Shown: one piece after another, positions 1 to 64,000 of the stretch
Layout: each line of letters begins with the position of its first letter
Position numbering within the stretch: the first letter of the stretch is position 1
Source: an uncultured virus (IMG/VR IMGVR_UViG_3300032287_001571)
Lineage: Duplodnaviria > Heunggongvirae > Uroviricota > Caudoviricetes
Virus record (IMG/VR): IMGVR_UViG_3300032287_001571
Reading direction: 5' to 3' (one strand)
Length of the DNA stretch: 64,000 bases
Translations under genes and position numbers: made by a program
Notes under the pieces: generated by a model
The model's database searches: none
What the model saw: the letters and a program-made list of their open reading frames with translations, nothing else
What the model was told of the DNA's origin: nothing

Positions 1-1
1 C

Positions 2-661
2 CACGGAATCACGCCGATGTACATCTCGTTTGAGATGAGCATTGAGGAGCAGGAGGCACGCTACGACGCCATCGTCGCAGGTGTGTCCCACAACAAAATC
101 ATCCGTGGTGACTTGACACTGGGGGAACTGGAGCGCATTGAGAACGCCATCAAGGTGCGCAAGAACATGCACCCGTTCATCATGACAGAGGACTCGTCGT
201 CACTCACCACCGTCAGCGCCATCGCAGGGAAGGTCCAGCAGTACCGACCTGGTCTCATCATTGTTGACGGCGTGTACCTCATGGACGACGAGAACGGGGA
301 ACCAAAGGGAAGCCCGCAGGCTCTCACCAACATCACCCGTTCCCTGAAGAGGCTGGCCCAGCGGTTTGATGTGCCGTTGATTGGGACCACTCAGGTGCTG
401 GCGTGGAAACTGGGCAACAAGAAATCCCGTGCCATCACATCCGACTCCATCGGTTACACATCATCGTTCGCACAGGACTCGGACCTCATCCTCGGTGTTG
501 AGTCCGACCCTGACATAGACAACCAAGCAATCATCCGTGTCGTCCTGGCCCGAACCGCCCCCAAGGGTGAGATTCGCATCAAGTGGGACTGGGACAACAT
601 GGACTTCACTGAAGTAGGGGAGGATGACGACAATGACGACAAAGATGGTTGGGACTACTGA
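2..661 (+). CDS. dnaB: DnaB-like replicative helicase, C-terminal part (5' end outside window)
   Basis: YISFEMS, IIVDGVYLM and 'TTQ...DSIGYTSSFAQDSDLIL' match DnaB motifs H1a/H2/H3/H4; lies directly upstream of the primase. Confidence 0.9.
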   Translation, partial: HGITPMYISFEMSIEEQEARYDAIVAGVSHNKIIRGDLTLGELERIENAIKVRKNMHPFIMTEDSSSLTTVSAIAGKVQQYRPGLIIVDGVYLMDDENGEPKGSPQALTNITRSLKRLAQRFDVPLIGTTQVLAWKLGNKKSRAITSDSIGYTSSFAQDSDLILGVESDPDIDNQAIIRVVLARTAPKGEIRIKWDWDNMDFTEVGEDDDNDDKDGWDY

Positions 662-1535
662 CCTCGCCGATTTCCTCATGTCCATCGGAGTGGATGTGAG
701 GAGGTCGGGGCAGGAGATTTCTGCGAGGTGCCCTGTTCACCTGTCACGCACAGGCAAGGAGGACAGGTCGCCTTCGTGGTCCATGAACTCCGAGACTGGG
801 TTGTGGTTGTGCTACTCGTGCGGCGCTCGTGGAACCCTCAACGGTCTGGTCAGGGAACTCACTGGCAAGGATTCTGTTGATGTGTCCATGATGCTGATGA
901 ACAACAGCGTTGAGCAGTTGGGTATGCCGAAAGTGGAGAAGGTGGTTGAACCAAACATCCATGATTTCCTGCGCTACCCGTCCGTGCCTAAGAAGTATCT
1001 GCGCACCCGTGGCCTGTCAGAGGAAGCGGCATCTGAGTACGGCATCAGGTGGGATGACAAGAACCAGTCTTGGATTATCCCGATTATTGACGAAGAAGGG
1101 CACCTGCTGGGATGGCAGGAGAAGAACACCAACTACACACGGAACCATCCACTCGGGGTCAAGAAGGGAACCACCCTGTTCGGCATTGAGCGTGTCCAGT
1201 ACCCGACCATTGTTCTGGTTGAGTCCCCTCTTGATGTCGTGCGGTTCGCATCCTCGTTCTCTGGCATGTCATGTGTGGCCACCTTCGGAGCACAGATAAG
1301 CAAGAAGCAGATGTCGTTGCTGTCCGACATGGCGTCCCGACTCATCGTCGCTCTGGACAATGACGAGGCTGGGACAGCATCCGCAAAGAAGATATTCTCC
1401 GACATGCCACACCTTCGTGGGGGCGTGTACTGGTTGAAGTACTCCCACACACACGCCAAGGACATCGGCGACATGACAGAAGACGAGATTGAGCAGGCCA
1501 TCCTCGGTGCCTCAGTCGTCCCATGGTGGGTGTGA
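645..1535 (+). CDS. DNA primase (CHC2 zinc finger + TOPRIM)
   Basis: CPVH...CYSC zinc ribbon; VLVESPLD and ALDNDEAG TOPRIM motifs; KDIGD. Confidence 0.9.
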   Translation: MVGTTDLADFLMSIGVDVRRSGQEISARCPVHLSRTGKEDRSPSWSMNSETGLWLCYSCGARGTLNGLVRELTGKDSVDVSMMLMNNSVEQLGMPKVEKVVEPNIHDFLRYPSVPKKYLRTRGLSEEAASEYGIRWDDKNQSWIIPIIDEEGHLLGWQEKNTNYTRNHPLGVKKGTTLFGIERVQYPTIVLVESPLDVVRFASSFSGMSCVATFGAQISKKQMSLLSDMASRLIVALDNDEAGTASAKKIFSDMPHLRGGVYWLKYSHTHAKDIGDMTEDEIEQAILGASVVPWWV

Positions 1536-3076
1536 TGTTCAAGGGAACGCTCTACCCATTCCAACAGGAAGCATCCCAGAGGATGGTTGACAAGGGGCAG
1601 ATGTTGCTTGCCATGGTCATGGGCGCTGGCAAGACGGTCACCACCATCTCGGCACTGGAAGAACTGATTGCCACGAACGAGGTTGACCGTGTTCTTGTCG
1701 TCGTCCCGTCGTCGCTCAAGTATCAATGGCTGAGGGAAATCAAGAAGTTCACGGACTCCACCGCTGTCGTCATTGACGGGTCACCAAAGCAACGGGAAGC
1801 ACTCTGGCGCACGGCGACGAGGTGCCGTTATGTCATCGTCAACCCAGAGTGTCTCGTCAACGACCAGTCATACCTGACCCCCCTCAAGGCAAATGCTCTC
1901 GTCATTGACGAGGCCACGATGATTAAGTCACCCCGTGCCAAGAGGTCCAAACTTCTCAAGCGCATCGGCAAGAAGTTTCATTACCGATTCGCCCTCACGG
2001 GACAGCCGATTGAGAACAGGCCAGAAGAGTTGTTCTCAATCATGGAGTTCGTTGATGCCAGCGTCCTCGGTCGTTTTGATGTGTTTGACCGTACCTTCAT
2101 CGTCCGCAACCACTTCGGTGCCCCAGTCAGGTACCGCAACCTCCAGTCTCTGAATGACTCGCTGTCCGAGGTGATGGTCAGGAAGACGAGAGAAGACATC
2201 GCTGACCAACTACCAAAAGTAATCAACCAGGTAATACCTGTTCCGTTTGACAAAGCAGGAGCAACAGCATATGAACGAATCAGCAAGGACCTTGTCAACG
2301 AAATCAACAAGGCCATCACACAGCACGGCAGGGGCTTTGACCTGTGGGCGCACTACAACGGCGGGTCAGGCAACGATGCGCAAGGTCAGATTATGGCTCG
2401 CCTTACAGTGCTTCGCATGCTTTGCGATAACCCTCGGTTGGTGGTTGACAGTGCGAAATCGTATGACGACCCGTCACAGACGGACGGGAGTCAGTACGCC
2501 TCAGACATCATCAAGGCAGGATGGCTTTCCCCGTCCGCTAAGGCACCCAAACTAGAAGCAGTACTGGAATACATAACGGATGTGCTCAATGAAGACCCGA
2601 CTAACAAAGTGGTTCTATTCTCGTTCTTTAAGAAGAACCTACGACTTATCCAAGAGGCAACTAGAGGACTTACTGACAGCGTACTCTTCATGGGTGGTAT
2701 GGGAGCGGACGAAAGGGACCGTGCTAAACAGCGCTTCCAAACCGAAGATGGGGTTCGGCTCTTTCTATCCTCTGATGCGGGAGGCTATGGGGTGGACTTA
2801 CCACAGGCCAATTACCTCATCTCTTACGACCTCCCTTGGTCGGCTGGCAAACTGGACCAGAGGGACGCACGAATAATCAGGCTTTCCTCAACACACCCTC
2901 ATGTCACAATAACCTCGTTCGTTATGAAGGGGTCCATTGAGGAGCGCCAGTACGAGATGCTTCAGCAGAAGCGGGCCATCAACCAAGCATTCATTGACAA
3001 AAAATACGACAGTCAGGGAAAGTTTGACTTGTCCCTCGGTACCCTGTCAGAGTTCCTGTCCAACACGGAGGTATGA
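1535..3076 (+). CDS. SNF2-family helicase
   Basis: MGAGKT, IDEAT, LTGQPIEN, GYGVDL, DLPWS, ARIIR motifs; TGATG coupling to the primase. Confidence 0.9.
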   Translation: MFKGTLYPFQQEASQRMVDKGQMLLAMVMGAGKTVTTISALEELIATNEVDRVLVVVPSSLKYQWLREIKKFTDSTAVVIDGSPKQREALWRTATRCRYVIVNPECLVNDQSYLTPLKANALVIDEATMIKSPRAKRSKLLKRIGKKFHYRFALTGQPIENRPEELFSIMEFVDASVLGRFDVFDRTFIVRNHFGAPVRYRNLQSLNDSLSEVMVRKTREDIADQLPKVINQVIPVPFDKAGATAYERISKDLVNEINKAITQHGRGFDLWAHYNGGSGNDAQGQIMARLTVLRMLCDNPRLVVDSAKSYDDPSQTDGSQYASDIIKAGWLSPSAKAPKLEAVLEYITDVLNEDPTNKVVLFSFFKKNLRLIQEATRGLTDSVLFMGGMGADERDRAKQRFQTEDGVRLFLSSDAGGYGVDLPQANYLISYDLPWSAGKLDQRDARIIRLSSTHPHVTITSFVMKGSIEERQYEMLQQKRAINQAFIDKKYDSQGKFDLSLGTLSEFLSNTEV

Positions 3077-3077
3077 A

Positions 3078-3494
3078 ATGGAAAAGCGGGTCATTCGCAA
3101 GAGCGGAGACATGGACGAGGTCTATGTCCAGAAATTGGCAGAGGAGTTCAAGAAGTCCAAGGAGGCGCTCGCAGTCATTGAGAAGCGCACCAACGACATC
3201 AAGAAGGAACTGTCGGACCTCGTTGACAATCACGGCGTCGCCGACGACAGCGGTAACAAGTGGGTCCGTCTCGGCGACCTGCAACTGAAGCGGGAGCGTC
3301 GTGTGTCCCGAAACCTTGACCTAGACGCCGTCAAGGAGTGGGCGCTCGCCAACGGTCACTGGGAAGACATCAAGCAGGTCATTGAGGTCGTTGACGAGGA
3401 CAAACTGCTCGGGCTGGCATGGAACGACGAGGCCGTTGCCGAGCAGGTGGAACAGATGTATGTGGTCAAAGAGGTGTGGGCGTTCAAGGCATGA
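3078..3494 (+). CDS. hypothetical coiled-coil protein of the replication module
   Basis: GGAGG SD before ATG 3078; typical codon usage. Confidence 0.75.
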   Translation: MEKRVIRKSGDMDEVYVQKLAEEFKKSKEALAVIEKRTNDIKKELSDLVDNHGVADDSGNKWVRLGDLQLKRERRVSRNLDLDAVKEWALANGHWEDIKQVIEVVDEDKLLGLAWNDEAVAEQVEQMYVVKEVWAFKA

Positions 3495-3946
3495 AAGACC
3501 CGTTGGCGCTATTCAACGACCTGCCCGACTACCCAGGCAGGCGACGGCCCAAGAACAGGCCACTTGACCACACGGTCAAAACTATTGTTGTGAACGACCC
3601 CTTTGACGGCGTGCCCAGCAAGACAATGACCATCAAGGGGGAGACCAAGGAGTTCTACACCGTCGGTGCCGTGGCACAGGTGCTTGGTCGCACGGCGCAG
3701 ACCATCCGCAAGTGGGAACGCAAGGGCTGGATACCCGCCCCGACCTACCGCACGGTCAAGGCCAGCGGTGCTGAATCAATAAATGTTGCGTCAAAGGGTT
3801 ACCGCCTGTACTCTCGGGAACAGGTGGAGACACTGTGGAACATCCTGAACAAGTTGGACCTTCTAGGAGAACGGACTAAAACTTGGCAGGACACCAACAA
3901 GTGGGTATCATTCATCACTCTCGTACAGGCCGAGTGGCCCCGATAA
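3491..3946 (+). CDS. MerR-like HTH DNA-binding protein
   Basis: YTVGAVAQVLGRTAQTIRKWERKGWIP...GYRLYS. Confidence 0.8.
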   Translation: MKDPLALFNDLPDYPGRRRPKNRPLDHTVKTIVVNDPFDGVPSKTMTIKGETKEFYTVGAVAQVLGRTAQTIRKWERKGWIPAPTYRTVKASGAESINVASKGYRLYSREQVETLWNILNKLDLLGERTKTWQDTNKWVSFITLVQAEWPR

Positions 3947-3957
3947 CAGGAGGAATC

Positions 3958-4698
3958 ATGGGAAGATGGGACGAAGACTTTGAGGACGACGAGCAGGAGT
4001 TCGTTGAGCCGAAGAAGGCAGAGCCAGAACTGACACGCAAGACCATCGGCAATCGCCCGCAGGATGCGAAGTCCGACGAGGACATGGAGGCACCCAAGCA
4101 GGGTCTGCGTGTCGTCAAGGCGGGCTGGGGCTCGTCCGAGCGCACCAGCGGTGAGAGCGGTGAGTACGCCAAGCGTCTGAAGGTCACCAACGAAATCCAA
4201 ATCATCAAGTTCCTTGATGACGCCCCCTACGCTCGCTACCGCCAGCACTGGGTGGAGCGCAAGGGACAGATGTCCTTCACCTGCATCGCCGACTACGAGG
4301 CTGGCGTGACCTGCCCCCTCTGCGAGGCTGGCAACCGCCCGTCGTGGCGCTTCAACTTCAATGTGGTCCTGCTGACCCAAGGTGAGGAGCCCGTTCTCCG
4401 CTCCTACGAGGTTGGCGCACGGGTCATTGACCAGTTGAAGAACTTCAACGACCACCCTGCGATGGGACCGCTGTACAAGCACTACTGGACGGTGTCCCGC
4501 TCTGGCAAGGGCGCAACGACCTCCACCAACCACCAGATGGTTCGTGAGTCGGACTTGGCTGACTGGGGCCTCGCTCCCCTCACCAAGGATGCGCTCAACA
4601 CCTTCTCGGAGAACGCATACACGGACGACATCATCCGTATCCCGTCCCGCTCCACGCTCGCAGGCATCGCCATGGAGATTGCCGACGACACCGAGTGA
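3958..4698 (+). CDS. single-stranded DNA-binding protein (gp32-like)
   Basis: IIKFLD, QHWV, C...CPLC zinc motif, VSRSGKGATT, acidic termini; located before polA. Confidence 0.7.
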   Translation: MGRWDEDFEDDEQEFVEPKKAEPELTRKTIGNRPQDAKSDEDMEAPKQGLRVVKAGWGSSERTSGESGEYAKRLKVTNEIQIIKFLDDAPYARYRQHWVERKGQMSFTCIADYEAGVTCPLCEAGNRPSWRFNFNVVLLTQGEEPVLRSYEVGARVIDQLKNFNDHPAMGPLYKHYWTVSRSGKGATTSTNHQMVRESDLADWGLAPLTKDALNTFSENAYTDDIIRIPSRSTLAGIAMEIADDTE

Positions 4699-6752
4699 CC
4701 ATGGGGTACCGTGCAGTAACAACTGTCTCGGAACTCCGTGAGATGGTGGAGATTGTCCAGTCCCACGGGGCCTTCGCATTTGATGTGGAGACCCGTGGGA
4801 ATCTGGAACGGCACCCTGACCTGCTGGAGATGGCAGAACTGGAGTGGAAGAGCCACCTCGCCAAGTTGAAGGCTCCCACCCCTGAGGTGTCACGGAAAGC
4901 CAGAGAAGCCATAGAGGCTAGGTACAGTGGTGAACTGGCGCTGGACCCTCTGCGTAACGAGGTGTTCTGGCTTGCCATAGCCACACACGGTCATTCTTGG
5001 GCAATCCCCATGGGTCATCCTCTCGGTGTTGAGTTGGCACCAGAGGAGATTGGTGATGGCACCACTGTCCCGCCTCCTGGCTACAGGAAGGTACTGAAGA
5101 ACGGCGAAGAGTCCTTGGCCCGTGCTCGCTACCACATACCAGCGGTGTATGCGGACCCCCCAAAACAACTAGACCGAGCGACGGTGCTGGAGGAACTGCG
5201 CCCGCTGTTCTTCAGCGACATGGTCAAGGTCGGACACAATGTGAAGTTTGATGCCCGCTCCATCGGCAAGTACTACGGTGAACTGCCCCCTGGGCCGTTT
5301 TACGACACCATCTTGATGCAACACATCTTGGATGAGAACCTCATGTCGTACTCGCTGGAACATGTCGTCATCAACAACTTCAAGATGTCCTCCCATGGTC
5401 GTGAGGGAAAACTGGGCAAGACCATCACCACCGTTCCGTTTGACATGGCGACACGGTATGTCCATCTGGACGCCCGTTGGACATGGATGCTGTACACGAG
5501 GATGTGGCGCATCATCAGCAACCGAGAAGACCTTCTGTCGGCCTTCACCTTGGACACCGACTCCCTCCGTGTGCTCATGGAGATGGAGGACGAGGGAATC
5601 CTTGTGGACAGCAGGGCACTGAAGAAACTTGGCAAGGAACTGGACAAGCGCATCATGGACCTCGTGTTCGCCATCAGCGAGCATTCGTTCATCGGCTTCA
5701 ACCCAGACTCCAACCCCCACAAGCAGGCACTGTTGTTCAACAAGAAGCGTGAGGGCGGTCTCGGCCTCAAGCCAGTGAAGAAGACAGCCAAGGGTGCGCC
5801 ATCGGTGGACGAAGAGTCGCTACAGAAACTGAAGCACCAGCATCCAGTGATTGAACTTCTGATTGAGTACGCCGAAGTCAAGAAGTTGAAATCAACATAT
5901 GTGGAGGGGCTCATCCCCAAACTGAACGACAGCAGACTGCACCCGTCATTCCACCTCCACCGCACCGCCACTGGTCGCCTGTCCTCCAGCAATCCAAACC
6001 TCCAGAACATCCCCAGAGATTCCAGCATCAGGAGTCTGTTCGTGGCGCCAGACGGGTATCAACTGCTGGTGGCGGACTACGACCAGATTGAATTGCGGGT
6101 CATGGCAATGTTCTCTCAGGACAAGCAGATGAAGCGCATCTTCGTCAACAACGAGGACATTCACGCTGGTGCGGCGGCACTTCTGTACAAGAAGAGTTTG
6201 GCAGATGTGACAGCAGAAGAACGACAGGTCGGCAAGGGGGTCAACTTCCTCACCGCCTACGGTGGTGGGGCAGGCAAGTTGTCCGCCACCACTGGCATCT
6301 CCATGGATGAAGCCAGGGCGATGATTGACAACTACTACAAGCAGTTCAGCGGAATCACGGAGTGGAAGAAGGCGGTCATCCAGCGTGGACGCACCAAGGG
6401 GTATGTCTCCACCATGTCTGGTCGCCGTCGGCGCCTGCCAGAACTGTCCTCCAACGACGATGAGTTGCGTTCCCGTGCCGAGAGGCAGGCGGTCAACGCC
6501 GTGGTTCAGGGGTCAGCCGCTGACATATGCAAGCAGGCCATGGTGGACATCTCAGCGCTCCTCAGGGGCACGGGAGCCAAGTTGTTGGTCCAGGTCCATG
6601 ACGAACTGGTGGTGGCTGTCCCAGAGGACTTGGTGGAGGACATCCAGCCCAAGTTCATGGAGGCCATGGGGCACGGGAGGCTCGTGGAGGGCGTTCCTCT
6701 GCTAGTGTCCTGCCACACGGCATACAGTTGGGCAGAGGCTAAGGGCAAATGA
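4695..6752 (+). CDS. polA: DNA polymerase family A (3'-5' exonuclease + polymerase)
   Basis: FDVET, GHNVKFD, TATGRLSSSNPNLQNIP, ADYDQIELR, KGVNFLTAYG, QVHDE. Confidence 0.95.
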   Translation: MTMGYRAVTTVSELREMVEIVQSHGAFAFDVETRGNLERHPDLLEMAELEWKSHLAKLKAPTPEVSRKAREAIEARYSGELALDPLRNEVFWLAIATHGHSWAIPMGHPLGVELAPEEIGDGTTVPPPGYRKVLKNGEESLARARYHIPAVYADPPKQLDRATVLEELRPLFFSDMVKVGHNVKFDARSIGKYYGELPPGPFYDTILMQHILDENLMSYSLEHVVINNFKMSSHGREGKLGKTITTVPFDMATRYVHLDARWTWMLYTRMWRIISNREDLLSAFTLDTDSLRVLMEMEDEGILVDSRALKKLGKELDKRIMDLVFAISEHSFIGFNPDSNPHKQALLFNKKREGGLGLKPVKKTAKGAPSVDEESLQKLKHQHPVIELLIEYAEVKKLKSTYVEGLIPKLNDSRLHPSFHLHRTATGRLSSSNPNLQNIPRDSSIRSLFVAPDGYQLLVADYDQIELRVMAMFSQDKQMKRIFVNNEDIHAGAAALLYKKSLADVTAEERQVGKGVNFLTAYGGGAGKLSATTGISMDEARAMIDNYYKQFSGITEWKKAVIQRGRTKGYVSTMSGRRRRLPELSSNDDELRSRAERQAVNAVVQGSAADICKQAMVDISALLRGTGAKLLVQVHDELVVAVPEDLVEDIQPKFMEAMGHGRLVEGVPLLVSCHTAYSWAEAKGK

Positions 6753-7093
6753 GCGCAGTAGACAAACGGATGTTCTATCTCATGCTCTCCCCTGCCCAAG
6801 GACAGGAGTTCGCCAGTGAGATTGGTTTCTCCACCCCGTCAGAGGATGTACAAGAAGCCGAGACACTGGATGTCATCTCACGATGGGCGCTCATCACAGC
6901 CACGGGTCTGCTGGAGGAGATTCTCATCAGCGCCGATTGGGTGAGCGAACTACAGGAAGAAGACGACAACATCAGAGAAGATGTTCGTGAGGCTTTCCAC
7001 AAGACCATGACCTCGTTCGGCGTGGCACTTGTGAATAAACTACTTGACTCGGGAAAAGTCATATTGACCATGGAAGGAGACAGTGATGAGTGA
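6749..7093 (+). CDS. hypothetical protein
   Basis: ORF coupled (ATGA) to polA. Confidence 0.7.
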   Translation: MSAVDKRMFYLMLSPAQGQEFASEIGFSTPSEDVQEAETLDVISRWALITATGLLEEILISADWVSELQEEDDNIREDVREAFHKTMTSFGVALVNKLLDSGKVILTMEGDSDE

Positions 7094-7475
7094 TTGGTGG
7101 TCAAAGAAACTGGCGGGACAGCAACCCACACCACAGCGGTCGTACACGACCCCTCCCACTGCCCCGCCCAGTCGCATCCCACAACCAGCGCAGTCACCAC
7201 AGCCACAGCACACGGGGTCAGAGAGGCAGACCGTCCTTGACCCTAATCGTGACCCGTCGGAACAAATCACGATGGGCGAGGCTCTCCGTCTGTGGAAAGG
7301 TGGCGAGGCCATGCGCAAAGAAGGTAATCTCACTTGCCCAGACTGCGGGAGCATCTATGTGTTCAGCAGAACAGGCCGTGGTCACAGCACCATGATTAAC
7401 GGTGCGTCTCCCGCCCCTCGTTGCTACGAGTGCGGATGGAACGGGCTGTACGACCAAGCAATACCGAGAGGGTAG
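7086..7475 (+). CDS. hypothetical zinc-ribbon protein
   Basis: CPDC...CYEC; Pro-rich N-terminus. Confidence 0.7.
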   Translation: MSDWWSKKLAGQQPTPQRSYTTPPTAPPSRIPQPAQSPQPQHTGSERQTVLDPNRDPSEQITMGEALRLWKGGEAMRKEGNLTCPDCGSIYVFSRTGRGHSTMINGASPAPRCYECGWNGLYDQAIPRG

Positions 7476-7477
7476 AC

Positions 7478-8494
7478 ATGTCAGACTACGAATCACTCCA
7501 GACAATCATTTCTTCCATCAACAGGAAGTACGGGAACGGGAGCATCGTCAAGGGCTCCGATGTCCGTGAGATGATTCCCCGCATCACCACTGGCATGCTG
7601 TCCTACGACCTCATGCTCGGTGGCGGGTGGCCCGTCAACCAGTGGAGCGAAATCATCGGTGAGGAGTCCAGTGGTAAGACCGCCATTGCCTACAAGACGA
7701 TTGCCGCCAACCAGCAAGCAGACCCAGAGTTTTGCGCCCTGTGGATTGCGGCTGAGGACTTCGTTCCTGAATACGCCAAGGCCATCGGTGTGGACCTTGA
7801 CCGCCTCTGGATTGTGGAGAACAACATCATGGAGCAGGTGTATGACCTGTCCATCAGGGCTCTGGACAACCGTGCCGTTGACATGATTGTCATTGACTCG
7901 CTCCCCGCACTCGTGCCCGACGACGAGGCAGAGAAGATGATGGAGGAGTTCACGGTCGGTCTCGGCGCTCGCCTCACTGGCAAGTTCTTCCGCAAGTCGT
8001 CCAAGTCGCAGAAGCGCTCCCTGATTGAGGAGGACCGTGGTTGCACGGGCATCATCATCAACCAGTGGCGTGAGAAGATTGGCGTCATGTACGGCGACAA
8101 CCGCACCACTCCAGGTGGCAAGGCAAAGAACTTCCACTACTTCGCCCGTGTGGAGGTCAAGCGTGACGAGTGGCTGAAGTCCAAGGACGAGGTGGTGGGG
8201 CAGTCCATCAAGGGCAGGACTCTCAAGAACAAGACTCACCGTCCCCAGCAGAGCGCAGTGGTGGACTTCTATTTCACCGACACGGACAACTTCTCGTTCG
8301 GCTCGTTTGATGTCATCAAGGACATGGTCAACATCGGCATCGCCGCTGGTCTGATTGAGCGCTCTGGCGCCTTCTACTCCTACGCTGGAGAGCGTTGGCA
8401 GGGCAAGGAGAAGACCCTTGAGGGCATCCGTGAGGACGCTGGTATGCAGAGGCAGTTGCGTGAGCAGGTGTTCAACCACTACGGAGTGTCATGA
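7478..8494 (+). CDS. recA: RecA-like recombinase
   Basis: GEESSGKT, IVIDSLPAL, INQWREKIGVMYG..TTPGG. Confidence 0.95.
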   Translation: MSDYESLQTIISSINRKYGNGSIVKGSDVREMIPRITTGMLSYDLMLGGGWPVNQWSEIIGEESSGKTAIAYKTIAANQQADPEFCALWIAAEDFVPEYAKAIGVDLDRLWIVENNIMEQVYDLSIRALDNRAVDMIVIDSLPALVPDDEAEKMMEEFTVGLGARLTGKFFRKSSKSQKRSLIEEDRGCTGIIINQWREKIGVMYGDNRTTPGGKAKNFHYFARVEVKRDEWLKSKDEVVGQSIKGRTLKNKTHRPQQSAVVDFYFTDTDNFSFGSFDVIKDMVNIGIAAGLIERSGAFYSYAGERWQGKEKTLEGIREDAGMQRQLREQVFNHYGVS

Positions 8495-8820
8495 CCTTCG
8501 GTGCCGATGAGCGGAAGGCCATCCTCAAGAAATCACGCAAGCAGGAACAGAGAACAGCAAACTCCTACAGAGGTAGCAGAAACGCTGGCTCTGGTAGCGG
8601 ATGGTTGCGCAAGAATGATGTGCGCACCAGAGAGTTCCTGTTTGAGAACAAGTTGACCACTGGCACCAAGAGCATCACGCTCAAGGAGGTTGACCTCCGT
8701 GAGTTGACGGAGCGTGCCATCCTTGAGGACAGGACTCCAGTGCTACAGTTTGACCTCGCTGGTCGGCGCTACATAGTTCTCAACGAGGACGACTTCATGG
8801 AGATGACGGACAATGATTAG
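8491..8820 (+). CDS. PD-(D/E)xK nuclease / Holliday junction resolvase-like
   Basis: QE..A, GSGS, KNDV, ENK motifs. Confidence 0.7.
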   Translation: MTFGADERKAILKKSRKQEQRTANSYRGSRNAGSGSGWLRKNDVRTREFLFENKLTTGTKSITLKEVDLRELTERAILEDRTPVLQFDLAGRRYIVLNEDDFMEMTDND

Positions 8821-9739
8821 CCCCAAGGACATGAAGCGCATCCTCAACAGCCCGTACAGGCTTCTCCCCGTGGCAGAGCGGTACCTTCTTGAGAACAACT
8901 CCGAGAAGACCATGGAGAGAGACAAACTGCATCTCCATCCCTCGGAAATCTGCAAGAAAGACTGGTGCCCACGGCAGTCGTACTACCGCATCATCGGTCT
9001 TCCCGAGCCAGAAGAATCGTTTACTCTCCAAAGATTGAATGTGTTTGCCGAGGGTCATCTCATCCACCAGAAGTGGCAGGAATGGTTGACTAAGGCTGGT
9101 GTGCTCTCACAGTCGGAGGTGCCCATCTTCAACAAGGAGCACCGCATCATGGGGCATGCCGACGGCATAGTCACGGATAAGCAGGGCACCGCCGTCTTGG
9201 AAATCAAGAGCGTCGGCGTGGGGACAGTGCGCTTTGAGGACTACGGCCTGTTCGCACCATACGCCAAGAAAGAAATAACACTAGAGCAGTTGTGGGCCAG
9301 CATCAAGCACCCGTTTGACTCTCATGTACGGCAGTTGCAGTTGTACATGTACTGCCTCGGTATTGAGCACGGCATAATCCTGTACGAATGGAAGGCCACT
9401 CAAGAAGTCAAAGAGTTCAGTGTTGAGTACCAGCCAGAGTTGATTGCACCCATTCTGGCGTCGTGCATGTCGGTACAATCGTCTCTGGACGAAGAGATAC
9501 CACCGTCACGACCATTGTGGTTGTCGCCAGACCACAGGGTGTGCAAGAATTGTCCCTTCAAAGCGGAGTGTTGGAGAAATGAAAACAGTAGTGACAGACA
9601 ACAAGGTTCGGACAGTGGTTCGGGCTGGGGAACTGACAGAGGACGGGATGAGGAAGTTCTATTCCAAGTTCCAGTTACCAGACAGGCCGACGGAGCAGAT
9701 TCCCGAGATGCCCGACAACCTAGACGAGTTGTCCGATAG
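8813..9739 (+). CDS. Cas4-like PD-(D/E)xK exonuclease with Fe-S cysteines
   Basis: HPSEIC..WCPR, GHADG, EIKS, QLQLY, CKNCPFKAEC. Confidence 0.85.
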   Translation: MISPKDMKRILNSPYRLLPVAERYLLENNSEKTMERDKLHLHPSEICKKDWCPRQSYYRIIGLPEPEESFTLQRLNVFAEGHLIHQKWQEWLTKAGVLSQSEVPIFNKEHRIMGHADGIVTDKQGTAVLEIKSVGVGTVRFEDYGLFAPYAKKEITLEQLWASIKHPFDSHVRQLQLYMYCLGIEHGIILYEWKATQEVKEFSVEYQPELIAPILASCMSVQSSLDEEIPPSRPLWLSPDHRVCKNCPFKAECWRNENSSDRQQGSDSGSGWGTDRGRDEEVLFQVPVTRQADGADSRDARQPRRVVR

Positions 9740-10106
9740 CAGTCTGATGTCGTTGTACAACCAGTTCATGGCGTGGGTCTCCTACACCAAGGCAGAACTG
9801 GTTCAGGCAGAAATAGCAGAGGACCGTTCCGCCCACATCCTCAAGGTCACAGAGTCAAAGGCCATCATCGGGCAATGGGGAGAAAAGACCAAGGGCGACA
9901 CCGTGACCCTTGCCAAGGCACGCCGTGACCTTGACCCAGAGGTTCTGGAGGCTCAGGACATCCATCTAGAACGCAGGGCGTACCGCAAACTCGTAGACTC
10001 TGTGTTTGACAGGTGTGAGAAGAGCGCACAGGTTCTCAGCCGTGAATTGAGCCGACGCATCGGACTTGCCCCCAAGGAATACAGGCAGTCAAAGTACCTG
10101 CCATGA
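9579..10106 (+). CDS. hypothetical helical protein (possible recombination mediator)
   Basis: GGAG SD, coiled-coil, ends LSRELSRR; located in the recombination block. Confidence 0.6.
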   Translation: MKTVVTDNKVRTVVRAGELTEDGMRKFYSKFQLPDRPTEQIPEMPDNLDELSDSSLMSLYNQFMAWVSYTKAELVQAEIAEDRSAHILKVTESKAIIGQWGEKTKGDTVTLAKARRDLDPEVLEAQDIHLERRAYRKLVDSVFDRCEKSAQVLSRELSRRIGLAPKEYRQSKYLP

Positions 10107-10249
10107 GCGAGAGGGACAAACAGGACAAGCCTGTTGACCCGAAGCAGAGTCTTGAGTACTGGGTGGCTCTCTGCCAGAAATTGTTCAAAGAGAACGAAGA
10201 ACTTCGGGAAAAGTTGCGCTCATTCAGGGGCTACTAGTACGGTGTACCC

Positions 10250-10459
10250 ATGAGCATGTTTCTAGTTATCTTCGTGTTTTCTTGCGGGGTTCTGATGGTC
10301 CAGATAAATGCCTCGGGAAAGTATTCCGAGTACGAGGACAAGATTCGCAGGTACAAGAAGGTTCTGGAAAACCTGCAAGAAGAAAGACTTCGGTTGCTTC
10401 AGGCTGTAGACCACCTGGAATCGGAGAATAGGAGACTGGAGAGGTTGACCCATGGCTGA
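10250..10459 (+). CDS. small membrane-anchored coiled-coil protein
   Basis: hydrophobic N-terminus followed by a coiled coil. Confidence 0.55.
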   Translation: MSMFLVIFVFSCGVLMVQINASGKYSEYEDKIRRYKKVLENLQEERLRLLQAVDHLESENRRLERLTHG

Positions 10460-10573
10460 GTTTGTTTTGACCGTGATGGCAGTGGTTGTCGGGCAGTTTG
10501 CATACCACATGTTGCTTGCCCTCGCCGAAGGCATCTACAACCACAAGAAGTACAACAACGACGAATTGGACAT

Positions 10574-10930
10574 GTGGTTCTGATGAATGACTACAGGTTT
10601 CACGAGATGACTTACGCAGACATCAGCAAGATGTTTGACGAGGTGTTGGCAGACCGTGACCGCTGGCGAGACATTGCCAAGCAGTTTGCACGGGCCGTCA
10701 CCCCCACCCAGTTGGGCATGGCACAGGTTGAGTACGACAGGGCGTCACAGACGAACAAGTTGGACCGTGACCTTCGGGAGTGGGCCGATGAGCAGATGCG
10801 CAAGGAACCTGCCGAGAAGACACAGCGTGACTCATTGCTGGAGTCTCTGGAGTTCGTTGTTGACATGATGAACAACGGCAATGTCAATCCCGAAGATGTG
10901 TACCCCAAAGGTCGGTATCAGGGTGACTAA
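10574..10930 (+). CDS. hypothetical protein
   Basis: ORF in operon, typical codon usage. Confidence 0.6.
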   Translation: MVLMNDYRFHEMTYADISKMFDEVLADRDRWRDIAKQFARAVTPTQLGMAQVEYDRASQTNKLDRDLREWADEQMRKEPAEKTQRDSLLESLEFVVDMMNNGNVNPEDVYPKGRYQGD

Positions 10931-11288
10931 CAGGAGCAAGGCCAAGGGGACGGCCTTTGAGGTTCTTGTCAGGGATTATTTAATCTCTAAGAAGTTCATC
11001 CACGCCCACCGCCCAGCCCTGTCAGGGGGCAACGACACTGGTGACATCAACGGCATCGCCAACCCCGAGACCGAGCGCAAGGTGGCGGTCCAGTGCAAGA
11101 ACCAGAAGACCATGAAACTCAGCGAGTGGCTCAATGACACCGTGGAGCAGGCCAAGAGGTTGAATGACGCAGTTCCTGTGTTGGTTGTTAAACGGGCTGG
11201 TAAAGGGGAAAAAGCGTTGGGTGATTCCTACGCTGTGATGCGGTTGGATGATGTAGTGGCCCTCCTGCGGGAGGCAGGCTACAACTAG
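10923..11288 (+). CDS. Holliday junction resolvase (Hjc-like PD-(D/E)xK)
   Basis: NRSKAKGTAFE, DTGDI, VQCKN. Confidence 0.8.
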   Translation: MTNRSKAKGTAFEVLVRDYLISKKFIHAHRPALSGGNDTGDINGIANPETERKVAVQCKNQKTMKLSEWLNDTVEQAKRLNDAVPVLVVKRAGKGEKALGDSYAVMRLDDVVALLREAGYN

Positions 11289-11320
11289 AATAGGGGTACA
11301 ACTTTACAAGGAGTACCTTT

Positions 11321-11611
11321 ATGTCACATGAACTGAACACCATCATTGACGATGTCTTAAAAGTGTCAGGCTCGTCCAACCCTCAAGCCCTTGCCTCCGT
11401 CTTGGCACGGGCCATCACCGCAGGGCAACTGCCCAGAATGCGTGCCATCGGCGCCTCCGCCGTCAATCAGGCATGCAAGGCTTCTGCTATCGCCCGTGGT
11501 TTCGTCGCCCCCCGTGGCATTGACCTGTCTTTTGTCCTCGGCTTTGACGACATTCAGGGAGAAAACGGGGACACTATTTCTGCGATATCATTTAAACCAC
11601 AGATTAAGTGA
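11321..11611 (+). CDS. spoVS: SpoVS family protein (Alba-like fold)
   Basis: LKVSGSSNP...AIGASAVNQACKASAIARGFVAPRGIDL closely matches the SpoVS signature (AIGAGALNQAVKAVAIARGFVAP). Confidence 0.9.
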   Translation: MSHELNTIIDDVLKVSGSSNPQALASVLARAITAGQLPRMRAIGASAVNQACKASAIARGFVAPRGIDLSFVLGFDDIQGENGDTISAISFKPQIK

Positions 11612-11621
11612 GGAGACAGAC

Positions 11622-11966
11622 ATGCCATTACCTCTAGCCTTAGCCCCATTGCTTGGTGGAGCCGCCGCTGGCGGAGGTGCCGCCGCCGCTGGTGGAGCCG
11701 CCGCCGCTGGCGCAGGTGCGGCTGGTGCCGCTGGCGCAGGTGCGGCTGGTGCCGCTGGCGCAGGTGCGGCTGGTGCCGCTGGCGCAGGTGCGGCTGGTGC
11801 CGCTGGCGCAGGTGCGGCTGGTACAGGTGTTTCTTCCACACTTTTCCGAAGTGCAGGACGAATGGCAGTCATGCGCTCTGCGTCCAGCATGGGGCATGGT
11901 GTAAGCGCTACACAGTTCCAACCAACTCCTGGTTATTTGGATAATCAAAACGCCCGCTACTCATAG
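11622..11966 (+). CDS. Ala/Gly-rich low-complexity protein
   Basis: GAGGAG SD before ATG 11622; (AAGAGAAG)n tract. Confidence 0.65.
   Translation: MPLPLALAPLLGGAAAGGGAAAAGGAAAAGAGAAGAAGAGAAGAAGAGAAGAAGAGAAGAAGAGAAGTGVSSTLFRSAGRMAVMRSASSMGHGVSATQFQPTPGYLDNQNARYS
11703..11822 (+). repeat. perfect 24-bp tandem repeat x5 (GCCGCTGGCGCAGGTGCGGCTGGT)
   Basis: directly visible; in frame, encodes AAGAGAAG. Confidence 0.95.
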
Positions 11967-11984
11967 TTAAGGGCACACATACTC

Positions 11985-12506
11985 ATGCCATCTTTCAGAG
12001 GAATCCGTCAAACCCTTCGTGGTGGAGCAGGCGCAGGCCGTGGTGATGCTCCGTACACAGCACCTTCATCTGGCATCAAGCCACCCCCACCTCCAATGCC
12101 GAGGCGTCCAAGCGGTCCACCCCCGCCTCCAATGCCTGGACAAATTAAGGGAGGAGGTTCAAGCCCGCAGACCCCTGCCCCTCTCCCGCCACACGGTGCA
12201 GATGGTATTCACCGACCACAGGCACCTGAGGGCGGTACCCCCAAGCACAAGTTCACCGAATACTCAAGTGAGACTTCGTACAAACTTAGGTCTCAAAGAG
12301 ACCGCCTTGCCAGCGCTCAAAAAGAGAACAAGGCCCGCATATCAAACTTTGCGGTGGACAAGCCTGATGACAGGACACGGGCTGGCGTTATGGCTCATCA
12401 AATAAAACTTGATAAGGCTGTTGAGGATGCTCAATCACAGTTGGATGAGCACGAAAGCCTTGCTCCTCGCCGAGTCGGCCCGCCAAAACCACCACCACGA
12501 AAGTAA
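11985..12506 (+). CDS. Pro-rich basic hypothetical protein (starts MPSF)
   Basis: ORF, poly-Pro tracts. Confidence 0.65.
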   Translation: MPSFRGIRQTLRGGAGAGRGDAPYTAPSSGIKPPPPPMPRRPSGPPPPPMPGQIKGGGSSPQTPAPLPPHGADGIHRPQAPEGGTPKHKFTEYSSETSYKLRSQRDRLASAQKENKARISNFAVDKPDDRTRAGVMAHQIKLDKAVEDAQSQLDEHESLAPRRVGPPKPPPRK

Positions 12507-12517
12507 GGGAAATAATC

Positions 12518-13054
12518 ATGCCTAGTTTTATGGGACGCCGTGTCAACAGGCAATACTCTCCCCATGGCTACACAACTCCTAAACCGAAGCACTCAACTGT
12601 GCCTTCTTCAGAGTTGCCCAAGCCCAGCATCAAGATTGGTGAAGACATGGCGGCAACTAAGCAAGGCCCAGTCTCTAACACCCGTGCGGCTCGTAAGGCT
12701 AACTCTCCCAAGGCAAAGGCCAAGGCTCTTAAGTCTGTTAACAAGAACCCTATGACCCCCGCCAGAGAAGGCGCATACAATGCAAGCGAGATTGGAATGG
12801 AGCGCAGTGATGCGTCAGCCGATTACCAACTCGCACGGGGCGCAGAAAAGCGCCTTGCTATTGGTACCTATCCCCCAGAACCACCTAAGCCCGCCACCAC
12901 CACATGGGCTGGCAAGGAGTTCCCAGCCGACCAGCGCACTGGGAAAGAGCGAGACGAGGACATCGTTGGCTCGTACAAGGCAACTGGTACGGCCATTGAT
13001 GCAGGTTGGCTCAAGAAGAATGGTTCTAAGGTCCGAAAGGACATGTACGGCTGA
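12518..13054 (+). CDS. basic hypothetical protein (starts MPSF)
   Basis: ORF with SD. Confidence 0.65.
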   Translation: MPSFMGRRVNRQYSPHGYTTPKPKHSTVPSSELPKPSIKIGEDMAATKQGPVSNTRAARKANSPKAKAKALKSVNKNPMTPAREGAYNASEIGMERSDASADYQLARGAEKRLAIGTYPPEPPKPATTTWAGKEFPADQRTGKERDEDIVGSYKATGTAIDAGWLKKNGSKVRKDMYG

Positions 13055-13338
13055 TGCCAAGGGGTGTTGACACCAGCAGGCACCCCAATCGTCAGGTGTT
13101 GCGCCGACAGGGTAGTCCAGCAAATTATGGTCGTGATGACTGGGACGAGTTTGCCCGCAAAGCCGTCCGCTCTGGCGGTCGCATCGTGCAGAGCGCCTCA
13201 GGGGACACACACATCATCAGCCCATTAGGGAACCACTGGGGAACCTTCAAGCAACAGCAGGGTGTGTCAGAGGGCGCCTCATTGACACGGTTGTCCGACA
13301 ATGATGACCTGAGTGATGTCACCGACAGATACCTGTGA
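13054..13338 (+). CDS. small protein with N-terminal MPRGxDTSxHPNRQV tag
   Basis: TGATG coupling; tag shared with 14915, 15142, 15435, 15722. Confidence 0.75.
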   Translation: MPRGVDTSRHPNRQVLRRQGSPANYGRDDWDEFARKAVRSGGRIVQSASGDTHIISPLGNHWGTFKQQQGVSEGASLTRLSDNDDLSDVTDRYL

Positions 13339-13486
13339 GCCAAAAGAACCCACGCTCTCGTTCCCGTACCCAACAGAGGTACGCAAGGAAACAGGCAAAC
13401 TCTAGGTCTGCACGCCCCATCTCCACTGTCGGAGGTGGGCAGGGTGGTCTCCTCAGCCCGTCTGGTAACGCAGGGAGTTTCTGGGG

Positions 13487-13984
13487 ATGAGTCAGCAGGC
13501 ACCTAGTTTCCATTCATGGAGCAACAACGACAACCCTCCTGGAGCAAACACTCAGGCAGGATTCGGTCCAGCACCAGTGTTCCGCTCGTCCAAGGACGAA
13601 CTCCTCTCTGGTTACCGCACGGCAACGGATGCGCAGTACCCAGACGGTTACCTCGGCACCATGTCCGCCAACCGCAGGCAGGACAAGATTCTCGGAACCC
13701 TGAGTCGTATGAACGCACGGCAGTACAGCCGTGGCGTACACAAGGGCGAGAAAATCAACACAAGTGATTACTTCTGGCCCGAGGAGTTCGGCAAGTACAC
13801 GGGCATCCAGATGGAGGCTCAGGGCAAGAGGTTTGCGCCTGTGGGCATGGAGCCCGTTCGCCTTACAAATGACGGCAAGGTCGGCCCCAGAGGGATTGTG
13901 GCTCCCAAGAACGACTCAGCCATGGGGGAAATCAGCCCACAGCAGAGGGCACGGCTCAGAAGCCTCGCCCCACGCTGGCGCTAA
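13487..13984 (+). CDS. hypothetical protein (possibly virion-associated)
   Basis: YPDGYLGT...YSRGVHKGEKI; clean ORF. Confidence 0.7.
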   Translation: MSQQAPSFHSWSNNDNPPGANTQAGFGPAPVFRSSKDELLSGYRTATDAQYPDGYLGTMSANRRQDKILGTLSRMNARQYSRGVHKGEKINTSDYFWPEEFGKYTGIQMEAQGKRFAPVGMEPVRLTNDGKVGPRGIVAPKNDSAMGEISPQQRARLRSLAPRWR

Positions 13985-14002
13985 ATGAAGTAAAATAGTG
14001 AT

Positions 14003-14359
14003 ATGAACCGTTTGATGTCCGCAGAGTACAGGAGGCCACATAACGGACTGTCCGTTGTGCGCACTAGGCCACAACGAGACCTGTCCATTGTCGGTGACAC
14101 CTCCTACGGTCCTATGCCTTCTCAGGGAGACCCGTGGATGGCGTCCCCCCAGAGACAACCTAAACTCGTGCCCTCCCGTAAACCAGATTGGTATCCCAAC
14201 GAAGACCCCAAGGGGCCAAAGGTGGCACCAGCGGCCCCCCCTAGTGGTCCTCCTCCAAAAGGTCCAAAGAAGCCAAACAAAGATTACTTTGAGAACGACA
14301 AGAACAAGGATTACTTCAAAAAGCCAAGAAAACCCTACGACGAGAACTGGAGTAACTAA
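14003..14359 (+). CDS. Pro/Lys-rich hypothetical protein, leaderless
   Basis: TGAAG-TAAAAT-N6-ATG upstream. Confidence 0.65.
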   Translation: MNRLMSAEYRRPHNGLSVVRTRPQRDLSIVGDTSYGPMPSQGDPWMASPQRQPKLVPSRKPDWYPNEDPKGPKVAPAAPPSGPPPKGPKKPNKDYFENDKNKDYFKKPRKPYDENWSN

Positions 14360-14361
14360 TC

Positions 14362-14658
14362 ATGGCTTGGAACCATCGTGGTGAATACATCGCTGACCCA
14401 CACTTGAACCGTTTGCGTGATTTGAAAGCCAGTTTGCAGGTTCTGCGGGACGACACACCCTACGCTACTGAAGAGGACGCCCGTGAATGGTACGACATTC
14501 CTAAGGGTGGGGAAGATTTTCCTGGGGTTGAAGGCCGTTCGGAGATGGGTGATGCCCACCTGATGCCAGACACTGATGCCCCTATTAGCGTCACAGAGCG
14601 TGCGTTTGGCGAGTCTGGTCACGGCTATTCCGTTCGCAAAGAGAAGAAGGGTCAGTAA
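14362..14658 (+). CDS. small protein with N-terminal NHRG tag
   Basis: MAWNHRGEYI. Confidence 0.65.
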   Translation: MAWNHRGEYIADPHLNRLRDLKASLQVLRDDTPYATEEDAREWYDIPKGGEDFPGVEGRSEMGDAHLMPDTDAPISVTERAFGESGHGYSVRKEKKGQ

Positions 14659-14915
14659 TGCCTGCAAATAATCACCGTGGAAACTTCATTGTCAGCACTG
14701 GCTATCTGAACGAGCGCAACAACGCCCTTGCTCAAATCGCCGAGGAGATGGCGAGCCAAGGATGGGCTGGGGAGAACTGGAACCCAGATGATGACTCCTA
14801 CGACTTGGCTGTCGGCCCACCAGACCGTGTGAAGCGTGGCAACCGAGGTCTGTCAGAGGGTGACTTCAAGCAAGTGACCCAAGCCAGCGACAGGAATGTC
14901 AAGGGGCAGAACTGA
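14658..14915 (+). CDS. small protein with N-terminal NHRG tag
   Basis: MPANNHRGNFI; TAATG coupling. Confidence 0.65.
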   Translation: MPANNHRGNFIVSTGYLNERNNALAQIAEEMASQGWAGENWNPDDDSYDLAVGPPDRVKRGNRGLSEGDFKQVTQASDRNVKGQN

Positions 14916-15142
14916 TGCCAAGAGGAATAGACACGAGGAACCACCCAAACCGTAAAGTAGGGTCACGCCTTCTTGCTCAGGCTCTTTCCGTTGCCCTCCC
15001 ACGGCTTACACCAGAGACCAAGGATGACGCACCTGCTGGTGGTATCCCCCGTCCTCCACTGCACTCATGTGGCTCCTGTGGAGATATGACCTCAACAGAA
15101 CACGGTGTTTGCGCAGACTGTCATGCACAAGGCCATTACTGA
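14915..15142 (+). CDS. small HPNR-tag protein with C-terminal zinc finger
   Basis: MPRGIDTRNHPNRKV; CGSC...CADC. Confidence 0.7.
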   Translation: MPRGIDTRNHPNRKVGSRLLAQALSVALPRLTPETKDDAPAGGIPRPPLHSCGSCGDMTSTEHGVCADCHAQGHY

Positions 15143-15435
15143 TGGCTGGACATCGTGACGACGGCACTGTTGCCGAAGACAAAGCACATCACCCGAACCG
15201 TCGGGTGGACTGGGATTCGCTGTTTAATCAGACTGCCATCTCCCCACTTCAAGCACAGCAAGCCGCTAACGCATGGATGAACGACCCTGACAACGCTCCC
15301 TATCTCAACCGTACCCCAGCCACCTTCTCCCCAGAAGTGATGGCTGAGTTCGGTTTAGGGGGCAATGACAACGCCAACCCACACGGGATGAAGAGACCAG
15401 ACCTGACAGGTATTGAAGTAAAGGATGATGACTGA
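15142..15435 (+). CDS. small HPNR-tag protein
   Basis: MAGHRDDGTVAEDKAHHPNRRV; TGATG coupling. Confidence 0.7.
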   Translation: MAGHRDDGTVAEDKAHHPNRRVDWDSLFNQTAISPLQAQQAANAWMNDPDNAPYLNRTPATFSPEVMAEFGLGGNDNANPHGMKRPDLTGIEVKDDD

Positions 15436-15719
15436 TGCCCAGAGGACAAGACACCAGCAAGCACCCCAACCGTCAGGTTGGTCGCTCTACCCCACGGATT
15501 GCCGAAGCCTTGATTCGCAAGACGAACATGGATGTCAACGCACTGTGGGCTCAGGAAAACCCACGACCATCGTGGACTCCCACCCCAGCCAGAGCAGAGA
15601 CTGCCCAAGGGTTCATTGACCTGTACCGCACTCTCCGTGACCACGCCCCGTCGGACACCAAGAACATCGCCGACATGGGCGGTCGTATCAGGGACGCCAT
15701 CAGAAGCCGAGGTCAGTGA
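15435..15719 (+). CDS. small HPNR-tag protein
   Basis: MPRGQDTSKHPNRQV. Confidence 0.75.
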   Translation: MPRGQDTSKHPNRQVGRSTPRIAEALIRKTNMDVNALWAQENPRPSWTPTPARAETAQGFIDLYRTLRDHAPSDTKNIADMGGRIRDAIRSRGQ

Positions 15720-15721
15720 CC

Positions 15722-15910
15722 ATGGCTCGTGGGCAGGACACCTCACGCCACCCAAATCGTCAGGTGGGCAAGGTCATCATCAGGCAAGAAGCCAGCGAGT
15801 TGACCCCAGAACAGTACGCTCAGTACCGTGAATGGGCAGAGAAACAGAACTTTGATGAGCGCCGTGCCAACTTGGACAGGGGCGTTGAGTTCCCCATGAA
15901 GAGGGGCTGA
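15722..15910 (+). CDS. small HPNR-tag protein
   Basis: MARGQDTSRHPNRQV. Confidence 0.75.
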   Translation: MARGQDTSRHPNRQVGKVIIRQEASELTPEQYAQYREWAEKQNFDERRANLDRGVEFPMKRG

Positions 15911-16218
15911 TGCCTCAGTACCCCGCACGCCCTTGGCAGTCAAGGCAGGAGATGTTGGTGGACATCGCACTGCAAAGCGCCATCTCTGACCCTGAGACCA
16001 TCAGGGCCACCCGTCCTGTCGTGCCACAAGAATTGTTTCCAGAGACTAGAGGGCTTGTCCGCAGGGAGATGAGCGTGACGGATGTGCTGACCATTGACAG
16101 GAATTTTCCGACCTATCGCTCGTGGGTGTCTGGCGCTCCCGTCATGTTCAAGGACGGTTTCATGGACGAGAACTTCTCTGGCTCCAGCAGGTACTCCATG
16201 CAAGGACTGTGGTCGTAG
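15910..16218 (+). CDS. hypothetical protein
   Basis: coupled ORF. Confidence 0.65.
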   Translation: MPQYPARPWQSRQEMLVDIALQSAISDPETIRATRPVVPQELFPETRGLVRREMSVTDVLTIDRNFPTYRSWVSGAPVMFKDGFMDENFSGSSRYSMQGLWS

Positions 16219-16976
16219 TGGCTAGGCGGTATCAACAGGGAATTGGCATCCCAGAGAGTCTGGGAGCGCCTTTAGGGGAATGGAAGGACCCAACCCCCAC
16301 ATCCACTTCTCAGATTGATTTTAGGTTGCCCAATGTTGGTGTGAAGTACTCGTATGGTTCCACGGGAGAGTACCTTGACACTATTCCACATCGCTGGACG
16401 GTGTCTAAGAGCATGCTTCGTAGAAGCAGAGATGAAGAAACAACTAGGGGTACACGAACCCGTGGAACTGGTAGAACAACCACCACGACGGGCACCCCAA
16501 CCACTGGTACGGGATTCCCACCACCTACAGGCGTAGGTACGCCACCCGCAGGGTTACCGACAGGGGGAACCCCAGCCCCCCCAGGCTTACCCCCTCCTAC
16601 ACCAGCATCAGTCCGCACAGGTCTCCCCGTCCCACCACCGCCACCCACTGGAACTGCGCCATCAGCGCCAACAGGTGCTCCTCCATTAATCATGCCCCCC
16701 ATGCCTCCACGGCGAGCAGATGATGCTCCGTGGATGACGAGGGAGCCAGATGTGACCACCGCTGATGACCCATTCATAGTGGGCGTGCGTAGCGCCCCAG
16801 ACACGCCCTTGAACTCTCCAGTTGATTGGCGAGACGACCCAGACATGGACATCCTTGGTCTCCCAGGAGGCGCAGGAGACAGGGCTTTGGAGGAATGGCT
16901 GAGGGGCGGTGGCGCAGGTTCAGCCATCACTCCTCCTGCCTCGTCCCGTACTCAAAATCGCCCAAAAACCACCTGA
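16218..16976 (+). CDS. Pro/Thr/Gly-rich hypothetical protein
   Basis: GTG start overlapping the previous stop; low complexity. Confidence 0.6.
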   Translation: MARRYQQGIGIPESLGAPLGEWKDPTPTSTSQIDFRLPNVGVKYSYGSTGEYLDTIPHRWTVSKSMLRRSRDEETTRGTRTRGTGRTTTTTGTPTTGTGFPPPTGVGTPPAGLPTGGTPAPPGLPPPTPASVRTGLPVPPPPPTGTAPSAPTGAPPLIMPPMPPRRADDAPWMTREPDVTTADDPFIVGVRSAPDTPLNSPVDWRDDPDMDILGLPGGAGDRALEEWLRGGGAGSAITPPASSRTQNRPKTT

Positions 16977-16991
16977 TACAATAGGAGTGTT

Positions 16992-17198
16992 ATGGCAGTC
17001 AATGAATCCCGTTCCATGAACAATGACATGCGCCTCGGGGCAACCGACGGCAAATACAAGTCCCTCACCCCAGACCGTGGTGGCGAGGTTGACCCGACGG
17101 CGGCTACCGCCCGCATGACGGTCACCAAGTCCATGTTCCCGACTGGTGAGGTCTACTCGTTCACCGAGCGCCACCCGCTCTCCAACTCGGGGCTGTAA
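16992..17198 (+). CDS. hypothetical protein
   Basis: TACAAT and AGGAG upstream. Confidence 0.7.
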   Translation: MAVNESRSMNNDMRLGATDGKYKSLTPDRGGEVDPTAATARMTVTKSMFPTGEVYSFTERHPLSNSGL

Positions 17199-17200
17199 CC

Positions 17201-17605
17201 ATGCCCCATAACCATCGTGGTTTTCCGATTGCTGGCAACCACACCCCAATGCCTCGCCGTATGCCCCGCCTTGAGGGAGTAATTGCAAACTTTACCCAGA
17301 ACGGCACAGGTGACGCCGCTGACACTATTGCGGAAGCCCGTGAAGACAGGGCTGATGGCAACATTGACTACTATGGTGGCGGTTCCCCTGCTCAGGACAT
17401 CATCCAATCGGCACTTGCTCAGCATCAGGGTGGCCACGACATCATTTCCAGCAATGCCAACCCATACGGCAAGAGCCATGACTACCTGTTTTGCAGTCAC
17501 CCCTCCTGTCAAAAAGCCGCAGAAGAACAAGGTGCTGATTGGGATTCTGGCCCGTCGCTTCGCCGTGGGCAGTGGGCTAACGGGCAGTACTACAACTGGG
17601 GCTAA
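17201..17605 (+). CDS. small protein with N-terminal NHRG tag
   Basis: MPHNHRGFPI. Confidence 0.65.
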   Translation: MPHNHRGFPIAGNHTPMPRRMPRLEGVIANFTQNGTGDAADTIAEAREDRADGNIDYYGGGSPAQDIIQSALAQHQGGHDIISSNANPYGKSHDYLFCSHPSCQKAAEEQGADWDSGPSLRRGQWANGQYYNWG

Positions 17606-17649
17606 TTACAGTGTGCTAGGCTCCCACTACCACAAGTGAGGAGAACAAA

Positions 17650-18117
17650 ATGCCCGAGACTGGTTACCACCGTCTTCTTGTCTGCAAGACACATGGCGTC
17701 ATGTACAAGATGCGCCCCTATGACGGTCCCCCAGAATACGACCAAGAACTGATTGAACTGTGCGACAGGCACAACGCTCAGGTTCCTGACCCAGACAACT
17801 GCAAGGCTCTCATCTTCCGTACCGACCCAGAGACGGCTGAGAAACTGGACATGGAGACCGCCCTCAAGAACAAGATGGGCGACATGGATGTCTACATCAA
17901 GGACTTCCGTGACGAACTGAAGGTGGATGCCCTCAAGTGCTACGAACGGCACAGTCGCCCAGAGGGAGGGTGCATGGACTGGTGCAACGACGACAAGACC
18001 ATCGGTCGCAAGATTGGCGTTCCCAAGGAGCACCGCCAGTACCTCTGCTACTACTGCCCAGTGGGCTCGTGGGTTGCCACTCAGGAGCGCCACCAGATGG
18101 GCATGTACAAGAAGTGA
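17650..18117 (+). CDS. Cys/His-rich hypothetical protein
   Basis: GAGGAG SD; CKTH, CYERH, CMDWC, CYYC. Confidence 0.75.
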   Translation: MPETGYHRLLVCKTHGVMYKMRPYDGPPEYDQELIELCDRHNAQVPDPDNCKALIFRTDPETAEKLDMETALKNKMGDMDVYIKDFRDELKVDALKCYERHSRPEGGCMDWCNDDKTIGRKIGVPKEHRQYLCYYCPVGSWVATQERHQMGMYKK

Positions 18118-18593
18118 TTGTCATCACGCTGGATGTGTTGGCACACCCAGCAGATGAACTGGGCTCACGCCAACCCACCACGGAAGGACGCAAGTTATGG
18201 AACATGCTGTTTCAGCAGTATCAGGGGCGCATCTGCGTCCTAGCCACTGGGGTGGAGAAACAGAAAACTCCCATTCTGTTAGAATGGCTGAAGCGAGAAG
18301 GCTTCAAGGCAGGAACGGTAGACATCACTTATGAAACATCTCCCGATGCCAAACTGGAGCGTGTTCGTAGTATCCAAGCGGGATACGGACGAGTTGAATG
18401 GTTCTGCGACACCGACCCTGCAACCGTTAGACGAGTCATTCACGATGGAGTTGCAACGCTACTCGTTTCTGTCCCATCCGTCCCTAGACCAGAGTGGGTT
18501 TCCGCCAGAGCAATTAAACAGTGGGACGAACTTTCTAGAGAAATACATGACCAAGCCTTGGCTAGAGCCGAACGAGAGTGGCATGATGAGTGA
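18114..18593 (+). CDS. HAD-like fold protein (degenerate)
   Basis: IVITLDVL...FCDTDP; HAD-like strand pattern. Confidence 0.5.
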   Translation: MIVITLDVLAHPADELGSRQPTTEGRKLWNMLFQQYQGRICVLATGVEKQKTPILLEWLKREGFKAGTVDITYETSPDAKLERVRSIQAGYGRVEWFCDTDPATVRRVIHDGVATLLVSVPSVPRPEWVSARAIKQWDELSREIHDQALARAEREWHDE

Positions 18594-18837
18594 CATGGAA
18601 GAACTTGACTTTGATACTTGGTTGACTGTCGGCATTGAGCAGGGGTGGATTGGTCCTCCCGTGTGCGAGACCCATGACGGCCTTCCCATGTCCGACGAGG
18701 AGTGGGCAATCACCGACCTTGACGGTGAGCCCCCCTGCATTCACATCCTTCGCCTGTACCCAGACAGCGAGACCAAAGAGGCCGTGGAGAAGGCACATTC
18801 TCCCTCCGTTTGGCGTCGCAAAAACATGGGTCTCTGA
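18583..18837 (+). CDS. hypothetical protein
   Basis: CETHDGLP...PCIH. Confidence 0.65.
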   Translation: MMSDMEELDFDTWLTVGIEQGWIGPPVCETHDGLPMSDEEWAITDLDGEPPCIHILRLYPDSETKEAVEKAHSPSVWRRKNMGL

Positions 18838-19024
18838 GATGGGGTACTCCAGTGAAGGAACCCATTCTCAATCAGGTGCGTATTGCAGTCATCGTTAGTC
18901 AAAGCCTCCTCAAGAAGTCTGTGGCTAACGGAGACCTGCCTGCCTCTGAGGCTGAGACCATCATGTACCACCTGACCCGTTCACTGGAGTTGGTCAAGGA
19001 GCATCTCCCCCGAAAGACCGACCA

Positions 19025-20461
19025 GTGAGGGTGTTCTTCGGAGGAGCCGAGAAGGGCTCGTACCGCTCCATGCTCATCAGCGCAGGGGTGTCTAGGTTCG
19101 GTCTCAACCTGACCTACCTTCCCATCCCCAAGCGCAAGGAACTGAATCTCTCCCAGATGTTCTCTGGCGGGGAGGTCATCCTGTATGTCTCGGAGAACGA
19201 CGAAGACCTGCCCAGATACGACCAGTTCATCCGTGAGCACATAGACAGTTTGACCTATGTGATTGGTCGCCCTGACTATGACGGCTCATGGATGGGTGAC
19301 AAGTATGTGCCCATCTGGAACGACCCAGAGGACATGGAGCGCCTCGTATGGCTGTGCCAGAAGTACCCCCGTGTGGCGGTCTCGGACAAGGCCATCACGG
19401 GAAAGACAGTGGCCCGTATCGGTCAGATTGCTCAGCGCTGGCAGACACATCTCATCGGGCTCACCTCTAAGCCAGACATCATTGAGAGGGTCGGCTGGGA
19501 GTCCGTGGTGGTGGTCTCGTGGTCTAGCGCACTGCGCTACGGGGAGACGCAGGTCTGGGACGGGCACACCCTTCACCGCTACCCAGCACAGCAGAAGGAG
19601 AGCGCACGCAAGAGGCACCGTGCCGACATCCAGAGGCTCGGAGTGAACTACGATGCTGTTCTGGACGATGAAGTACAGGCGGTCGCACACCTCGCCATCC
19701 AGTCGTGGAGGGCGTGGGAGACCAAGAACTTTGGGGGCTATGACCCGATGAAAGACGACGACGAGACAGAGTTTGACCCAGACTCAGATGGTCAAAACAT
19801 TGTTACTTCGGGGGATACCCCTGGGGGTGTTTCTGTGGCACCGAGGGGTACCAACATTGTTACTCAGGTGCCGAACAAGCGGCACCCGTCAGACAAAAGA
19901 TTGCTCCCGATTATGGGTGTTGAGACCATCACTTCGGTGGGCACACAACACTCAGATGAGCAAGGAAACTCAATAGAAATAGACCCCGAACAGGTCAGCG
20001 TGGTGCGCTACAACGCCGACCCGTTGCGTCAGTGCAATCATTGTTACTTGGCAAGCCGTTGTCCCCAGTTTGAGGAGAATGCTGAGTGTGCGTTTTCTCT
20101 GCCCATTGAGATTCGTTCCAAGGACCAACTGAACTCCGCTCTCCGTGCCCTCGTGGAGATGCAGGTGGGCCGTGTCATGTTCGCCAGATTCGCCGAGGAA
20201 CTGGAGGGGCAGGGTCTGGACTCCACACTGTCTCAGGAGATGGACAGGGTGTTCGCCATGGTGGAGAAGATGCGCAACATCAACGACAGCAGGGACATGG
20301 TCAGGCTTCAGGTGGAGGCCAAGGGCTCAAGTGGCGTCCTGTCACGGCTATTCGGGGCCAAGGCTGGGGAGCAGGCTAGGCAACTTCCGAACGGTGGTCT
20401 GGACGAGGGCGCAACCAACAAACTTTACGCTGACATCATAGATTTATCTGACGAAAGTTAG
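19025..20461 (+). CDS. large hypothetical protein with C-terminal Cys cluster
   Basis: long clean ORF; CNHC-x4-C-x8-C followed by a helical region. Confidence 0.75.
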   Translation: MRVFFGGAEKGSYRSMLISAGVSRFGLNLTYLPIPKRKELNLSQMFSGGEVILYVSENDEDLPRYDQFIREHIDSLTYVIGRPDYDGSWMGDKYVPIWNDPEDMERLVWLCQKYPRVAVSDKAITGKTVARIGQIAQRWQTHLIGLTSKPDIIERVGWESVVVVSWSSALRYGETQVWDGHTLHRYPAQQKESARKRHRADIQRLGVNYDAVLDDEVQAVAHLAIQSWRAWETKNFGGYDPMKDDDETEFDPDSDGQNIVTSGDTPGGVSVAPRGTNIVTQVPNKRHPSDKRLLPIMGVETITSVGTQHSDEQGNSIEIDPEQVSVVRYNADPLRQCNHCYLASRCPQFEENAECAFSLPIEIRSKDQLNSALRALVEMQVGRVMFARFAEELEGQGLDSTLSQEMDRVFAMVEKMRNINDSRDMVRLQVEAKGSSGVLSRLFGAKAGEQARQLPNGGLDEGATNKLYADIIDLSDES

Positions 20462-20496
20462 ACAAGGGCATGCCATAGGGCATACAATCACGCCCC

Positions 20497-20736
20497 ATGG
20501 ACTCAGATGCGATGAAACAAGCCTACCTCCGTGCCATGGAGTACCCTCCTAACGACTGGGCACCCCCCTCGGGGCAGTACTACAAGCCCCCCAAGAATGA
20601 CTTCAAGGTCATCATAAACGAGGACAGGTTCTTTGTAGCCGTTTCCCACATGAACACCTACAGGGTCATTGCCGAGGCATACAGTTCCGACGATGCCAGC
20701 AGGATTGTCCGCCTCCTGAATGAGAACGAACAATGA
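20497..20736 (+). CDS. hypothetical protein
   Basis: TACAAT upstream; ORF. Confidence 0.6.
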   Translation: MDSDAMKQAYLRAMEYPPNDWAPPSGQYYKPPKNDFKVIINEDRFFVAVSHMNTYRVIAEAYSSDDASRIVRLLNENEQ

Positions 20737-21344
20737 TTACCGATGTCGCCATTGACCTTGACGGGGTGGTCTTTGACTTCTCCAGAGTCGTCACCGCCGT
20801 CTTCTCCAAGTACCTCGGAACAGACCTCCCGACACCGACCAAGTGGGAGTTCTTTGATGAGTGGAACATGACCGCCAGCGACTTCTACAACCTTCTGGAC
20901 GGCCTGACCGTAGAGACGGAGTTCTTCAACTCTGAGAGCCCTATTCGGCACACCATGGTCGGCTGGCAGTCCCTTCGGGAGCAGAACCTCCGCATCCATG
21001 TCATCACCCACCGCTCGCACTGCGCCTACGACCAGACGGTCAAGTGGCTGGAGCGCTACAGGCTCATCCCTGACACCCTCCACTTTGCTGGTGACAAGGC
21101 ACCCATCCTGTCCGCCCTGATGATTGACGAGGGCGCCAGTGTTGACGACAACATCGGGCAGTACGAGGACTACTTTGACATGGGTATCCGTTCCTACCTG
21201 TTCAACCAGCCGTGGAACAGCCAGAAGAAGAACGCACGGAGAGTCAACAACCTCATTGAGTTTGCTGACGACATCAAGTTGTACAACAAGTACTGGCGCT
21301 CCGAGATTGAGAGCGGTGTTTATGGAGACTGGCTCAATGATTGA
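20733..21344 (+). CDS. HAD-family 5'(3')-deoxyribonucleotidase-like protein
   Basis: AIDLDGVVFDF, ITHRS, VDDN, QPWN. Confidence 0.85.
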   Translation: MITDVAIDLDGVVFDFSRVVTAVFSKYLGTDLPTPTKWEFFDEWNMTASDFYNLLDGLTVETEFFNSESPIRHTMVGWQSLREQNLRIHVITHRSHCAYDQTVKWLERYRLIPDTLHFAGDKAPILSALMIDEGASVDDNIGQYEDYFDMGIRSYLFNQPWNSQKKNARRVNNLIEFADDIKLYNKYWRSEIESGVYGDWLND

Positions 21345-21642
21345 CAACAACCGTTCTGAGATTCTGAATGAGGCCATCAACCTCATCAACGGCGACAGGA
21401 ACGCCCACTACGGAGACCCTCTGGATGACTTCCAGACGACAGCCACCTTCTGGACGACTTACCTCACCAGAACGATGGAGGCACGGGGAGTGCTGGACAT
21501 CAGGCCACACGATGTCGCCGTCCTGATGGACTTGTTGAAGATTGCCCGCATCTCGTGGACTCCAGAGAAGCGTGACCACTGGGCTGACCTTGCTGGTTAT
21601 GCAGGCTGTGGATGGGACTGCGTGGTCAGACAGGATGCCTAG
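21337..21642 (+). CDS. DUF6378-like (dATP/dGTP diphosphohydrolase-like) protein
   Basis: GDRNAHYGDP...LKIAR...DHWADLAGY. Confidence 0.75.
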   Translation: MIDNNRSEILNEAINLINGDRNAHYGDPLDDFQTTATFWTTYLTRTMEARGVLDIRPHDVAVLMDLLKIARISWTPEKRDHWADLAGYAGCGWDCVVRQDA

Positions 21643-21835
21643 ACCAACCATCGCCGACCTACAGGCAGAGAACGAAAAACTCCGTAGCGAGGTTCGTGAC
21701 CTGCGCACCCGTCTGGAATCCCTCGCCTCCGCCGTTCTGTCCGCACTGGACAGCGCCAACGCCAGCGTCGCCAGACACATCCGCACCATGCAGATGGAGC
21801 ACGACGAACAGCATCACGGGGACGACTGGTCTTGA
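21635..21835 (+). CDS. small coiled-coil protein
   Basis: ORF. Confidence 0.55.
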   Translation: MPRPTIADLQAENEKLRSEVRDLRTRLESLASAVLSALDSANASVARHIRTMQMEHDEQHHGDDWS

Positions 21836-22236
21836 GCACAGAGAGTGAAGACTGGCGCCAAGACGCCCTCTGCTACAAGAGAAACAACGAACTCTGGTTT
21901 CCTCCCATGGAGTCGGACACACCAGAGCAGTACTACGCCATCGCTCGTGAAGTGTGCAGGTGCTGTCCTGTGTGGCAGAAGTGCCTAGCGGACGGCAGGA
22001 ACGAGAAATGGGGCATGTGGGCTGGCCTGACGCCCAAAGAGCGCAACACCACCAAGGCTGTCAACCTGCGACCACACGGTCAGTGGGTGCGGTACAGGCA
22101 GGGATGCAAGTGTGCTTCGTGTGCGCACGGGCACAGTGAACATACAAAAGATGTGAATGTGAACATGTCGGTTATTCCGTACATGAACGAGCCTTTGCCT
22201 GATTTGTCGTCGCTAAGGTTTGGTCTTCTGTACTGA
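21832..22236 (+). CDS. whiB: WhiB-family transcription factor with C-terminal CxCxxC
   Basis: W...ALC...WFP...CRCCPVWQKC...GMWAGLT. Confidence 0.9.
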   Translation: MSTESEDWRQDALCYKRNNELWFPPMESDTPEQYYAIAREVCRCCPVWQKCLADGRNEKWGMWAGLTPKERNTTKAVNLRPHGQWVRYRQGCKCASCAHGHSEHTKDVNVNMSVIPYMNEPLPDLSSLRFGLLY

Positions 22237-22344
22237 CACCCCCTAAACTGGATACAGAGACCCATACCGAGGACTACCCCCGAAGCGCCCCCCTGCTTCA
22301 CTTGGTATGGGTCTCTTGCTTTATCCGCCGACCTAGGAGGTTGC

Positions 22345-22920
22345 ATGTACGCACGCCTTGGCCTCGTTGCCTGTATCACCCTGTCCCTTGTCCACCCCAG
22401 CACGGCTCACGCCGAAGAAGCGAAAGTGGAGCCGAAGCCCACCATCAACACCTCCCCGAGGGTGTACGAGATGGGCCTGTTCAGCAAGGATGTGCTGGCG
22501 CTACAGGAACAAATGAAGACCAAGGGAGTCATGCCCCCCGCCTACTGGAGGGATGTGGCTCAGTGCGAGACCGCCAACAACTGGAAGGACAAGGGAAAAT
22601 GGGGCGGTGGACTCGGCATCGCAACCACCACCTGGAGAGGCTTCGGTGGCTACGAGTTCGCCAAGCACCCCTCTGAGGCCACCATGCACGAGCAGATGTT
22701 CGTCGCCAACCGTATCTCGGTCTTTGGCTACCAGACCAAGAGAGAGTTCCTGACCCTAGAGGACAAGCAGAACAACCGACCCTTCTTCAGACCGAAGGCT
22801 GGGTTCTTTGGGTGGGGTTGCATAGCGAACAACCGCTACCTTCACCCAAAAAACTGGCGTGACAACAACAGAAGGCTGTGGCGCCAGAGCAAGAAGAATG
22901 TATTATTTCCTCATGGATGA
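22345..22920 (+). CDS. secreted Rpf-like lytic transglycosylase
   Basis: signal peptide; WRDVAQCETANNW, GGLG..TW..FGG, AT..EQ..VA. Confidence 0.8.
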   Translation: MYARLGLVACITLSLVHPSTAHAEEAKVEPKPTINTSPRVYEMGLFSKDVLALQEQMKTKGVMPPAYWRDVAQCETANNWKDKGKWGGGLGIATTTWRGFGGYEFAKHPSEATMHEQMFVANRISVFGYQTKREFLTLEDKQNNRPFFRPKAGFFGWGCIANNRYLHPKNWRDNNRRLWRQSKKNVLFPHG

Positions 22921-23128
22921 GAACCAGTACAAGGCAGACGACATCCTCGGAACCGCTGAGGTTGCCGAGGTGCTCGGCGTCAGCAAGCAGAGGATTCACG
23001 GCCTGAGGAAGATGGCTGAGTTTCCCGAGCCCTTCAAGATGCTGGCCTCAACCCCCCTGTGGGACAGAAGGGATGTGATGACCTTCCTGTCCAAGTGGAA
23101 GCCTTGGAAGGTCATTGACAATGGCTGA
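22913..23128 (+). CDS. AlpA/excisionase-like HTH protein
   Basis: LGTAEVAEVLGVSKQRIH...FPEP...PLW. Confidence 0.75.
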   Translation: MDENQYKADDILGTAEVAEVLGVSKQRIHGLRKMAEFPEPFKMLASTPLWDRRDVMTFLSKWKPWKVIDNG

Positions 23129-23250
23129 GAAGTACTGGTGCCCTGAGTGCCGTATCTCGGTCACCGTGGGAGTGGCGCTCACCCAGCCACCGACCCACAA
23201 GTGCCCACGGCATGTCAACAAGACACGGAAGATGGAACATGTCCCAAAGG

Positions 23251-23288
23251 AAAAGCCCCCCGCTGAGTAGCAGGGGGGCTCTCCTCTT
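23251..23288. terminator. bidirectional intrinsic terminator between convergent units
   Basis: AAAAGCCCCCC-GCTGAGTAGCA-GGGGGGCT-CTCCTCTT hairpin. Confidence 0.75.
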
Positions 23289-23314
23289 GGAGGGCGTCGT
23301 TCGGTGACGCCAGT

Positions 23315-23704
23315 CTAGTCAACATCGTCGGGTAGTTGGCGGTTGTTCCTGATGTCCTCCTTGGACATGAAGAAGTCAATGCCACCCCAGACTCCGTGCC
23401 CTATCTTGTTGTTCTTGGCGAAGCGGAAGCACTCCTTGCGCACCTCACAGCCCGCACAGATGGCCTGAGCCTTCCCGATGATGCTCTCCCTCAGCCGTCC
23501 TCCCTTGCGGGGGAGGTTGGTCATGTCGGGAACCTCACCGAAGAAATACTGAGTCCACTCCGTGTGTCCCGTGCAGGCGCCCCTGTCCCTCCATGTCCCC
23601 TTGTCTTGGACGAGGAGTCGGGGCAGGTCAATGGTGTTCCATCTGGACGGCTCCTCGGTGAAGGCGGAGAAGATGTTCCCCTCCGCCTCCACCTCGGTGC
23701 TCAA
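23315..23704 (-). CDS. whiB: WhiB-family transcription factor (second copy)
   Basis: WRDRGAC...FF...ICAGCEVRKEC...GVWGG; TTG start overlapping the upstream stop. Confidence 0.85.
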   Translation of the reverse strand: MSTEVEAEGNIFSAFTEEPSRWNTIDLPRLLVQDKGTWRDRGACTGHTEWTQYFFGEVPDMTNLPRKGGRLRESIIGKAQAICAGCEVRKECFRFAKNNKIGHGVWGGIDFFMSKEDIRNNRQLPDDVD

Positions 23705-24726
23705 GCCAGCACCGCCTTCATGGCGGTCAGGACGAGGTCGTCCTGCTCCTTGGTCTTGCCCATGACGCCGTTCAGCATGTTGCGCTCCACACGGTTGGTG
23801 TCCTTGCCTGCGTAGTGATGCTGGAAGGTGTTCCACGCCTGATAGACGCCCAGTGCGGTGCCCGACCACGGGGACACACGGGAGTCGTTCTTGTAGATGT
23901 GGCGCAGGAGTTCCTGCTTGTTCTCCACACGGGCCTTGACCTGCGGACGGACATCCATGCTCAGGTCAACGGGAACGAGGCGCTCCACGATGGACTGGAA
24001 CTGCTGGTCGGTCACTGCCTGCGACGACAGGCGCTCCAGTTCGGCGGTGAGACTGTCGCTGTACTCGTGCACCAGAGTCAGGGCATCACGGACGGTCTGC
24101 AACTTGCCGATGCTGTTCTTGCTGTGACGCACCTTGTGCTGGGGGGTCTGCTCCCCGAGCGCTCCAGCCAGCGTGTTGTCGCAGACGACGATGGTGCTCA
24201 CCAACTGGTAGGTGGTGGACAGCGTGCCGTCGTGCGAGGTGCAGGCCAGCAGGTGCGGGCGGATGTCAAAGCCCATCGGGGTCTTGACCGTCTCGGGCAG
24301 TTCAATGGTCACGAACGCCTTGCCTCCGTTGCGCAGGAGCCCTGCGGTGCCGATGGCGAGGTCGCTGTCGTCCACGAGGTTGGACACCTGCTTGAGGAGC
24401 CACTCCTCGTACTGGTGGACGGTGTACGAGGACTTGAAGACCCCGAAGACCGTGCTCGGGTCGTCACCACGGACGATGGCCTTGCGTGAGGTGTCAACGG
24501 ACTCCCGACCGTCGGCGGTGCGCACCACCAGTTCTGCCTCCAGTGCCTTCCAGTAGAAGAGGTCGCTGATGACATCAGCCACGGGGATGGCGTGGGGGTA
24601 GTGGTTGGGCTTCTCCGTGTTCTGGAGGTCTGCACGGTAGTGCCACGCCATTCCCCGTCCGTAGATGGGGTCGGTGTAGCCGACCTTGGTGTTCTGGTTG
24701 AGCCACAGAAGTGTTTCTGCTGACAT
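23701..24726 (-). CDS. DUF932 family protein
   Basis: AWH, YTVHQ, TAGLLRNG, TSHDGT, VVCDNTL, VRHSKN, GTALGVYQA. Confidence 0.85.
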   Translation of the reverse strand: MSAETLLWLNQNTKVGYTDPIYGRGMAWHYRADLQNTEKPNHYPHAIPVADVISDLFYWKALEAELVVRTADGRESVDTSRKAIVRGDDPSTVFGVFKSSYTVHQYEEWLLKQVSNLVDDSDLAIGTAGLLRNGGKAFVTIELPETVKTPMGFDIRPHLLACTSHDGTLSTTYQLVSTIVVCDNTLAGALGEQTPQHKVRHSKNSIGKLQTVRDALTLVHEYSDSLTAELERLSSQAVTDQQFQSIVERLVPVDLSMDVRPQVKARVENKQELLRHIYKNDSRVSPWSGTALGVYQAWNTFQHHYAGKDTNRVERNMLNGVMGKTKEQDDLVLTAMKAVLA

Positions 24727-24815
24727 TGTTGTCTCCTTTGTTGTTTTGGTTTTGGGGATGTGGTGCGATGTCCCTCACGAAGTAATCTACCAGTGAGGGA
24801 ACACCGCCACAACTT

Positions 24816-25148
24816 TTACTTGATGGTTTCTCGGATTTCCAGCCAGAGGCACGCCATGTCCATGGCCTCCTCGGACTCGGGGTATGCCTTGCGTGCGGAG
24901 TCTCCGAAGAGAGCCAGCACCGCCATGGAGGCGTCGTCGTAGAACATGTACTTGTTCGCACCGCCCACGCCGTCGTTCTCCACGGAGAAGGAGGCACCGC
25001 TCGGGGTGGAGACATCTGCGCTCCACCCGATACCGCCCTCGGTCTCCCACTCATCCACGATGGTGAGCGTGAAGGGGACGAGCACCTCGGCGTCCGTGGG
25101 GATGAGCCACGACGACATGACCTCCGCCAGTTTCTGTGTGTCTGTCAT
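24816..25148 (-). CDS. hypothetical protein
   Basis: SD and ORF. Confidence 0.65.
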   Translation of the reverse strand: MTDTQKLAEVMSSWLIPTDAEVLVPFTLTIVDEWETEGGIGWSADVSTPSGASFSVENDGVGGANKYMFYDDASMAVLALFGDSARKAYPESEEAMDMACLWLEIRETIK

Positions 25149-25310
25149 TTCTTGTTCCTTTTCTGTGGTTGGTATCTGGTGTCTGCGATGTACACCGTCC
25201 CGAACGCTGGGATGACGCTCATGGACAGCGCCAGTGGGTACTGGTGCAGGAAGTAGATGATGGATGCGGTGATGAGTGCCCCGAGAACGAGCACCACACA
25301 CACGCCACGC

Positions 25311-25604
25311 TCATTCAGGGTCATGGTAGTTGTCCTCGTCGTATTCGCCCACGAAGTCAAACAGGTGGAACTCGTCCACGATGATGATGGCCTTGGACTG
25401 GTTCTCTCCTCGGTATGTGACTCCCTCGGGGAGGTTGACCAACTCGTGGTCATCACCCACCGTCACCATGTTGATGGCTTCCACCGCCACGGGCACCATG
25501 ATGCTCGGTACGGGTGGGTAGCAGTTGAATGAGAAGTGCCACGAGACCTTCTCCTCAAGGCTGAGGTTGGACTCGGCGATGCCGAGTGCTGTTATGCGAC
25601 CCAT
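25311..25604 (-). CDS. hypothetical protein
   Basis: WHFSFNCYPPVP; SD. Confidence 0.7.
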   Translation of the reverse strand: MGRITALGIAESNLSLEEKVSWHFSFNCYPPVPSIMVPVAVEAINMVTVGDDHELVNLPEGVTYRGENQSKAIIIVDEFHLFDFVGEYDEDNYHDPE

Positions 25605-25605
25605 G

Positions 25606-25800
25606 TCAGTTTTCCTCCTGTTGTTCGTATGGGCTGATGTAGAAGTCGTAGAGGTTGTACTCTCCGACTGTTTCCTTGTACTCGTCGGGGTCGGTCAAGG
25701 AGTACTGCTCGCACTCCTCAAAGGTTCCGACGAATGCTGGGGTCTCGGAGTCTGGCAGGCACCCAGCGGATGCCCACCAGACGGAGAACTGTTCGTTCAT
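25606..25800 (-). CDS. hypothetical protein
   Basis: AGCLPDSE; coupled ORF. Confidence 0.6.
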   Translation of the reverse strand: MNEQFSVWWASAGCLPDSETPAFVGTFEECEQYSLTDPDEYKETVGEYNLYDFYISPYEQQEEN

Positions 25801-26039
25801 CAGAAAAGCACCGTCCCCTCGGGGAGGATGCCCAACTTGATGAGCGTGTCCACGGTTGCCGACAGGCTCTCCACCGCTTCGTCCTTGGTGTAGGAGTCCA
25901 CGGGGATGACGAGTGACAGCCCGTGTCGCTCCAGCACATTGGGCGTGTCGCACACGGTGCACACTCCCTCTTCGGTGAAGGCGTCGTAGGTGCTCCCGCA
26001 CTCACGGCACCACAGTGGTATCTGGTTGATGTTGCTCAT
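25800..26039 (-). CDS. small zinc-ribbon protein
   Basis: CREC...CTVC. Confidence 0.65.
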   Translation of the reverse strand: MSNINQIPLWCRECGSTYDAFTEEGVCTVCDTPNVLERHGLSLVIPVDSYTKDEAVESLSATVDTLIKLGILPEGTVLF

Positions 26040-26257
26040 TGGATGTTCTCCTTCTTGTTGAGTTTGTTGAGCAGTCTCTGTGCCCTGTCCGCCTGCACTG
26101 CGCAGTAGGACGATGACTCGGGGTCACCGTAGGTGTGGTTGACACGGGAGAACCCGCTCATCCACGACTGGTACAGCACGAGGGCGCTGATGATGGTCTC
26201 GGTGTACTCCTCGGCGTCGTCATCGGACAGCGCCTTGAGTGCTTGGGTTGTGTTCAT
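26036..26257 (-). CDS. hypothetical protein
   Basis: SD and ORF. Confidence 0.6.
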   Translation of the reverse strand: MNTTQALKALSDDDAEEYTETIISALVLYQSWMSGFSRVNHTYGDPESSSYCAVQADRAQRLLNKLNKKENIQ

Positions 26258-26268
26258 GTTCTTTCCTT

Positions 26269-26832
26269 TCAGGAGAGTGAGTGCTGGAGGTCGTCCTCTG
26301 CCTCGCCGAGCCAGTCACGGAAGGTGTCCACCGCATCGGCAGGGATGAGAACCGTGATGGCGGTGGAGAAGACATTGGATGTCGGGTCACAGACGAAGGC
26401 CACCTGACACGGGGGGAACTTGTCCCCGCTGATGATGTCCTCCATCCAGTCGTTGAAGACGGACTTGCGCTCGCCGACGGAGTCGCCCCATGCGCCAGTC
26501 GTCCAGCCGTTGAGTGCGTCCACCCAGCCCTCAATGGTCGTCGTGTAGTAGCCACGCCAGCCATCGGTTGAGGTGTAGGTGCGGGACAGTTTGAACCCCA
26601 TGGGCTCGTCGCCGTACTGGTTGAACACGAAGTTGTCAGCCACATAGAACTTCTGTGGCTCTCCGTCCCCGACCACGACGGTGACCGTGGATGCGTCCGA
26701 GGTGTCGGACTCGTAGCAACCCCAGCAGAACCACTCCTCGGCGATGGGCGACCATTGGCAGTCGTCCACTTCGGGGTTGATGGTCTCCTTGCAGTTGCCA
26801 CACTCGTGGGTCTCTGGTGCGTCAATGTTCAT
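26269..26832 (-). CDS. zinc-finger-containing hypothetical protein
   Basis: CGNC...CWGC; TDGWRGYY. Confidence 0.7.
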   Translation of the reverse strand: MNIDAPETHECGNCKETINPEVDDCQWSPIAEEWFCWGCYESDTSDASTVTVVVGDGEPQKFYVADNFVFNQYGDEPMGFKLSRTYTSTDGWRGYYTTTIEGWVDALNGWTTGAWGDSVGERKSVFNDWMEDIISGDKFPPCQVAFVCDPTSNVFSTAITVLIPADAVDTFRDWLGEAEDDLQHSLS

Positions 26833-27131
26833 CAGTTGTTCTCCTTGTTTGCGGTGGCGTACTGCCACGGGTGAATGCCGAGTTTGGCGATGGGTTGGTC
26901 GGTCTGAACCATGAAGTCCAGCCCGATGTTCTGTCCGTGTCTGGCGACGAACCACTGGTCTGGCGTCAGTTCCCAGTAGGCGTAGTCGCCGAGCCAGTCG
27001 TACTCTGGTGTGTCCAGAACCTTGCCCAGTGCGTACCTGTCATCGGGGTTCTCACCCACGATGAAGATGGCCTGCATGGTCTGGTCTACACCAGTGTGCT
27101 TGATGGTCGCTGTGTATGCGCTTGTGCTCAT
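26832..27131 (-). CDS. hypothetical protein
   Basis: SD and ORF. Confidence 0.6.
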   Translation of the reverse strand: MSTSAYTATIKHTGVDQTMQAIFIVGENPDDRYALGKVLDTPEYDWLGDYAYWELTPDQWFVARHGQNIGLDFMVQTDQPIAKLGIHPWQYATANKENN

Positions 27132-27382
27132 TGTGCTTTCCTCCTCCGCACTCGGCGGTCTATGACTTTGGTTCCAGAGCGGGTGTCAAGGTTCCCGTCG
27201 TACAGGTACGCCCAGACACTGAGCCTGCCATCCTCCACGAAGAGGTTGACATCAATGTCCTTGCTGAACCCGTACCACCAGTCCACCGAAGCGGTCTTGC
27301 TGGTGTCACCGATGGTCTCGTACAGGTCAACGAGAGCCGAGCAGAACTTCTTGAGTTCGGCAGTCACTATCAACTGTTCCAT
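27128..27382 (-). CDS. hypothetical protein
   Basis: coupled ORF. Confidence 0.6.
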   Translation of the reverse strand: MEQLIVTAELKKFCSALVDLYETIGDTSKTASVDWWYGFSKDIDVNLFVEDGRLSVWAYLYDGNLDTRSGTKVIDRRVRRRKAQ

Positions 27383-27537
27383 CACTCCCACTCCTCGTAA
27401 CCGTCAAACCAGTCGTCGCCACGGGTGTCCTCACGACGGCAGTGTGCTTGTGCTTCGTCCAGTGTGAGACCAGTCAGGATGACCTTGCTGGCCCTGTCCC
27501 AGTCCTTGTAGAAGCGGATGACTTTGTAGGTGCTCAT
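27382..27537 (-). CDS. small hypothetical protein (not in ORF track)
   Basis: AAGGAG SD; MSTYKVIRFY...TGLTLDEAQAHC...WFDGYEEWE. Confidence 0.65.
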   Translation of the reverse strand: MSTYKVIRFYKDWDRASKVILTGLTLDEAQAHCRREDTRGDDWFDGYEEWE

Positions 27538-27549
27538 CAGTTGTTCTCC

Positions 27550-27789
27550 TTAGATGAGGTCGCCGTAGTCCACGGCGAGTTCGGTGATGTTTGTGTCTTC
27601 GGGGTCTCGGTCAAAGAGGCTCCACTCGTCCTCCTCGTCGTCCTCCACTGGTTGGATGTCCTTGTGCCCAGCGCCCTTTGACCATGCGAGGTCAATGGCG
27701 TCGTGCACGAAGTCCCACGCCTCCTCCTCGGACTCGGCGTCCACAGTGACGGTGACTTCCCATGTGATGTTGAATGCGTACTGGCTCAT
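27550..27789 (-). CDS. acidic hypothetical protein
   Basis: VTVDAESEEEA. Confidence 0.65.
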   Translation of the reverse strand: MSQYAFNITWEVTVTVDAESEEEAWDFVHDAIDLAWSKGAGHKDIQPVEDDEEDEWSLFDRDPEDTNITELAVDYGDLI

Positions 27790-27791
27790 GG

Positions 27792-28028
27792 TTACTTCGC
27801 TTCCCTGACGGACGGAACCAACTGCACCAGTTTGCCGATGATGGCGTCTGCCTCGTCGGGTTCGGAGAAGTTGATGAACAGTTGGAACTCCGCCTCGGTC
27901 TCGTTGATGGCGTCGTCCGACTCCGACTTGCACTTGATGTCAAAGACGATGAAGTCGTCAAAGCGACGGAGGTTCAGTTTGATGGTGCTCGTGTCCACAT
28001 CGTGGACGCTGGTTGACACTAGTGCCAT
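27792..28028 (-). CDS. hypothetical protein
   Basis: AAGGAG SD immediately 3' of hammerhead HH-A. Confidence 0.65.
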   Translation of the reverse strand: MALVSTSVHDVDTSTIKLNLRRFDDFIVFDIKCKSESDDAINETEAEFQLFINFSEPDEADAIIGKLVQLVPSVREAK

Positions 28029-28046
28029 GGTTGTTCTCCTTTGTTG

Positions 28047-28106
28047 TGACCTGCCTCTTCAGGCCGTGGGCGGTCATCCCACGACTACCCCCGAAGGGGT
28101 TTCGGC
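28047..28106 (-). ncRNA. type II hammerhead ribozyme HH-A
   Basis: minus strand: GCC GAAAC CCC UUCG GGG GUA| GUCGUGGG AUGACCG CCCACGGC CUGAAGA GGC A GGUCA; complete core, loop I UGACC pairs with 3' tail GGUCA; cleavage between 28086 and 28085. Confidence 0.9.
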
Positions 28107-28271
28107 TCAGTTGTACTTGTTGGAGATGTGGAGGGCGACGAAGATGCGCTCGTGGTCGGCGCAGTCCTCCACCTCACGCCAGTCCTCGGCGCTCCACTGG
28201 TCGGTGACGAGGAGCACGCACTCGTTGCTCCCGTAGTTGCCATCGCTGGCGAAGTAGGAAAGTGTGGTCAT
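28107..28271 (-). CDS. small hypothetical protein (not in ORF track)
   Basis: MTTLSYFASDGNYG...; stop codon abuts HH-A. Confidence 0.65.
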   Translation of the reverse strand: MTTLSYFASDGNYGSNECVLLVTDQWSAEDWREVEDCADHERIFVALHISNKYN

Positions 28272-28283
28272 GGTTGGTTCCTT

Positions 28284-28646
28284 TCAGGAGTTCTTCAGGT
28301 AGGGCTTGCTGGGCTTGATGGTCTTGGCGACTGCGACCTCGTCGCTGTTGATGCGACCGACGAGGAGTTCGGCGTCAAGGCGAGCCTTGTCCACCTTCTC
28401 CACGATGATGCGCTTCCACTGTGCAGGGGTCAGCAGTTCCTTGAGCACCTCGTCGTTCCACGAGGTGGTGCTGGCGCTCACGAGCGTGAGGTTGCCGAGG
28501 CTGGTCTCCACCTTGGTGGTGTCCGAGGACTGGAGGCGCTTGATGAGCACCTCGTCGTGCTCCTTGAGACGCTCGGTCAGTGCGTCCAGTTCCTGCTTGA
28601 GGAGGATGCGCTCCTCGGCGAGTGTGTTGATGGTCTTGGTTGCCAT
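28284..28646 (-). CDS. hypothetical coiled-coil protein
   Basis: A/C-rich leader and AAGGAG SD. Confidence 0.7.
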   Translation of the reverse strand: MATKTINTLAEERILLKQELDALTERLKEHDEVLIKRLQSSDTTKVETSLGNLTLVSASTTSWNDEVLKELLTPAQWKRIIVEKVDKARLDAELLVGRINSDEVAVAKTIKPSKPYLKNS

Positions 28647-28702
28647 TGTTGGTTTCTCCTTTGGTTGGGTTTGGGTTGATGTTGTCAGATGGGTGTGTCG
28701 TG

Positions 28703-28915
28703 TCACCAGACCTGTGCGTCTTCTATCTGCGCATGGTCAAGTTCCACGGTGATGTCCTCGGCGGGGTGGTTGAAGTCGTCGGCGCTGGTGACCACGACAT
28801 TGAGCATCGCCTCCTCGGCGAAGTTCTGGATGGCCTCGTCGTCCCAGTCGTCGGGGACATTGGCCTGAATGGTCACCGACAGGTTGATGCTCTGTGTGAA
28901 TCTGATGGTCTTCAT
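28703..28915 (-). CDS. hypothetical protein
   Basis: AAGGAGAACAACCAATG start. Confidence 0.65.
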   Translation of the reverse strand: MKTIRFTQSINLSVTIQANVPDDWDDEAIQNFAEEAMLNVVVTSADDFNHPAEDITVELDHAQIEDAQVW

Positions 28916-28935
28916 TGGTTGTTCTCCTTGTGTGT

Positions 28936-29035
28936 GTGGTTGCTGGGCTTGCGCCCTGACGACACCGAGATGCCTGCTCGCACCTCGGTGCCCTCAGAGC
29001 GCCACCGCCGTAGCGGTGACGCCCCCGAGCACCAC
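28936..29035 (-). ncRNA. structured intergenic element, copy A (predicted 4-way junction)
   Basis: 27-nt core identical to 30670-30696; cUACGg and GCAA tetraloop hairpins. Confidence 0.65.
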
Positions 29036-29044
29036 CTCGGTTGG

Positions 29045-30586
29045 TCACCCCACCCAGTCGCTGAGCAGGGAGGACAGGAACGACGCATCCTCAGCGCCGA
29101 GGTCTTCACCGAAGCCGTCCAGAACGGCGGTGAGGTTCTCCTCCTTGGCGTTGAGAAGACCGAACATGCGGTCATCCAGCGTCATCTCCCCGTTCGCACG
29201 GGCACCAGTGAGGTGCCACGCCGTGACGGGGCGGTCTTGGGAGATGCGGTGGCACCTGTCCTCCGCCTGCTTCAGTTCGGCAGGCGTGAACGGGAGTTCC
29301 ACCGACATCCACTGGTTGGCACGGGTCAGCGTGAGACCGACGCCAGCGGACTGGTAGTTGCCGACGAAGATGTTGGCACTGCCTGACTGGAAGTCGTCCA
29401 CCGCCTTCTGCTTGGCATCGTCGCTCATGCCACCGACGACGGACACCACGCTCCAGCGGGGGTCAGTCTTGGCACGCTTGGCGCACTCGTCCACGATGGC
29501 ACCGATGACCGAGCGGTGGTGAGCGAACACCACGACTGGCTCGTCGGACTCCACGAGGGACTGGATGTGCTCCAAGGCGAAGTCAACCTTGGCCTTGCCG
29601 AGCGCCTGACGCATGGCGGTCAACTGGGTGATGGTCTCGGCACGGGATGCCTTGAGCACCGCCTCACGACCTCCACGGTCAAAGACCCAAGCGAGGAAGT
29701 CACGCTCAATGCGCAGGTACTCACGCAACTGGGAGTCGGTGAGCACCACGGGCAACTGGGCACGGCGCTTCGCAGGGAGTTCGGTGAGCACATCGTCCTT
29801 ACGGCGACGGACATAGCAGGTGCCACGCAACTTCTCGTGCAGTTCCGCACTGTTGGTGGAGCCGTTGAATGTCCAGCCGAAGTCGTTCTTGATGGGGTCG
29901 CAGTACCGCCACTTGAACGCACCAGCGCTCTTGAACACGGGCTGGAGCGAGCCGACGATGTCCAGCAGGCTGACCAGTTCCACGGGTCGGTTGACCGCAG
30001 GAGTGCCCGATGCCAGCACGACATAGCCGTCGTCACGCACGCCACGGGCGAGCCCGAGCAGTGCCTTGGTGCGCTTCGCCTTCTCGGTCTTGAAGCGGTG
30101 CGCCTCGTCCACGAGGATGGCACCGAACTTCACGCTCTCCAGCACGGGAGCCCACGGTGTGAGCACGGCATCGCCGATGATGACGACATCGGTGTCGGGC
30201 ACGCCGTTGGGCTTGGTGCCCTCCACGACATCGTGGGTCAGGTGCGGTGCGAACTGGGTCAGTGCACGGCGCCACATCTCACGCAGTGACGGCGGGCAGA
30301 CGACGAGCACCTTGTGACCCTCGGACTGTGCACGGACGGCGACGGCGATGAGTTGCGGGGTCTTGCCGAGACCCATCTCGTCACCGAGGATGACACGGCG
30401 CTGACGCAGGCAGTACGCCACGCCCGCACGCTGGTACGGGAGCAGGGGAAGTGCGAGGTCAAAGTCAAGGTCGGCATCGTGCGCCGACGAGAGCGAGGTG
30501 AGTTCAGGACAGATGTCGGATGAGTCCTTGGCGACACGGCTGGCGCCGTCCAAGAACTTCACGAGGTCGTCAAGAGCAGTTGACAT
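29045..30586 (-). CDS. SNF2/HARP-like helicase (second)
   Basis: GDEMGLGKT, VDEAH, SGTPAVNRP, GVGLTLT, QAEDRCHRI. Confidence 0.92.
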   Translation of the reverse strand: MSTALDDLVKFLDGASRVAKDSSDICPELTSLSSAHDADLDFDLALPLLPYQRAGVAYCLRQRRVILGDEMGLGKTPQLIAVAVRAQSEGHKVLVVCPPSLREMWRRALTQFAPHLTHDVVEGTKPNGVPDTDVVIIGDAVLTPWAPVLESVKFGAILVDEAHRFKTEKAKRTKALLGLARGVRDDGYVVLASGTPAVNRPVELVSLLDIVGSLQPVFKSAGAFKWRYCDPIKNDFGWTFNGSTNSAELHEKLRGTCYVRRRKDDVLTELPAKRRAQLPVVLTDSQLREYLRIERDFLAWVFDRGGREAVLKASRAETITQLTAMRQALGKAKVDFALEHIQSLVESDEPVVVFAHHRSVIGAIVDECAKRAKTDPRWSVVSVVGGMSDDAKQKAVDDFQSGSANIFVGNYQSAGVGLTLTRANQWMSVELPFTPAELKQAEDRCHRISQDRPVTAWHLTGARANGEMTLDDRMFGLLNAKEENLTAVLDGFGEDLGAEDASFLSSLLSDWVG

Positions 30587-30611
30587 GGTTGTTCTCCTTT
30601 TGTGTGGTTGC

Positions 30612-30703
30612 GGTGGGCAATGCTATCGCCCTCAGGGGGCACCAACACACTTTGTGCTGATGCCCCCTGAGAGCGCCACCGCCGTAGCGGTGACGCTCCC
30701 ACC
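30612..30703 (-). ncRNA. structured intergenic element, copy B (predicted 4-way junction)
   Basis: same core hairpin; second and third arms differ in sequence but still pair. Confidence 0.65.
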
Positions 30704-31378
30704 TCATGCTTTGCTGGCGCACTCGGGGCCGAGACCGAGCGCACGGGATGTCTCGTCGGTCAGGTGCCGACCGCACGCTCCGCACACTCCCAGTTCCCGA
30801 CCGTAGAGAGCCTGCGCCTCACGAGCCTGCTGGGGGGTCAGGGAGGCGAGACGCTCGGCGTGAGCCTTGGTCTCGGCGTGGGTCATGGTCTGGTCTGCAT
30901 GACCGCCGATGGTGCGGAGCAACTGCTTGGCACCGCCCTTGATGCGGACGATGAAGAAGTCAAGGTCGTTCGTGCCCTTGAGGTTCGGCAGTGCGTAGCG
31001 CCCGCACTCCACGGATGCCAGCCCCTGCGCCTCGTTGAAGCACTCGCCCTGCTTGTGGAAGTTCTCCCACTGGCGGTGGGCGACGGCGACGGCGAAGCCA
31101 GTGCCGACCTCCACCTTGCCACCGCACAGAGCACAGAATCCCTCACGCTTGTTGATGATGCTGTGCCCCTCGGGCAGGTGCGCACGCTCGGTGTCCACGG
31201 GCTTGGAGACCGCCTTGACCTTGTCAATGAATGCCGAGGCATCCCTGATGGTCAGGCTGTCAATGCCCTTGTCTCGGATGAATGCGTCAACATCGGTGAT
31301 GCCGAGCACCTCCTTGCGCTCCTCCAGCAGTTTGCGGAGGAACGACTGTTGCTTGGGTGTGATGGTTGATGTGGTCAT
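30704..31378 (-). CDS. DUF6011-like zinc-ribbon protein
   Basis: CGACGRHLTDETSRALGLGPECA; N-terminal TPKQQSFL. Confidence 0.75.
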   Translation of the reverse strand: MTTSTITPKQQSFLRKLLEERKEVLGITDVDAFIRDKGIDSLTIRDASAFIDKVKAVSKPVDTERAHLPEGHSIINKREGFCALCGGKVEVGTGFAVAVAHRQWENFHKQGECFNEAQGLASVECGRYALPNLKGTNDLDFFIVRIKGGAKQLLRTIGGHADQTMTHAETKAHAERLASLTPQQAREAQALYGRELGVCGACGRHLTDETSRALGLGPECASKA

Positions 31379-31584
31379 TGGTTGTTCTCCTTGTTCAGTG
31401 CATCGGGGCTGATGCAGTAGTCCTTGCCGAGGGTGCCGTGGCTGACGACGACACCGCCGACCTTGTCGCACTTGTCGCTGAATCGGCGCTCGTTCACTAT
31501 CACGACGGTGGCTACCGCCAGTGAGATGCCGATGATGATGCCGACCACCACCGAGGTGAGGTCTCGCTTGTCCTGCTGGTTCAT
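31375..31584 (-). CDS. small membrane protein
   Basis: TM helix followed by C...GG...C. Confidence 0.65.
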   Translation of the reverse strand: MNQQDKRDLTSVVVGIIIGISLAVATVVIVNERRFSDKCDKVGGVVVSHGTLGKDYCISPDALNKENNQ

Positions 31585-31600
31585 GGTTGCTCCTTTGATG

Positions 31601-31666
31601 TCTGATGACTCGTCAGCACGGGCACTCACCCGTGTACGCCCGAAGGCGTTTCGTCATGTCAGAGTG
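31601..31666 (-). ncRNA. type II hammerhead ribozyme HH-B
   Basis: minus strand: CACUC..AUGAC GAAAC GCC UUCG GGC GUA| CACGGG UGAGUG CCCGUG CUGACGA GUCAU CAGA; cleavage between 31635 and 31634. Confidence 0.9.
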
Positions 31667-31908
31667 GCTCGGTCATGCTCGCTCATGCAGACGAGGCACC
31701 ACACACTCACAGCGTCCTCGTTCAGCGCCCAGAACGGGGCGAAGGTCTTCTTGCTGTGCTCGTGCCTCACGCCGACCTGCTCCTTGCAGGAGTCGCACTC
31801 CCATGTCCACACGGCCCACTGCGGGTCGGCGACACCCTTGTTCCACTTGCGGACGAGAGCCTCGTCCACGATGAACGGCGAGAAGAATGGCTGGTAGTAG
31901 GTGGTCAT
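31654..31908 (-). CDS. small zinc-finger protein
   Basis: CDSC...CLVC; stop codon lies inside HH-B stem II. Confidence 0.6.
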   Translation of the reverse strand: MTTYYQPFFSPFIVDEALVRKWNKGVADPQWAVWTWECDSCKEQVGVRHEHSKKTFAPFWALNEDAVSVWCLVCMSEHDRATLT

Positions 31909-32072
31909 TGGATGTCCTCCGTCTTGATGGGGTTGAAGTGGTCGGTGTCCAGCAGTGCGTCGTGTGCGCACTGTGCGCACAGGTCAAAGGTGTAGAAGCC
32001 CTCGGGTCGGTACGACGAGGGCAGGTAGAGGCGCTTCCCCGCAGGGGAGTCGCAGGTCTGGCAGGTGGTCAT
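31905..32072 (-). CDS. small zinc-finger protein (not in ORF track)
   Basis: MTTCQTC...LCAQC; SD. Confidence 0.55.
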   Translation of the reverse strand: MTTCQTCDSPAGKRLYLPSSYRPEGFYTFDLCAQCAHDALLDTDHFNPIKTEDIQ

Positions 32073-32084
32073 GTTGGTTCCTTT

Positions 32085-32546
32085 CTATGACCATGCCGTC
32101 GGCAGGTCACATCGGTTGTACAGGGTGTGTAGAAGCGCTCCGTGCTCCACGGAGATGAAGCGACGAGCGAGACCGACGAATGTCGTGCGCCACTCGTCGT
32201 GGTGCCCCTCACCCGTCATGCAGATGAGGTGCGCCAGTTCGTGGCACAGGGTCAGCAGGTCAATGCTCGGGGTGGACACGACGATGGCGTGGTGCTCGTG
32301 TGAGGCGCAGGCAAGGAACCCACGCCCCACACGCTTGACGATGACCTCGGGAGCAACGAGGTCAAGGTCGGCACACACGCCGTCAATGAAAGTCTGCGCA
32401 TCGTCTGCGGTCACGACCCTGCTCGGCAGGGCGGACTTGACCACGGACTCCACGGCGTACACGAGGCGCTGGTGCTCGGGCATGGCGGAGCGGAACCGCT
32501 TCGCCACACCCTGCACCTCGGTGAGGTACTCGCTCACATGGCTCAT
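32085..32546 (-). CDS. HExxH zinc metallopeptidase (TIGR04338/Rv0185-like)
   Basis: QRLVYAVE...LCHELAH...GHHDEW. Confidence 0.75.
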   Translation of the reverse strand: MSHVSEYLTEVQGVAKRFRSAMPEHQRLVYAVESVVKSALPSRVVTADDAQTFIDGVCADLDLVAPEVIVKRVGRGFLACASHEHHAIVVSTPSIDLLTLCHELAHLICMTGEGHHDEWRTTFVGLARRFISVEHGALLHTLYNRCDLPTAWS

Positions 32547-33241
32547 CGTCCGAGCGCTCCGATGGCACCACGACCAACGCCACCCGACGAGAACGACGAG
32601 CCCGCCGAACGACCAGCGCTGTAGCCAGACGACGAGCGTGCGTACCAGCGGGACGACGTGGAGCGCAGTCCGTGCACCTGTGCACGCATCTCGTTCTCGG
32701 CACGCTTGAGCCTGTCCACGAGCACGAGCGACGACCCGCCCTCGGAGACGACCTGCTGGACGACATCACGGTTCGCCTTGCGGAGCGCCGATGCGACACC
32801 AGACTGGAAGCCCATCCACCACGAGTTGCGGAACGAGCGGTCACCCTTCGGGATGGTGCGCACGGCGAGCATCTCCACCGCCGACCAGAGGGTCTTGACT
32901 GCGAAGATGTCAGCCTTGGTGCCGTACAGGTGGAGCACGAAGCCGTCACGCTTGTGCTCGTCCCAACGCTTGGACTGGTACGCATCGCATGAGTTGAGGC
33001 GGGCGATGGTGTACGCCACCTGACGACGACGGACAGCCCACGCACCGCTGATGACGAGCGTGTCGGACACGATGTCCTCGGACTCAGCCGACGGCTCAAG
33101 CGCCGACTCGTCAAGGTTGTGCTTCGTGATGAGGCGGTGCGCCATGGCGAGCGCCGTCTCTGCTTCAGCCTGCGGTGTGTTCGGGTGGTTGGCACGGGCG
33201 AGAATCGCCTGCACTTTCTCAATGATGTTCTGGTCGGTCAT
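32543..33241 (-). CDS. DUF2786 family protein
   Basis: IIEKVQAILARANHPNTPQAEAETALAMAHRLITKHNL; FRNSWWMGF; GYSAG. Confidence 0.85.
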   Translation of the reverse strand: MTDQNIIEKVQAILARANHPNTPQAEAETALAMAHRLITKHNLDESALEPSAESEDIVSDTLVISGAWAVRRRQVAYTIARLNSCDAYQSKRWDEHKRDGFVLHLYGTKADIFAVKTLWSAVEMLAVRTIPKGDRSFRNSWWMGFQSGVASALRKANRDVVQQVVSEGGSSLVLVDRLKRAENEMRAQVHGLRSTSSRWYARSSSGYSAGRSAGSSFSSGGVGRGAIGALGR

Positions 33242-33287
33242 GTTGGTCTCCTTGTTGGTGGTGCTGGTTGTTGATGGTGATGGTCGG

Positions 33288-33521
33288 TCAGCGCTCGTTG
33301 ACGGTGCCACAGACGAGGCAGGTCACTTCGCCCTCGTGGTCAACCTCGTGGGGGTACTCGCCCTCGCAGGGCTTGCACTCGTCCCACACGACGTTCGGCA
33401 GGTCGTCACGGAGCGCCCACAATGCGTTGTGGACACCCTGTGCGCCGAACGCTTGGTACAGCATGTAGGCGAGGTCGTGGAGGGTGACTTCGTCACCGTG
33501 GTGGTCTGTGATGTTCTTCAT
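33288..33521 (-). CDS. small zinc-finger protein
   Basis: CKPC...CLVC. Confidence 0.65.
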   Translation of the reverse strand: MKNITDHHGDEVTLHDLAYMLYQAFGAQGVHNALWALRDDLPNVVWDECKPCEGEYPHEVDHEGEVTCLVCGTVNER

Positions 33522-33562
33522 GTGTGTTCTCCTTGGTTGTGTTGGTCGGTGGTCGGTTCTGG

Positions 33563-33892
33563 TCAGTCCCAGTACGAGGTGACGGGCTCAGAGATGGTGG
33601 CGAGACTGTAGCCCCACTCGTCCAGCAGGCTCACATGACCACGCCATGCGTCAGCATCATGGAATCTGCTTCGGATGTTGACGGCAGTCATGGTCTCGGC
33701 CTGTCGGATGGCATCGGACAGCGACTCGGCACGGAACGAGAAGTACCGCACCTTGTCGGTCGTGTAAGCGACGATGGTGTAGACGCTCGTGGGCTGTTCG
33801 GCGCACTTGGCGCAGACTCGGTCATCGCCGATGTAGATGCCCGCACCATCGGGGACTTCGGTGGGGCATCGGTCGCAGGTGTATTCGGTCAT
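33563..33892 (-). CDS. zinc-finger hypothetical protein
   Basis: CDRC...CAKC. Confidence 0.65.
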   Translation of the reverse strand: MTEYTCDRCPTEVPDGAGIYIGDDRVCAKCAEQPTSVYTIVAYTTDKVRYFSFRAESLSDAIRQAETMTAVNIRSRFHDADAWRGHVSLLDEWGYSLATISEPVTSYWD

Positions 33893-33914
33893 GTTGTTCT
33901 CCTTGGTTGTGTTG

Positions 33915-33984
33915 CTGACGACCCATCGTCAGGTGACACCCTGAGTGTCACGACCCCCGTGAGGGGGTTTCGGGTCTCGGTCAG
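33915..33984 (-). ncRNA. type II hammerhead ribozyme HH-C (extra U after the core)
   Basis: minus strand: CUGAC CGA GACCC GAAAC CCCC UCAC GGGG GUC| GUGACAC UCAGG GUGUCAC CUGACGA U GGGUC GUCAG; cleavage between 33952 and 33951. Confidence 0.85.
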
Positions 33985-34862
33985 TATCCCCTGATGACCT
34001 TGCGGACGAAGTACTCCACGGCGTGACCGAGGAGGTCTCGCACGGCGGAGTCGGAGTACAGGCTCCGCACCGTCTGCCCCACGGCGATGCCGATGGCTTC
34101 GTCCACGCCGATGACTCGGTTGACCTGAGCCTCGTCGCCACGCCACAGGTTCAGCGTGCCGTGGGTCTCCAGAGTGGTCGTGCCGACCACGGCGAGGAAC
34201 CTCTCGGCGATGTCCTTGACGAGCACCTGAACGGCGTGGTCTCGGTAGTTCTGTGCGAGGCTGTTGCCGAAGTGGCGCTCGGTGTCCACCTCGTCGGTGA
34301 ACTTGTTGACGAACTCCTGCACCAGTCCCACCGCCCACTTCTCACGGTCATTCAGGGGCTGTGCGTCCTTGAGGTAGGCGATGGTCTGGAGACGAGCCTC
34401 AGCCTTCTGCGCCCGCTCACGCCACTCGTCAATGGCGTTGTTGATGAACGCCACGGGGTTGAGGATGAAGTTCACCCGCCACTTGTCGTTGGTGGTGAAC
34501 TGCACCACCGTGACATCGTCGCCGTCACGGGTCACGGTGTACCCGCTGATGAACGACCACGACTCGTTGGCGATGTCGTACACGCCCTCGGTCAGCACCG
34601 AGAACCCCTCGTCCTTGCCGTGGTAGTCCTTCGGCTGAACCCTGTGCAGGTAGGACTTGACGAGGTCAAACAGGAAGTTCTGCTGGAGGATGAAGTGGAT
34701 GGCTCCCTCGTCGCTCCACGAGGTGGAGTCACCGACGGTGGCGGTGTAGTCGTCCTGCGCATCGGCGATGAGGGCGAGAGCCCGCTTGCCACGGTTGGTG
34801 CGCTTGTTGATGGTTCGGTTCTCGTTCTGCTTGAACGAGATGTCCTTGGTTGCTGTGCTCAT
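33981..34862 (-). CDS. hypothetical protein
   Basis: long ORF with (CAAC)n leader and SD. Confidence 0.75.
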   Translation of the reverse strand: MSTATKDISFKQNENRTINKRTNRGKRALALIADAQDDYTATVGDSTSWSDEGAIHFILQQNFLFDLVKSYLHRVQPKDYHGKDEGFSVLTEGVYDIANESWSFISGYTVTRDGDDVTVVQFTTNDKWRVNFILNPVAFINNAIDEWRERAQKAEARLQTIAYLKDAQPLNDREKWAVGLVQEFVNKFTDEVDTERHFGNSLAQNYRDHAVQVLVKDIAERFLAVVGTTTLETHGTLNLWRGDEAQVNRVIGVDEAIGIAVGQTVRSLYSDSAVRDLLGHAVEYFVRKVIRGY

Positions 34863-34915
34863 TGGTTGTTCTCCTTGGTTGTGTTGGTTGTTGGTTGTTG
34901 GTTGTTGGTTGGTCA

Positions 34916-35299
34916 TCACCACGGCTGGCGAGCGCCTCCGTACAGCAGGCGGTCAGCCTGCGCCTCGGCTTCGCTCACCTCGGCATCTTCGTTCGCTCGC
35001 TTCACAGCCCGCTCGTACTGCTCCAATGCGTCCTCGTAGTCGTCGGCGTGGTAGATGTCCGAGTCCTTGCCGTCCACGACGATGTGCTCCACCACGAACA
35101 TGACACGGCTCCATGTGCCGTTCTCCCGCTGGTAGTGGTAGCCCTTCTCACGGACGATGAGTTCCACGCAGTAGGAGTCTGCGTCGTGACGGTTGAGAAC
35201 CCTCTCGTCACCCGAGTAGGTGCCCGTGGGTTCCAGTTCAATGTCGTGTTCCTTCTCCCACTCCGACAGTTCGTGGTAGTCGTGGAATCGTGGTGCCAT
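34916..35299 (-). CDS. hypothetical protein
   Basis: SD immediately 3' of HH-D. Confidence 0.65.
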   Translation of the reverse strand: MAPRFHDYHELSEWEKEHDIELEPTGTYSGDERVLNRHDADSYCVELIVREKGYHYQRENGTWSRVMFVVEHIVVDGKDSDIYHADDYEDALEQYERAVKRANEDAEVSEAEAQADRLLYGGARQPW

Positions 35300-35319
35300 G
35301 TGGTTGCTCCTTGGTTGGT

Positions 35320-35381
35320 TGAGATGCCTCATCAGGCCGTGGTCTCTCACACCACGACTACGCCCCGCAGGGCGTTTCGGC
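35320..35381 (-). ncRNA. type II hammerhead ribozyme HH-D
   Basis: minus strand: GCC GAAAC GCCC UGCG GGGC GUA| GUCGUGGU GUGAGAG ACCACGGC CUGAUGA GGC A UCUCA; loop I UGAGA pairs with tail UCUCA; cleavage between 35359 and 35358. Confidence 0.92.
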
Positions 35382-35768
35382 TCACTTCCAGTACGAGACG
35401 ACGGGCTTCTCGCCCGCACCGACCAGCACCTTGTTGGCGCTGTTGATGGCGGTCTGGCATGCGTTCAGGGTCTTGCGCAGGTCGGCACGCCCGAAGGAGT
35501 CGTCGCTGTCGCACTCACGCAGGCACTCCTCGGCGTGCCAGAGGTAGTAGGCGACCTCCTTGGCGAACAGGCGTGCGCCCTCCACGGTCAGGTGAGCCTC
35601 GTAGGTGTGGGTGTGGTTCTTGCGACGCACGACGATGGGCGCTTCCCAGCAGGCGTTGAGCACCTGCTGTGTCTCGTCCATTTCGGCGATGGATTCGGCA
35701 TCCTCCACCCGTGCCTGCATCTCAGCAAGCACGAGGGAGGAGAACCTGACGGGATGGAATGTGGTCAT
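35382..35768 (-). CDS. hypothetical protein
   Basis: SD; stop abuts HH-D. Confidence 0.7.
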   Translation of the reverse strand: MTTFHPVRFSSLVLAEMQARVEDAESIAEMDETQQVLNACWEAPIVVRRKNHTHTYEAHLTVEGARLFAKEVAYYLWHAEECLRECDSDDSFGRADLRKTLNACQTAINSANKVLVGAGEKPVVSYWK

Positions 35769-35801
35769 GGTTGCTCCTTGGTTGTTGATGGTGAGGGTCG
35801 G

Positions 35802-36101
35802 TCAGTAGATGGCGCTGGGCTGGTCGTCCGAGATGAGCCACTTGGCGAAGGACTCGGACAACCCGCACTCCACGAGGAATGCTCGGTCTGCCTGTGCCTG
35901 TGCCAGCGTGTCTGCCTCCCAGTCCTCGGTGCTCTCGTGCGGGATGAGTGCATCCTTGACCTGAAGTGCCACCTGAGCGACCTCCAAGTAGTAGATGTTC
36001 TCGTCCATGTCGGGGTCGTCCCACCCTCCCATGTTGTGGTTCTGCACGATGTGGGCTTTCACGCCCTTGGCGATGCTCTTGCGGATGTCTTTTGCGTTCA
36101 T
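35802..36101 (-). CDS. hypothetical protein
   Basis: SD and A/C-rich leader. Confidence 0.65.
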   Translation of the reverse strand: MNAKDIRKSIAKGVKAHIVQNHNMGGWDDPDMDENIYYLEVAQVALQVKDALIPHESTEDWEADTLAQAQADRAFLVECGLSESFAKWLISDDQPSAIY

Positions 36102-36145
36102 GTGTGTGCTCCTTGGTTGGTTGGTTGGTTCTGGTCGGTGGTCGG

Positions 36146-36409
36146 TCAGAATCGGTCTGGGTAGATGGCGAGCACGCACCCGTAGTACGCCTCGCAGAAG
36201 ACGCCCTTCGGGCTCTCGGTGCTGTCCCAGCCGACAGCCCAGCAGTACGGGGCATCCCCGCCCTCCCAGCAGATGGCGGGGTGACCGCCCTCTGTCCAGT
36301 CGTAGATGAGGCTGGCATCGCTCAGGTCGTAGTGCTTGTACTTGCGCTGGAAGGCACGGAAGGTCGCTTCCGCCTGTCGCTTGGTGGCGTGCTTGGTTCG
36401 TGTGGTCAT
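36146..36409 (-). CDS. hypothetical protein
   Basis: ICWEGG..PYCWA...GVFCEAY. Confidence 0.65.
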   Translation of the reverse strand: MTTRTKHATKRQAEATFRAFQRKYKHYDLSDASLIYDWTEGGHPAICWEGGDAPYCWAVGWDSTESPKGVFCEAYYGCVLAIYPDRF

Positions 36410-36455
36410 GGGTGCTCCTGTCTGTGTGGGTGGTCGGTTGTTGATGGTGAACGGT

Positions 36456-36815
36456 TCAGGCGTAGACGACGGTGCCGAACACGAGGTTCTGCACGATGCA
36501 GTCGCCCTCGTCTGCGTCAATGTCTGCGTCGTCCACGAGGTCGTACACGGCGTAGCCGAGGTGGTCGCCCACGGCGGTGAAGATGCCGTTGACGGTCAGC
36601 AGGGTCGTGTCCGAGTACTCGCCCTCGTCGTCGGTCTCGGGGTTGCTGGACTCCAGCACGGCGAAGACCTCGTCGCCGTCGGCGGGCAGGTTGTCCCAGT
36701 CGTAGCCGTTGCGGTACGAGAGGGCTCCCCACCACGAGTACGACTCAAATGCCGAGCCGAGTACGGCGGAGACGATGTCACGCTTCTGCGTTGCGGTGAT
36801 GTTCTTGGTGCTCAT
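36456..36815 (-). CDS. hypothetical protein, first gene of the minus-strand operon
   Basis: AGGAAGGA SD; DADEGDCIVQ..VFG.VVY. Confidence 0.7.
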   Translation of the reverse strand: MSTKNITATQKRDIVSAVLGSAFESYSWWGALSYRNGYDWDNLPADGDEVFAVLESSNPETDDEGEYSDTTLLTVNGIFTAVGDHLGYAVYDLVDDADIDADEGDCIVQNLVFGTVVYA

Positions 36816-36829
36816 TGGTTGTTTCCTTC

Positions 36830-37665
36830 CTGTGAACGGGGTGTCCGTCCCCGTGATGCACCGAGCCATGGAGGATGGCTGGGGGTGACCCAGCGAGAGC
36901 CTTGAGACGGCCCGATGCATCACGGGCACGGAGTCGGGGAGGTGGTTAAGCCAGTCCCCCCGACACCGTTGCATCCACCGCCTGTTCCCCTTGCCCTAGC
37001 GAGTGCCGAGGGGGGCTGGTGGACAGCGACAGGTACCCGCACTCGTCGGGAGGAAGTGAGTCCTTCTCGGCTGTGTCGCCGAGCCTCTGTTGCGTGTGTC
37101 GTGTTGAAGCCATCGCTACCTGCGCCGTCCGTCTGGTTGAGCCCTGCCGTCTTCGCCGTTCATCGGGGGGTGCCGTGGCACCGTGTCCCGACTACCTGCC
37201 ACCCGCCCTCTCTGCGCTCCTCTGGCACCGTCCTCCGCCGTGTCCACTGCCCTCTCAGGCAGGTTTCCCGACGGCGACTGCATGCCAGCACCCCGCAGGT
37301 ACTAACGATGGCGATGGGCTGTTGGCTCGGGCTGTCAGCGGGACAGTCACGCAACATCCTGTGTCGCTCTGATTCTGAGAAGACCCCCCTCCGCCGTGGC
37401 GCTGGCCCAAGTGCTCTGGGCGTTGCCCGCACGGTGAGCCATCGGGCTCGGGCGGGGGCGTTGGGGAGGGAGGTCTTCGGATGTCAAGGGGCGCTGGATG
37501 AATGACTCGCTGGCTCAAGTGCTCTGAGCGTGCACCACGGGGGTTGGGCGTGGAACCGAGCGGGCGGGGAGGTTGCCCACGGGGGGCTCCCCTGCACGGG
37601 GGCACAGCGGTGCCCAACGCTCGGCGGTCATCTCCAGTTGTCAAGGTGCGGGGCTTGCGCCCTCA
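36830..37665 (-). ncRNA. candidate large structured ncRNA / operon leader (~850 nt)
   Basis: no credible ORF; several nested long-range helices; repeated hairpin motif. Confidence 0.6.
37634..37662 (-). promoter_or_regulatory. boxB-like GNRA hairpin followed by a boxA-like sequence
   Basis: minus strand GGGC-GCAA-GCCC then GCACCTTGACAACTG just after the predicted transcription start. Confidence 0.45.
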
Positions 37666-37670
37666 CCCCC

Positions 37671-37701
37671 ATCATGCCCACAGGGTGACCCCCCTTGTCA
37701 A
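37671..37701 (-). promoter_or_regulatory. putative sigma70-type promoter of the minus-strand operon
   Basis: TTGACA-N19-CATGAT; the -35 lies within the palindrome CCCCCTTG-T-CAAGGGGG. Confidence 0.55.
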
Positions 37702-37729
37702 GGGGGTTGTTCAAACTTTCTGGGAGGGG

Positions 37730-38545
37730 GTCTGAAAGAGGAAGCGGGCGGGCGTGCGCCCGTGCGTGCGTGCGCTCGTGCGTGTGCGCCCCCGTGTGTG
37801 CGTGGGCGTGGGCGGGCAGGGGGGCAGGCGGGAGTGCGCCCAAGCGAGAGGGGGCAGGAGCATGGGGGGGGGGAGGAAGGGAGGGCTGGGGGCTGGCTGG
37901 GCATTGGTACTGGGGGTGGCGGGGTGGTGGTTCCCCCTACCCCCCTCGTGCCCCCGTGGTGGCCCCCCCACCCATAGCCCCATCCCTAGGGTGGATACCC
38001 CTGGGGGTATGCAGAGGGCATTTATGCATGTTATGCAGTCCCGCATCCCCTTATTCCTTCGTCAAAGCCTTGTGGCACAAGGGTTTCCCGACTGCATAGT
38101 CATGCATTTGGGGGGGTCAGATTTCATTGTTACTCATTGGACTTTTGACACCTCAAACACCTCAAAAAGTCAATGAAAACGGGGCTAACTGGCGTCCCTG
38201 CATAAACATGCAGAATCGCCGTAGAGGCCCGAAAAGGGGGGTGCCTGCACTCCCATGCCAGAACGGGGGTTACTCACGGGTAAACGCATTCTGGCGCTTC
38301 CAAATGTACCCCAAATAAACCAAAGCCTTATGGCGCAAGGGTTTACCCATGGGTAGATACCCCCTGGGGTATAGTTAGGGGGGGTTGACAGGGGGGCGCC
38401 CCAGTGGTAACCCCCTCGGAAACCCTTACTGGGTATGGAGGAGGGGGAGGGGGGTGGCAACTGTACCCCCCCATGGTTAAACGGTCGGCGGGGTAAGGTA
38501 GGGGGGTAGGAGTGACCGCCCAACCACATACCCCCCTGGGTATAG
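37730..38545. other. G-rich non-coding divergent region with repeated palindromes
   Basis: G-runs, three ATACCC..GGGTAT sites, two AAAGCCTTRTGGCRCAAGGGTTT sites. Confidence 0.6.
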
Positions 38546-38575
38546 CCCTATTCTAGAAACGGGTACAATTAATGG

Positions 38576-38989
38576 GTGCGTCACCTCAACGAGTACCAGT
38601 TCAGGACCCATCCTATTGGTGCAACCAGCCTTTTTCCTGAGTCAGAGCCTGGAACATGGCGCACTGACATCATCCTGCGTGGCCCTGTGAAAGACACTTC
38701 CTACCCCCAAGGTGGGCGCAGGGTGGGATATCTGGAGTGGGAGTCCGACACTGATGTCACCCCACTACGGAGACCGAGCAATAGCCCCATTGTCATGGTT
38801 GAGGTGGATGAAGAACACCAGAGGAAGGGTCTCGCCACCGCCGCTCTCCGTCATTCTCAGGCAATCGCCAAGGCATCTGGCGGGCGTATCCCGTTTCCTG
38901 AGCACTCTGGAGACCGTACGCCAGAAGGTGATGCTTGGGCGCACTCTACAGGAGACCCCGTTCCACGGAATGTTCGTACTGGGCTATAG
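38576..38989 (+). CDS. GNAT-fold acetyltransferase, QF-tagged
   Basis: VEVDEEHQRKGLATA acetyl-CoA motif; HSGDRTPEGDAWA; N-terminal HLNEYQF. Confidence 0.8.
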   Translation: MRHLNEYQFRTHPIGATSLFPESEPGTWRTDIILRGPVKDTSYPQGGRRVGYLEWESDTDVTPLRRPSNSPIVMVEVDEEHQRKGLATAALRHSQAIAKASGGRIPFPEHSGDRTPEGDAWAHSTGDPVPRNVRTGL

Positions 38990-39013
38990 CCTTATTCAGG
39001 GTATGATGGTTGT

Positions 39014-39433
39014 GTGCCAGCGCCTGACGGAAAACAGTTCATACACCTTCTTGATGAAGGAGGACGCAAAAGAGCCTATGAAGCGTTGTATCACGGTACG
39101 ACTGTGGAGTTGAACGTGGGAGACATCATTGACCCCGCCAAATTTGCACGACCAGGGCGTAATCTAGCCTTCTCCACACCTTCTCTGTCGGCGGCAAAGA
39201 GGTTTGCAGGGGTTCAGTCACCACGAGTGCCGAAGGTTCCGCAGATTTCTGACGATGGTCAAATGGTTCGTGATGAGACACCAGGGTTCGTGTACCAGGT
39301 GGAGCCTGTGGATACCGAGGATTTGGACTCCACATGGGCACGGGAAATGAAGTATTTCAAGCCCAGGACGACAGAAGTGGTTTCCAACAAGGGTTTCCGA
39401 GTCGTCAAGATAATCCACCCCCGCTCTAAGTAG
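39014..39433 (+). CDS. Arr-like ADP-ribosyltransferase, QF-tagged
   Basis: LYHGT..L.VGDII.P, AFST...A..FA, GFVYQVEP; N-terminal APDGKQF. Confidence 0.75.
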   Translation: MPAPDGKQFIHLLDEGGRKRAYEALYHGTTVELNVGDIIDPAKFARPGRNLAFSTPSLSAAKRFAGVQSPRVPKVPQISDDGQMVRDETPGFVYQVEPVDTEDLDSTWAREMKYFKPRTTEVVSNKGFRVVKIIHPRSK

Positions 39434-39457
39434 CCTTATTCAGGGTAGAATGGTTAG

Positions 39458-39871
39458 GTGACAGTAAACCCTGACCAATTTGCAGAAGCATTAGACATCG
39501 TCAAACATAGTAAGGGCATGATTGAGGGCGATGACGCTAGAAAAGTCTTTAAAGCAGTAAACATTCGCTCATGGCCCATGGAATCCATGCCCACCGAGAA
39601 CCGACTGCACGGTCTTGAGAACGAGGGTGGGGTGTCAGCGAACGAGACACTCCACACCGCACAGTCACACCTCCACGGTCCCACCGTCCGCAAGTACATG
39701 GAGAATGGTGCGCCAGAGGAAGACCCACACGGAGAGGGGCGAAAGTACCTTCCAGAGGTCTACTTCTCCCCTCGTGGTCATCGTTGGATTGACGAGGGGC
39801 ACCATCGTCTCGTTGCCTCCCGACTCCGTGGTGATTTCGGCACCGAAGTGTACGAGGGGTATATCCACTAA
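39458..39871 (+). CDS. ParB/sulfiredoxin-like domain protein, QF-tagged
   Basis: LHTAQ...V.KY...IDEGHHRLVA; N-terminal VNPDQF. Confidence 0.7.
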   Translation: MTVNPDQFAEALDIVKHSKGMIEGDDARKVFKAVNIRSWPMESMPTENRLHGLENEGGVSANETLHTAQSHLHGPTVRKYMENGAPEEDPHGEGRKYLPEVYFSPRGHRWIDEGHHRLVASRLRGDFGTEVYEGYIH

Positions 39872-39899
39872 GTAGCCCTATTCAGGGTATTATTTAATT

Positions 39900-40358
39900 A
39901 TGCTCTCTCCCAAAGAAGACCGCAAGAGGTTTACCAGGAGCCTGGAAACGGGTCGTCCTTACCGCACGACCATTCTTGGTGACGGATACCCTATTTCTGC
40001 AAGGGCAATGGGCATTATTTCTGTCCCGCAGTTCACCATGATGGCTCGCCCGTCTGAATACCATAATTCTTGGCTACATATGGATGAGCCTCAGGTGAGA
40101 CAGCCCAACATGACCCATTACCCAGACTTCATAGAAGAGGGTGACGAACATTACGCCAAGGTAGAACAGGACATCATGAAGAATGGTGTCATTCGCCCTG
40201 TGCTTCTTGGTCCTAAGAGAAACATGTTGATTCCCTCCCCCACTGGGAGCGGTGCTCGTACCCCTGCTCACCCTGTTTTGGATGGGCACCACAGGGCATT
40301 TTTTGCGATTAAGCATCAATTGCCCATTCCTGTGTCTCTTGTGGCACGGCATCACTAA
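39900..40358 (+). CDS. ParB/sulfiredoxin-like domain protein
   Basis: DIMKNGVIRPV...VLDGHHR...IPV. Confidence 0.75.
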   Translation: MLSPKEDRKRFTRSLETGRPYRTTILGDGYPISARAMGIISVPQFTMMARPSEYHNSWLHMDEPQVRQPNMTHYPDFIEEGDEHYAKVEQDIMKNGVIRPVLLGPKRNMLIPSPTGSGARTPAHPVLDGHHRAFFAIKHQLPIPVSLVARHH

Positions 40359-40390
40359 AAGTGGCCCTATTCTGGGGTAAAATGGGTGAA

Positions 40391-40762
40391 GTGAAGAACC
40401 TCAACGAGTACCAGTTTCGGTACACCAAGCACCTTCCTACTGGTTGGGGTGTTCGTGCCCCACATAACATCGCAACAACCGATTCTGAAGGTTTTATAGT
40501 GGGAAACCTCTCATGGGGGGACGGTGGGGTCATTGCAGATGTCTATGTTGACCCTTCTCATCGTGGTCGTGGCCTGTCTGATTTCATGTTGGAACAGTCG
40601 TATTTGCATTCCATGGCCACTAAAGGGGAAATTCCGTCACCTCAACATGCCGACCCTGACAATTTGTCACCTGAGGGGGCAAAATTTGCCAAAAGGACAT
40701 GGTGGGCAGGACAAGATGACCCTGATACTGACACCATCAGTTACGGCATCAAAACAAATTAA
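40391..40762 (+). CDS. GNAT-fold acetyltransferase, QF-tagged
   Basis: DVYVDPSHRGRGLS; leaderless GTG start VKNLNEYQF. Confidence 0.8.
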   Translation: MKNLNEYQFRYTKHLPTGWGVRAPHNIATTDSEGFIVGNLSWGDGGVIADVYVDPSHRGRGLSDFMLEQSYLHSMATKGEIPSPQHADPDNLSPEGAKFAKRTWWAGQDDPDTDTISYGIKTN

Positions 40763-40789
40763 ACCTTATTCTGTGGAATAATGGGTGTT

Positions 40790-41257
40790 GTGACGCCACG
40801 GAAGCCATTCAACCCCTCTCAGTTTGCTTTGCACTTCACCACCGAGCCCAAATACCCTCAAGGTGACGACAAAATCCATGTTATTGAGGCCCGTGACACC
40901 AAATGGGACTCTAGATTGGGCCAAATGATTTGGGATGCACAGCGTGGGCACATTATCCGCATCAATGTGAGCCGTGATGTCGCCAGAAAAGGCTTGGGAA
41001 CGGCCATGTGGAACGAAGGGCACAGGCTTGCACAGGAATCACCCGATGTTGTCCCACCAAAACACTCCAGGGACCGTACATTGGCTGGTGAGTTGTGGGC
41101 AAGGCGTGTCGGTGGGGAGTTGCCGCCCAACAAAAACTCCCGTACAACAGAGGCGGCGGACTCCGTACAGCGTGCGCACCCCCGTGGTGGCCGCTGGTAT
41201 ACCCAATGGGAGACTCTTAACCCCGTTATCCGTGACACAGAAGACGATGAGGACTGA
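40790..41257 (+). CDS. GNAT-fold acetyltransferase, QF-tagged
   Basis: INVSRDVARKGLGTAMW; HSRDRTLAGELWA; N-terminal FNPSQF. Confidence 0.8.
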   Translation: MTPRKPFNPSQFALHFTTEPKYPQGDDKIHVIEARDTKWDSRLGQMIWDAQRGHIIRINVSRDVARKGLGTAMWNEGHRLAQESPDVVPPKHSRDRTLAGELWARRVGGELPPNKNSRTTEAADSVQRAHPRGGRWYTQWETLNPVIRDTEDDED

Positions 41258-41313
41258 AACTGTGTACGATGTAAATAAGCGTCGTCGTGATAGATGTGAA
41301 GTACAATAAGTAA

Positions 41314-42339
41314 ATGGCTCGGTACTACATCTCCAAGAGACAACCACCAGGTACTAGTGATTCCGTATGGCCGACAAAGGTGCAGGTGGTGGCCGCACAC
41401 GAGGAGGCTGGTTCTGAGTATGTTCCAGCGGGATATGTGAGCGGTAAGTTCACCGAAGAGAGTCATACCCCCAACTTTTCCAACGAAAAGGTTGATATCC
41501 CAGCACATGAGGAATTCATGGGCCGTGGGTGGCATAGTTTGGCCAACAGCACTGGCTACTCAGTTCCGTATCTCAAGGATTACTACCGAAACATGGGCGC
41601 TGACCGAGACAGTCCTATCAATTTCGGCGTGCCAAATGAAGAAGTAGATAACCGATTTGCGCAGTTATACACCGTTGCTCAGATGACTGGCCTTGCCCGT
41701 AGCAAAAAACATAACGATGAATATGTACAGCGCTCGGGGGATGGCCCACGGGTAGCACAGGCAGGACGAGAAAGTCTGGAGCGTTCCAGAAGACAAAATA
41801 TTGAGGGCGCCAAGGCCATGTCTGCGTTGATAAAAGACCCTGCGTTGGCCCCAGACCAGTTGTTTACCTCAAACCCCACCAATTTGGAAGTAGATTATGC
41901 GGATTTTGACCCCAGGGCACGCACTTTGTTCCCCACAGCGGTGGCCTTGATGTCCCAGTCTGTCGGTCACCCGCAGATTGTTGCAAATGATGACCTGTCA
42001 GAGCACAGTAGCGCACTGGCACAAAGAGCCGCCCAAAAGGGCGTGGTGGTGCCGCACAAGCATAATCAAGGCATGCGTGTCACCAATGAAATGATTTATC
42101 AAACCAGGACAGCAGACCCTCACGCCCTGTACGATATTGACCGAGGACTTAGCGACCGCATCCAGGTAGGTGGTCAAGGACGCATGAGTGGCTTTTCTAG
42201 GGTGCCAGACGAAGATGTGGCGTCCGCACGAGGCCACCTGCGCACCATGCTCCGTGGAGACCGCCCACAGAAGGCACCTGCGTCACCAAAACCAAATATG
42301 AGCCAGCAGTTCCTCCCAGGTATGGAGGGGTTCGTATGA
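41314..42339 (+). CDS. hypothetical protein (degenerate GNAT-like C-half; C-terminal MSQQF)
   Basis: leaderless TGAAG-TACAAT-N6-ATG; DDLSEHS resembles the GNAT tail motif. Confidence 0.6.
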   Translation: MARYYISKRQPPGTSDSVWPTKVQVVAAHEEAGSEYVPAGYVSGKFTEESHTPNFSNEKVDIPAHEEFMGRGWHSLANSTGYSVPYLKDYYRNMGADRDSPINFGVPNEEVDNRFAQLYTVAQMTGLARSKKHNDEYVQRSGDGPRVAQAGRESLERSRRQNIEGAKAMSALIKDPALAPDQLFTSNPTNLEVDYADFDPRARTLFPTAVALMSQSVGHPQIVANDDLSEHSSALAQRAAQKGVVVPHKHNQGMRVTNEMIYQTRTADPHALYDIDRGLSDRIQVGGQGRMSGFSRVPDEDVASARGHLRTMLRGDRPQKAPASPKPNMSQQFLPGMEGFV

Positions 42340-42737
42340 ACACCAATCCTGAGCGTCTTGAAGCGTACCGTGAATCCATGCGACAGCACAAGGCAGGTTG
42401 GCAGAAGCCTTTCGTCTCGCAACCAGAGCCAAGTCTTGACCCAGAGCCCTCCACCACCCATCCCTTGGACAATGTTCCTGGTCTGAAGAGGGTCTCTGAA
42501 CTTCAGTTTGGGGACATTTTCCGTATGCACGAGGGTCCTAACATGGACAAATATGTGGAGCCACACCAGGGCTGGCGCACTTTTCATTCGGTGGAGCCCA
42601 CCGACATTGAGTGGATGAGCACCATCAAGAGTTCACGATTTGGTCGTCCATCCGACTTCAAATATTCAGACATGCAGAATCGCCGTTTCCAGGTCATGTC
42701 TAAGGAAGAGGCTGACCAGAAGGACATCGCTTACTGA
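42336..42737 (+). CDS. hypothetical protein
   Basis: coupled ORF; internal VSELQF. Confidence 0.6.
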   Translation: MNTNPERLEAYRESMRQHKAGWQKPFVSQPEPSLDPEPSTTHPLDNVPGLKRVSELQFGDIFRMHEGPNMDKYVEPHQGWRTFHSVEPTDIEWMSTIKSSRFGRPSDFKYSDMQNRRFQVMSKEEADQKDIAY

Positions 42738-42738
42738 T

Positions 42739-43137
42739 ATGAGCGCCTCAGACCACATTCAACCGTACCAGATGAAACTGTTCATGCAGGCGCATGAATT
42801 GATGGACATGCCAGCAGGAGACCTTCAGGGGTCACCATTGGCTGGTAGTTACATGGCCTCCAAGAAACTGAGAGAATCACAGGAGGGCTCCGCCACTTGG
42901 ACACGGTTAGGTGTGCTGGGAGACCAACCCACCCTCTATGACGACATCAAGGAAAAGGGTGTCCAGAACCCCGTGACTCTTGAGATGTACCCTGGAGATA
43001 AAAGTTGGAATGTGCAAATAATGGATGGTCACCATCGTGTGGCCACGGCCAACGACATTGACCCCAACATGCACATCCCTGTCCAGTATGTTGACAACTA
43101 CCGCAACGACGACCAAAGACAGTTCATGGTGCTATGA
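42739..43137 (+). CDS. ParB/sulfiredoxin-like domain protein
   Basis: DIKEKGVQNPV...IMDGHHRVATA...IPV. Confidence 0.8.
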   Translation: MSASDHIQPYQMKLFMQAHELMDMPAGDLQGSPLAGSYMASKKLRESQEGSATWTRLGVLGDQPTLYDDIKEKGVQNPVTLEMYPGDKSWNVQIMDGHHRVATANDIDPNMHIPVQYVDNYRNDDQRQFMVL

Positions 43138-43736
43138 CAGAGTTGAATTACGACTTGTTCGGAAATGTGGCGCCAGAACCCCCACCAACGGTGAAACTCT
43201 CTACCCCTGTGCGCCGACACAGGAAGAACCCAAATCAGATGTACTTGTTTGCCACGGGCAAAGAAATCATGGAGCATGTGACAGACTCGGTTGACAACCC
43301 ACCAGACCGTCAGCGGAGAGAAAATAGGGAACAAATGTGGTACCGCAAACTACGAGAGTCGCATGACAGGGGGTACCTTCCCATGTTTGCCCGCTCAGGT
43401 ATAGACACCCCAGTGACAATTCTTCCTTACGGTAAGGGTATTGCTTTTGAGGACAACGACACAACCGAGCCTGGGTTCACAATGGGGCAAGGACACCATC
43501 GTGTGGCAACCGCCAATGCGCTGTCACAGCGTGGTCACGAGATGTATGTTCCAGTGGTGTACGACGACGACTTCAACTACAGTGACATGCCTAGTTACCT
43601 TGAAGACTACCCCTACGGTCCACGGGGAGCCCTGCACGAATTTGCCAAGAATAACCCACCAGGAAAATGGGCTGGCGTTGACCCGATACAACAGGCCAAA
43701 TTAGGTGATTTGACCAAGCCACGAGACGAGGACTGA
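43134..43736 (+). CDS. ParB/sulfiredoxin-like domain protein (paralog of 42739)
   Basis: KLRES, GIDTPV, GQGHHRVATA, YVPV. Confidence 0.75.
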   Translation: MTELNYDLFGNVAPEPPPTVKLSTPVRRHRKNPNQMYLFATGKEIMEHVTDSVDNPPDRQRRENREQMWYRKLRESHDRGYLPMFARSGIDTPVTILPYGKGIAFEDNDTTEPGFTMGQGHHRVATANALSQRGHEMYVPVVYDDDFNYSDMPSYLEDYPYGPRGALHEFAKNNPPGKWAGVDPIQQAKLGDLTKPRDED

Positions 43737-43740
43737 GAAC

Positions 43741-43911
43741 ATGGGAGATGTTGTAGACCTTAACGAGTACCGCAAGCGCAAGGCGGCTGAAAAGAAGAAA
43801 AAGAAGTCTGAGCGCCCCATTCCCGTGTGGCACCCATCCATGGGCACCGAGCCGCCGAAAGTGAATCCCGCACAATTTGCCAAGATGCAAGAGTGGGCTG
43901 ACGACGAGTGA
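43741..43911 (+). CDS. small basic protein (not in ORF track)
   Basis: MGDVVDLNEYRKRK...VNPAQF. Confidence 0.55.
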   Translation: MGDVVDLNEYRKRKAAEKKKKKSERPIPVWHPSMGTEPPKVNPAQFAKMQEWADDE

Positions 43912-43912
43912 T

Positions 43913-43989
43913 TGGTCCGAATGGCAGGATTTGAACCTGCGACCCCCTGGTCCCAAACCAGGTGCGCTACCAAACTGCGCCACATTCGG
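43913..43989 (-). tRNA. tRNA-Pro(TGG)
   Basis: cloverleaf CCGAATG...TT TGG GA...GGTTCAAATCC...ACCA. Confidence 0.95.
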
Positions 43990-44028
43990 GAATATTCTTC
44001 ATCCTAACAGGTGAAGTACAATAGGACA

Positions 44029-44496
44029 ATGCCAGCGCCCAAAGGACCACAATTCATGACCTTGTACCGTGGGTTGGCGGGCGTATCTCATCCTGATGAA
44101 CTAGACCCAGAGTTGATTGGTCCTCACTGGACCCACGATAAAGAACGGGCAGAACAATTTGCTGGACCCAGCGGCTCAGTAGTTACCGCTGACGTTCCAG
44201 TAAAGGACATCATGTACAACGGTGTAACCAAAAAAGAACACCCCGATTTCTACCCCAACTACCACTGGCAAAATAGTGCTGTTTACCGAGTCATGCCTGA
44301 TGTGGACGAAGAAGAGACATTTGTCCGACCTGGGGTCCCTATTCGCATCAAAGAGATGTCAACACACCCAGAGAACGTCATTAGAGACAAATGGACGTTT
44401 GATAAACCACTTGTTCGCAACAGTGAAAAAGTATATGCGTTTTCTGCCGAAAAAGACGGCGGTGACATTGAAGAATGGTACAAGGGCGAATCATGA
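44029..44496 (+). CDS. ADP-ribosyltransferase-fold protein, QF-tagged
   Basis: LYRGL, HWT..KERAEQFA, VVTADVP, EEETFV; N-terminal APKGPQF. Confidence 0.7.
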   Translation: MPAPKGPQFMTLYRGLAGVSHPDELDPELIGPHWTHDKERAEQFAGPSGSVVTADVPVKDIMYNGVTKKEHPDFYPNYHWQNSAVYRVMPDVDEEETFVRPGVPIRIKEMSTHPENVIRDKWTFDKPLVRNSEKVYAFSAEKDGGDIEEWYKGES

Positions 44497-45125
44497 CCGA
44501 AAAACTTGGACCACAGTTTCAGCGTGTCTACCATGCCTCTTGGGAAGAGACTCCTGTCCATCTCCAGAAGGCGCTCAACCGCCACATGTGGACACCTGAC
44601 TCCAACTTCCACCCAGATGTTATCCATGCGGGTTCACTCCAGTCAACACTTGACATCATGGGGGAACGGCGCCCCTACACCCATGCTTACGACATTGACA
44701 TGTCGCATCCATCTGTTTCCCCTGTGGTCTGGGGTGAGGAGAACCAGATTCTTCAAGAAGACAACGACATCATGGAACGGGTCCGAAAGGGCACCATTGG
44801 TGAACTTCTGAGCAGGCCGTCCACCAGACTGGCAAATACTGGCAAGACTCTGATTGAGCGCCAAGTTGATTTGGCAAAAGACTTCAACGACAAAATGGTC
44901 GGTGTACAGCCAGGTCTCTGGGAAGAAACACCAGCCAACGCCAAGGAGGCGGCAGAGACACGCACCGTGCTCCCCTACCGCAATAGGCGTGAAGATATCG
45001 GCTCTGTGTCTTTCATCGTCCCCAAACACGCAATTAGCGAGGGTGGACCCGTCAGGTATGCGGGCGTGAGGACCAGGGAACAGGCGGTCAATGATGAGAT
45101 TGACAGAAAGGTGAAAAAGAAATGA
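44493..45125 (+). CDS. ART-fold protein (ART-PolyVal-like), QF-tagged
   Basis: VYHAS, IHAGS, PYRN..ED.GS.SF; N-terminal KLGPQF. Confidence 0.6.
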   Translation: MTEKLGPQFQRVYHASWEETPVHLQKALNRHMWTPDSNFHPDVIHAGSLQSTLDIMGERRPYTHAYDIDMSHPSVSPVVWGEENQILQEDNDIMERVRKGTIGELLSRPSTRLANTGKTLIERQVDLAKDFNDKMVGVQPGLWEETPANAKEAAETRTVLPYRNRREDIGSVSFIVPKHAISEGGPVRYAGVRTREQAVNDEIDRKVKKK

Positions 45126-45352
45126 AACTTATCTTTCTTCGTATTCTTGCCACATTTGCGGCAACTGGCCTGTCCGTGGTTGGCGCAGGCGCAATCGCAG
45201 GTGTTCCACTGTGGAAGGCCATCCTGATGGCTGGTATCGGTGGTGTGTCTTTTGTGGTGGAGGGTCTTGCCCGTGCCTTCATGGACGACGGAAAATTGAC
45301 CGCTGAGGAGATAAATGAAGTTTTCAACAAGGTTGAGAAGAAGAAAAATTGA
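45122..45352 (+). CDS. small membrane protein (holin-like)
   Basis: two hydrophobic segments, DDGKLT.EEI, basic C-terminus. Confidence 0.6.
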   Translation: MKLIFLRILATFAATGLSVVGAGAIAGVPLWKAILMAGIGGVSFVVEGLARAFMDDGKLTAEEINEVFNKVEKKKN

Positions 45353-45381
45353 GGACTCCTGAAATGAGGTACAATTAGTCT

Positions 45382-45615
45382 ATGGCAGATAACGACAATT
45401 CCCAGTATGAGGACAACCAGCCCAGCATCAAGGGTACGGCCCCTGGTGACCGTGGTGGTGCTATCTCTCTGACTCCTGGTCAGATGCGTCAGGTGGCCTT
45501 TATTCATAGCGTCACCAGCGCACGGTGTGTGTGTGGCGATGTGGAGAACTGCCAAGATTGCAACACCACCTCACGGATGAAGGAGATGGCTGGCCGTCAC
45601 CTGGGCTACTTCTGA
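45382..45615 (+). CDS. small Cys-rich protein, leaderless
   Basis: TGAGG-TACAAT-N6-ATG; CVC...CQDC. Confidence 0.6.
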   Translation: MADNDNSQYEDNQPSIKGTAPGDRGGAISLTPGQMRQVAFIHSVTSARCVCGDVENCQDCNTTSRMKEMAGRHLGYF

Positions 45616-45644
45616 GAATTCACATACTATCTTTGTGGTAAACC

Positions 45645-45800
45645 ATGTATGTCACTTATCAGGTAAACACTTTAATCATGGCTGATGCCATGAAGACGGC
45701 CATTAACTTGGCTAAGGCAAGCGGCTACAAGAGGGTGACTGTGTCCAAGGCCATTCAGACTGGTGCTGGAACATGGGATGTCGTCTTAGTAGTTTCCTAG
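45645..45800 (+). CDS. small hypothetical protein (not in ORF track)
   Basis: MYVTYQVNT...WDVVLVVS. Confidence 0.45.
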   Translation: MYVTYQVNTLIMADAMKTAINLAKASGYKRVTVSKAIQTGAGTWDVVLVVS

Positions 45801-45924
45801 TGGACGATGCCGAGGATTGTTCTGCCCAGTGTGTGTGGTGCGGCGGTCAGATGGTCCCTGAACATGCTCATTATCGGTGCGTCTCTTGTGGTCAACGGGA
45901 TGCTTGTTGCGAGGGGATATATTG

Positions 45925-46611
45925 ATGAGTGACTTGGACAAAAAATACCCAGACTTCCCACAACCGTTCCCTACTGGGGCGGAACTGAGTTGGGATGGGA
46001 GTGGCACTGGCACTTTTGGCTACCGATTTGAAAAAAAGCCTCTTGAACGCCGTCAACGGGACCACATGTCCCGCCAGTTCACCTATGTGATGCACGGTAC
46101 CCAAACACACATCCCACCCCATGTCAAGGAAGAGGGCGAGTCGTCGTTCCATGTAGGCACTAGTGCCGCCGCAGACAGTCGTATGCAGTTGGACGCCCCG
46201 CACCATTTCAAGCATCTGTACCGCATTCACCGTGATGCCGTGGACCCCACTGTCTTTGGGGACTTTATGGAGGAAGGAAGTAACGAAAAGGGCATGAAAG
46301 GTCTCCAAACAGGATTGTTTGAGACAATCCCGTTCAATACCAAGGAAGCCACGGAGCACCACGAAAAGTCTGGACTAGTGCTCCCATACCGCAACAACCA
46401 AGAAGATAGAGGCTCTATCTCTTTTCTTGTGCCCAAATCCCGTATCGGCAACGGTGTGGAATACCTTGGAATGGGCAGTACTCACAGACTCTCCACCCCA
46501 GAAGAAATTCAGGCTCGGGATGAAGCACATGCAAGGTTTGCGGAACACTTTGGTGAGAGAATTGCTAGTAGGGAAGTTCCACGAGTTATCTTTAGGCCAC
46601 GGGAACACTAA
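45925..46611 (+). CDS. ART-fold protein (paralog of 44493)
   Basis: MSRQF-TYVMHGT, FHVGT..AA, PYRNNQEDRGSISFLVPK. Confidence 0.6.
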   Translation: MSDLDKKYPDFPQPFPTGAELSWDGSGTGTFGYRFEKKPLERRQRDHMSRQFTYVMHGTQTHIPPHVKEEGESSFHVGTSAAADSRMQLDAPHHFKHLYRIHRDAVDPTVFGDFMEEGSNEKGMKGLQTGLFETIPFNTKEATEHHEKSGLVLPYRNNQEDRGSISFLVPKSRIGNGVEYLGMGSTHRLSTPEEIQARDEAHARFAEHFGERIASREVPRVIFRPREH

Positions 46612-46719
46612 AGATTCCCACACATTCTCACTTTGTGTATACTTATATACGAGGTCTAAACCCACCGAGGGGGACTGCCTGCGGGTGGTCCCTCTTCGTG
46701 TCTCTGGTAAACTTGTTTA

Positions 46720-47859
46720 ATGCTTAAAACCCGAGTGCGGGTTACAAGTTGTTTTCTGTGGGTGGCACTCACCCTGCTGGGGTTCTATTCGCCAAATCCC
46801 GCCAAAGCCGAAACCTACACAGCCACACAGCAGAACCGTGATTTCTACTTTGTGAGCCAAGAGCCTACGGTAATGACCATCCGTACCTATGCGTGGCAGT
46901 ACGGGATTGACTCAATGTTGTGGGTGTACCGACCAGACAACTCTGTGGTCGTTGCCAATGATGACCATTTTGGTCTGGATTCTTATGTCAGTTTTTCCAT
47001 GACCCCTGGGGTCACCTACAGGCTCAGGGCTGGTGTGTGTTGCGGTGACCCAGACCGCTGGTACGGGACTTCATATGTCATTGAGCCTTCCATGGCCCCA
47101 GAGAATGTCCCTACATCCACCACAACAACAGAATTATCAACAACCACGGTGCCCCCAACAACAACGGAACCATCAACGACGACCACATCTACTACTACGA
47201 CGACTTCTTCAACGACAACAACTTCAACGACTTCAACGACTTCAACGACGACCACGACTGTGCCTGCGACGACCAGTACTCAACCTGCTCCGACCACCAC
47301 AACCACTGAACCTGAACAGGTTGCGGAGTCCACGACCACATCTTCGTCATCGTCAACGACCACAACCGTTCCCGTTCCGCCTGTGACAACGACGACCACC
47401 ACGACCCTGCCCACGCAAACAACGCTATCCCCAACAACCAGTTCATCTGTGCTCCCTTCAACCACCACTACTCTACCTCCTGTGGAGCCTGACATGCCAC
47501 CCGAGCAGGCTCTTGCTATTGCCACTTCTGCCGAGGTGTTGGAGGAACTGTCGGCCACCCAGGCAGAAGAGGTGTTTGACTCCGTTGATGTAGATGAGTT
47601 GACCGACGAGCAGGCAGAGGCGCTGGTGGAAGCGGTTCAGGATGCGCCCGAAGAGGTGCGTGCCGCCTTTGAGAACGAAATAAATATCTTCGGCGGAAAG
47701 TTTGAGACCTATGTCCCACTCGGTTCCACCGTTGATGTGCGGACACGCAAAGTCATCGTGGCCGCATCTGGAGTATTATTTATGGCACCAACAGTCTCTG
47801 TTTCCTCGTCTACCACCTCATCCTCGTCCACCTCCTCAGATTCCCGTAGGCGTAAGTAA
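46720..47859 (+). CDS. secreted/surface protein: signal peptide, PPC-like beta domain, Thr-rich stalk, acidic helical domain
   Basis: AKA|E signal site; DSMLWVY...ANDDH.GLDS; poly-Thr region. Confidence 0.7.
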   Translation: MLKTRVRVTSCFLWVALTLLGFYSPNPAKAETYTATQQNRDFYFVSQEPTVMTIRTYAWQYGIDSMLWVYRPDNSVVVANDDHFGLDSYVSFSMTPGVTYRLRAGVCCGDPDRWYGTSYVIEPSMAPENVPTSTTTTELSTTTVPPTTTEPSTTTTSTTTTTSSTTTTSTTSTTSTTTTTVPATTSTQPAPTTTTTEPEQVAESTTTSSSSSTTTTVPVPPVTTTTTTTLPTQTTLSPTTSSSVLPSTTTTLPPVEPDMPPEQALAIATSAEVLEELSATQAEEVFDSVDVDELTDEQAEALVEAVQDAPEEVRAAFENEINIFGGKFETYVPLGSTVDVRTRKVIVAASGVLFMAPTVSVSSSTTSSSSTSSDSRRRK

Positions 47860-48023
47860 TGCAAAGATTTCTTGAAGAACTCCAGGGGCTTGCCTGGACA
47901 CTGGCAGGCACTGGTTTAGTGTTAATTACCTTGTCTGGTCAAATCCGCACCTACGGGCTGTGGATTAGCGGTGTCGCACTGGTGACCCATATCGGGGCCG
48001 CTCTCCTCAAATCTGACGACTGA
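47859..48023 (+). CDS. small membrane protein
   Basis: WTLAGTGLVLITLSG; TAATG coupling. Confidence 0.6.
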   Translation: MQRFLEELQGLAWTLAGTGLVLITLSGQIRTYGLWISGVALVTHIGAALLKSDD

Positions 48024-48037
48024 AGTACAATTACTGT

Positions 48038-48753
48038 ATGCCACACGAATCTCAGACGGTCAACTACAGGCTCACCAAGGGTCTCCCATGGGAGCGGCTC
48101 CTTATTGTCAAGGACAGGCGCACCCGTCGCCTGGTGAGGCCAACCTCCGCCAGGTGCTACATCAAGACAGGTGACCTGACGGTCAAAGAGGTTGACATCA
48201 CCCTGACCACCGAAAACGGCATCCTTCTGTCCCTCACCGCTGAGGAGACCCAGGATTTGCCGACGGGGTTCTTGTCCTACGATGTCTTGGCCGTCTTGGC
48301 CGATGTTGAGCGCCCTGTCGCAAAGGGTACAATTGAAGTGTCTGGTCTGGACAACATCACCCCTCTGGAGGATTCGCAAGCCATGGAAATCCGATTCAAG
48401 AAGTACACGGATTTCCGTCAGGCGTACACCTGGAAGGACTCTGCGGGAGTCACCATCTCGGTTACGGACGCCTTCATGCAGGCAAAGAACACCGCTGGAA
48501 CCACCGTTCTGGACCTGCGTTGGTATGCCACTACTCCTAATGAGGCGACCATTATTGCCCTCACCCCAGCAAACAAGCGTGGATATATTGCCCCCAAGAG
48601 CGGATATACGCTGGAAATTCATATCTCTGACAGCAACAGCGTTCCCGCTGGTTCGTACCAGTTTGACCTGTTCGTCAAGGATACGGTTGGCGACTGGTCG
48701 TGCATTTCGTCTGGGACATTGGTCGTAGAGGCCGCTGTATCGGCACCGCCTGC

Positions 48754-48757
<4 letters not shown>
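48038..48757 (+). CDS. virion structural protein (two tandem beta-rich domains)
   Basis: I.L.L..EET..L....YD and Y.FDL...GTL.VE; precedes the fibre gene. Confidence 0.6.
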
Positions 48758-50945
<2,188 letters not shown>

Positions 50946-50946
<1 letters not shown>

Positions 50947-52121
50947 TGCCATTGCATATCGGCGTAGTTGCTGGTGGTGTGGGTGGTCCCCCCACGGTAA
51001 CCATTAATCCAGTAACTAACTATAACCAAAACTTAGCAACATTTAACGCAACGGTAAACCCTAATTACTCAACAACTAGCGTAAAGTTTCAATACAGCAC
51101 TGACGGCTCTAATTGGACGGATGGCAACACAGTTTCTGGATTGACGGGCGGTAGTCAATCTGTTTACTCTAACCACACAGGCTTGTCTGTCGGTACCTTG
51201 TACTATGTTCGTGCTATTGCAACTAACGGAATTAGTTCAGATATGTCTGGTTCAACCACTTTTATCACCTGGTCGTTGAAAACGTACACAAAGACAACAT
51301 CTGGCTCTTTCACTGTTTCTGTCCCATCAGTCACCCCAACTGGCGGTTCGGCTATTGCCCCAGTCATCTACGAAATGCTCATCTACGGAGGTGGTGGAGG
51401 GGCCAACTACGGCGGCGGCGGTGGCGGTGGGTATCGTCTTTTCTCATCCCATACTTCATCTGCAACAGGAACACAAAACGTAACTGGAACTATTGGTGCA
51501 GGTGGAGCCGCAGGAAACGGTAGCACTGGCACGGGCACAGCGACGACAGGCGGTAGTTCAACTATATCTGTTGGTTCCTCCACCTGGACTGCTAACGGCG
51601 GTACTGCTGGAACACACCCTGGTAACTGTGGTGCCCCATTTGGAACTGCTGGTGCTGTAGGTTCAGGAGATAACCCTGGGTACGGCGGTGGCAACAACAC
51701 CTATGGTTACTACTACGTTTCTTCGTACACATTTATTTGTACACAAACTTGTTTCCAATGTACTGAATACAACAAAATTAATGTATGTATTGCTGGGTAT
51801 AATTATTGTTGTGCTGGGTATGACTCACCAAACTATTCATGGGATTGTGGCTACTACGCATGCGGTGGTGGGGGGGGAACCGACGCTGGTGGAGCGAGCG
51901 CATACACCCAGTCCAGTTCCTCCCATAACGGTGGAGCGGGGGGTGCAGGCGGTGGCGCCTACGGACTTCGTGGAGGAAACGGCGGCGGTGGCTATGGAAC
52001 ACAAAGCACTGGCTCAAACGGTTCAGTTCCATCAGGCTCTGGTTCTATTGTAGGAATAGGTGGTCAGAGTTTCGGTGCAGGTGTAGCGGGTGGCGTAACC
52101 TTCAAGTATTATGGGCCGTGA
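50946..52121 (+). CDS. glycine-rich minor tail protein with N-terminal FnIII-like domain
   Basis: TGL..GT.YYVRA.ATN; GGGGGA/GGGGG repeats; Cys-rich insert. Confidence 0.7.
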
Positions 52122-52309
52122 TGAGTACTAAACCGTGGGATTACTTCCTTCAAGAACATGTCAGTGACCAAGAGCAAGAGGCTCGTTACGCCATTTGTCA
52201 AGAATGCCCGTCGTTTATCAATATGACTAAACAGTGTAAGAAGTGCGGTTGTTTTATGGTTGCAAAAACAACAATCAAAGACGCAACATGCCCCGACAGT
52301 AAGTGGTGA
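52118..52309 (+). CDS. small Cys-rich protein (DUF6171-like)
   Basis: R..ICQEC...QCKKCGCFM.AK......CP..KW. Confidence 0.7.
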   Translation: MMSTKPWDYFLQEHVSDQEQEARYAICQECPSFINMTKQCKKCGCFMVAKTTIKDATCPDSKW

Positions 52310-52313
52310 CAGA

Positions 52314-53408
52314 GTGCTCATTAACTTAGTTGCCAAGTACAAGTGTTTCTATTTGTTAACTGATTTGTCTCCATCGGTCACTTACTCTACTCATGCAATT
52401 TTGCCAGAGGGTAGAAAGCCAGTTGATTTTGTTGATGTGGTCAACGAAGACGGTGTTTTGCTCGCCGCTTGGAAAGAGCCATTTGAGACACTTCCATATC
52501 AAAACATTGTGGTGTCTGACGGTACTAATGAGCAAATAATCAATCTTATGTACATTGAAAGAGTCATTGACACATATGACAGACCACCGTCTGCTGATAT
52601 TGGCACGTTTTTGTTCATGAATTCGGTACCCATTCCTTCCAAAGATTGGCGATGCGACGAGGGTAAGTACGGTGGGATGTTTTTCAATGTTCCAGACATC
52701 CCGTATTCTGGTGCGTCGGAAATTAAACATTACGATGTTTTGCTTCCTTTCAATGGCATTGCACAAATTGCGTACTGTGAAAGTAAAGACAAAAACCCGC
52801 TTTCGGACTATCTTGTTGACGCAGACGAGATTCCTGCAACAACAAGGACCTTGGCAGAATTGTTGAGATTGGTGTACGAATGGTCAGAGGTTTTCAAAGA
52901 ACCATTCAATAACGGTGAACCAATCGCTCAAAAAGCCCACCAGTTCATTGCTCTGATGAATTTGTCTGACGAGGAAAGGTCCCTTTTAGAGGCACAAACA
53001 CCGATGCAGGTTAGTAACTACATCATGGGTAGTGACGACGCACGGAAACGGCCCGAGGGAACTTTGCCAACCACGGACAACTTGATGAAGGTTCTGTTCA
53101 AGCGCATGGCTTCTTCATCTTTGAGTGCTTTAGCGCAACTTCACGGAATTGACTGGGACACTGAGGAACTTGTGCGTTTAGAAAAAGAGTTCCTGCTTTC
53201 TGGTATTTCTCGTTTTAAACAATTCTACGAAATTGATGAGTCAACAGACATTTTGGATGAAAACAAGTGGGAAGAGATTTCAGAAACATTTGTGTCTTCT
53301 TATGAAGGGTACATAAAAGGTATGGAATTGTTTATGTTGAACCAGATGAGAAACTTTGTAAACAAGGATAAGGTTCTTGACTTAGTTCTTGCCAACAAAT
53401 TTAAGTAA
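52314..53408 (+). CDS. hypothetical protein (AT-richer)
   Basis: long ORF in the tail-fibre block. Confidence 0.65.
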   Translation: MLINLVAKYKCFYLLTDLSPSVTYSTHAILPEGRKPVDFVDVVNEDGVLLAAWKEPFETLPYQNIVVSDGTNEQIINLMYIERVIDTYDRPPSADIGTFLFMNSVPIPSKDWRCDEGKYGGMFFNVPDIPYSGASEIKHYDVLLPFNGIAQIAYCESKDKNPLSDYLVDADEIPATTRTLAELLRLVYEWSEVFKEPFNNGEPIAQKAHQFIALMNLSDEERSLLEAQTPMQVSNYIMGSDDARKRPEGTLPTTDNLMKVLFKRMASSSLSALAQLHGIDWDTEELVRLEKEFLLSGISRFKQFYEIDESTDILDENKWEEISETFVSSYEGYIKGMELFMLNQMRNFVNKDKVLDLVLANKFK

Positions 53409-53435
53409 TTATACTAACCACAAAAAGGGCATCAT

Positions 53436-54494
53436 ATGAGATTTCATGTAGTTTCACTACCACACACCAATACGACTGAGGACTTCACCGCCTGCGCCTA
53501 CACGGAAAAGGTTCGCAAGTTCTGCATCATGATGAAGAACCTTGGGCACACCGTGTATCTTTACGCAGGTGAATTCAACGAGGCTCCATGTGACGAGCAC
53601 ATTGTGTGCATTACAGAAAAACAGCGTCTTGCCGCTGTTGGCAGTAACCACTACTCAGCGGCATCGTTTGACTGGACTTTGCCCCACTGGGTTTACTTCA
53701 ACAGCAACGTCATCGCTGGTATCCATGACCGTCTTGAACACCAGGACTTTATTTGCTTGATTGCTGGGTATGCCTCCAAACCTATTGCTGATGCGTTCCC
53801 TAATGAACTGAGCGTAGAGTTTGGGATTGGTTATGGTGGGTCATTTGCCCCATTTAAGGTCTTTGAGTCGTACGCATGGATGCACTCCTGTTATGGGTCA
53901 AAGGTTACTGACCCACATGCACTGGACGGAAAGTTCTACGATACTGTCATTCCCAGTTACATCGTTGAGGATGACTTTCCATTTCAAGAAACTACTGATG
54001 ACTATTACTTGTACATTGGTCGCTTGATTGAACGCAAGGGTTACCAAATTGCTGTGGATGTCTGCAAACATCTGGGGAAGCGCCTCATTATTGCGGGTCA
54101 GGGTACGCCACCAGAATACGGTGAGTATGTGGGGGTTGTTGGAACCGAGGAACGTGCCAAGTTGATGGGTGGTGCAATTGCCGTGTTTACCCCCACTATC
54201 TATGTAGAACCTTTTGGAACAGTTGCAGTGGAGGCTATGGCGTGCGGAACACCAGTAATCTCTACGGACTGGGGTGCTTTCACAGAAACTGTCATTGATG
54301 GTGTCACAGGGTTCCGTTGTCATACATTGCAGGAGTTTATAGATGCGGCTGAAGCCTCTAAAGGGCTTGACCGTGCCAGTATCCAGGCGTACGCAAAAGG
54401 ACGTTACGGTCTGGATGCTGTTGGACTTATGTATGACAAGTATTTCAATCGGTTGTTGTCCCTCTGGGGCAACGGTTGGTATGAAGTAAAATAG
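53436..54494 (+). CDS. glycosyltransferase (GT-B, family 4)
   Basis: YIGRL..RKG, EPFGTVAVEAMACGTPVI. Confidence 0.9.
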   Translation: MRFHVVSLPHTNTTEDFTACAYTEKVRKFCIMMKNLGHTVYLYAGEFNEAPCDEHIVCITEKQRLAAVGSNHYSAASFDWTLPHWVYFNSNVIAGIHDRLEHQDFICLIAGYASKPIADAFPNELSVEFGIGYGGSFAPFKVFESYAWMHSCYGSKVTDPHALDGKFYDTVIPSYIVEDDFPFQETTDDYYLYIGRLIERKGYQIAVDVCKHLGKRLIIAGQGTPPEYGEYVGVVGTEERAKLMGGAIAVFTPTIYVEPFGTVAVEAMACGTPVISTDWGAFTETVIDGVTGFRCHTLQEFIDAAEASKGLDRASIQAYAKGRYGLDAVGLMYDKYFNRLLSLWGNGWYEVK

Positions 54495-54498
54495 AGAA

Positions 54499-55203
54499 AT
54501 GTTCCAGTCCATTGTCCACCGTGCCCTTGTCACTTACACTAACTCCGCTAATGGTGAGATTAGGGTAAAGATTCCTGCTGTCACGGGGCAGTCAGAGGTC
54601 CACATCTCCTACATCGGTAGGGTCAAATACAACGGAAAATGGGTTGTCCCTGCCGTGGGTGACCAGATTGTGGTGTCTGCCGACGACGAACACATGACCA
54701 ATATCTTCTGGTTGCATGTGGACTTGGTCCCAGCAAAGACCATCTTGCCGTCCAATGACTATGGGTCATTTTATGACACGACCACTCAGACCAATCTCAC
54801 ACCCAATACGGCTCATGTGATGACCCTTAACTCGGTGGCATCTGCAAACAACATTACTGTTGTTGCTGGCTCAAAGATAACGGTGACCAACACTGGTATT
54901 TACAACATTCAGTTTTCGGCACAGTTGGACAAGACTGACTCTGGAACAGACGATGTGGACATCTGGCTCCGCATTGACGGGGTAGATGTCCCGTGGTCTA
55001 ATACACGAGTCACTATGACCAACAACAACACCAAGTTGGTAGCCGCTTGGAACTGGATGATGCCCATGAACGCTGGCCAATATGCCCAGTTGGTGTGGTC
55101 GTCTGCCGACACAGACATGCGTCTTTTTGCCCAGACCGCCCAGACTGGACCCACCAGACCTGCCATTCCGTCCCTTATCGTGACCGTCCAGCGCACGGTA
55201 TAA
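54499..55203 (+). CDS. virion protein: gp5-like OB N-terminus + C1q/BclA-like beta domain
   Basis: GEIRVKIP...VPAVGDQ.VV; ITV..TGIYNIQFSAQ. Confidence 0.6.
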   Translation: MFQSIVHRALVTYTNSANGEIRVKIPAVTGQSEVHISYIGRVKYNGKWVVPAVGDQIVVSADDEHMTNIFWLHVDLVPAKTILPSNDYGSFYDTTTQTNLTPNTAHVMTLNSVASANNITVVAGSKITVTNTGIYNIQFSAQLDKTDSGTDDVDIWLRIDGVDVPWSNTRVTMTNNNTKLVAAWNWMMPMNAGQYAQLVWSSADTDMRLFAQTAQTGPTRPAIPSLIVTVQRTV

Positions 55204-55209
55204 TGGGGC

Positions 55210-55740
55210 ATGCCAAGAAAATACCCTTACTACCCATCGTTTGACGGCAAGAAAGCCCAGCCAGGAACAGAGAAACTGGTTGAACTCTGTGGAAAGCGCT
55301 GGAAGACCAAGAATCTTGGTATCTACCAGGCACGCCTGATGCGCAACTCGCACACCGAGGGCAAGAAGATTGGCGACCCTGGCATGGACAAGTACCTTTC
55401 CGTGCACGCCACTGGAGCCGCATGCGATGTCGGGTATTCAGACCGCAAGACTGGTGTGGAGATGTACGACTGGTTCCTCAAATACACCAAGGAACTGGGA
55501 ATCGTTGAGATTCACGATTACGCATTTGACACCAATGTCAAGGACGGCAAGCCTGGTTACGGGCGGGGTTTCCGCTGTAGCCGTGGTGAGGGCAAGGCTG
55601 GGGAGAAGATTTTCACCGCCGACGATAATGCAGGCTCATTCGGGGGCCAGTGGTTGCATTTAGAACTTGAGCCAGAGATGGCAAAGGATGCCGCCAAGTT
55701 TGAGGCCGCATGGCGTGCTCTCCCCAAGCCTGGGGCCTGA
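55210..55740 (+). CDS. endolysin-like Zn peptidase (M15/LAS-type)
   Basis: R...SVHATGAACD...WLHLE. Confidence 0.75.
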   Translation: MPRKYPYYPSFDGKKAQPGTEKLVELCGKRWKTKNLGIYQARLMRNSHTEGKKIGDPGMDKYLSVHATGAACDVGYSDRKTGVEMYDWFLKYTKELGIVEIHDYAFDTNVKDGKPGYGRGFRCSRGEGKAGEKIFTADDNAGSFGGQWLHLELEPEMAKDAAKFEAAWRALPKPGA

Positions 55741-55757
55741 TGCGCTAGTCTGTCCGC

Positions 55758-55898
55758 ATGGAAATCAATCCTCAAGAAATCATCAAGCAACTGTCCTCAG
55801 AAATCGCCCGCCTCAATGTTGAGGTAGCAATACTGAAAACCGCTCTGGAGCAGGTACAGAATGGCACCACGACCCCGACTGAAGAGAAGCCTAACTGA
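55758..55898 (+). CDS. small coiled-coil protein (not in ORF track)
   Basis: TAGTCT-N6-ATG; MEINPQEIIKQLSSEIARL. Confidence 0.55.
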   Translation: MEINPQEIIKQLSSEIARLNVEVAILKTALEQVQNGTTTPTEEKPN

Positions 55899-56391
55899 CT
55901 TACTTGCGGATATTGACGCAAACAAGTCATTAGAAAACATCATCCCACCCCCTTCGGCTGACCCCGAGGAGCACGGTGACGGCGACCTCAACGGAGAATT
56001 CCAGTTAATCCCTGGCAAGAGGGAATACCGCACCACCTTCCCCGAGGTCCCCACGGAGTATGTGGAGGATGCCAAGCCCCCGAAGGACAACTACGGGCAA
56101 GGTCCTCGGAGAAGCACACGGGTCGCAGTCCACAAGTTCGTCCCCAACAAACTGGAGCAGGCTGGTGTGGTGACACCCCAGACGCTCGGCTCTGTGTATG
56201 TTAGGTTTCAACCACACATCAATGGCAAGCACGGTAACGACATCTGGCGTTACAAAAATGTGCCAAAGACCGTGTACGACAGTTTTGCGAACAGCAACTC
56301 AAAAGGTCGTTTCATCAACACTCATCTCAACGGTTACCCCAAAGGGAGAATAAGCAGTCGTGAAGACAGGTTCCATACTGAAGACTTTTAA
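55861..56391 (+). CDS. KTSC-domain protein
   Basis: VYVRF...WRYKNVP..VY.SF..S.SKGRFIN..L. Confidence 0.75.
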   Translation: MAPRPRLKRSLTDLLADIDANKSLENIIPPPSADPEEHGDGDLNGEFQLIPGKREYRTTFPEVPTEYVEDAKPPKDNYGQGPRRSTRVAVHKFVPNKLEQAGVVTPQTLGSVYVRFQPHINGKHGNDIWRYKNVPKTVYDSFANSNSKGRFINTHLNGYPKGRISSREDRFHTEDF

Positions 56392-56821
56392 GAATGTCCT
56401 TCTGACAATTCTTTTCTACCATGCCCACATATTCATGGTCGTGTACGGCGTCCTGGTGTTCACCCTCCACCCGTTCTTCGTCGTGCCTTTTGCCCTATAT
56501 GCGTGGCGCTCGTTCAGGGGAACACAAGACCTCCTGTATGTGGTCGGACCCCTGTACTGGATTATGAAGAATGACTCACGGCTGTTCTCTGTCGGTGTCG
56601 GCACCATGCACGAGGTTGCGTCGCCATGGAGGACGGGCCGTGGACTGTACATCACCGTGGCAAAACGGTGCCTACAGGTCGGTCTGTGCAGGACGCAGAC
56701 TCTTGACGAGACGGACGGTATTCTCTCTGCTGTCCGTGGAAGGTATCTTGACATGGAGCCACGGGAGATAGGTAACTGGAATGGTGTTCAAAAAGAAGAC
56801 GCAAGAAAACTCACGGCCTAA
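56360..56821 (+). CDS. membrane hypothetical protein
   Basis: N-terminal TM helices. Confidence 0.6.
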   Translation: MKTGSILKTFKNVLLTILFYHAHIFMVVYGVLVFTLHPFFVVPFALYAWRSFRGTQDLLYVVGPLYWIMKNDSRLFSVGVGTMHEVASPWRTGRGLYITVAKRCLQVGLCRTQTLDETDGILSAVRGRYLDMEPREIGNWNGVQKEDARKLTA

Positions 56822-56993
56822 GAGAATCCAGAACATGTCCGACTCCGACCTTCGGGGTTGGTTGAATGCCTGCATGATGGAACTGGGCGCAACATACGAC
56901 AGGTGGCAGTACCACAGGGGCGAAGCCACCGAGGTAACAAAGGTCATCAAACTTGTCAACGACCTATGGGATGAGTTACAGTCACGCCCCTGA
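56781..56993 (+). CDS. hypothetical protein
   Basis: ORF. Confidence 0.6.
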   Translation: MVFKKKTQENSRPKRIQNMSDSDLRGWLNACMMELGATYDRWQYHRGEATEVTKVIKLVNDLWDELQSRP

Positions 56994-56997
56994 ACAA

Positions 56998-57072
56998 TCG
57001 GGGATGGTGTAATTGGCAACACATCAGGTTTTGGTCCTGAGATTGAGGGTTCAAGTCCTTCTCCCCGAACCA
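56998..57072 (+). tRNA. tRNA-Gln(TTG)
   Basis: TCGGGGA...TT TTG GT...GGTTCAAGTCC...ACCA. Confidence 0.93.
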
Positions 57073-57073
57073 T

Positions 57074-57150
57074 GGGTGCGTAGCCCAATCGGCAGAGGCA
57101 GGGGACTTAAAATCCCCCAAGTGTGGGTTCAAGCCCCACCGCACCTACCA
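57074..57150 (+). tRNA. tRNA-Leu(TAA), short variable arm
   Basis: GGGTGCG...CT TAA AA...GGTTCAAGCCC...ACCA. Confidence 0.9.
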
Positions 57151-57151
57151 A

Positions 57152-57227
57152 CTCCCTCTAACTCAATTGGCAGAGTAACGGACTTTTAATCCGCAGGTTC
57201 TGGGTTCAAGCCCCAGGGGGGAGACCA
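57152..57227 (+). tRNA. tRNA-Lys(TTT)
   Basis: CTCCCTC...CT TTT AA...GGTTCAAGCCC...ACCA. Confidence 0.92.
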
Positions 57228-57239
57228 AGGGTATAATGT

Positions 57240-58811
57240 GTGACCGTGTCAATATCTGAAGAAGAACTTGTTGAGCCTCTTGAAGACTTCGGGGACCCAG
57301 AGGAGTTAGACGAAACTTCTGCTGAATTCGTTGACCAACTGGTAAAGCGCATCATCATCTTCACCGAAGAATTCTGTGATGTGGAGTTCTTCCCCTATCA
57401 GGTGCCGATTGCCTACCGAATCATTGAGTCCACGATTCTCGGTGACGGTGACCTGCTCACTGTGGTGGCCACCCGTCAGTCGGGCAAATCCGAGGTCCTG
57501 TCAGCCTGTATCGCAGGCATGATGGTCATCCTCCCCAAGTTGGCGCCCATCTATCCAACATGGTTGGACAAGTTCTCCAAGGGATTCTGGGTCGGCACCT
57601 TTGCTCCGACCGAGGAACAGGCAGACACGGTGTTCGGTCGTATCGTCAGCAAGTTGACCAGCGACCATGCCCTTGAGTTCCTGCTTGACCCAGAGATTGA
57701 CGACAAGGCGACTGGTGGCGGAACCCGTGGTCGTGGTCGCCTCATCACCCTGAAGAACTCGGGCTCCCTCTGCCGTATGCAGACCTGTAACCCCAAGGCC
57801 AAGATTGAGTCCAAGACCTACCACTTGGTTCTCGTGGACGAGGCTCAGGAGGCGGATGAGGTCATGATTACCAAGTCCATCGCCCCTATGTTGGCGTTCA
57901 ACAACGGCTCCATGGTCCTCACTGGCACGGCAAACCGTTACAAGTCCTATTTCTACAAGATGATTCAGTACAACAAGCGCCGTTCTGCCAACGGTGGTCG
58001 CAAGTTCCGTGAGTCACATTTTGAGTACGACTGGCGCACTGCGGCCAAATTTAACCCTAACTATTCCAAATTCATTGCCAAGGAAAAGTTGCGCATCGGT
58101 GAGGACTCGGACGAGTTCCAGATGTCGTACTGCAACAAATTTATTCTTGAGAAAGGCATGTTCGTCACTGAGGAGCGTATGGAGCGCCTCTATGACCCGT
58201 CCATGCCGTTGGTCAAGGAATGGTGGCGCACGCCCTGTGTGGCTGGAATAGATGTGGCCCGCTCAAACGACTCCACCGTGGTGACAGTCTGCTGGGTGGA
58301 CTGGGACCATCCAGACCCGTTTGGGTTCTACGAGCACCGTGTCCTCAACTGGCTGGAAATCAACAACGAGGAGTGGGAGGCTCAGTACTTTGAGATTATT
58401 GACTTCCTGCGCCACTACGACATTCTCCGTGTAGGTGTTGACGCCCAAGGTGTTGGTGGCGCTGTGGCTGAAAGGCTCGGCCTCCTCCTGCCCAATATTG
58501 AGGTCATCCCTGTGTCATCTGACTCAAAGGCTCAGAACGAGCGCTGGGTCCACCTAACCGAACTCATCCAGAGAGAACAATTAATTCTTCCAGGACACTC
58601 CAAGGCACGGCGTAACAGGACTTGGAAGCGCTTCAACCAGCAGATGTCAGACCTGGAAAAGGTCTACAAAGGGCCCTATCTGCTTGCCGCCGCTCCCGAC
58701 GAAAAAGGGGCGTTTGACGACTATCCAGACAGTCTGGCAATTGCGTGTTCCATGACCGTCATGGACACGATGCCTGAGATTCAGGCCTCCAACAGCCCCT
58801 TCTTCAGATAG
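57240..58811 (+). CDS. terL: terminase large subunit
   Basis: TRQSGKS, LVLVDEAQ, LTGT, GIDVARSND, DDYPDSLA. Confidence 0.92.
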   Translation: MTVSISEEELVEPLEDFGDPEELDETSAEFVDQLVKRIIIFTEEFCDVEFFPYQVPIAYRIIESTILGDGDLLTVVATRQSGKSEVLSACIAGMMVILPKLAPIYPTWLDKFSKGFWVGTFAPTEEQADTVFGRIVSKLTSDHALEFLLDPEIDDKATGGGTRGRGRLITLKNSGSLCRMQTCNPKAKIESKTYHLVLVDEAQEADEVMITKSIAPMLAFNNGSMVLTGTANRYKSYFYKMIQYNKRRSANGGRKFRESHFEYDWRTAAKFNPNYSKFIAKEKLRIGEDSDEFQMSYCNKFILEKGMFVTEERMERLYDPSMPLVKEWWRTPCVAGIDVARSNDSTVVTVCWVDWDHPDPFGFYEHRVLNWLEINNEEWEAQYFEIIDFLRHYDILRVGVDAQGVGGAVAERLGLLLPNIEVIPVSSDSKAQNERWVHLTELIQREQLILPGHSKARRNRTWKRFNQQMSDLEKVYKGPYLLAAAPDEKGAFDDYPDSLAIACSMTVMDTMPEIQASNSPFFR

Positions 58812-58868
58812 GGCTCCACAAAAATGGTATTCTTGTAGAAAGTCACACACCCTCTTTAAGGAGTAATA

Positions 58869-59270
58869 GTGCCAGTTTCACCAGCCCCGATGTTCCCAGA
58901 GAAGTCCCCTACCTTCTTTGAGCCCGCCTTTGCGCCATCTATCCCGATGAACAAGGGTCCGCTCCGCTTTGAGGAGGGCGTCGCCACCGACACGGATGTT
59001 CCCCGTGACTTCGCACAGGGTGCATACATGGACACCGCACCGTCGCCACTGCGAATGAACCACAACAACCCAGAGATGTTCTACAAGCATCCTGAGCAGA
59101 CGATGGCAGAGCGTGCCCATGTGGGTGCCGCCTCGTGGATTGAGGCCCCCACGGTCCTCCGTGAGTTCGTGCAGGGCTCGGTTGCTGGCGATGCCATGCC
59201 GTACTTTGAGTACGAGTACAACACGGGTGGCCACATGAACCGCCCGAACCCAACCGTCGTCTCGGACTGA
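58869..59270 (+). CDS. hypothetical protein of the head region
   Basis: GPLRFEEGVATDTDVP; AAGGAG SD. Confidence 0.7.
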   Translation: MPVSPAPMFPEKSPTFFEPAFAPSIPMNKGPLRFEEGVATDTDVPRDFAQGAYMDTAPSPLRMNHNNPEMFYKHPEQTMAERAHVGAASWIEAPTVLREFVQGSVAGDAMPYFEYEYNTGGHMNRPNPTVVSD

Positions 59271-59273
59271 CCC

Positions 59274-59717
59274 ATGGAAGGGGAAGCGCCTTCCCTTCCA
59301 GCACAGGGCGACTCCGCAGGGCCTACCACGACCTCTGCTCTTCCTATCGCTCCTGTGTATGCTGGGGCTTCGCCAATCTATGACTTCTCTGGCTACCTGC
59401 GTTCCCGCAGGTCAGAGATGATGAGCGACCAGTTCTACAAGACTCCTGACTTGAGTGCTGAGTACGAGAACCCCTATGTGCCCCATCCGATGGGTCCCAG
59501 GGGAGGCATTGAGATTCAGCGCCACATGTCTGGCGTCGGCATCCCCTTCATGGACCCCCTGGACAACTTCAAGCCAGGTCGCCTGGAAATCAACAAGAAG
59601 TCTTCTCCTGTGCGCCGTCCCTACCGTCCTATTGACACGGGCCGCATGAGAAAGAAGGGTGCGGCGGCATACCGCAGGGCCAACAGAGAAAACGCTGACT
59701 ACGGGCAGGAGATGTAA
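59274..59717 (+). CDS. hypothetical protein
   Basis: ORF. Confidence 0.6.
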   Translation: MEGEAPSLPAQGDSAGPTTTSALPIAPVYAGASPIYDFSGYLRSRRSEMMSDQFYKTPDLSAEYENPYVPHPMGPRGGIEIQRHMSGVGIPFMDPLDNFKPGRLEINKKSSPVRRPYRPIDTGRMRKKGAAAYRRANRENADYGQEM

Positions 59718-60634
59718 TGGCTAAGGAACACCCATTTTCGGAACACGGGCTCTTTGTTCCCCCCACACACACAGCAGGTGGGATGATGCCCATTCCTGGT
59801 GGAGGAACCAACCGTAAGCGCACTCCATCAATTTCTGGCACCGAATCCCGTGTCATTAACACATTGCAGAGAAACCTCATTCGTCTGGGCACCCCTGTTA
59901 GTGAGGGGGGTCTTGCAACTCCAGAGGATATTGAGGCTGGAGATGAGTGGTATGAGGTTGGACAGTCACATGCTCGGCGTATCGGTAGAATCATGGGAGG
60001 GACACAGAGAACAGGGTCCGCTCTTATCTCATCATTGAGCCCACAAACTGAGTGGGAACAAAACTTAATTAAAGCCCATGACATAGCCACTAACAGGAGG
60101 CCAACCAGTAGTGCGGCTGGATGGGGTTCACGAAACATGGGTATTGACCCATCATGGGCTGTGGATGACCGTATTCGCAAGGCGGATGCAATCATGACCC
60201 ATGCTGAGACGGGGGGTCTTGGCGAGGGCCGCTTCAATATTCAGATGCGTGGTCGTGTGGGAAATACCCCTGTTGTTAGCCCTGATATGGTTAATCGCCC
60301 TGTGTTTGACGAAGGTCTCAAGACACACAACTTCATGGAAAACATTGACGACCCTACTAATCCCCATTTTGTAACCATTGATACACACGCACACAACGCC
60401 GCAGTTGCGTCACGGACACCATCGGCTGGAACAGGTTTAGGCTCACTTGGTAGATACGGTCTTTTTGCCCAGGCTTATCATGGTGCGGCGCAACACCTCG
60501 GAACCCTTCCACAACAAGCACAGGCACGAGTTTGGACAACATGGAAGCGAATGAATCCAATGCCTCAACGGGGCGCCAGTTTTGATGATTATTTGAAGTC
60601 TACTGGTCACTACGACAGGTATTATGGGTCGTAA
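59717..60634 (+). CDS. DUF7178-like helical (glycosylase-like) protein
   Basis: G..WY, LSPQTEW..N, KT.NF..NI, VTIDTHA, Y..AA..LG..P...QA.VW. Confidence 0.6.
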   Translation: MAKEHPFSEHGLFVPPTHTAGGMMPIPGGGTNRKRTPSISGTESRVINTLQRNLIRLGTPVSEGGLATPEDIEAGDEWYEVGQSHARRIGRIMGGTQRTGSALISSLSPQTEWEQNLIKAHDIATNRRPTSSAAGWGSRNMGIDPSWAVDDRIRKADAIMTHAETGGLGEGRFNIQMRGRVGNTPVVSPDMVNRPVFDEGLKTHNFMENIDDPTNPHFVTIDTHAHNAAVASRTPSAGTGLGSLGRYGLFAQAYHGAAQHLGTLPQQAQARVWTTWKRMNPMPQRGASFDDYLKSTGHYDRYYGS

Positions 60635-60637
60635 ACC

Positions 60638-60850
60638 ATGGACCCCGCACTCGCTACCATCGTTGTCGCCCTCATCACCACTGTCGGTGGCCTCATCGGA
60701 GTCGCAATAAAAGAGTTTCGTTCTATGAAAAGGACCAACTCTGACGACCACGGAAAAGTGATGGCACGGCTGGAGAAGGTGCAGGACAGTGTTGACCATG
60801 TTGCCGAGCGTCTTGATGACCACATTGATTGGCACCTGACGAAGAAGTAA
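60638..60850 (+). CDS. small membrane protein (holin-like)
   Basis: TM helix then N..DH...LDDHI.WH. Confidence 0.65.
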   Translation: MDPALATIVVALITTVGGLIGVAIKEFRSMKRTNSDDHGKVMARLEKVQDSVDHVAERLDDHIDWHLTKK

Positions 60851-60931
60851 GTGCTTTACAGCATGCAGTGGTTCATGCTACGATAAGTGGTGGGGAAAGT
60901 CCCCTGTACATGTACACCACAAGGAGAGACC

Positions 60932-61207
60932 ATGTCCGAGGACAAGAGGTCATTGTTTGAGGATTTGATGAGTCCTCGCACCGACAACCTGAGTCAGTGC
61001 AAAGTGAACACCATCATGTCAGCCATGGACGACAAAGACCGTGAGGCTTTCGCCAAGGCAGTGGAGATGGTCAAGGCTGACAAGGGGCAGGGCAGGTCCC
61101 GCACCTACAGCGCATCCTGGTTGACGAGCGTGCTCAAGAAGCACGGACACATCGTCAGCACCAGCACCGTTCTTCGCCATGTGACTGGAGCGTGTTCCTG
61201 TGAGTGA
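60932..61207 (+). CDS. small HTH/zinc protein
   Basis: C.V...VS.STV.RH..G.CSC; AAGGAG SD. Confidence 0.6.
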   Translation: MSEDKRSLFEDLMSPRTDNLSQCKVNTIMSAMDDKDREAFAKAVEMVKADKGQGRSRTYSASWLTSVLKKHGHIVSTSTVLRHVTGACSCE

Positions 61208-62342
61208 CCTCGCATCAGACCTCGCCACACCAGAGAACAAGGCCAAGGCACTCGGCAAACTTGTTGAGATGCTGGAGCGCCAGAACATTGACCTGGCAGA
61301 AATCGGCTCAGTACGCCGTGTGTCCCTGTACCAGTCGCTGACCAAAGACGACGAGGGGGAGGCACAGATTCATGACCTCTCAGCCATCCAGTTCTCCCCC
61401 AAGTGGGCAGAGGGGCCAGAGTGGGACCCCGTCCGTCAGGGACCAGCAATCAAGTTGCCCAAGACGACAGTCAAGACCAGCCAGTCCGACTGGAAGACCT
61501 GTGTGGTGCTACCCGATATTCAGGCGGGATTTTTCCGTGCGACCGACGGAAGCCTTGTGTCTACTCACGACCCACTTGCAATTGACTACGCCATTGCGGT
61601 CGTCAAAGCAGAGAAGCCTGATGTGGTTGCCCTCAACGGAGATAATGCGGATTTCCCCGAGTTCGGGAAGTACCGCCTCACTCCAGCGTTCGCACTTACG
61701 ACGCAGGCGACCATTGATTACCTGACCACTCTCTGCGCACGCATCAGAGATGCGGCTCCAGAGGCACGAATCGTGTGGCTGGAGGGAAATCATGAGGCTC
61801 GTCTGACCAACTACATCTTGGACAATGCCAAGGCATCGTTTGGTCTTCGCCAAGGCAACACGCCCGAATCGTGGCCCGTTCTGTCCATCCCGTTCCTTTG
61901 TCGGTTTGACGACTTCGGTGTGGAGTATCTTCCTGGCTACCCAGCGAGCCAGTTCTGGCTCAACAACCGCATCAAGATAATCCATGGGACCAAGGTTGCT
62001 TCCAACGGTTCTACTGCTCATAAGTACCTCGCTACCGAGAAGGCGTCCGTCGTGTACGGACATATCCACAGGAGGGAATGGGCCGAGCGTACCCGCAACG
62101 ACTGGGACGGGGCAAAGACTATCGCCGCCATCTCTTTCGGCTGTCTGGCCCGTGTGGACGGTGCCGTGCCGTCCACGAAGGGTGGCTCCGACCTTGACGG
62201 TCGCCCCATCACCTGCGTGGAGGACTGGCAACAGGGACTCGGAATCATCCGCTACAAGGAGGGTGACGGCCCGTTTCATCCTGAAATGCTCCCCATCCAC
62301 GATGGAGTCATGTTCTACAAGGGCAAGGTGTTTGGCGAGTGA
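61200..62342 (+). CDS. metallophosphoesterase (calcineurin-like)
   Basis: LPDIQ, NGDNAD, EGNHE, IHG, GHIHR. Confidence 0.88.
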   Translation: MSDLASDLATPENKAKALGKLVEMLERQNIDLAEIGSVRRVSLYQSLTKDDEGEAQIHDLSAIQFSPKWAEGPEWDPVRQGPAIKLPKTTVKTSQSDWKTCVVLPDIQAGFFRATDGSLVSTHDPLAIDYAIAVVKAEKPDVVALNGDNADFPEFGKYRLTPAFALTTQATIDYLTTLCARIRDAAPEARIVWLEGNHEARLTNYILDNAKASFGLRQGNTPESWPVLSIPFLCRFDDFGVEYLPGYPASQFWLNNRIKIIHGTKVASNGSTAHKYLATEKASVVYGHIHRREWAERTRNDWDGAKTIAAISFGCLARVDGAVPSTKGGSDLDGRPITCVEDWQQGLGIIRYKEGDGPFHPEMLPIHDGVMFYKGKVFGE

Positions 62343-62956
62343 CAACCATTGTCGGTATCCAAGGAGACAACTATGCTCTGGTGGCCACCGACAGTAGGGT
62401 CTCGTCCATAGACGAGTCAGGGTTCGCTTTCCAGATAACGACTCTCGGGTCTGGCACCTCCAAGGTGGCAGTCAACGGGAAGTACATTCTGGGGGCGGCT
62501 GGTGATGTCAGGGCCATCAACATCCTGCACCACGCCTTCGTACCCCCCGCTCCACCAGCCAACTCCTACGGTAGGAAACTGGACCAGTTCATCACCAGAC
62601 AGTTTATTCCGTCATTGAGACATGTCTTTGATGAGCAGGGTTACTCTTTGCCCGAGCGTGATAGTTCTAGTCACCTTGCGGAACATTCTTCAACAATTGT
62701 TGTTGTAGTCCATGGCACTTTATACATCATTGAAGGTGATTACTCATGGACATCGGATACTTCGGGCATTTACTCAATTGGGACAGGGTCATCGTATGCC
62801 CTTGGCGCCTTGCAGGCTTTAATTGGCGGTAAGAAACTGACCCCCCAGCAGGCCAAGACTGTCGCCGTAAAGGCGCTGACTGTGGCCAGCAAGTTTGACC
62901 CCTACACGGGAGCCCCGTTCCAGTCGTATGTTCAAGAACGGGAAGCCAAAAAATAG
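62339..62956 (+). CDS. Ntn-hydrolase, proteasome beta/HslV-like protease
   Basis: N-terminal MTTIVG...ATDSR, K, GAAGD, SIGTGS.YALGAL, DPYTG. Confidence 0.85.
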   Translation: MTTIVGIQGDNYALVATDSRVSSIDESGFAFQITTLGSGTSKVAVNGKYILGAAGDVRAINILHHAFVPPAPPANSYGRKLDQFITRQFIPSLRHVFDEQGYSLPERDSSSHLAEHSSTIVVVVHGTLYIIEGDYSWTSDTSGIYSIGTGSSYALGALQALIGGKKLTPQQAKTVAVKALTVASKFDPYTGAPFQSYVQEREAKK

Positions 62957-62968
62957 TACAATTGGCGC

Positions 62969-63289
62969 ATGGCACTTAATTCACAGGTCACCGACCAGAC
63001 CATCAAAGGCACCGCTGTCGGCGCTATCGCCTACTTCCTGGCCAAGTTCAACATTGACCCAGGCGCACAAGCCGCTCTCATGCCCGTCATCATCACTGGT
63101 CTGGCCTGGGCCAGCACCAAGGTTGGCGACCCCACGCAGGCGTCTTTCCTCGCCAAGGCATCCAAGGAACTCCCTGCCCTTGTGGAGGAAGTGACTGAGG
63201 CTGTTGAGGAGAAGAAGGCTGTGGCAAAGAAGGCCCCAGCCAAGAAGGCCGCACCTGCTAAGAAGGCTCCTGCAAAGCCAGCCAAGTAA
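62969..63289 (+). CDS. membrane protein with KKAPA histone-like tail
   Basis: two TM segments and (KKAPA)n; leaderless promoter. Confidence 0.65.
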   Translation: MALNSQVTDQTIKGTAVGAIAYFLAKFNIDPGAQAALMPVIITGLAWASTKVGDPTQASFLAKASKELPALVEEVTEAVEEKKAVAKKAPAKKAAPAKKAPAKPAK

Positions 63290-63951
63290 TGGCAAGCAAA
63301 AAGAAGGTTTCCTCAGACTGGGCGTTCCCTAAGTCTGACCCCGAGCAAATCGCTGAGGTCACCAAGAAGCAGGGTGGCGCCACCGTGGACATGACCACTG
63401 GCAAGTTGATGGAAACGGGGACATATGTGTCTGTTCCTGGTCATGAGAAGCGTGTCCCCGCTGAGGGATTGTCTGCGGAAGACATCAAGGAGTACTCCTC
63501 CAATCCCGAAACAGTCTCTGCTTTAACGGAGAATGCAGAACGGAAACTTGGGACATGGATTGACACCGACGAAAAGGGCAGGCCGACTGCCTTCATGGAT
63601 GTGTCGCAGGGATTCCCCAACACACCTGTTGGTAACAAGAACGCTCGTCTGGCAATGTTGGCCAACAACCAGTTTGCTGGATTCAACCTTGACACCTTCC
63701 AGTCGGAATACAACCCTGTTCAGGAAAGTGTTTTGGGCAGGGCGGGTGGAGCGCCTGAATTGCAAGAGGGAGAGGCCGAGCGCTGGGGCAATTCAACCAA
63801 GCCAATCGGTGAAGAAATAGTATATGCTTGGACAACCGAACCACAGCGAATTAGCCAAGGTAGGGGCCGTCGTAAGCATGTCATTCCTGCGAACCAAGGC
63901 ACATTTATCTTCACAGGCGACAGCGGTCAGATGTCGCCCCCCAAAAAATAA
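63289..63951 (+). CDS. hypothetical protein
   Basis: GGAT.D...G, LGTW.D, DVS, Q.A.F.L. Confidence 0.65.
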   Translation: MASKKKVSSDWAFPKSDPEQIAEVTKKQGGATVDMTTGKLMETGTYVSVPGHEKRVPAEGLSAEDIKEYSSNPETVSALTENAERKLGTWIDTDEKGRPTAFMDVSQGFPNTPVGNKNARLAMLANNQFAGFNLDTFQSEYNPVQESVLGRAGGAPELQEGEAERWGNSTKPIGEEIVYAWTTEPQRISQGRGRRKHVIPANQGTFIFTGDSGQMSPPKK

Positions 63952-63964
63952 GGGCAGTAACTAA

Positions 63965-64000
63965 ATGGCAATGGATTTTTGGTCACCGTCTTACCGAGCG
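63965..64000 (+). CDS. probable start of the portal protein (truncated by window end)
   Basis: MAMDFWSPSYRA resembles, from memory, portal N-termini of large actinophage myoviruses; lies downstream of terL. Confidence 0.4.
   Translation, partial: MAMDFWSPSYRA

Follow-up and report, generated by a model that had tools for sequence, protein, structure and literature searches.

What would a phage gain from hammerhead ribozymes placed between the genes of one operon? A benefit of cleavage is described as unproven for any bacterial hammerhead in the available part of a review (PMC6765202). The operon described here does not settle what hammerheads do for bacteria and phages. The window, i.e., the whole 64,000-nt stretch of DNA that was analyzed, comes from an uncultured and probably actinobacterial phage. 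Four full-core elements had been noticed on its minus strand in an initial annotation, and all four were confirmed at these positions:

35320..35381, minus strand: type II hammerhead 1; predicted cut between 35359 and 35358 (GUA); 5-bp loop I/3' tail pseudoknot; RF02276 39.4 bits
33915..33984, minus strand: type II hammerhead 2; predicted cut between 33952 and 33951 (GUC); stem II lengthened by upstream CUGAC
31601..31666, minus strand: type II hammerhead 3; predicted cut between 31635 and 31634 (GUA); extended stem II
28047..28106, minus strand: type II hammerhead 4; predicted cut between 28086 and 28085 (GUA); compensated 5-bp pseudoknot; paralogous to hammerhead 1

The CUGANGA + GAAA + NUH core was found without deviation in all four. 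From 5' to 3', the elements were ordered as GAAA, stem III (5-6 bp), GUH, stem I (7-8 bp), CUGANGA, and stem II (3-5 bp). Stems I and III were closed by loops and stem II was open; copy 33952 had one additional nucleotide ahead of stem II. The type II descriptor, which was set with the four elements in view, matched four times in the whole window on both strands, against a mean of 0.013 and a maximum of 1 in 300 dinucleotide shuffles. With a relaxed core, three weak type II-like and two type I-like matches were added, close to what the shuffles gave (any type: mean 0.82, maximum 6). By the strict descriptor, no type I or III hammerheads were found elsewhere in the window, and other ribozyme families were not detected at Rfam gathering score in the window or at E<=5 in 20000-46000. 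The Rfam check that had been suggested for the four elements was only partly positive. The RF02276 gathering score (37 bits) was passed by hammerhead 1 (35318-35382), two copies scored under it, i.e., 28045-28107 (32.4 bits, E 0.0045) and 33915-33975 (25.4 bits, E 0.31), and the 31.6-kb copy, hammerhead 3, had no Rfam match at E<=5.

The active fold was predicted as the minimum-energy fold in two of the uncut RNAs and lay within 0.8 kcal/mol of it in the other two. The four copies belong to two subfamilies and are spread over 7.3 kb. Hammerhead 3 is of the GAC/GUC subfamily, as are seven hammerheads of the relative L047. Stems I and II are almost the same in copies 35359 and 28086, which are closely paralogous; the earlier statement that stems differ between copies does not apply to this pair. 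Both paralogues have the compensated loop I/3' tail pseudoknot, which random 14-mers matched in pairing in 2.8% and 3.7% of cases. A contact of this kind is frequent in type II hammerheads without being required; for copies 33952 and 31635, no more than 4-5 bp of matching with the 5' flank was seen. In hammerhead 2, the CUGAC stretch extending stem II includes the stop codon of the upstream gene. The window ribozymes themselves are ordinary. Their structure points to active, cis-acting type II hammerheads that would cleave themselves, a view held with moderate confidence jointly with the whole mechanism proposed below.

The operon and its features were assigned as follows:

23315..36815, minus strand: operon of about 32 mostly small ORFs
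37487..37701, minus strand: three TTGACA boxes at 37701, 37644, and 37487; candidate host-type promoter region by consensus match only
34916..35299, minus strand: 127-aa ORF, no assigned function; directly 3' of hammerhead 1, 59-nt leader
33563..33892, minus strand: 109-aa ORF, no assigned function; 3' of hammerhead 2, 59-nt leader
33241-32543, minus strand: DUF2786 ORF
32546-32085, minus strand: weak SprT-like ORF
31375..31584, minus strand: 69-aa ORF with hydrophobic stretch; 3' of hammerhead 3, 50-nt leader
31378-30704, minus strand: DUF6011 ORF
30586-29045, minus strand: SNF2 helicase ORF
28646-28284, minus strand: weak Gp157-like ORF
27792..28028, minus strand: 78-aa ORF; 3' of hammerhead 4, 57-nt leader
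24727..24816, minus strand: long hairpin in the gap ahead of the DUF932 gene; the relatives L003 and L004 have a similar hairpin at this position
24726-23701, minus strand: DUF932 ORF
ends 23315, start uncertain, minus strand: WhiB ORF
23256..23277, minus strand: terminator-like hairpin and U-run 3' of the WhiB gene; the operon probably ends here

Each hammerhead begins at or over the stop codon of the upstream gene, and a leader of 50-59 nt carrying AAGGAG separates each predicted cut from the next start codon; the reported location between a stop codon and a Shine-Dalgarno sequence thus held in all four. The leaders are A/C-rich and open, with strong AAGGAG sites, and they are repeated. The predicted internal fragments were computed as 1407, 2317, and 3549 nt, in agreement with the earlier estimates of about 1.4, 2.3, and 3.5 kb. 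At the positions proposed for read ends (28085, 31634, 33951, and 35358), the 3' products begin, and the nucleotides 5' of the cuts are 28086, 31635, 33952, and 35359. A CATGAT -10-like element with 19 nt spacing was seen only for the TTGACA box at 37701, no site passed the sigma-70 consensus scan for an operon promoter, and no tRNA was found in the operon by Rfam scan. A single transcription unit of about 14 kb, which the initial annotation had assumed, is plausible from the TTGACA boxes and the terminator-like site, and the operon is probably early.

Hammerhead cleavage leaves 5'-OH and 2',3'-cyclic phosphate ends. With moderate confidence, we propose that active hammerheads split the operon transcript at gene boundaries into separately capped sub-mRNAs. 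They would cut the long, probably early, transcript during or soon after transcription, without protein. The upstream piece would end in the stem III hairpin and one nucleotide with the cyclic phosphate, and the downstream piece would start with a 5'-OH on the stem I hairpin, 50-59 nt ahead of the start codon. Because of the type II topology, a hairpin would stand on both new ends and could stabilize them. The products would be joined by the 3-5 bp stem II alone and then part, so the cut would be in effect one-way, and decay and translation of each sub-mRNA would become uncoupled from its neighbors. The predicted product folds bear terminal hairpins; folded in isolation, copy 35359 was predicted to open the first two pairs of stem I and copy 28086 to refold. 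The proposal is supported by the intact cores, the favored active fold, the compensated pseudoknots, and the published cleavage of the same arrangement. The earlier suggestion of a nuclease-free subdivision of the transcript likewise matches a published proposal, as given in the available part of that paper (PMC3088659). Against it stand four near-complete relatives without type II hammerhead, the negative promoter scan, and the copy without Rfam match; by analogy to glmS, a 5'-OH product can also decay faster (PMC3997798, in part). Ribosome-binding-site unmasking by cleavage was rejected as a general mechanism, i.e., the predicted accessibility of AAGGAG went up in one copy, stayed the same in two, and went down in one.

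The glmS case leads to a different reading, in which each cut is an entry for RNase J or other decay and gives a falling gradient or a short early pulse of expression. The 5'-OH product of the glmS ribozyme is degraded by RNase J1 of B. subtilis (PMC3997798, in part), and the genes concerned are small, without assigned function, and of a kind perhaps needed briefly. The 5'-OH alone is therefore no block to RNase J, contrary to the protection first expected, and the terminal hairpins would have to account for any protection. However, pairing of the new 5' ends is predicted to set in at the first nucleotides, which distinguishes them from a free 5' tail, and the devices precede strong AAGGAG sites with A/C-rich open leaders. 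Such a lowering or time-limiting of expression is considered unlikely.

Cutting could also be conditional in copies 33952 and 31635. Here the tail would have two alternative partners, the core (off) and a CUGA located upstream, where the previous gene ends (on). When a ribosome terminates on the upstream gene, it would cover this CUGA together with the 5' strand of stem II, so cleavage would depend on upstream translation. In copy 33952, the tail can pair over 7 bp with the CUGACGA core, and all four ribozymes begin at or over a stop codon. Of 103 distinct cores, 25 were followed by a TCAG at a distance of 4-21 nt, compared with a mean of 5.7 and a maximum of 13 in shuffles. The free core position covaried with the preceding base (15,0 / 1,5; Fisher p 3e-4), in a table that left out four rows with other bases and whose rows are not phylogenetically independent. 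However, the tail is present in only two of the four window copies, that of 31635 with a C-A mismatch, the uncut RNA is predicted to favor the active fold, and the upstream CUGA was visible in one of seven copies of L047. Equally well, the lock could be a fold adopted after cleavage, preventing re-ligation and supplying a second 5' hairpin. Translation-dependent cutting is thus rated as quite unlikely.

The initial annotation had also suggested that the internal fragments become circular. The end chemistry left by cleavage suits RtcB, which was found in the Corynebacterium glutamicum control genome; an actinobacterial host may therefore have one. The stems II of neighboring ribozymes are compatible in the relatives L009 and L047 (3-5 bp). 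In the window, however, the chimeric stems II of neighbors reached only 2, 1, and 1 bp, and end-to-end pairing was no better than random controls in all three fragments. The proposed search for RtcB (PF01139) gave no hit in the scanned window ORFs or in five near-complete phage records, of which four belong to this clade. Circular or spliced products could not be detected by Perreault et al. 2011, according to the part of the paper available (PMC3088659). In-frame translation around a circle was rejected as well; the fragment lengths modulo 3 are 0, 1, and 0, and each fragment has stop codons. With no RtcB found in these records and ORFs, incompatible stems II, and non-complementary fragment ends, stable circular mRNAs closed by RtcB or by the ribozymes themselves appear very unlikely.

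Three further structured RNAs, of a non-ribozyme type, were found in the operon and had been overlooked before:

36813..36975, minus strand: variant three-hairpin RNA; operon leader, just before the first gene
30609..30699, minus strand: three-hairpin intergenic RNA upstream of the SNF2 helicase gene; without Rfam match
28934..29025, minus strand: three-hairpin intergenic RNA downstream of the SNF2 helicase gene

The window copies had no Rfam match, and an exact 24-nt pattern from the element had no match in viral contigs. The three-hairpin RNA covaries, and its consensus is a 19-bp helix beside an 8-bp hairpin with 99% of cells paired. The leader variant folds with z -6.6, none of 200 shuffles being as stable, and is matched in part by the three-hairpin model R1 (36847-36929, E 0.001). 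No literature on this element or on a hammerhead core-pairing tail was found in a few searches near the topic; the supplements of Perreault 2011 may hold such tails. The three-hairpin RNA is most likely a host RNase III site; the idealized E. coli RNase III substrate is a helix of 22 bp, about two turns (PMC3867540, in part). The two elements inside the 3.5-kb fragment may cut that fragment further. That the three-hairpin RNA acts as a protein-cut functional substitute for the hammerhead has about an even chance. Twister and pistol were found by the same guilt-by-context, and a self-cleaving RNA of an undescribed class would mean that the operon is cut at seven sites by RNA alone; this is regarded as very unlikely.

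Among 42 related clade loci, hammerheads were found in 2 and three-hairpin RNA matches in 30, and putative tRNA-like minis were seen at some junctions by a loose rule, i.e., TTCAA motif and folding energy, and by eye in L038. Hammerheads therefore appear to be one type of exchangeable junction device in the clade, alongside three-hairpin RNAs and tRNA-like minis. Since the four near-complete relatives had no type II hammerhead, the ribozymes appear dispensable at clade level. By BLASTP, orthologous genes have different devices, or none, in front of them across the loci, e.g., the orthologues of the 69-aa ORF in L010 and L011 follow a 9-nt gap without ribozyme. In the close relative L091, hammerhead 4 and the downstream 78-aa gene are both missing and the flanking genes abut, suggesting that a junction may acquire or lose a device and the gene behind it as a pair. 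The 78-aa gene was dropped as a case of same-gene swap, since it resembles genes that follow other devices only weakly (30% over 54 aa, pairwise E 2e-5). A DUF2786 protein search yielded no related viral locus, and cultured phages included no close relative (SNF2 matches reached about 33% at best).

Such arrays are widespread: in a pattern search of phage contigs, 73 of 80 loci passed the descriptor and 110 further distinct ribozymes were obtained, 83 with a ribosome-binding site and start within 60 nt. In the provirus G005, successive genes, ardA among them, are preceded by a total of seven hammerheads and two pistol ribozymes.

These patterns also suit near-neutral passengers that mark mobile gene cassettes, with device and leader as a homology site for shuffling and cleavage tolerated. 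Device and gene come and go as one unit, the leaders are repeated, and operon gene content is mosaic even among relatives with 94-95% identical SNF2. However, the cores are intact in 4/4 while stems and pseudoknots covary, which argues for selection on catalysis rather than on DNA identity, and a purely passive role is improbable. The clade offers natural controls, i.e., the same genes preceded by a hammerhead, a three-hairpin RNA, a tRNA-like mini, or nothing, so the proposed cutting into capped sub-mRNAs is directly testable by device swaps in a reporter.

As far as the available parts of the papers go, the operon can be compared with four systems. In phage T7, a precedent for such processing, a polycistronic precursor of about 7000 nt is processed at five RNase III sites (PMC3867540). 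Both phages would have a long transcript cut into shorter mRNAs at structured intergenic sites, but T7 uses host RNase III whereas the four hammerhead sites would need no protein and would yield 5'-OH and cyclic-phosphate ends; the three-hairpin elements may be the closer T7 analogue. The glmS ribozyme (PMC3997798) also cleaves itself upstream of a coding sequence and leaves a 5'-OH. It is, however, ligand-gated, has another fold, and destabilizes its own mRNA, whereas the window copies have no evident ligand and their new 5' end would be a hairpin. Theta ribozymes of gut phages (10.1101/2023.06.13.544163) are likewise small self-cleaving RNAs in phage transcripts, but they are HDV-like and, going by the paper's title, tied to tRNAs, whereas the four here are hammerheads between protein genes.

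The closest system is the clustered hammerheads flanking prophage genes, which were proposed to subdivide long transcripts and which cleaved in vitro and in E. coli (Perreault 2011, PMC3088659; RF02276). Topology, core, and, in two copies, the loop I/3' tail pseudoknot are alike, the ribozymes lie on one strand and flank single genes or short gene blocks, and processing into operon- or gene-length mRNAs was proposed. The present phage differs in being uncultured and probably actinobacterial, in having two subfamilies with non-ribozyme devices interspersed, and in two copies with a core-pairing tail in place of the 3' pseudoknot. The layout was thus described in 2011, and the window array adds another case of clustered prophage hammerheads.

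Four elements with complete hammerhead cores were confirmed on the minus strand, as the initial annotation had claimed, and their topology is type II. Each is named here by the nucleotide 5' of its predicted cut.

35320-35381, minus strand: hammerhead 35359
33915-33984, minus strand: hammerhead 33952
31601-31666, minus strand: hammerhead 31635
28047-28106, minus strand: hammerhead 28086

A type II descriptor, its thresholds chosen with these elements already known, matched exactly these four on both strands of the 64-kb window, against a mean of 0.013 and a maximum of 1 in 300 dinucleotide shuffles. The Rfam model RF02276 agreed in part: one of the four passed the gathering score, but two others reached 32.4 and 25.4 bits and the copy at 31.6 kb was unlisted. 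The active fold was the predicted energy minimum in two copies and within 0.8 kcal/mol of it in the other two. Hammerheads 35359 and 28086 are paralogous copies; two compensated pairs distinguish the loop I/tail pseudoknot of one from that of the other, and 2.8% and 3.7% of 3000 random 14-mers matched the native pairing of these loops. In 33952 and 31635 an extended stem II takes the place of the pseudoknot. Judged from sequence and predicted fold, the four ribozymes are real and well formed, and very likely active.

The window derives from a phage genome, with DnaB, primase, PolA, RecA and a terminase-like gene, all on the plus strand. We infer an actinobacterial host from two WhiB genes and one transglycosylase-like gene.

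36815 to 23315, minus strand: ribozyme-bearing ORF run (about 32, most of them small), with DUF2786, DUF6011, SNF2, DUF932 and WhiB genes
43916-43989, minus strand, and 56998-57224, plus strand: four tRNA genes (anticodons by eye UGG, UUG, UAA and UUU)

A single early transcript of about 14 kb, as previously proposed, is plausible because the run is preceded, at a distance of 0.7-0.9 kb, by three TTGACA boxes and a terminator-like hairpin lies 3' of the WhiB gene; its extent as one unit and its timing are inference only. A long hairpin was also seen at 23525-23701 (minus), after the stop codon of DUF932 and before the WhiB gene, whose start codon is uncertain. SNF2-family helicase genes were found both in the replication block (1523-3076, plus) and in the ribozyme operon (29045-30586, minus).

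Other features were observed in the window. A tandem gene array occupies 38576-40762 (plus): it consists of five ORFs of 133-152 aa, two of which match GNAT weakly, and a 34-nt repeat recurs in it at 38987, 39431 and 39873 (spacing 444 and 442 nt). The non-coding, low-complexity stretch 37700-38400, with C- and G-runs, lies between divergent gene blocks and is possibly a genome end or origin; short pieces of it are common to the related loci L012 and L015. A Cas4-like nuclease below the NCBIfam cut-off (8813-9739), a SpoVS-family protein (11321-11611) and a proteasome-subunit-like protein (62339-62956) are encoded on the plus strand. A collagen-repeat protein gene and, after it, a GC-poor stretch (0.44 at 52-54 kb) with a glycosyltransferase lie at 48700-54494 (plus).

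Cutting is predicted to yield internal pieces of 1407, 2317 and 3549 nt, with leaders of 50-59 nt. After a type II cut, the upstream piece would end 3' in the stem III hairpin and the downstream piece would begin 5' with the stem I hairpin; only 3-5 bp of stem II join the two products. One-way cleavage into separately protected sub-mRNAs (cut-and-cap) is proposed, and we regard it as more likely than not. Protection by the 5'-OH itself against RNase J, suggested earlier, is unsafe, because RNase J1 degrades the 5'-OH product of the glmS ribozyme according to the available text of PMC3997798. A general freeing of the ribosome-binding site by cleavage was considered and rejected, as its predicted effect was inconsistent among copies.

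The internal fragments had also been proposed to carry both end types needed for circularisation by RtcB. RtcB was absent from five of five near-complete phage records (control genomes matched in 10 of 14), and scans of 31 and 77 proteins encoded in the window did not find it either; the host might supply one. Against circularisation, chimeric stems II of neighbouring ribozymes would have just 2, 1 and 1 bp, and fragment-end pairing was no better than controls in all three fragments. This reading is very improbable.

In the predicted 3' product, a tail able to pair with the CUGANGA core was found in 33952, weakly in 31635, and in the viral loci L047, where all seven hammerheads have it, and L009. 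TCAG lies 4-21 nt downstream of 25 of 103 distinct cores, against a mean of 5.7 and at most 13 in shuffles. Covariation links the free core base to its potential partner in the tail (15,0 / 1,5; p 3e-4), in a table whose rows are not independent and of which 4 of 25 carry other bases. Most simply, the tail would act as a post-cleavage lock, blocking re-ligation and thickening the 5' cap. A translation-coupled switch made by the tail is possible but unlikely.

Relatives were collected by SNF2 alignment, with the best 80 of the 533 matches in viral sequences and a further 6 from metagenomes. The clade comprises 42 loci of 45-95% SNF2 identity (L010-L049, L090 and L091), partly redundant and many of them short. 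Among these matches, hammerheads occur in 2 of the 42 clade loci, one in L038 and seven in L047; the four relatives' records that are 99-100% complete have none.

L047:1292-3703: 2.4 kb of the homologous operon, with seven type II hammerheads; here and in L038 a small hairpin contains the ribosome-binding site

The junction at the DUF2786 gene is a plain spacer in the window; L049 has the three-hairpin RNA there, and both L022 and L038 have a tRNA-like element. At SNF2 the window has the three-hairpin RNA, L038 again has a tRNA-like element, and L012 has nothing. A 69-aa gene is preceded by a hammerhead in the window; in L010 and L011 there is a gap of 9 nt instead. The two neighbours of hammerhead 28086 (87% and 82% DNA identity between the window and L091) abut in L091, so that this hammerhead and its downstream gene are gained or lost as one unit of about 317 nt. 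As far as the aligned loci reveal, these comparisons show hammerheads to be optional and swappable among relatives. At the same kind of junction, L038 (2102-5462, 8139-8230) has several intergenic elements of about 90 nt that resemble stripped-down tRNAs, most with a UUCAAU loop, followed by a short hairpin. Their identification used only visual inspection and a loose rule.

Clade junctions of the hammerhead kind are mostly occupied by the three-hairpin RNA.

30609-30699 and 28934-29025, minus strand: two full three-hairpin copies flanking SNF2
36813-36975, minus strand: variant three-hairpin RNA in the leader

In 25 aligned copies, selected by a hairpin descriptor that favours pairing, 99% of cells were paired and 22 of 27 pairs vary on both sides, which none of 500 shuffles and no slid control reached. 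A model built on these copies matched the coding strand of 30 of the 42 clade loci (13 by construction; same set of best matches) and none of ten loci outside the clade, and Rfam gave no match for any of the three window copies. The family covaries strongly, and a related operon can carry several copies; a U-G wobble is conserved in two arms, and the junction strands can swap partners. The long middle helix has 19 bp, close in length to the RNase III substrate of 22 bp. A cut within this helix would leave a hairpin on either side. Processing of this putative kind would resemble that of phage T7, whose precursor of about 7000 nt is processed at five RNase III sites, as described in the available text of PMC3867540.

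Viral contigs commonly show the ribozyme-before-gene layout. A sequence-pattern search, biased to one stem II and returning overlapping loci, gave at least 136 stretches, 80 of them with flanks; among the matches listed, 73 of these 80 passed the type II descriptor, 83 of 110 distinct ribozymes had both a ribosome-binding site and a start codon no more than 60 nt away, and the median leader was 51 nt. Provirus G005 (L009:4962-10817) has seven type II hammerheads and two pistol ribozymes in 5.9 kb; they precede successive genes, one of them ardA, and its hammerheads belong to the same subfamily as 35359 and 28086. In prophages, multiple hammerheads were reported to flank single genes or short gene blocks, and processing into operon- or gene-length mRNAs was proposed (Perreault et al. 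2011, PMC3088659). In that study three tandem arrangements were cleaved in vitro and one in E. coli, and spliced or circular products could not be detected; the available text of a 2019 review (PMC6765202) calls the purpose of such ribozymes still undefined. The array in the window has the same multi-ribozyme, gene-flanking layout as these prophage clusters. The layout has thus been known since 2011 and the window is a further instance, to which the clade adds a natural device-swap series and an uncatalogued three-hairpin RNA.

Follow-up and report, generated by a model that had tools for sequence, protein, structure and literature searches.

Processive antitermination through boxA and the Nus factors is established for rRNA operons and for phage lambda. 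The rrn leader antiterminator consists of boxB, boxA and boxC together with NusB-S10, NusA and NusG, and the lambda nutL and nutR sites combine boxA and boxB with the N protein, whereas HK022 put, also a cis-acting leader RNA of a phage early operon, provides processive antitermination by means of two ~70-nt stem-loops, without boxA or Nus factors. In PMC13753749, the rrn leaders of B. subtilis are described as opening with a small hairpin that has boxA immediately after it, and boxA elements outside rrn (CRISPR arrays, suhB) as shielding untranslated or poorly translated RNA from Rho; PMC2724277 describes boxB and boxC as dispensable for rrn antitermination in E. coli. The CRISPR and suhB elements of that first source are gammaproteobacterial and chromosomal, whereas those considered here are phage-borne and duplicated, and the host is probably actinobacterial. 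A different comparison is offered by the GOLLD and ROOL RNAs, which share with the present locus their size class (~600–800 nt), phage association and freshwater origin, going by the abstract of PMC12286853.

The locus lies in a stretch of 64,000 nucleotides (hereafter, the window) from an uncultured virus of the Caudoviricetes (IMG/VR record IMGVR_UViG_3300032287_001571). This virus is a large freshwater actinophage-like phage, with the leader at one long gene block: positions 36816–37700 on the minus strand form an untranslated leader of ~850 nt, heading a leftward operon of ~13.5 kb. We lean towards reading it as an antitermination leader of the rrn type, dependent on Nus factors, with a processing or stabilizing hairpin module after it. 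Two diverged homologues, G002 (leader length 826 nt) and L130, were found in related phage contigs, the former via three collinear blastn islands and the latter via a 17-mer, and each heads the same ~13-kb operon (amino-acid identity between the window and G002 of 69% for SNF2 and 66% for DUF932). What has stayed conserved despite the divergence comprises the promoter, the 5' hairpin and both boxA-like elements, along with sequence islands and the three hairpins H7, HL and HS. The features of the leader are as follows, in the order of transcription:

37671..37701, minus strand: predicted promoter (-35 TTGACA 37701–37696, 19-nt spacer, -10 CATGAT 37676–37671)
36991..37654, drawn as minus strand (contigs without strand information): RNA-library contig cover, from runs X15, X16 and X17
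37651..37662, minus strand: 5' hairpin GGGC-GCAA-GCCC, directly upstream of boxA-like element 1, supported by folds and a homologue
37636..37646, minus strand: boxA-like element 1, CCUUGACAACU, supported by S. rimosus likeness and a G002 counterpart
37513..37529, minus strand: box-B-like hairpin 1, GCUCA-GAGCACU-UGAGC, then CAGCG (direct repeat D6)
37479..37489, minus strand: boxA-like element 2, CCUUGACAUCC, with G002 and L130 counterparts
37379..37478, minus strand: unit 2, with closing helix 37478–37465 / 37392–37379 enclosing box-B-like hairpin 2
37421–37405, minus strand: box-B-like hairpin 2, GCCCA-GAGCACU-UGGGC, within unit 2
37104..37378, minus strand: variable central part, hardly alignable between the window and G002
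37057..37103, minus strand: conserved islands CACGACACAC..AACAGAGGCUC and GAGAAGGACUCA, identical blocks in G002
36925..36972, minus strand: hairpin H7, GCAACGGUGUCGGGGGG - loop - CCCC..CUCCGUGCC, 17 nt identical in three homologues
36844..36932, minus strand: hairpin HL, clamp UCCGU/ACGGA plus long helix, supported by contiguous pairing and covariation
36834..36850, minus strand: small hairpin HS, GGACGG-loop-CCGUUC, stem invariant in three homologues
36804..36831, minus strand: ribosome-binding site AGGAAGGA (36831–36824) and ATG at 36815 of the first gene, where GC3 periodicity begins

The first-pass annotation had placed no credible ORF between 36816 and ~37700 and had the leader heading the operon on the minus strand, and both statements agree with our results. 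GC3 periodicity is flat across the leader (spread of at most 0.16 in most 150-nt segments, compared to 0.4–0.6 in the adjoining genes), and SD-like sequences precede only ORFs of 21 and 22 aa. Longer open frames of 129 aa (minus strand) and 196 aa (plus strand) have no relatives outside their own lineage: the former had no match among 1.84 billion representative proteins, and the latter fell into two clusters only, its own and one at 95% identity. Of the 16 indels between the G002 and L130 leaders, only 4 have a length divisible by 3, and the three phases carry 80/76/84 substitutions. The minus-strand reading is supported, and RNA-library contigs are present. The first gene encodes P0001, a 119-aa acidic protein; neither it nor the DUF2786 protein had relatives in the viral contigs searched, and the early genes of the operon gave no Pfam or PHROGs match. 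The window and G002 both have 114-aa ORFs upstream of the leader; these are unrelated to each other.

The leader also matches no Rfam family, as the first-pass annotation had supposed in assigning it to no known class. At gathering score, the whole window yielded just four tRNAs and Hammerhead_II, all outside the leader; nothing credible in the leader emerged from 34800–38300 at E up to 10 (best mir-124, 16.6 bits, E 5), and L129 and L130 gave no matches at E up to 1. A link between leader and hammerhead was discarded: a search of G002, G016, G003 and G005 returned no hammerhead match, but the positive control was equally silent, and the result does not establish absence. The leader defines a new family of leader RNAs, one whose 3' module consists of covarying hairpins. 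The stretch is present in 14 DNA runs from nine study codes; in one of these (X2), leader and first gene differ at 11 of 1408 letters, and the downstream genes are 11–15% different or skipped.

Further homologues were sought in several collections. Ten related phage records (G003–G012) gave chance-level matches only, the two examined closely being coding DNA; blastn of the leader against the 'phages' collection recovered no homologue; and a 30-mer and the box-B motif had no match in viral contigs, nor had the box-B motif any in metagenome or genome contigs. A third 17-mer match (L131) was set aside as having only 18–19 nt in common. With the box-B motif loosened, 30 of 31 metagenome loci were unrelated GC-rich DNA, one locus (L013) was a chimera whose low-GC gene runs into a terminator in seven of seven viral contigs, and the single locus in viral contigs was unrelated.

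In the case of the promoter, the -35 TTGACA lies inside a palindrome, CCCCCTTGACAAGGGGG, and is identical in G002, where the -10 is GAGACT, keeping A2 and T6 of CATGAT. A TTGACA/CATGAT promoter with a predicted start near 37665 is thus plausible, as the first-pass annotation had proposed, with conservation of TTGACA in a diverged homologue and the positions of contig stops (a weak hint) on its side, and a generic consensus promoter scan that called no sites against it. Contigs from all three RNA runs examined (three study codes, among the six RNA runs containing the stretch) fall on 36991–37654, namely 37000–37329 and 37402–37634 in X15, 37089–37304 and 37288–37648 in X16, and 36991–37205 and 37389–37654 in X17. 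RNA contigs of two studies end at 37648 and 37654, where the DNA contig continues to 37863, a weak hint of the start. Contigs from these runs are absent from 35400–36990, 38600–39500 and H7-HL-HS, gaps that carry no evidential weight and are not read as a sign of the leader outlasting the mRNA.

The resemblance to the rrn leader is closest at the 5' end. The first boxA-like element, CCUUGACAACU, is identical at 10 of 11 positions to CCUUGAGAACU of the Streptomyces rimosus rrn leader, the one actinobacterial rrn leader compared, a likeness of sequence only; in S. rimosus, a hairpin is followed by CCUUGAGAACU 210 nt upstream of 16S. In the phage, the element lies ~20–30 nt from the predicted start, after a small hairpin, and the same layout is found in G002 and S. 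rimosus, with the G002 hairpin, GGGGCGC-UUCG-GCGCCUC, having a longer stem and another stable tetraloop at the same place. Two boxA consensuses given in PMC13753749 are partly present in CUCUUUGAAAACU, the G002 counterpart of element 1: it contains UCUUUGAAA, identical to the core of AUGAUCUUUGAAA (B. subtilis), as well as GCUCUUU from UGCUCUUUAACA (E. coli). The elements are in tandem, the second lying 157 nt past the first, with counterparts CCCUUGAAAAUU in G002 and CCCUUGACAAUU in L130. We note that matches to the 11-mer with up to one mismatch are not uncommon at window scale (2 compared to 1.19 expected; at least 2 in 37 of 100 shuffles), and the case for boxA therefore rests on position, duplication and conservation. 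Predicted accessibility of the elements is modestly higher than average (0.38–0.55 vs 0.34–0.36). Judged by their sequence, the internal 'TTGACA' boxes of the transcript are boxA-like elements, conserved in homologues; three CCTTGACA boxes lie within 220 bp, and the window holds 10 in total compared to 3.7 expected (a total reached in 0 of 100 shuffles). At 16–19 nt downstream of element 1, the window/G002 alignment has no conserved -10-like hexamer.

As in rrn leaders, a promoter-proximal hairpin is followed by boxA, one copy of which matches the Streptomyces element at 10 of 11 positions, and by a long untranslated RNA. Unlike them, the phage leader heads protein-coding genes, carries two boxA copies 157 nt apart, and lacks likeness to boxC, the phage sequences after boxA being UGGAGAU/UGAAGAU compared to CAACAGCGUG / CAACAGCGUGCC in S. 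rimosus. With lambda nut it shares its place as a phage early-operon leader, a boxA-like element, a conserved small hairpin, and a long hairpin just before the first gene, the lambda N leader having a comparable RNase III site. It differs from lambda in that the small hairpin lies ~55–105 nt from boxA rather than ~8 nt, and in being several times longer; no N-like family was found among the 29 operon ORFs, most of which match nothing.

This small, box-B-like hairpin has two copies in the window and one in G002 (GGUCA-GAGCACU-UGACC), and its GAGCACU loop is absent from L130. Hairpin 1 has a mean pairing probability of 0.96, and across the three copies 2 of 5 pairs are changed on both sides. Among the population SNPs are one compensatory pair (linked SNPs at 37407 and 37419, converting a C-G pair to U-A in all four runs compared) and a single G-C to G-U change, valid on the minus strand only. 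Unit 2, which encloses the second copy, folds with a z-score of -3.27, and for its closing helix, GAAGACCUCCCUCC/GGAGGGGGGUCUUC, the duplex energy is -32.9 kcal/mol, a value that none of 6000 random window pairs equals; this helix was not recovered when folding G002 or L130. The unit-1 closing helix was discarded as evidence, being at chance level (1970 of 6000 random pairs equally good). Two further readings of the repeats were also discarded: pairing as in P4/P1-type immunity RNA, the leader having no minus-strand complement of the GAGCACU loop, and a sponge that binds proteins through repeats of a loop motif, family-wise enrichment being absent for every k-mer.

At the other end of the leader, H7, HL and HS occupy the last 140 nt, just before the ribosome-binding site. 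The 16 stacked pairs of H7 shared by the homologues comprise 13 invariant pairs and 3 one-side changes to or from G-U, and its apical loop is 15 nt in the window, UUCG in G002 and AUAA in L130. HL is the 18-bp hairpin of the first-pass annotation (arms 36926–36909 and 36867–36850), and that hairpin is well borne out: on the minus strand it pairs over 20 contiguous positions (0 of 100 shuffles), compared to 13 on the plus strand (3 of 100), it covaries in homologues, and it contains G-U pairs that suit the minus strand only. Among its 18 stacked positions common to the three homologues, 10 are invariant, 1 is changed on one side, and 7 are changed on both sides and still pair, counts obtained by folding each sequence alone and reading pairs upward from the conserved clamp, such that broken pairs are invisible by construction (MAFFT misplaces the HL arms). 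HL is an inverted repeat and scores on the plus strand also (z -3.95). The loops of HS differ across the three homologues (ACACC / AUAAU / ACAAU), and because the HS 5' arm and the 3' strand of the HL clamp overlap, only one of the HS and HL-clamp pairings can form at a time.

The first-pass annotation had described the locus as a highly structured RNA of 850 nt with nested long-range helices, a picture that does not hold for its centre. All seven of its complementarities are present as written, and two of them, the unit-2 closing helix and the 18-bp hairpin, stand; the five central ones are at chance level in a region that is not conserved. The variable central part contains the 5' strands of these five helices and the 3' strands of three (the remaining two 3' strands lie at 37096–37088 and 37031–37025). 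Their ensemble pairing probability is at most 0.0015, forcing them gives -280.6 kcal/mol compared to an MFE of -293.5, and among 100 dinucleotide shuffles of 36995–37665, a helix of at least 14 bp turns up in 7 and an 8+8 bulged helix in 20. The whole region folds with z -4.49 (20 shuffles), a signal due to the 3' 210 nt (z -5.38); folding thus exceeds dinucleotide-shuffled controls there, but not over 36991–37660 (z -0.67, with 8 of 40 shuffles folding equally well). Similarly, the window/G002 consensus fold is not significant (z -1.40, 5 of 50 shuffles), the centre being essentially unalignable; that of G002 and L130 gives z -3.26 (0 of 60 column shuffles) and -1.43 for the reverse complement. 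Covariation likewise appears in local elements (7 of 18 positions in HL, 2 of 5 pairs in the box-B-like hairpin) and not in the central long-range helices, and the proposed T-loop-like motifs (CAGAG/GAGAG) are without family-wise enrichment. The supported structure is local: the 5' hairpin, the box-B hairpins and the three 3' hairpins. A small hairpin between the conserved islands is shortened to CUC-UGCG-GAG in G002.

The earlier suggestion of either a novel large ncRNA or a processive antitermination RNA is therefore narrowed, with the boxA-like elements supporting antitermination and a large RNA of nested helices left unsupported. In the antitermination leader that we favour, the RNA would open with a small hairpin and have boxA-like CCUUGACAACU at once after it, with the second such element 157 nt on. 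Host NusB-S10 would bind the nascent boxA, as in rRNA operons and, reportedly, upstream of CRISPR arrays, and a termination-resistant RNA polymerase would result, which may then pass unstopped by Rho through the long untranslated leader, rich in C, and through the operon's many short genes and gaps. Weighing against this reading, a scan called no intrinsic terminator-like site within the leader; Rho is the inferred target of antitermination. HL, a double helix of 13–20 bp, would be an RNase III-type substrate that may separate or stabilize leader and mRNA, and the exclusive HL-clamp and HS pairings may tune this role. The 300-nt centre would be free to vary, and is probably a spacer or a lineage-specific part.

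A stand-alone, trans-acting large phage RNA, in which the first ~660 nt are released (with an end near 36991–37000) and act, for example, as a NusB-S10 decoy or via the centre, is unlikely, but has several observations in its favour: in two studies the RNA contigs stop at 36991 and 37000, where the DNA contig continues (a weak hint of a discrete 3' end), sequencing-adapter letters are joined directly at 37000 in X15, leader length is kept in G002 (826 nt) despite the diverged centre, and boxA transcripts reportedly compete for a host factor, going by the title of one reference listed in PMC2724277. Against these stand the inability of contigs to reveal RNA ends or levels, the lack of family-wise enrichment of repeated motifs, the unconserved centre, and the position of the best-conserved structures, H7, HL and HS, downstream of the proposed end, such that transcripts must traverse them. 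Its specific form, in which an abundant released RNA of ~660 nt with two boxA copies soaks up host NusB-S10, starving host rRNA operons and arming phage transcription, is distinctly unlikely. Compared to GOLLD and ROOL, the present RNA gives no covariance-model match at E up to 10, has an unconserved centre and local hairpins only, and is a gene leader rather than a free-standing gene.

That the region is mainly a DNA-level control region of tandem promoters or operators, incidentally transcribed and with its TTGACA boxes serving as -35 elements, would account for three such boxes in 220 bp (10 in the window, 3.7 expected) and for the plus-strand score of the HL inverted repeat (z -3.95). We consider this quite improbable, given that boxes 2 and 3 are not followed by any conserved -10-like hexamer, either in the window or in G002, that the RNA-library contig 37288–37648 spans both boxes, that the G-U pairs and UUCG/GCAA loops suit minus-strand RNA alone, and that consensus folding gives its stronger signal on the RNA strand. 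An RNA-only, put-like antiterminator, with two tandem units acting on RNA polymerase directly without Nus factors, we regard as very improbable: each unit has a conserved GAGCACU-loop hairpin and the fold of unit 2 is a good one (z -3.27, with -32.9 kcal/mol for its closing helix), but the closing helix of unit 1 is no better than chance (1970 of 6000), that of unit 2 is unrecovered in G002 or L130, L130 lacks the loop, and the conserved single-stranded boxA-like elements, which set the leader apart from HK022 put despite the shared use of cis leader elements in a phage early operon, fit better with binding by a protein. The chance that the leader encodes one or more unrecognized small proteins is extremely small; open frames of 129 aa (minus strand) and 196 aa (plus strand) exist, and a G002 frame that is in phase with the first gene contains just one stop, but GC3 periodicity is flat, 1.84 billion representative proteins gave no match, and indels are mostly not multiples of 3, with substitutions even over the phases.

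In titles and abstracts of the mycobacteriophage boxA literature, we found no report of boxA/Nus antitermination in phages of Actinobacteria. If the decoy reading were true, the phage would encode an RNA that acts as decoy for a core transcription factor. If, instead, the leader is the Nus-factor-dependent antiterminator towards which we lean, a widespread freshwater phage lineage would borrow the rRNA antitermination signal of its host for a long early operon, and would offer a compact, testable element (hairpin plus boxA, duplicated) for the study of Nus factors and Rho in high-GC Gram-positives.

We conclude with high confidence that the stretch from 36816 to ~37700 (−), 5′ of the first operon gene (ATG at 36815), is a non-coding leader RNA that has been conserved. 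By terminase, this virus has at least 589 relatives in IMG/VR. A search of whole related records with the leader DNA yielded three collinear matches, all short, in a single record, G002 (83,630 nt, terminase 91%), with no leader match above chance in ten other related records (terminase ~79–89%). A third homologue, in contig L130, was located via a 17-mer common to the window and G002; it is truncated 5′ by the edge of that contig. In G002 the leader (826 nt, 57% G+C) precedes ~12.7 kb of co-directional genes with synteny to the window operon (amino-acid identity 69% for SNF2 and 66% for DUF932). With proteins this far diverged, DNA under no constraint should not align, and the window and G002 leaders are indeed identical in only 47.5% of aligned columns.

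The leader is non-coding, as the first-pass annotation had proposed. The third-position G+C periodicity, with a spread of 0.4–0.6 in the flanking genes, is flat over 36816–37700, and the only two leader ORFs with an upstream SD-like sequence encode 21 and 22 aa. The open frames also have no relatives beyond their own lineage: a 129-aa minus-strand ORF has no match among 1.84 billion representative proteins, and a 196-aa plus-strand ORF finds only its own cluster and one cluster at 95% identity. Of the 16 indels between the G002 and L130 leaders, 12 have a length not divisible by three, and the three phases take even shares of the substitutions (80/76/84).

The leader is also present in RNA libraries. 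Contigs of three river RNA libraries and one lake DNA run were placed on 34500–39500, and RNA-run contigs were located on 36991–37654 in 3/3 runs; since such contigs show neither strand nor level, and their uncovered parts are uninformative, we claim presence in these libraries and not relative abundance. In two study codes the RNA contigs end cleanly, with no loose end, at 37648 and 37654, the DNA contig continues to 37863, and we see here a weak hint that transcription begins shortly after the predicted promoter. The other ends of the RNA contigs lie at 36991 and 37000, with sequencing-adapter letters joined directly at 37000. In the metagenome contig L013, positions 1–1156, a low-GC phage gene for a K/E-rich protein of 291 aa continues, 13 nt past its stop codon, into window 37441→37321 (−), where in 7/7 viral contigs carrying that gene a terminator follows instead; L013 is probably a chimera, possibly formed between two abundant RNAs. 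The conserved features of the leader are as follows.

Conserved features of the leader (minus strand)
Predicted promoter: TTGACA, identical in G002; −10 CATGAT in the window versus GAGACT in G002, positions 2 and 6 kept
5′ hairpin: GGGC-GCAA-GCCC in the window, GGGGCGC-UUCG-GCGCCUC in G002
Element 1 (boxA-like), directly 3′ of the 5′ hairpin: CCUUGACAACU in the window, CUCUUUGAAAACU in G002
Element 2 (boxA-like), ~150 nt past element 1: CCUUGACAUCC in the window, CCCUUGAAAAUU in G002, CCCUUGACAAUU in L130
Small hairpin with GAGCACU loop: two copies in the window, one in G002; stems GCUCA, GCCCA, GGUCA
37103–37057 (−), islands: flank hairpin cut down in G002 to a UGCG-capped stem
36972–36925 (−), 3′ hairpin H7: apical loops 15 nt, UUCG and AUAA
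36932–36844 (−), 3′ hairpin HL: invariant 5-bp clamp, then helix
36850–36834 (−), 3′ hairpin HS: stem invariant, loop variable

The first-pass annotation had described a highly structured RNA with nested long-range helices, a picture that our folding largely fails to support. All seven complementarities that it listed are present in the sequence, and two stand: the closing helix of unit 2 (the second of two tandem parts of the RNA, 37379–37478 (−)), at −32.9 kcal/mol with 0/6000 random pairs equally good, and the 18-bp hairpin within HL, with 20 contiguous pairs including G-U, found in 0/100 shuffles (the plus strand forms only 13 pairs). The five nested long-range helices are at shuffle level (shuffles of 36995–37665 gave ≥14 contiguous pairs in 7/100 and an 8+8 bulged helix in 20/100), have ensemble probabilities ≤0.0015, and cost 12.9 kcal/mol to force. 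On the minus strand the 855-nt fold reaches z −4.49, as against −1.56 for the plus strand (20 shuffles each), and this signal comes from the 3′-terminal 210 nt (z −5.38; −3.95 on the plus strand). For the 670 nt under the RNA contigs z is −0.67, and the values by part are −1.27 (unit 1), −3.27 (unit 2) and −1.60 (central 356 nt). No Rfam family was matched by the window leader or its homologues, and thus the leader is not GOLLD, ROOL or another curated class, in line with the earlier statement that it could not be matched to a known class.

In the HL helix, which is uninterrupted in all three sequences, 10 of the 18 shared stacked positions are invariant, 1 is changed on one side and 7 on both; H7 has 3/16 shared pairs changed on one side, through G-U, and the GAGCACU-loop hairpin, not found in L130, has 2/5 pairs changed on both sides among its stems. 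Both the loop caps (UUCG, GCAA) and the G-U pairing fit a minus-strand RNA only. The consensus fold of G002 and L130 has z −3.26 (0/60 column shuffles; reverse complement −1.43), and that of the window and G002 is not significant (z −1.40). Population variants include one compensatory change (37419/37407, C-G to U-A), a G-C to G-U change at 37122 that is valid on the minus strand only, and a variant at 37417 that weakens the closing pair of the GAGCACU-loop hairpin. HL and HS share a segment: at 36844–36850, ACGGA serves both as the 3′ strand of the clamp and as the 5′ arm of HS. The sequences it can pair with, UCCGU on the upstream side and CCGUUC on the downstream side, do not vary among three homologues; because of this overlap, clamp and HS are mutually exclusive, and they may form a two-state switch beside the ribosome-binding site.

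The TTGACA boxes of elements 1 and 2 have no conserved −10 partner in the window/G002 alignment, and both lie inside the transcript, covered by a single RNA-library contig (37288–37648). For comparison we took Streptomyces genomes reached via a RecA search, located the 16S rRNA, and obtained one leader with upstream sequence (S. rimosus). Here, ~210 nt 5′ of 16S, a hairpin is followed by GUUCCUUGAGAACUCAACAGCGUG and, ~95 nt later, by CCUUUGAAAAG; CCUUGAGAACU differs from window element 1 by one base. G002 element 1 includes UCUUUGAAA, which forms the core of the boxA consensus of B. subtilis (AUGAUCUUUGAAA), as well as GCUCUUU of the E. coli consensus UGCUCUUUAACA (PMC13753749). B. subtilis rrn leaders open with a small hairpin with boxA directly after it (PMC13753749), and in mycobacteria the conserved leader motif CL2 is considered to be the boxA antitermination element (PMC10218544). 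As an 11-mer match with ≤1 mismatch is not rare (2 found versus 1.19 expected in 128 kb), the boxA case rests on position, duplication and conservation, which give concrete support to the first-pass idea of a processive antitermination RNA.

The window belongs to a large virus genome, and the setting of the leader within it is summarized below.

Genome setting of the leader
Plus-strand genes of the window: include DnaB, primase, PolA, RecA, WhiB, collagen-like protein, three tRNAs, terminase
23300–36815 (−), minus-strand block: WhiB, DUF932, SNF2 helicase, DUF6011, DUF2786, many small unmatched proteins
35318–35382 (−), Hammerhead type II ribozyme: between two small genes, 39.4 bits (gathering score 37)

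The minus-strand block has a G+C of 0.56–0.69 (mostly 0.50–0.58 elsewhere in the window) and repeats functions present elsewhere in the window, with an SNF2 helicase and a WhiB that are each the second of their kind; this region (23000–38000) looks like a module of different origin. The host is probably actinobacterial, because WhiB genes are present; by terminase, the closest relatives in culture belong to the BRock group of Streptomyces phages (45–47% identity). The stretch 36400–38000 is present in 14 DNA runs (lake/freshwater labels, one marine; 9 study codes) and 6 river RNA runs, and the largest contig carrying the leader region has 91,220 nt. An 11.8-kb contig assigned to a metagenome-assembled genome with the label Beijerinckia encodes a RecA that has 67% identity to that of the phage; it probably represents phage sequence placed in a bacterial bin.

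The leader sits in a 1.76-kb gap without genes (36816–38575), between the minus-strand block and rightward genes. Directly upstream of its promoter (37744–37960), purines and pyrimidines alternate in a (GCGT)n tract, after which come G/C runs (70–85% G+C), with a terminator-like hairpin with a T-rich tail at 37762–37745 (−); the tract is missing from the G002 counterpart, and in DNA run X2 it draws many unrelated short contigs. The other half of the gap (37984–38545) holds the 16-bp palindrome ATACCCCTGGGGGTAT three times (37995, 38357, 38528) and a 27-nt hairpin repeat twice (38063, 38321), candidate operator sites of a divergent promoter region; contigs of RNA-library run X15 also lie at 37955–38103 and 38213–38363. 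The early genes 3′ of the leader (35850–36456) are hypervariable among near-identical phages: in run X2, leader and first gene have 11 letters different in 1408, 36145–36456 is skipped, and 35850–36145 shows 45 letter differences and 22 gaps. The first gene after the leader in G002 is not that of the window. X2 also keeps 78 nt at 35307–35384 with 0 differences and skips the genes on either side (34868–35306, 35385–35764), placing the ribozyme between swappable gene cassettes. One RNA-library contig starts at 35340 and then enters variant sequence. A hammerhead search of G002, G016, G003 and G005 gave no match, which is uninformative because the control also matched nowhere.

We lean slightly towards a boxA/Nus mechanism, in which NusB-S10 would bind nascent RNA at the boxA-like elements, nucleating an rrn-type antitermination complex. 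Such a complex would shield transcription of the long, C-rich, untranslated leader (C 240, G 217, A 133, U 85) and the 13.5-kb operon from Rho; the leader contains no intrinsic terminator-like site, which fits Rho as the target. The centre of the leader would vary freely. HL, predicted to be a 13–20-bp RNA duplex 30 nt 5′ of the ribosome-binding site, would be the kind of substrate cut by RNase III, and by analogy with phage early transcripts HL and HS may part leader from mRNA or leave the message with a hairpin that protects its 5′ end. The phage leader would work most like an rrn leader or the lambda nut site, from which it differs in its duplication, its length, its extra 3′ hairpin module, and in being a phage-borne signal with a probably actinobacterial host. 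Among titles and abstracts we found no paper on boxA in mycobacteriophages. We take the leader to be a new leader RNA family built on a known signal, probably boxA.
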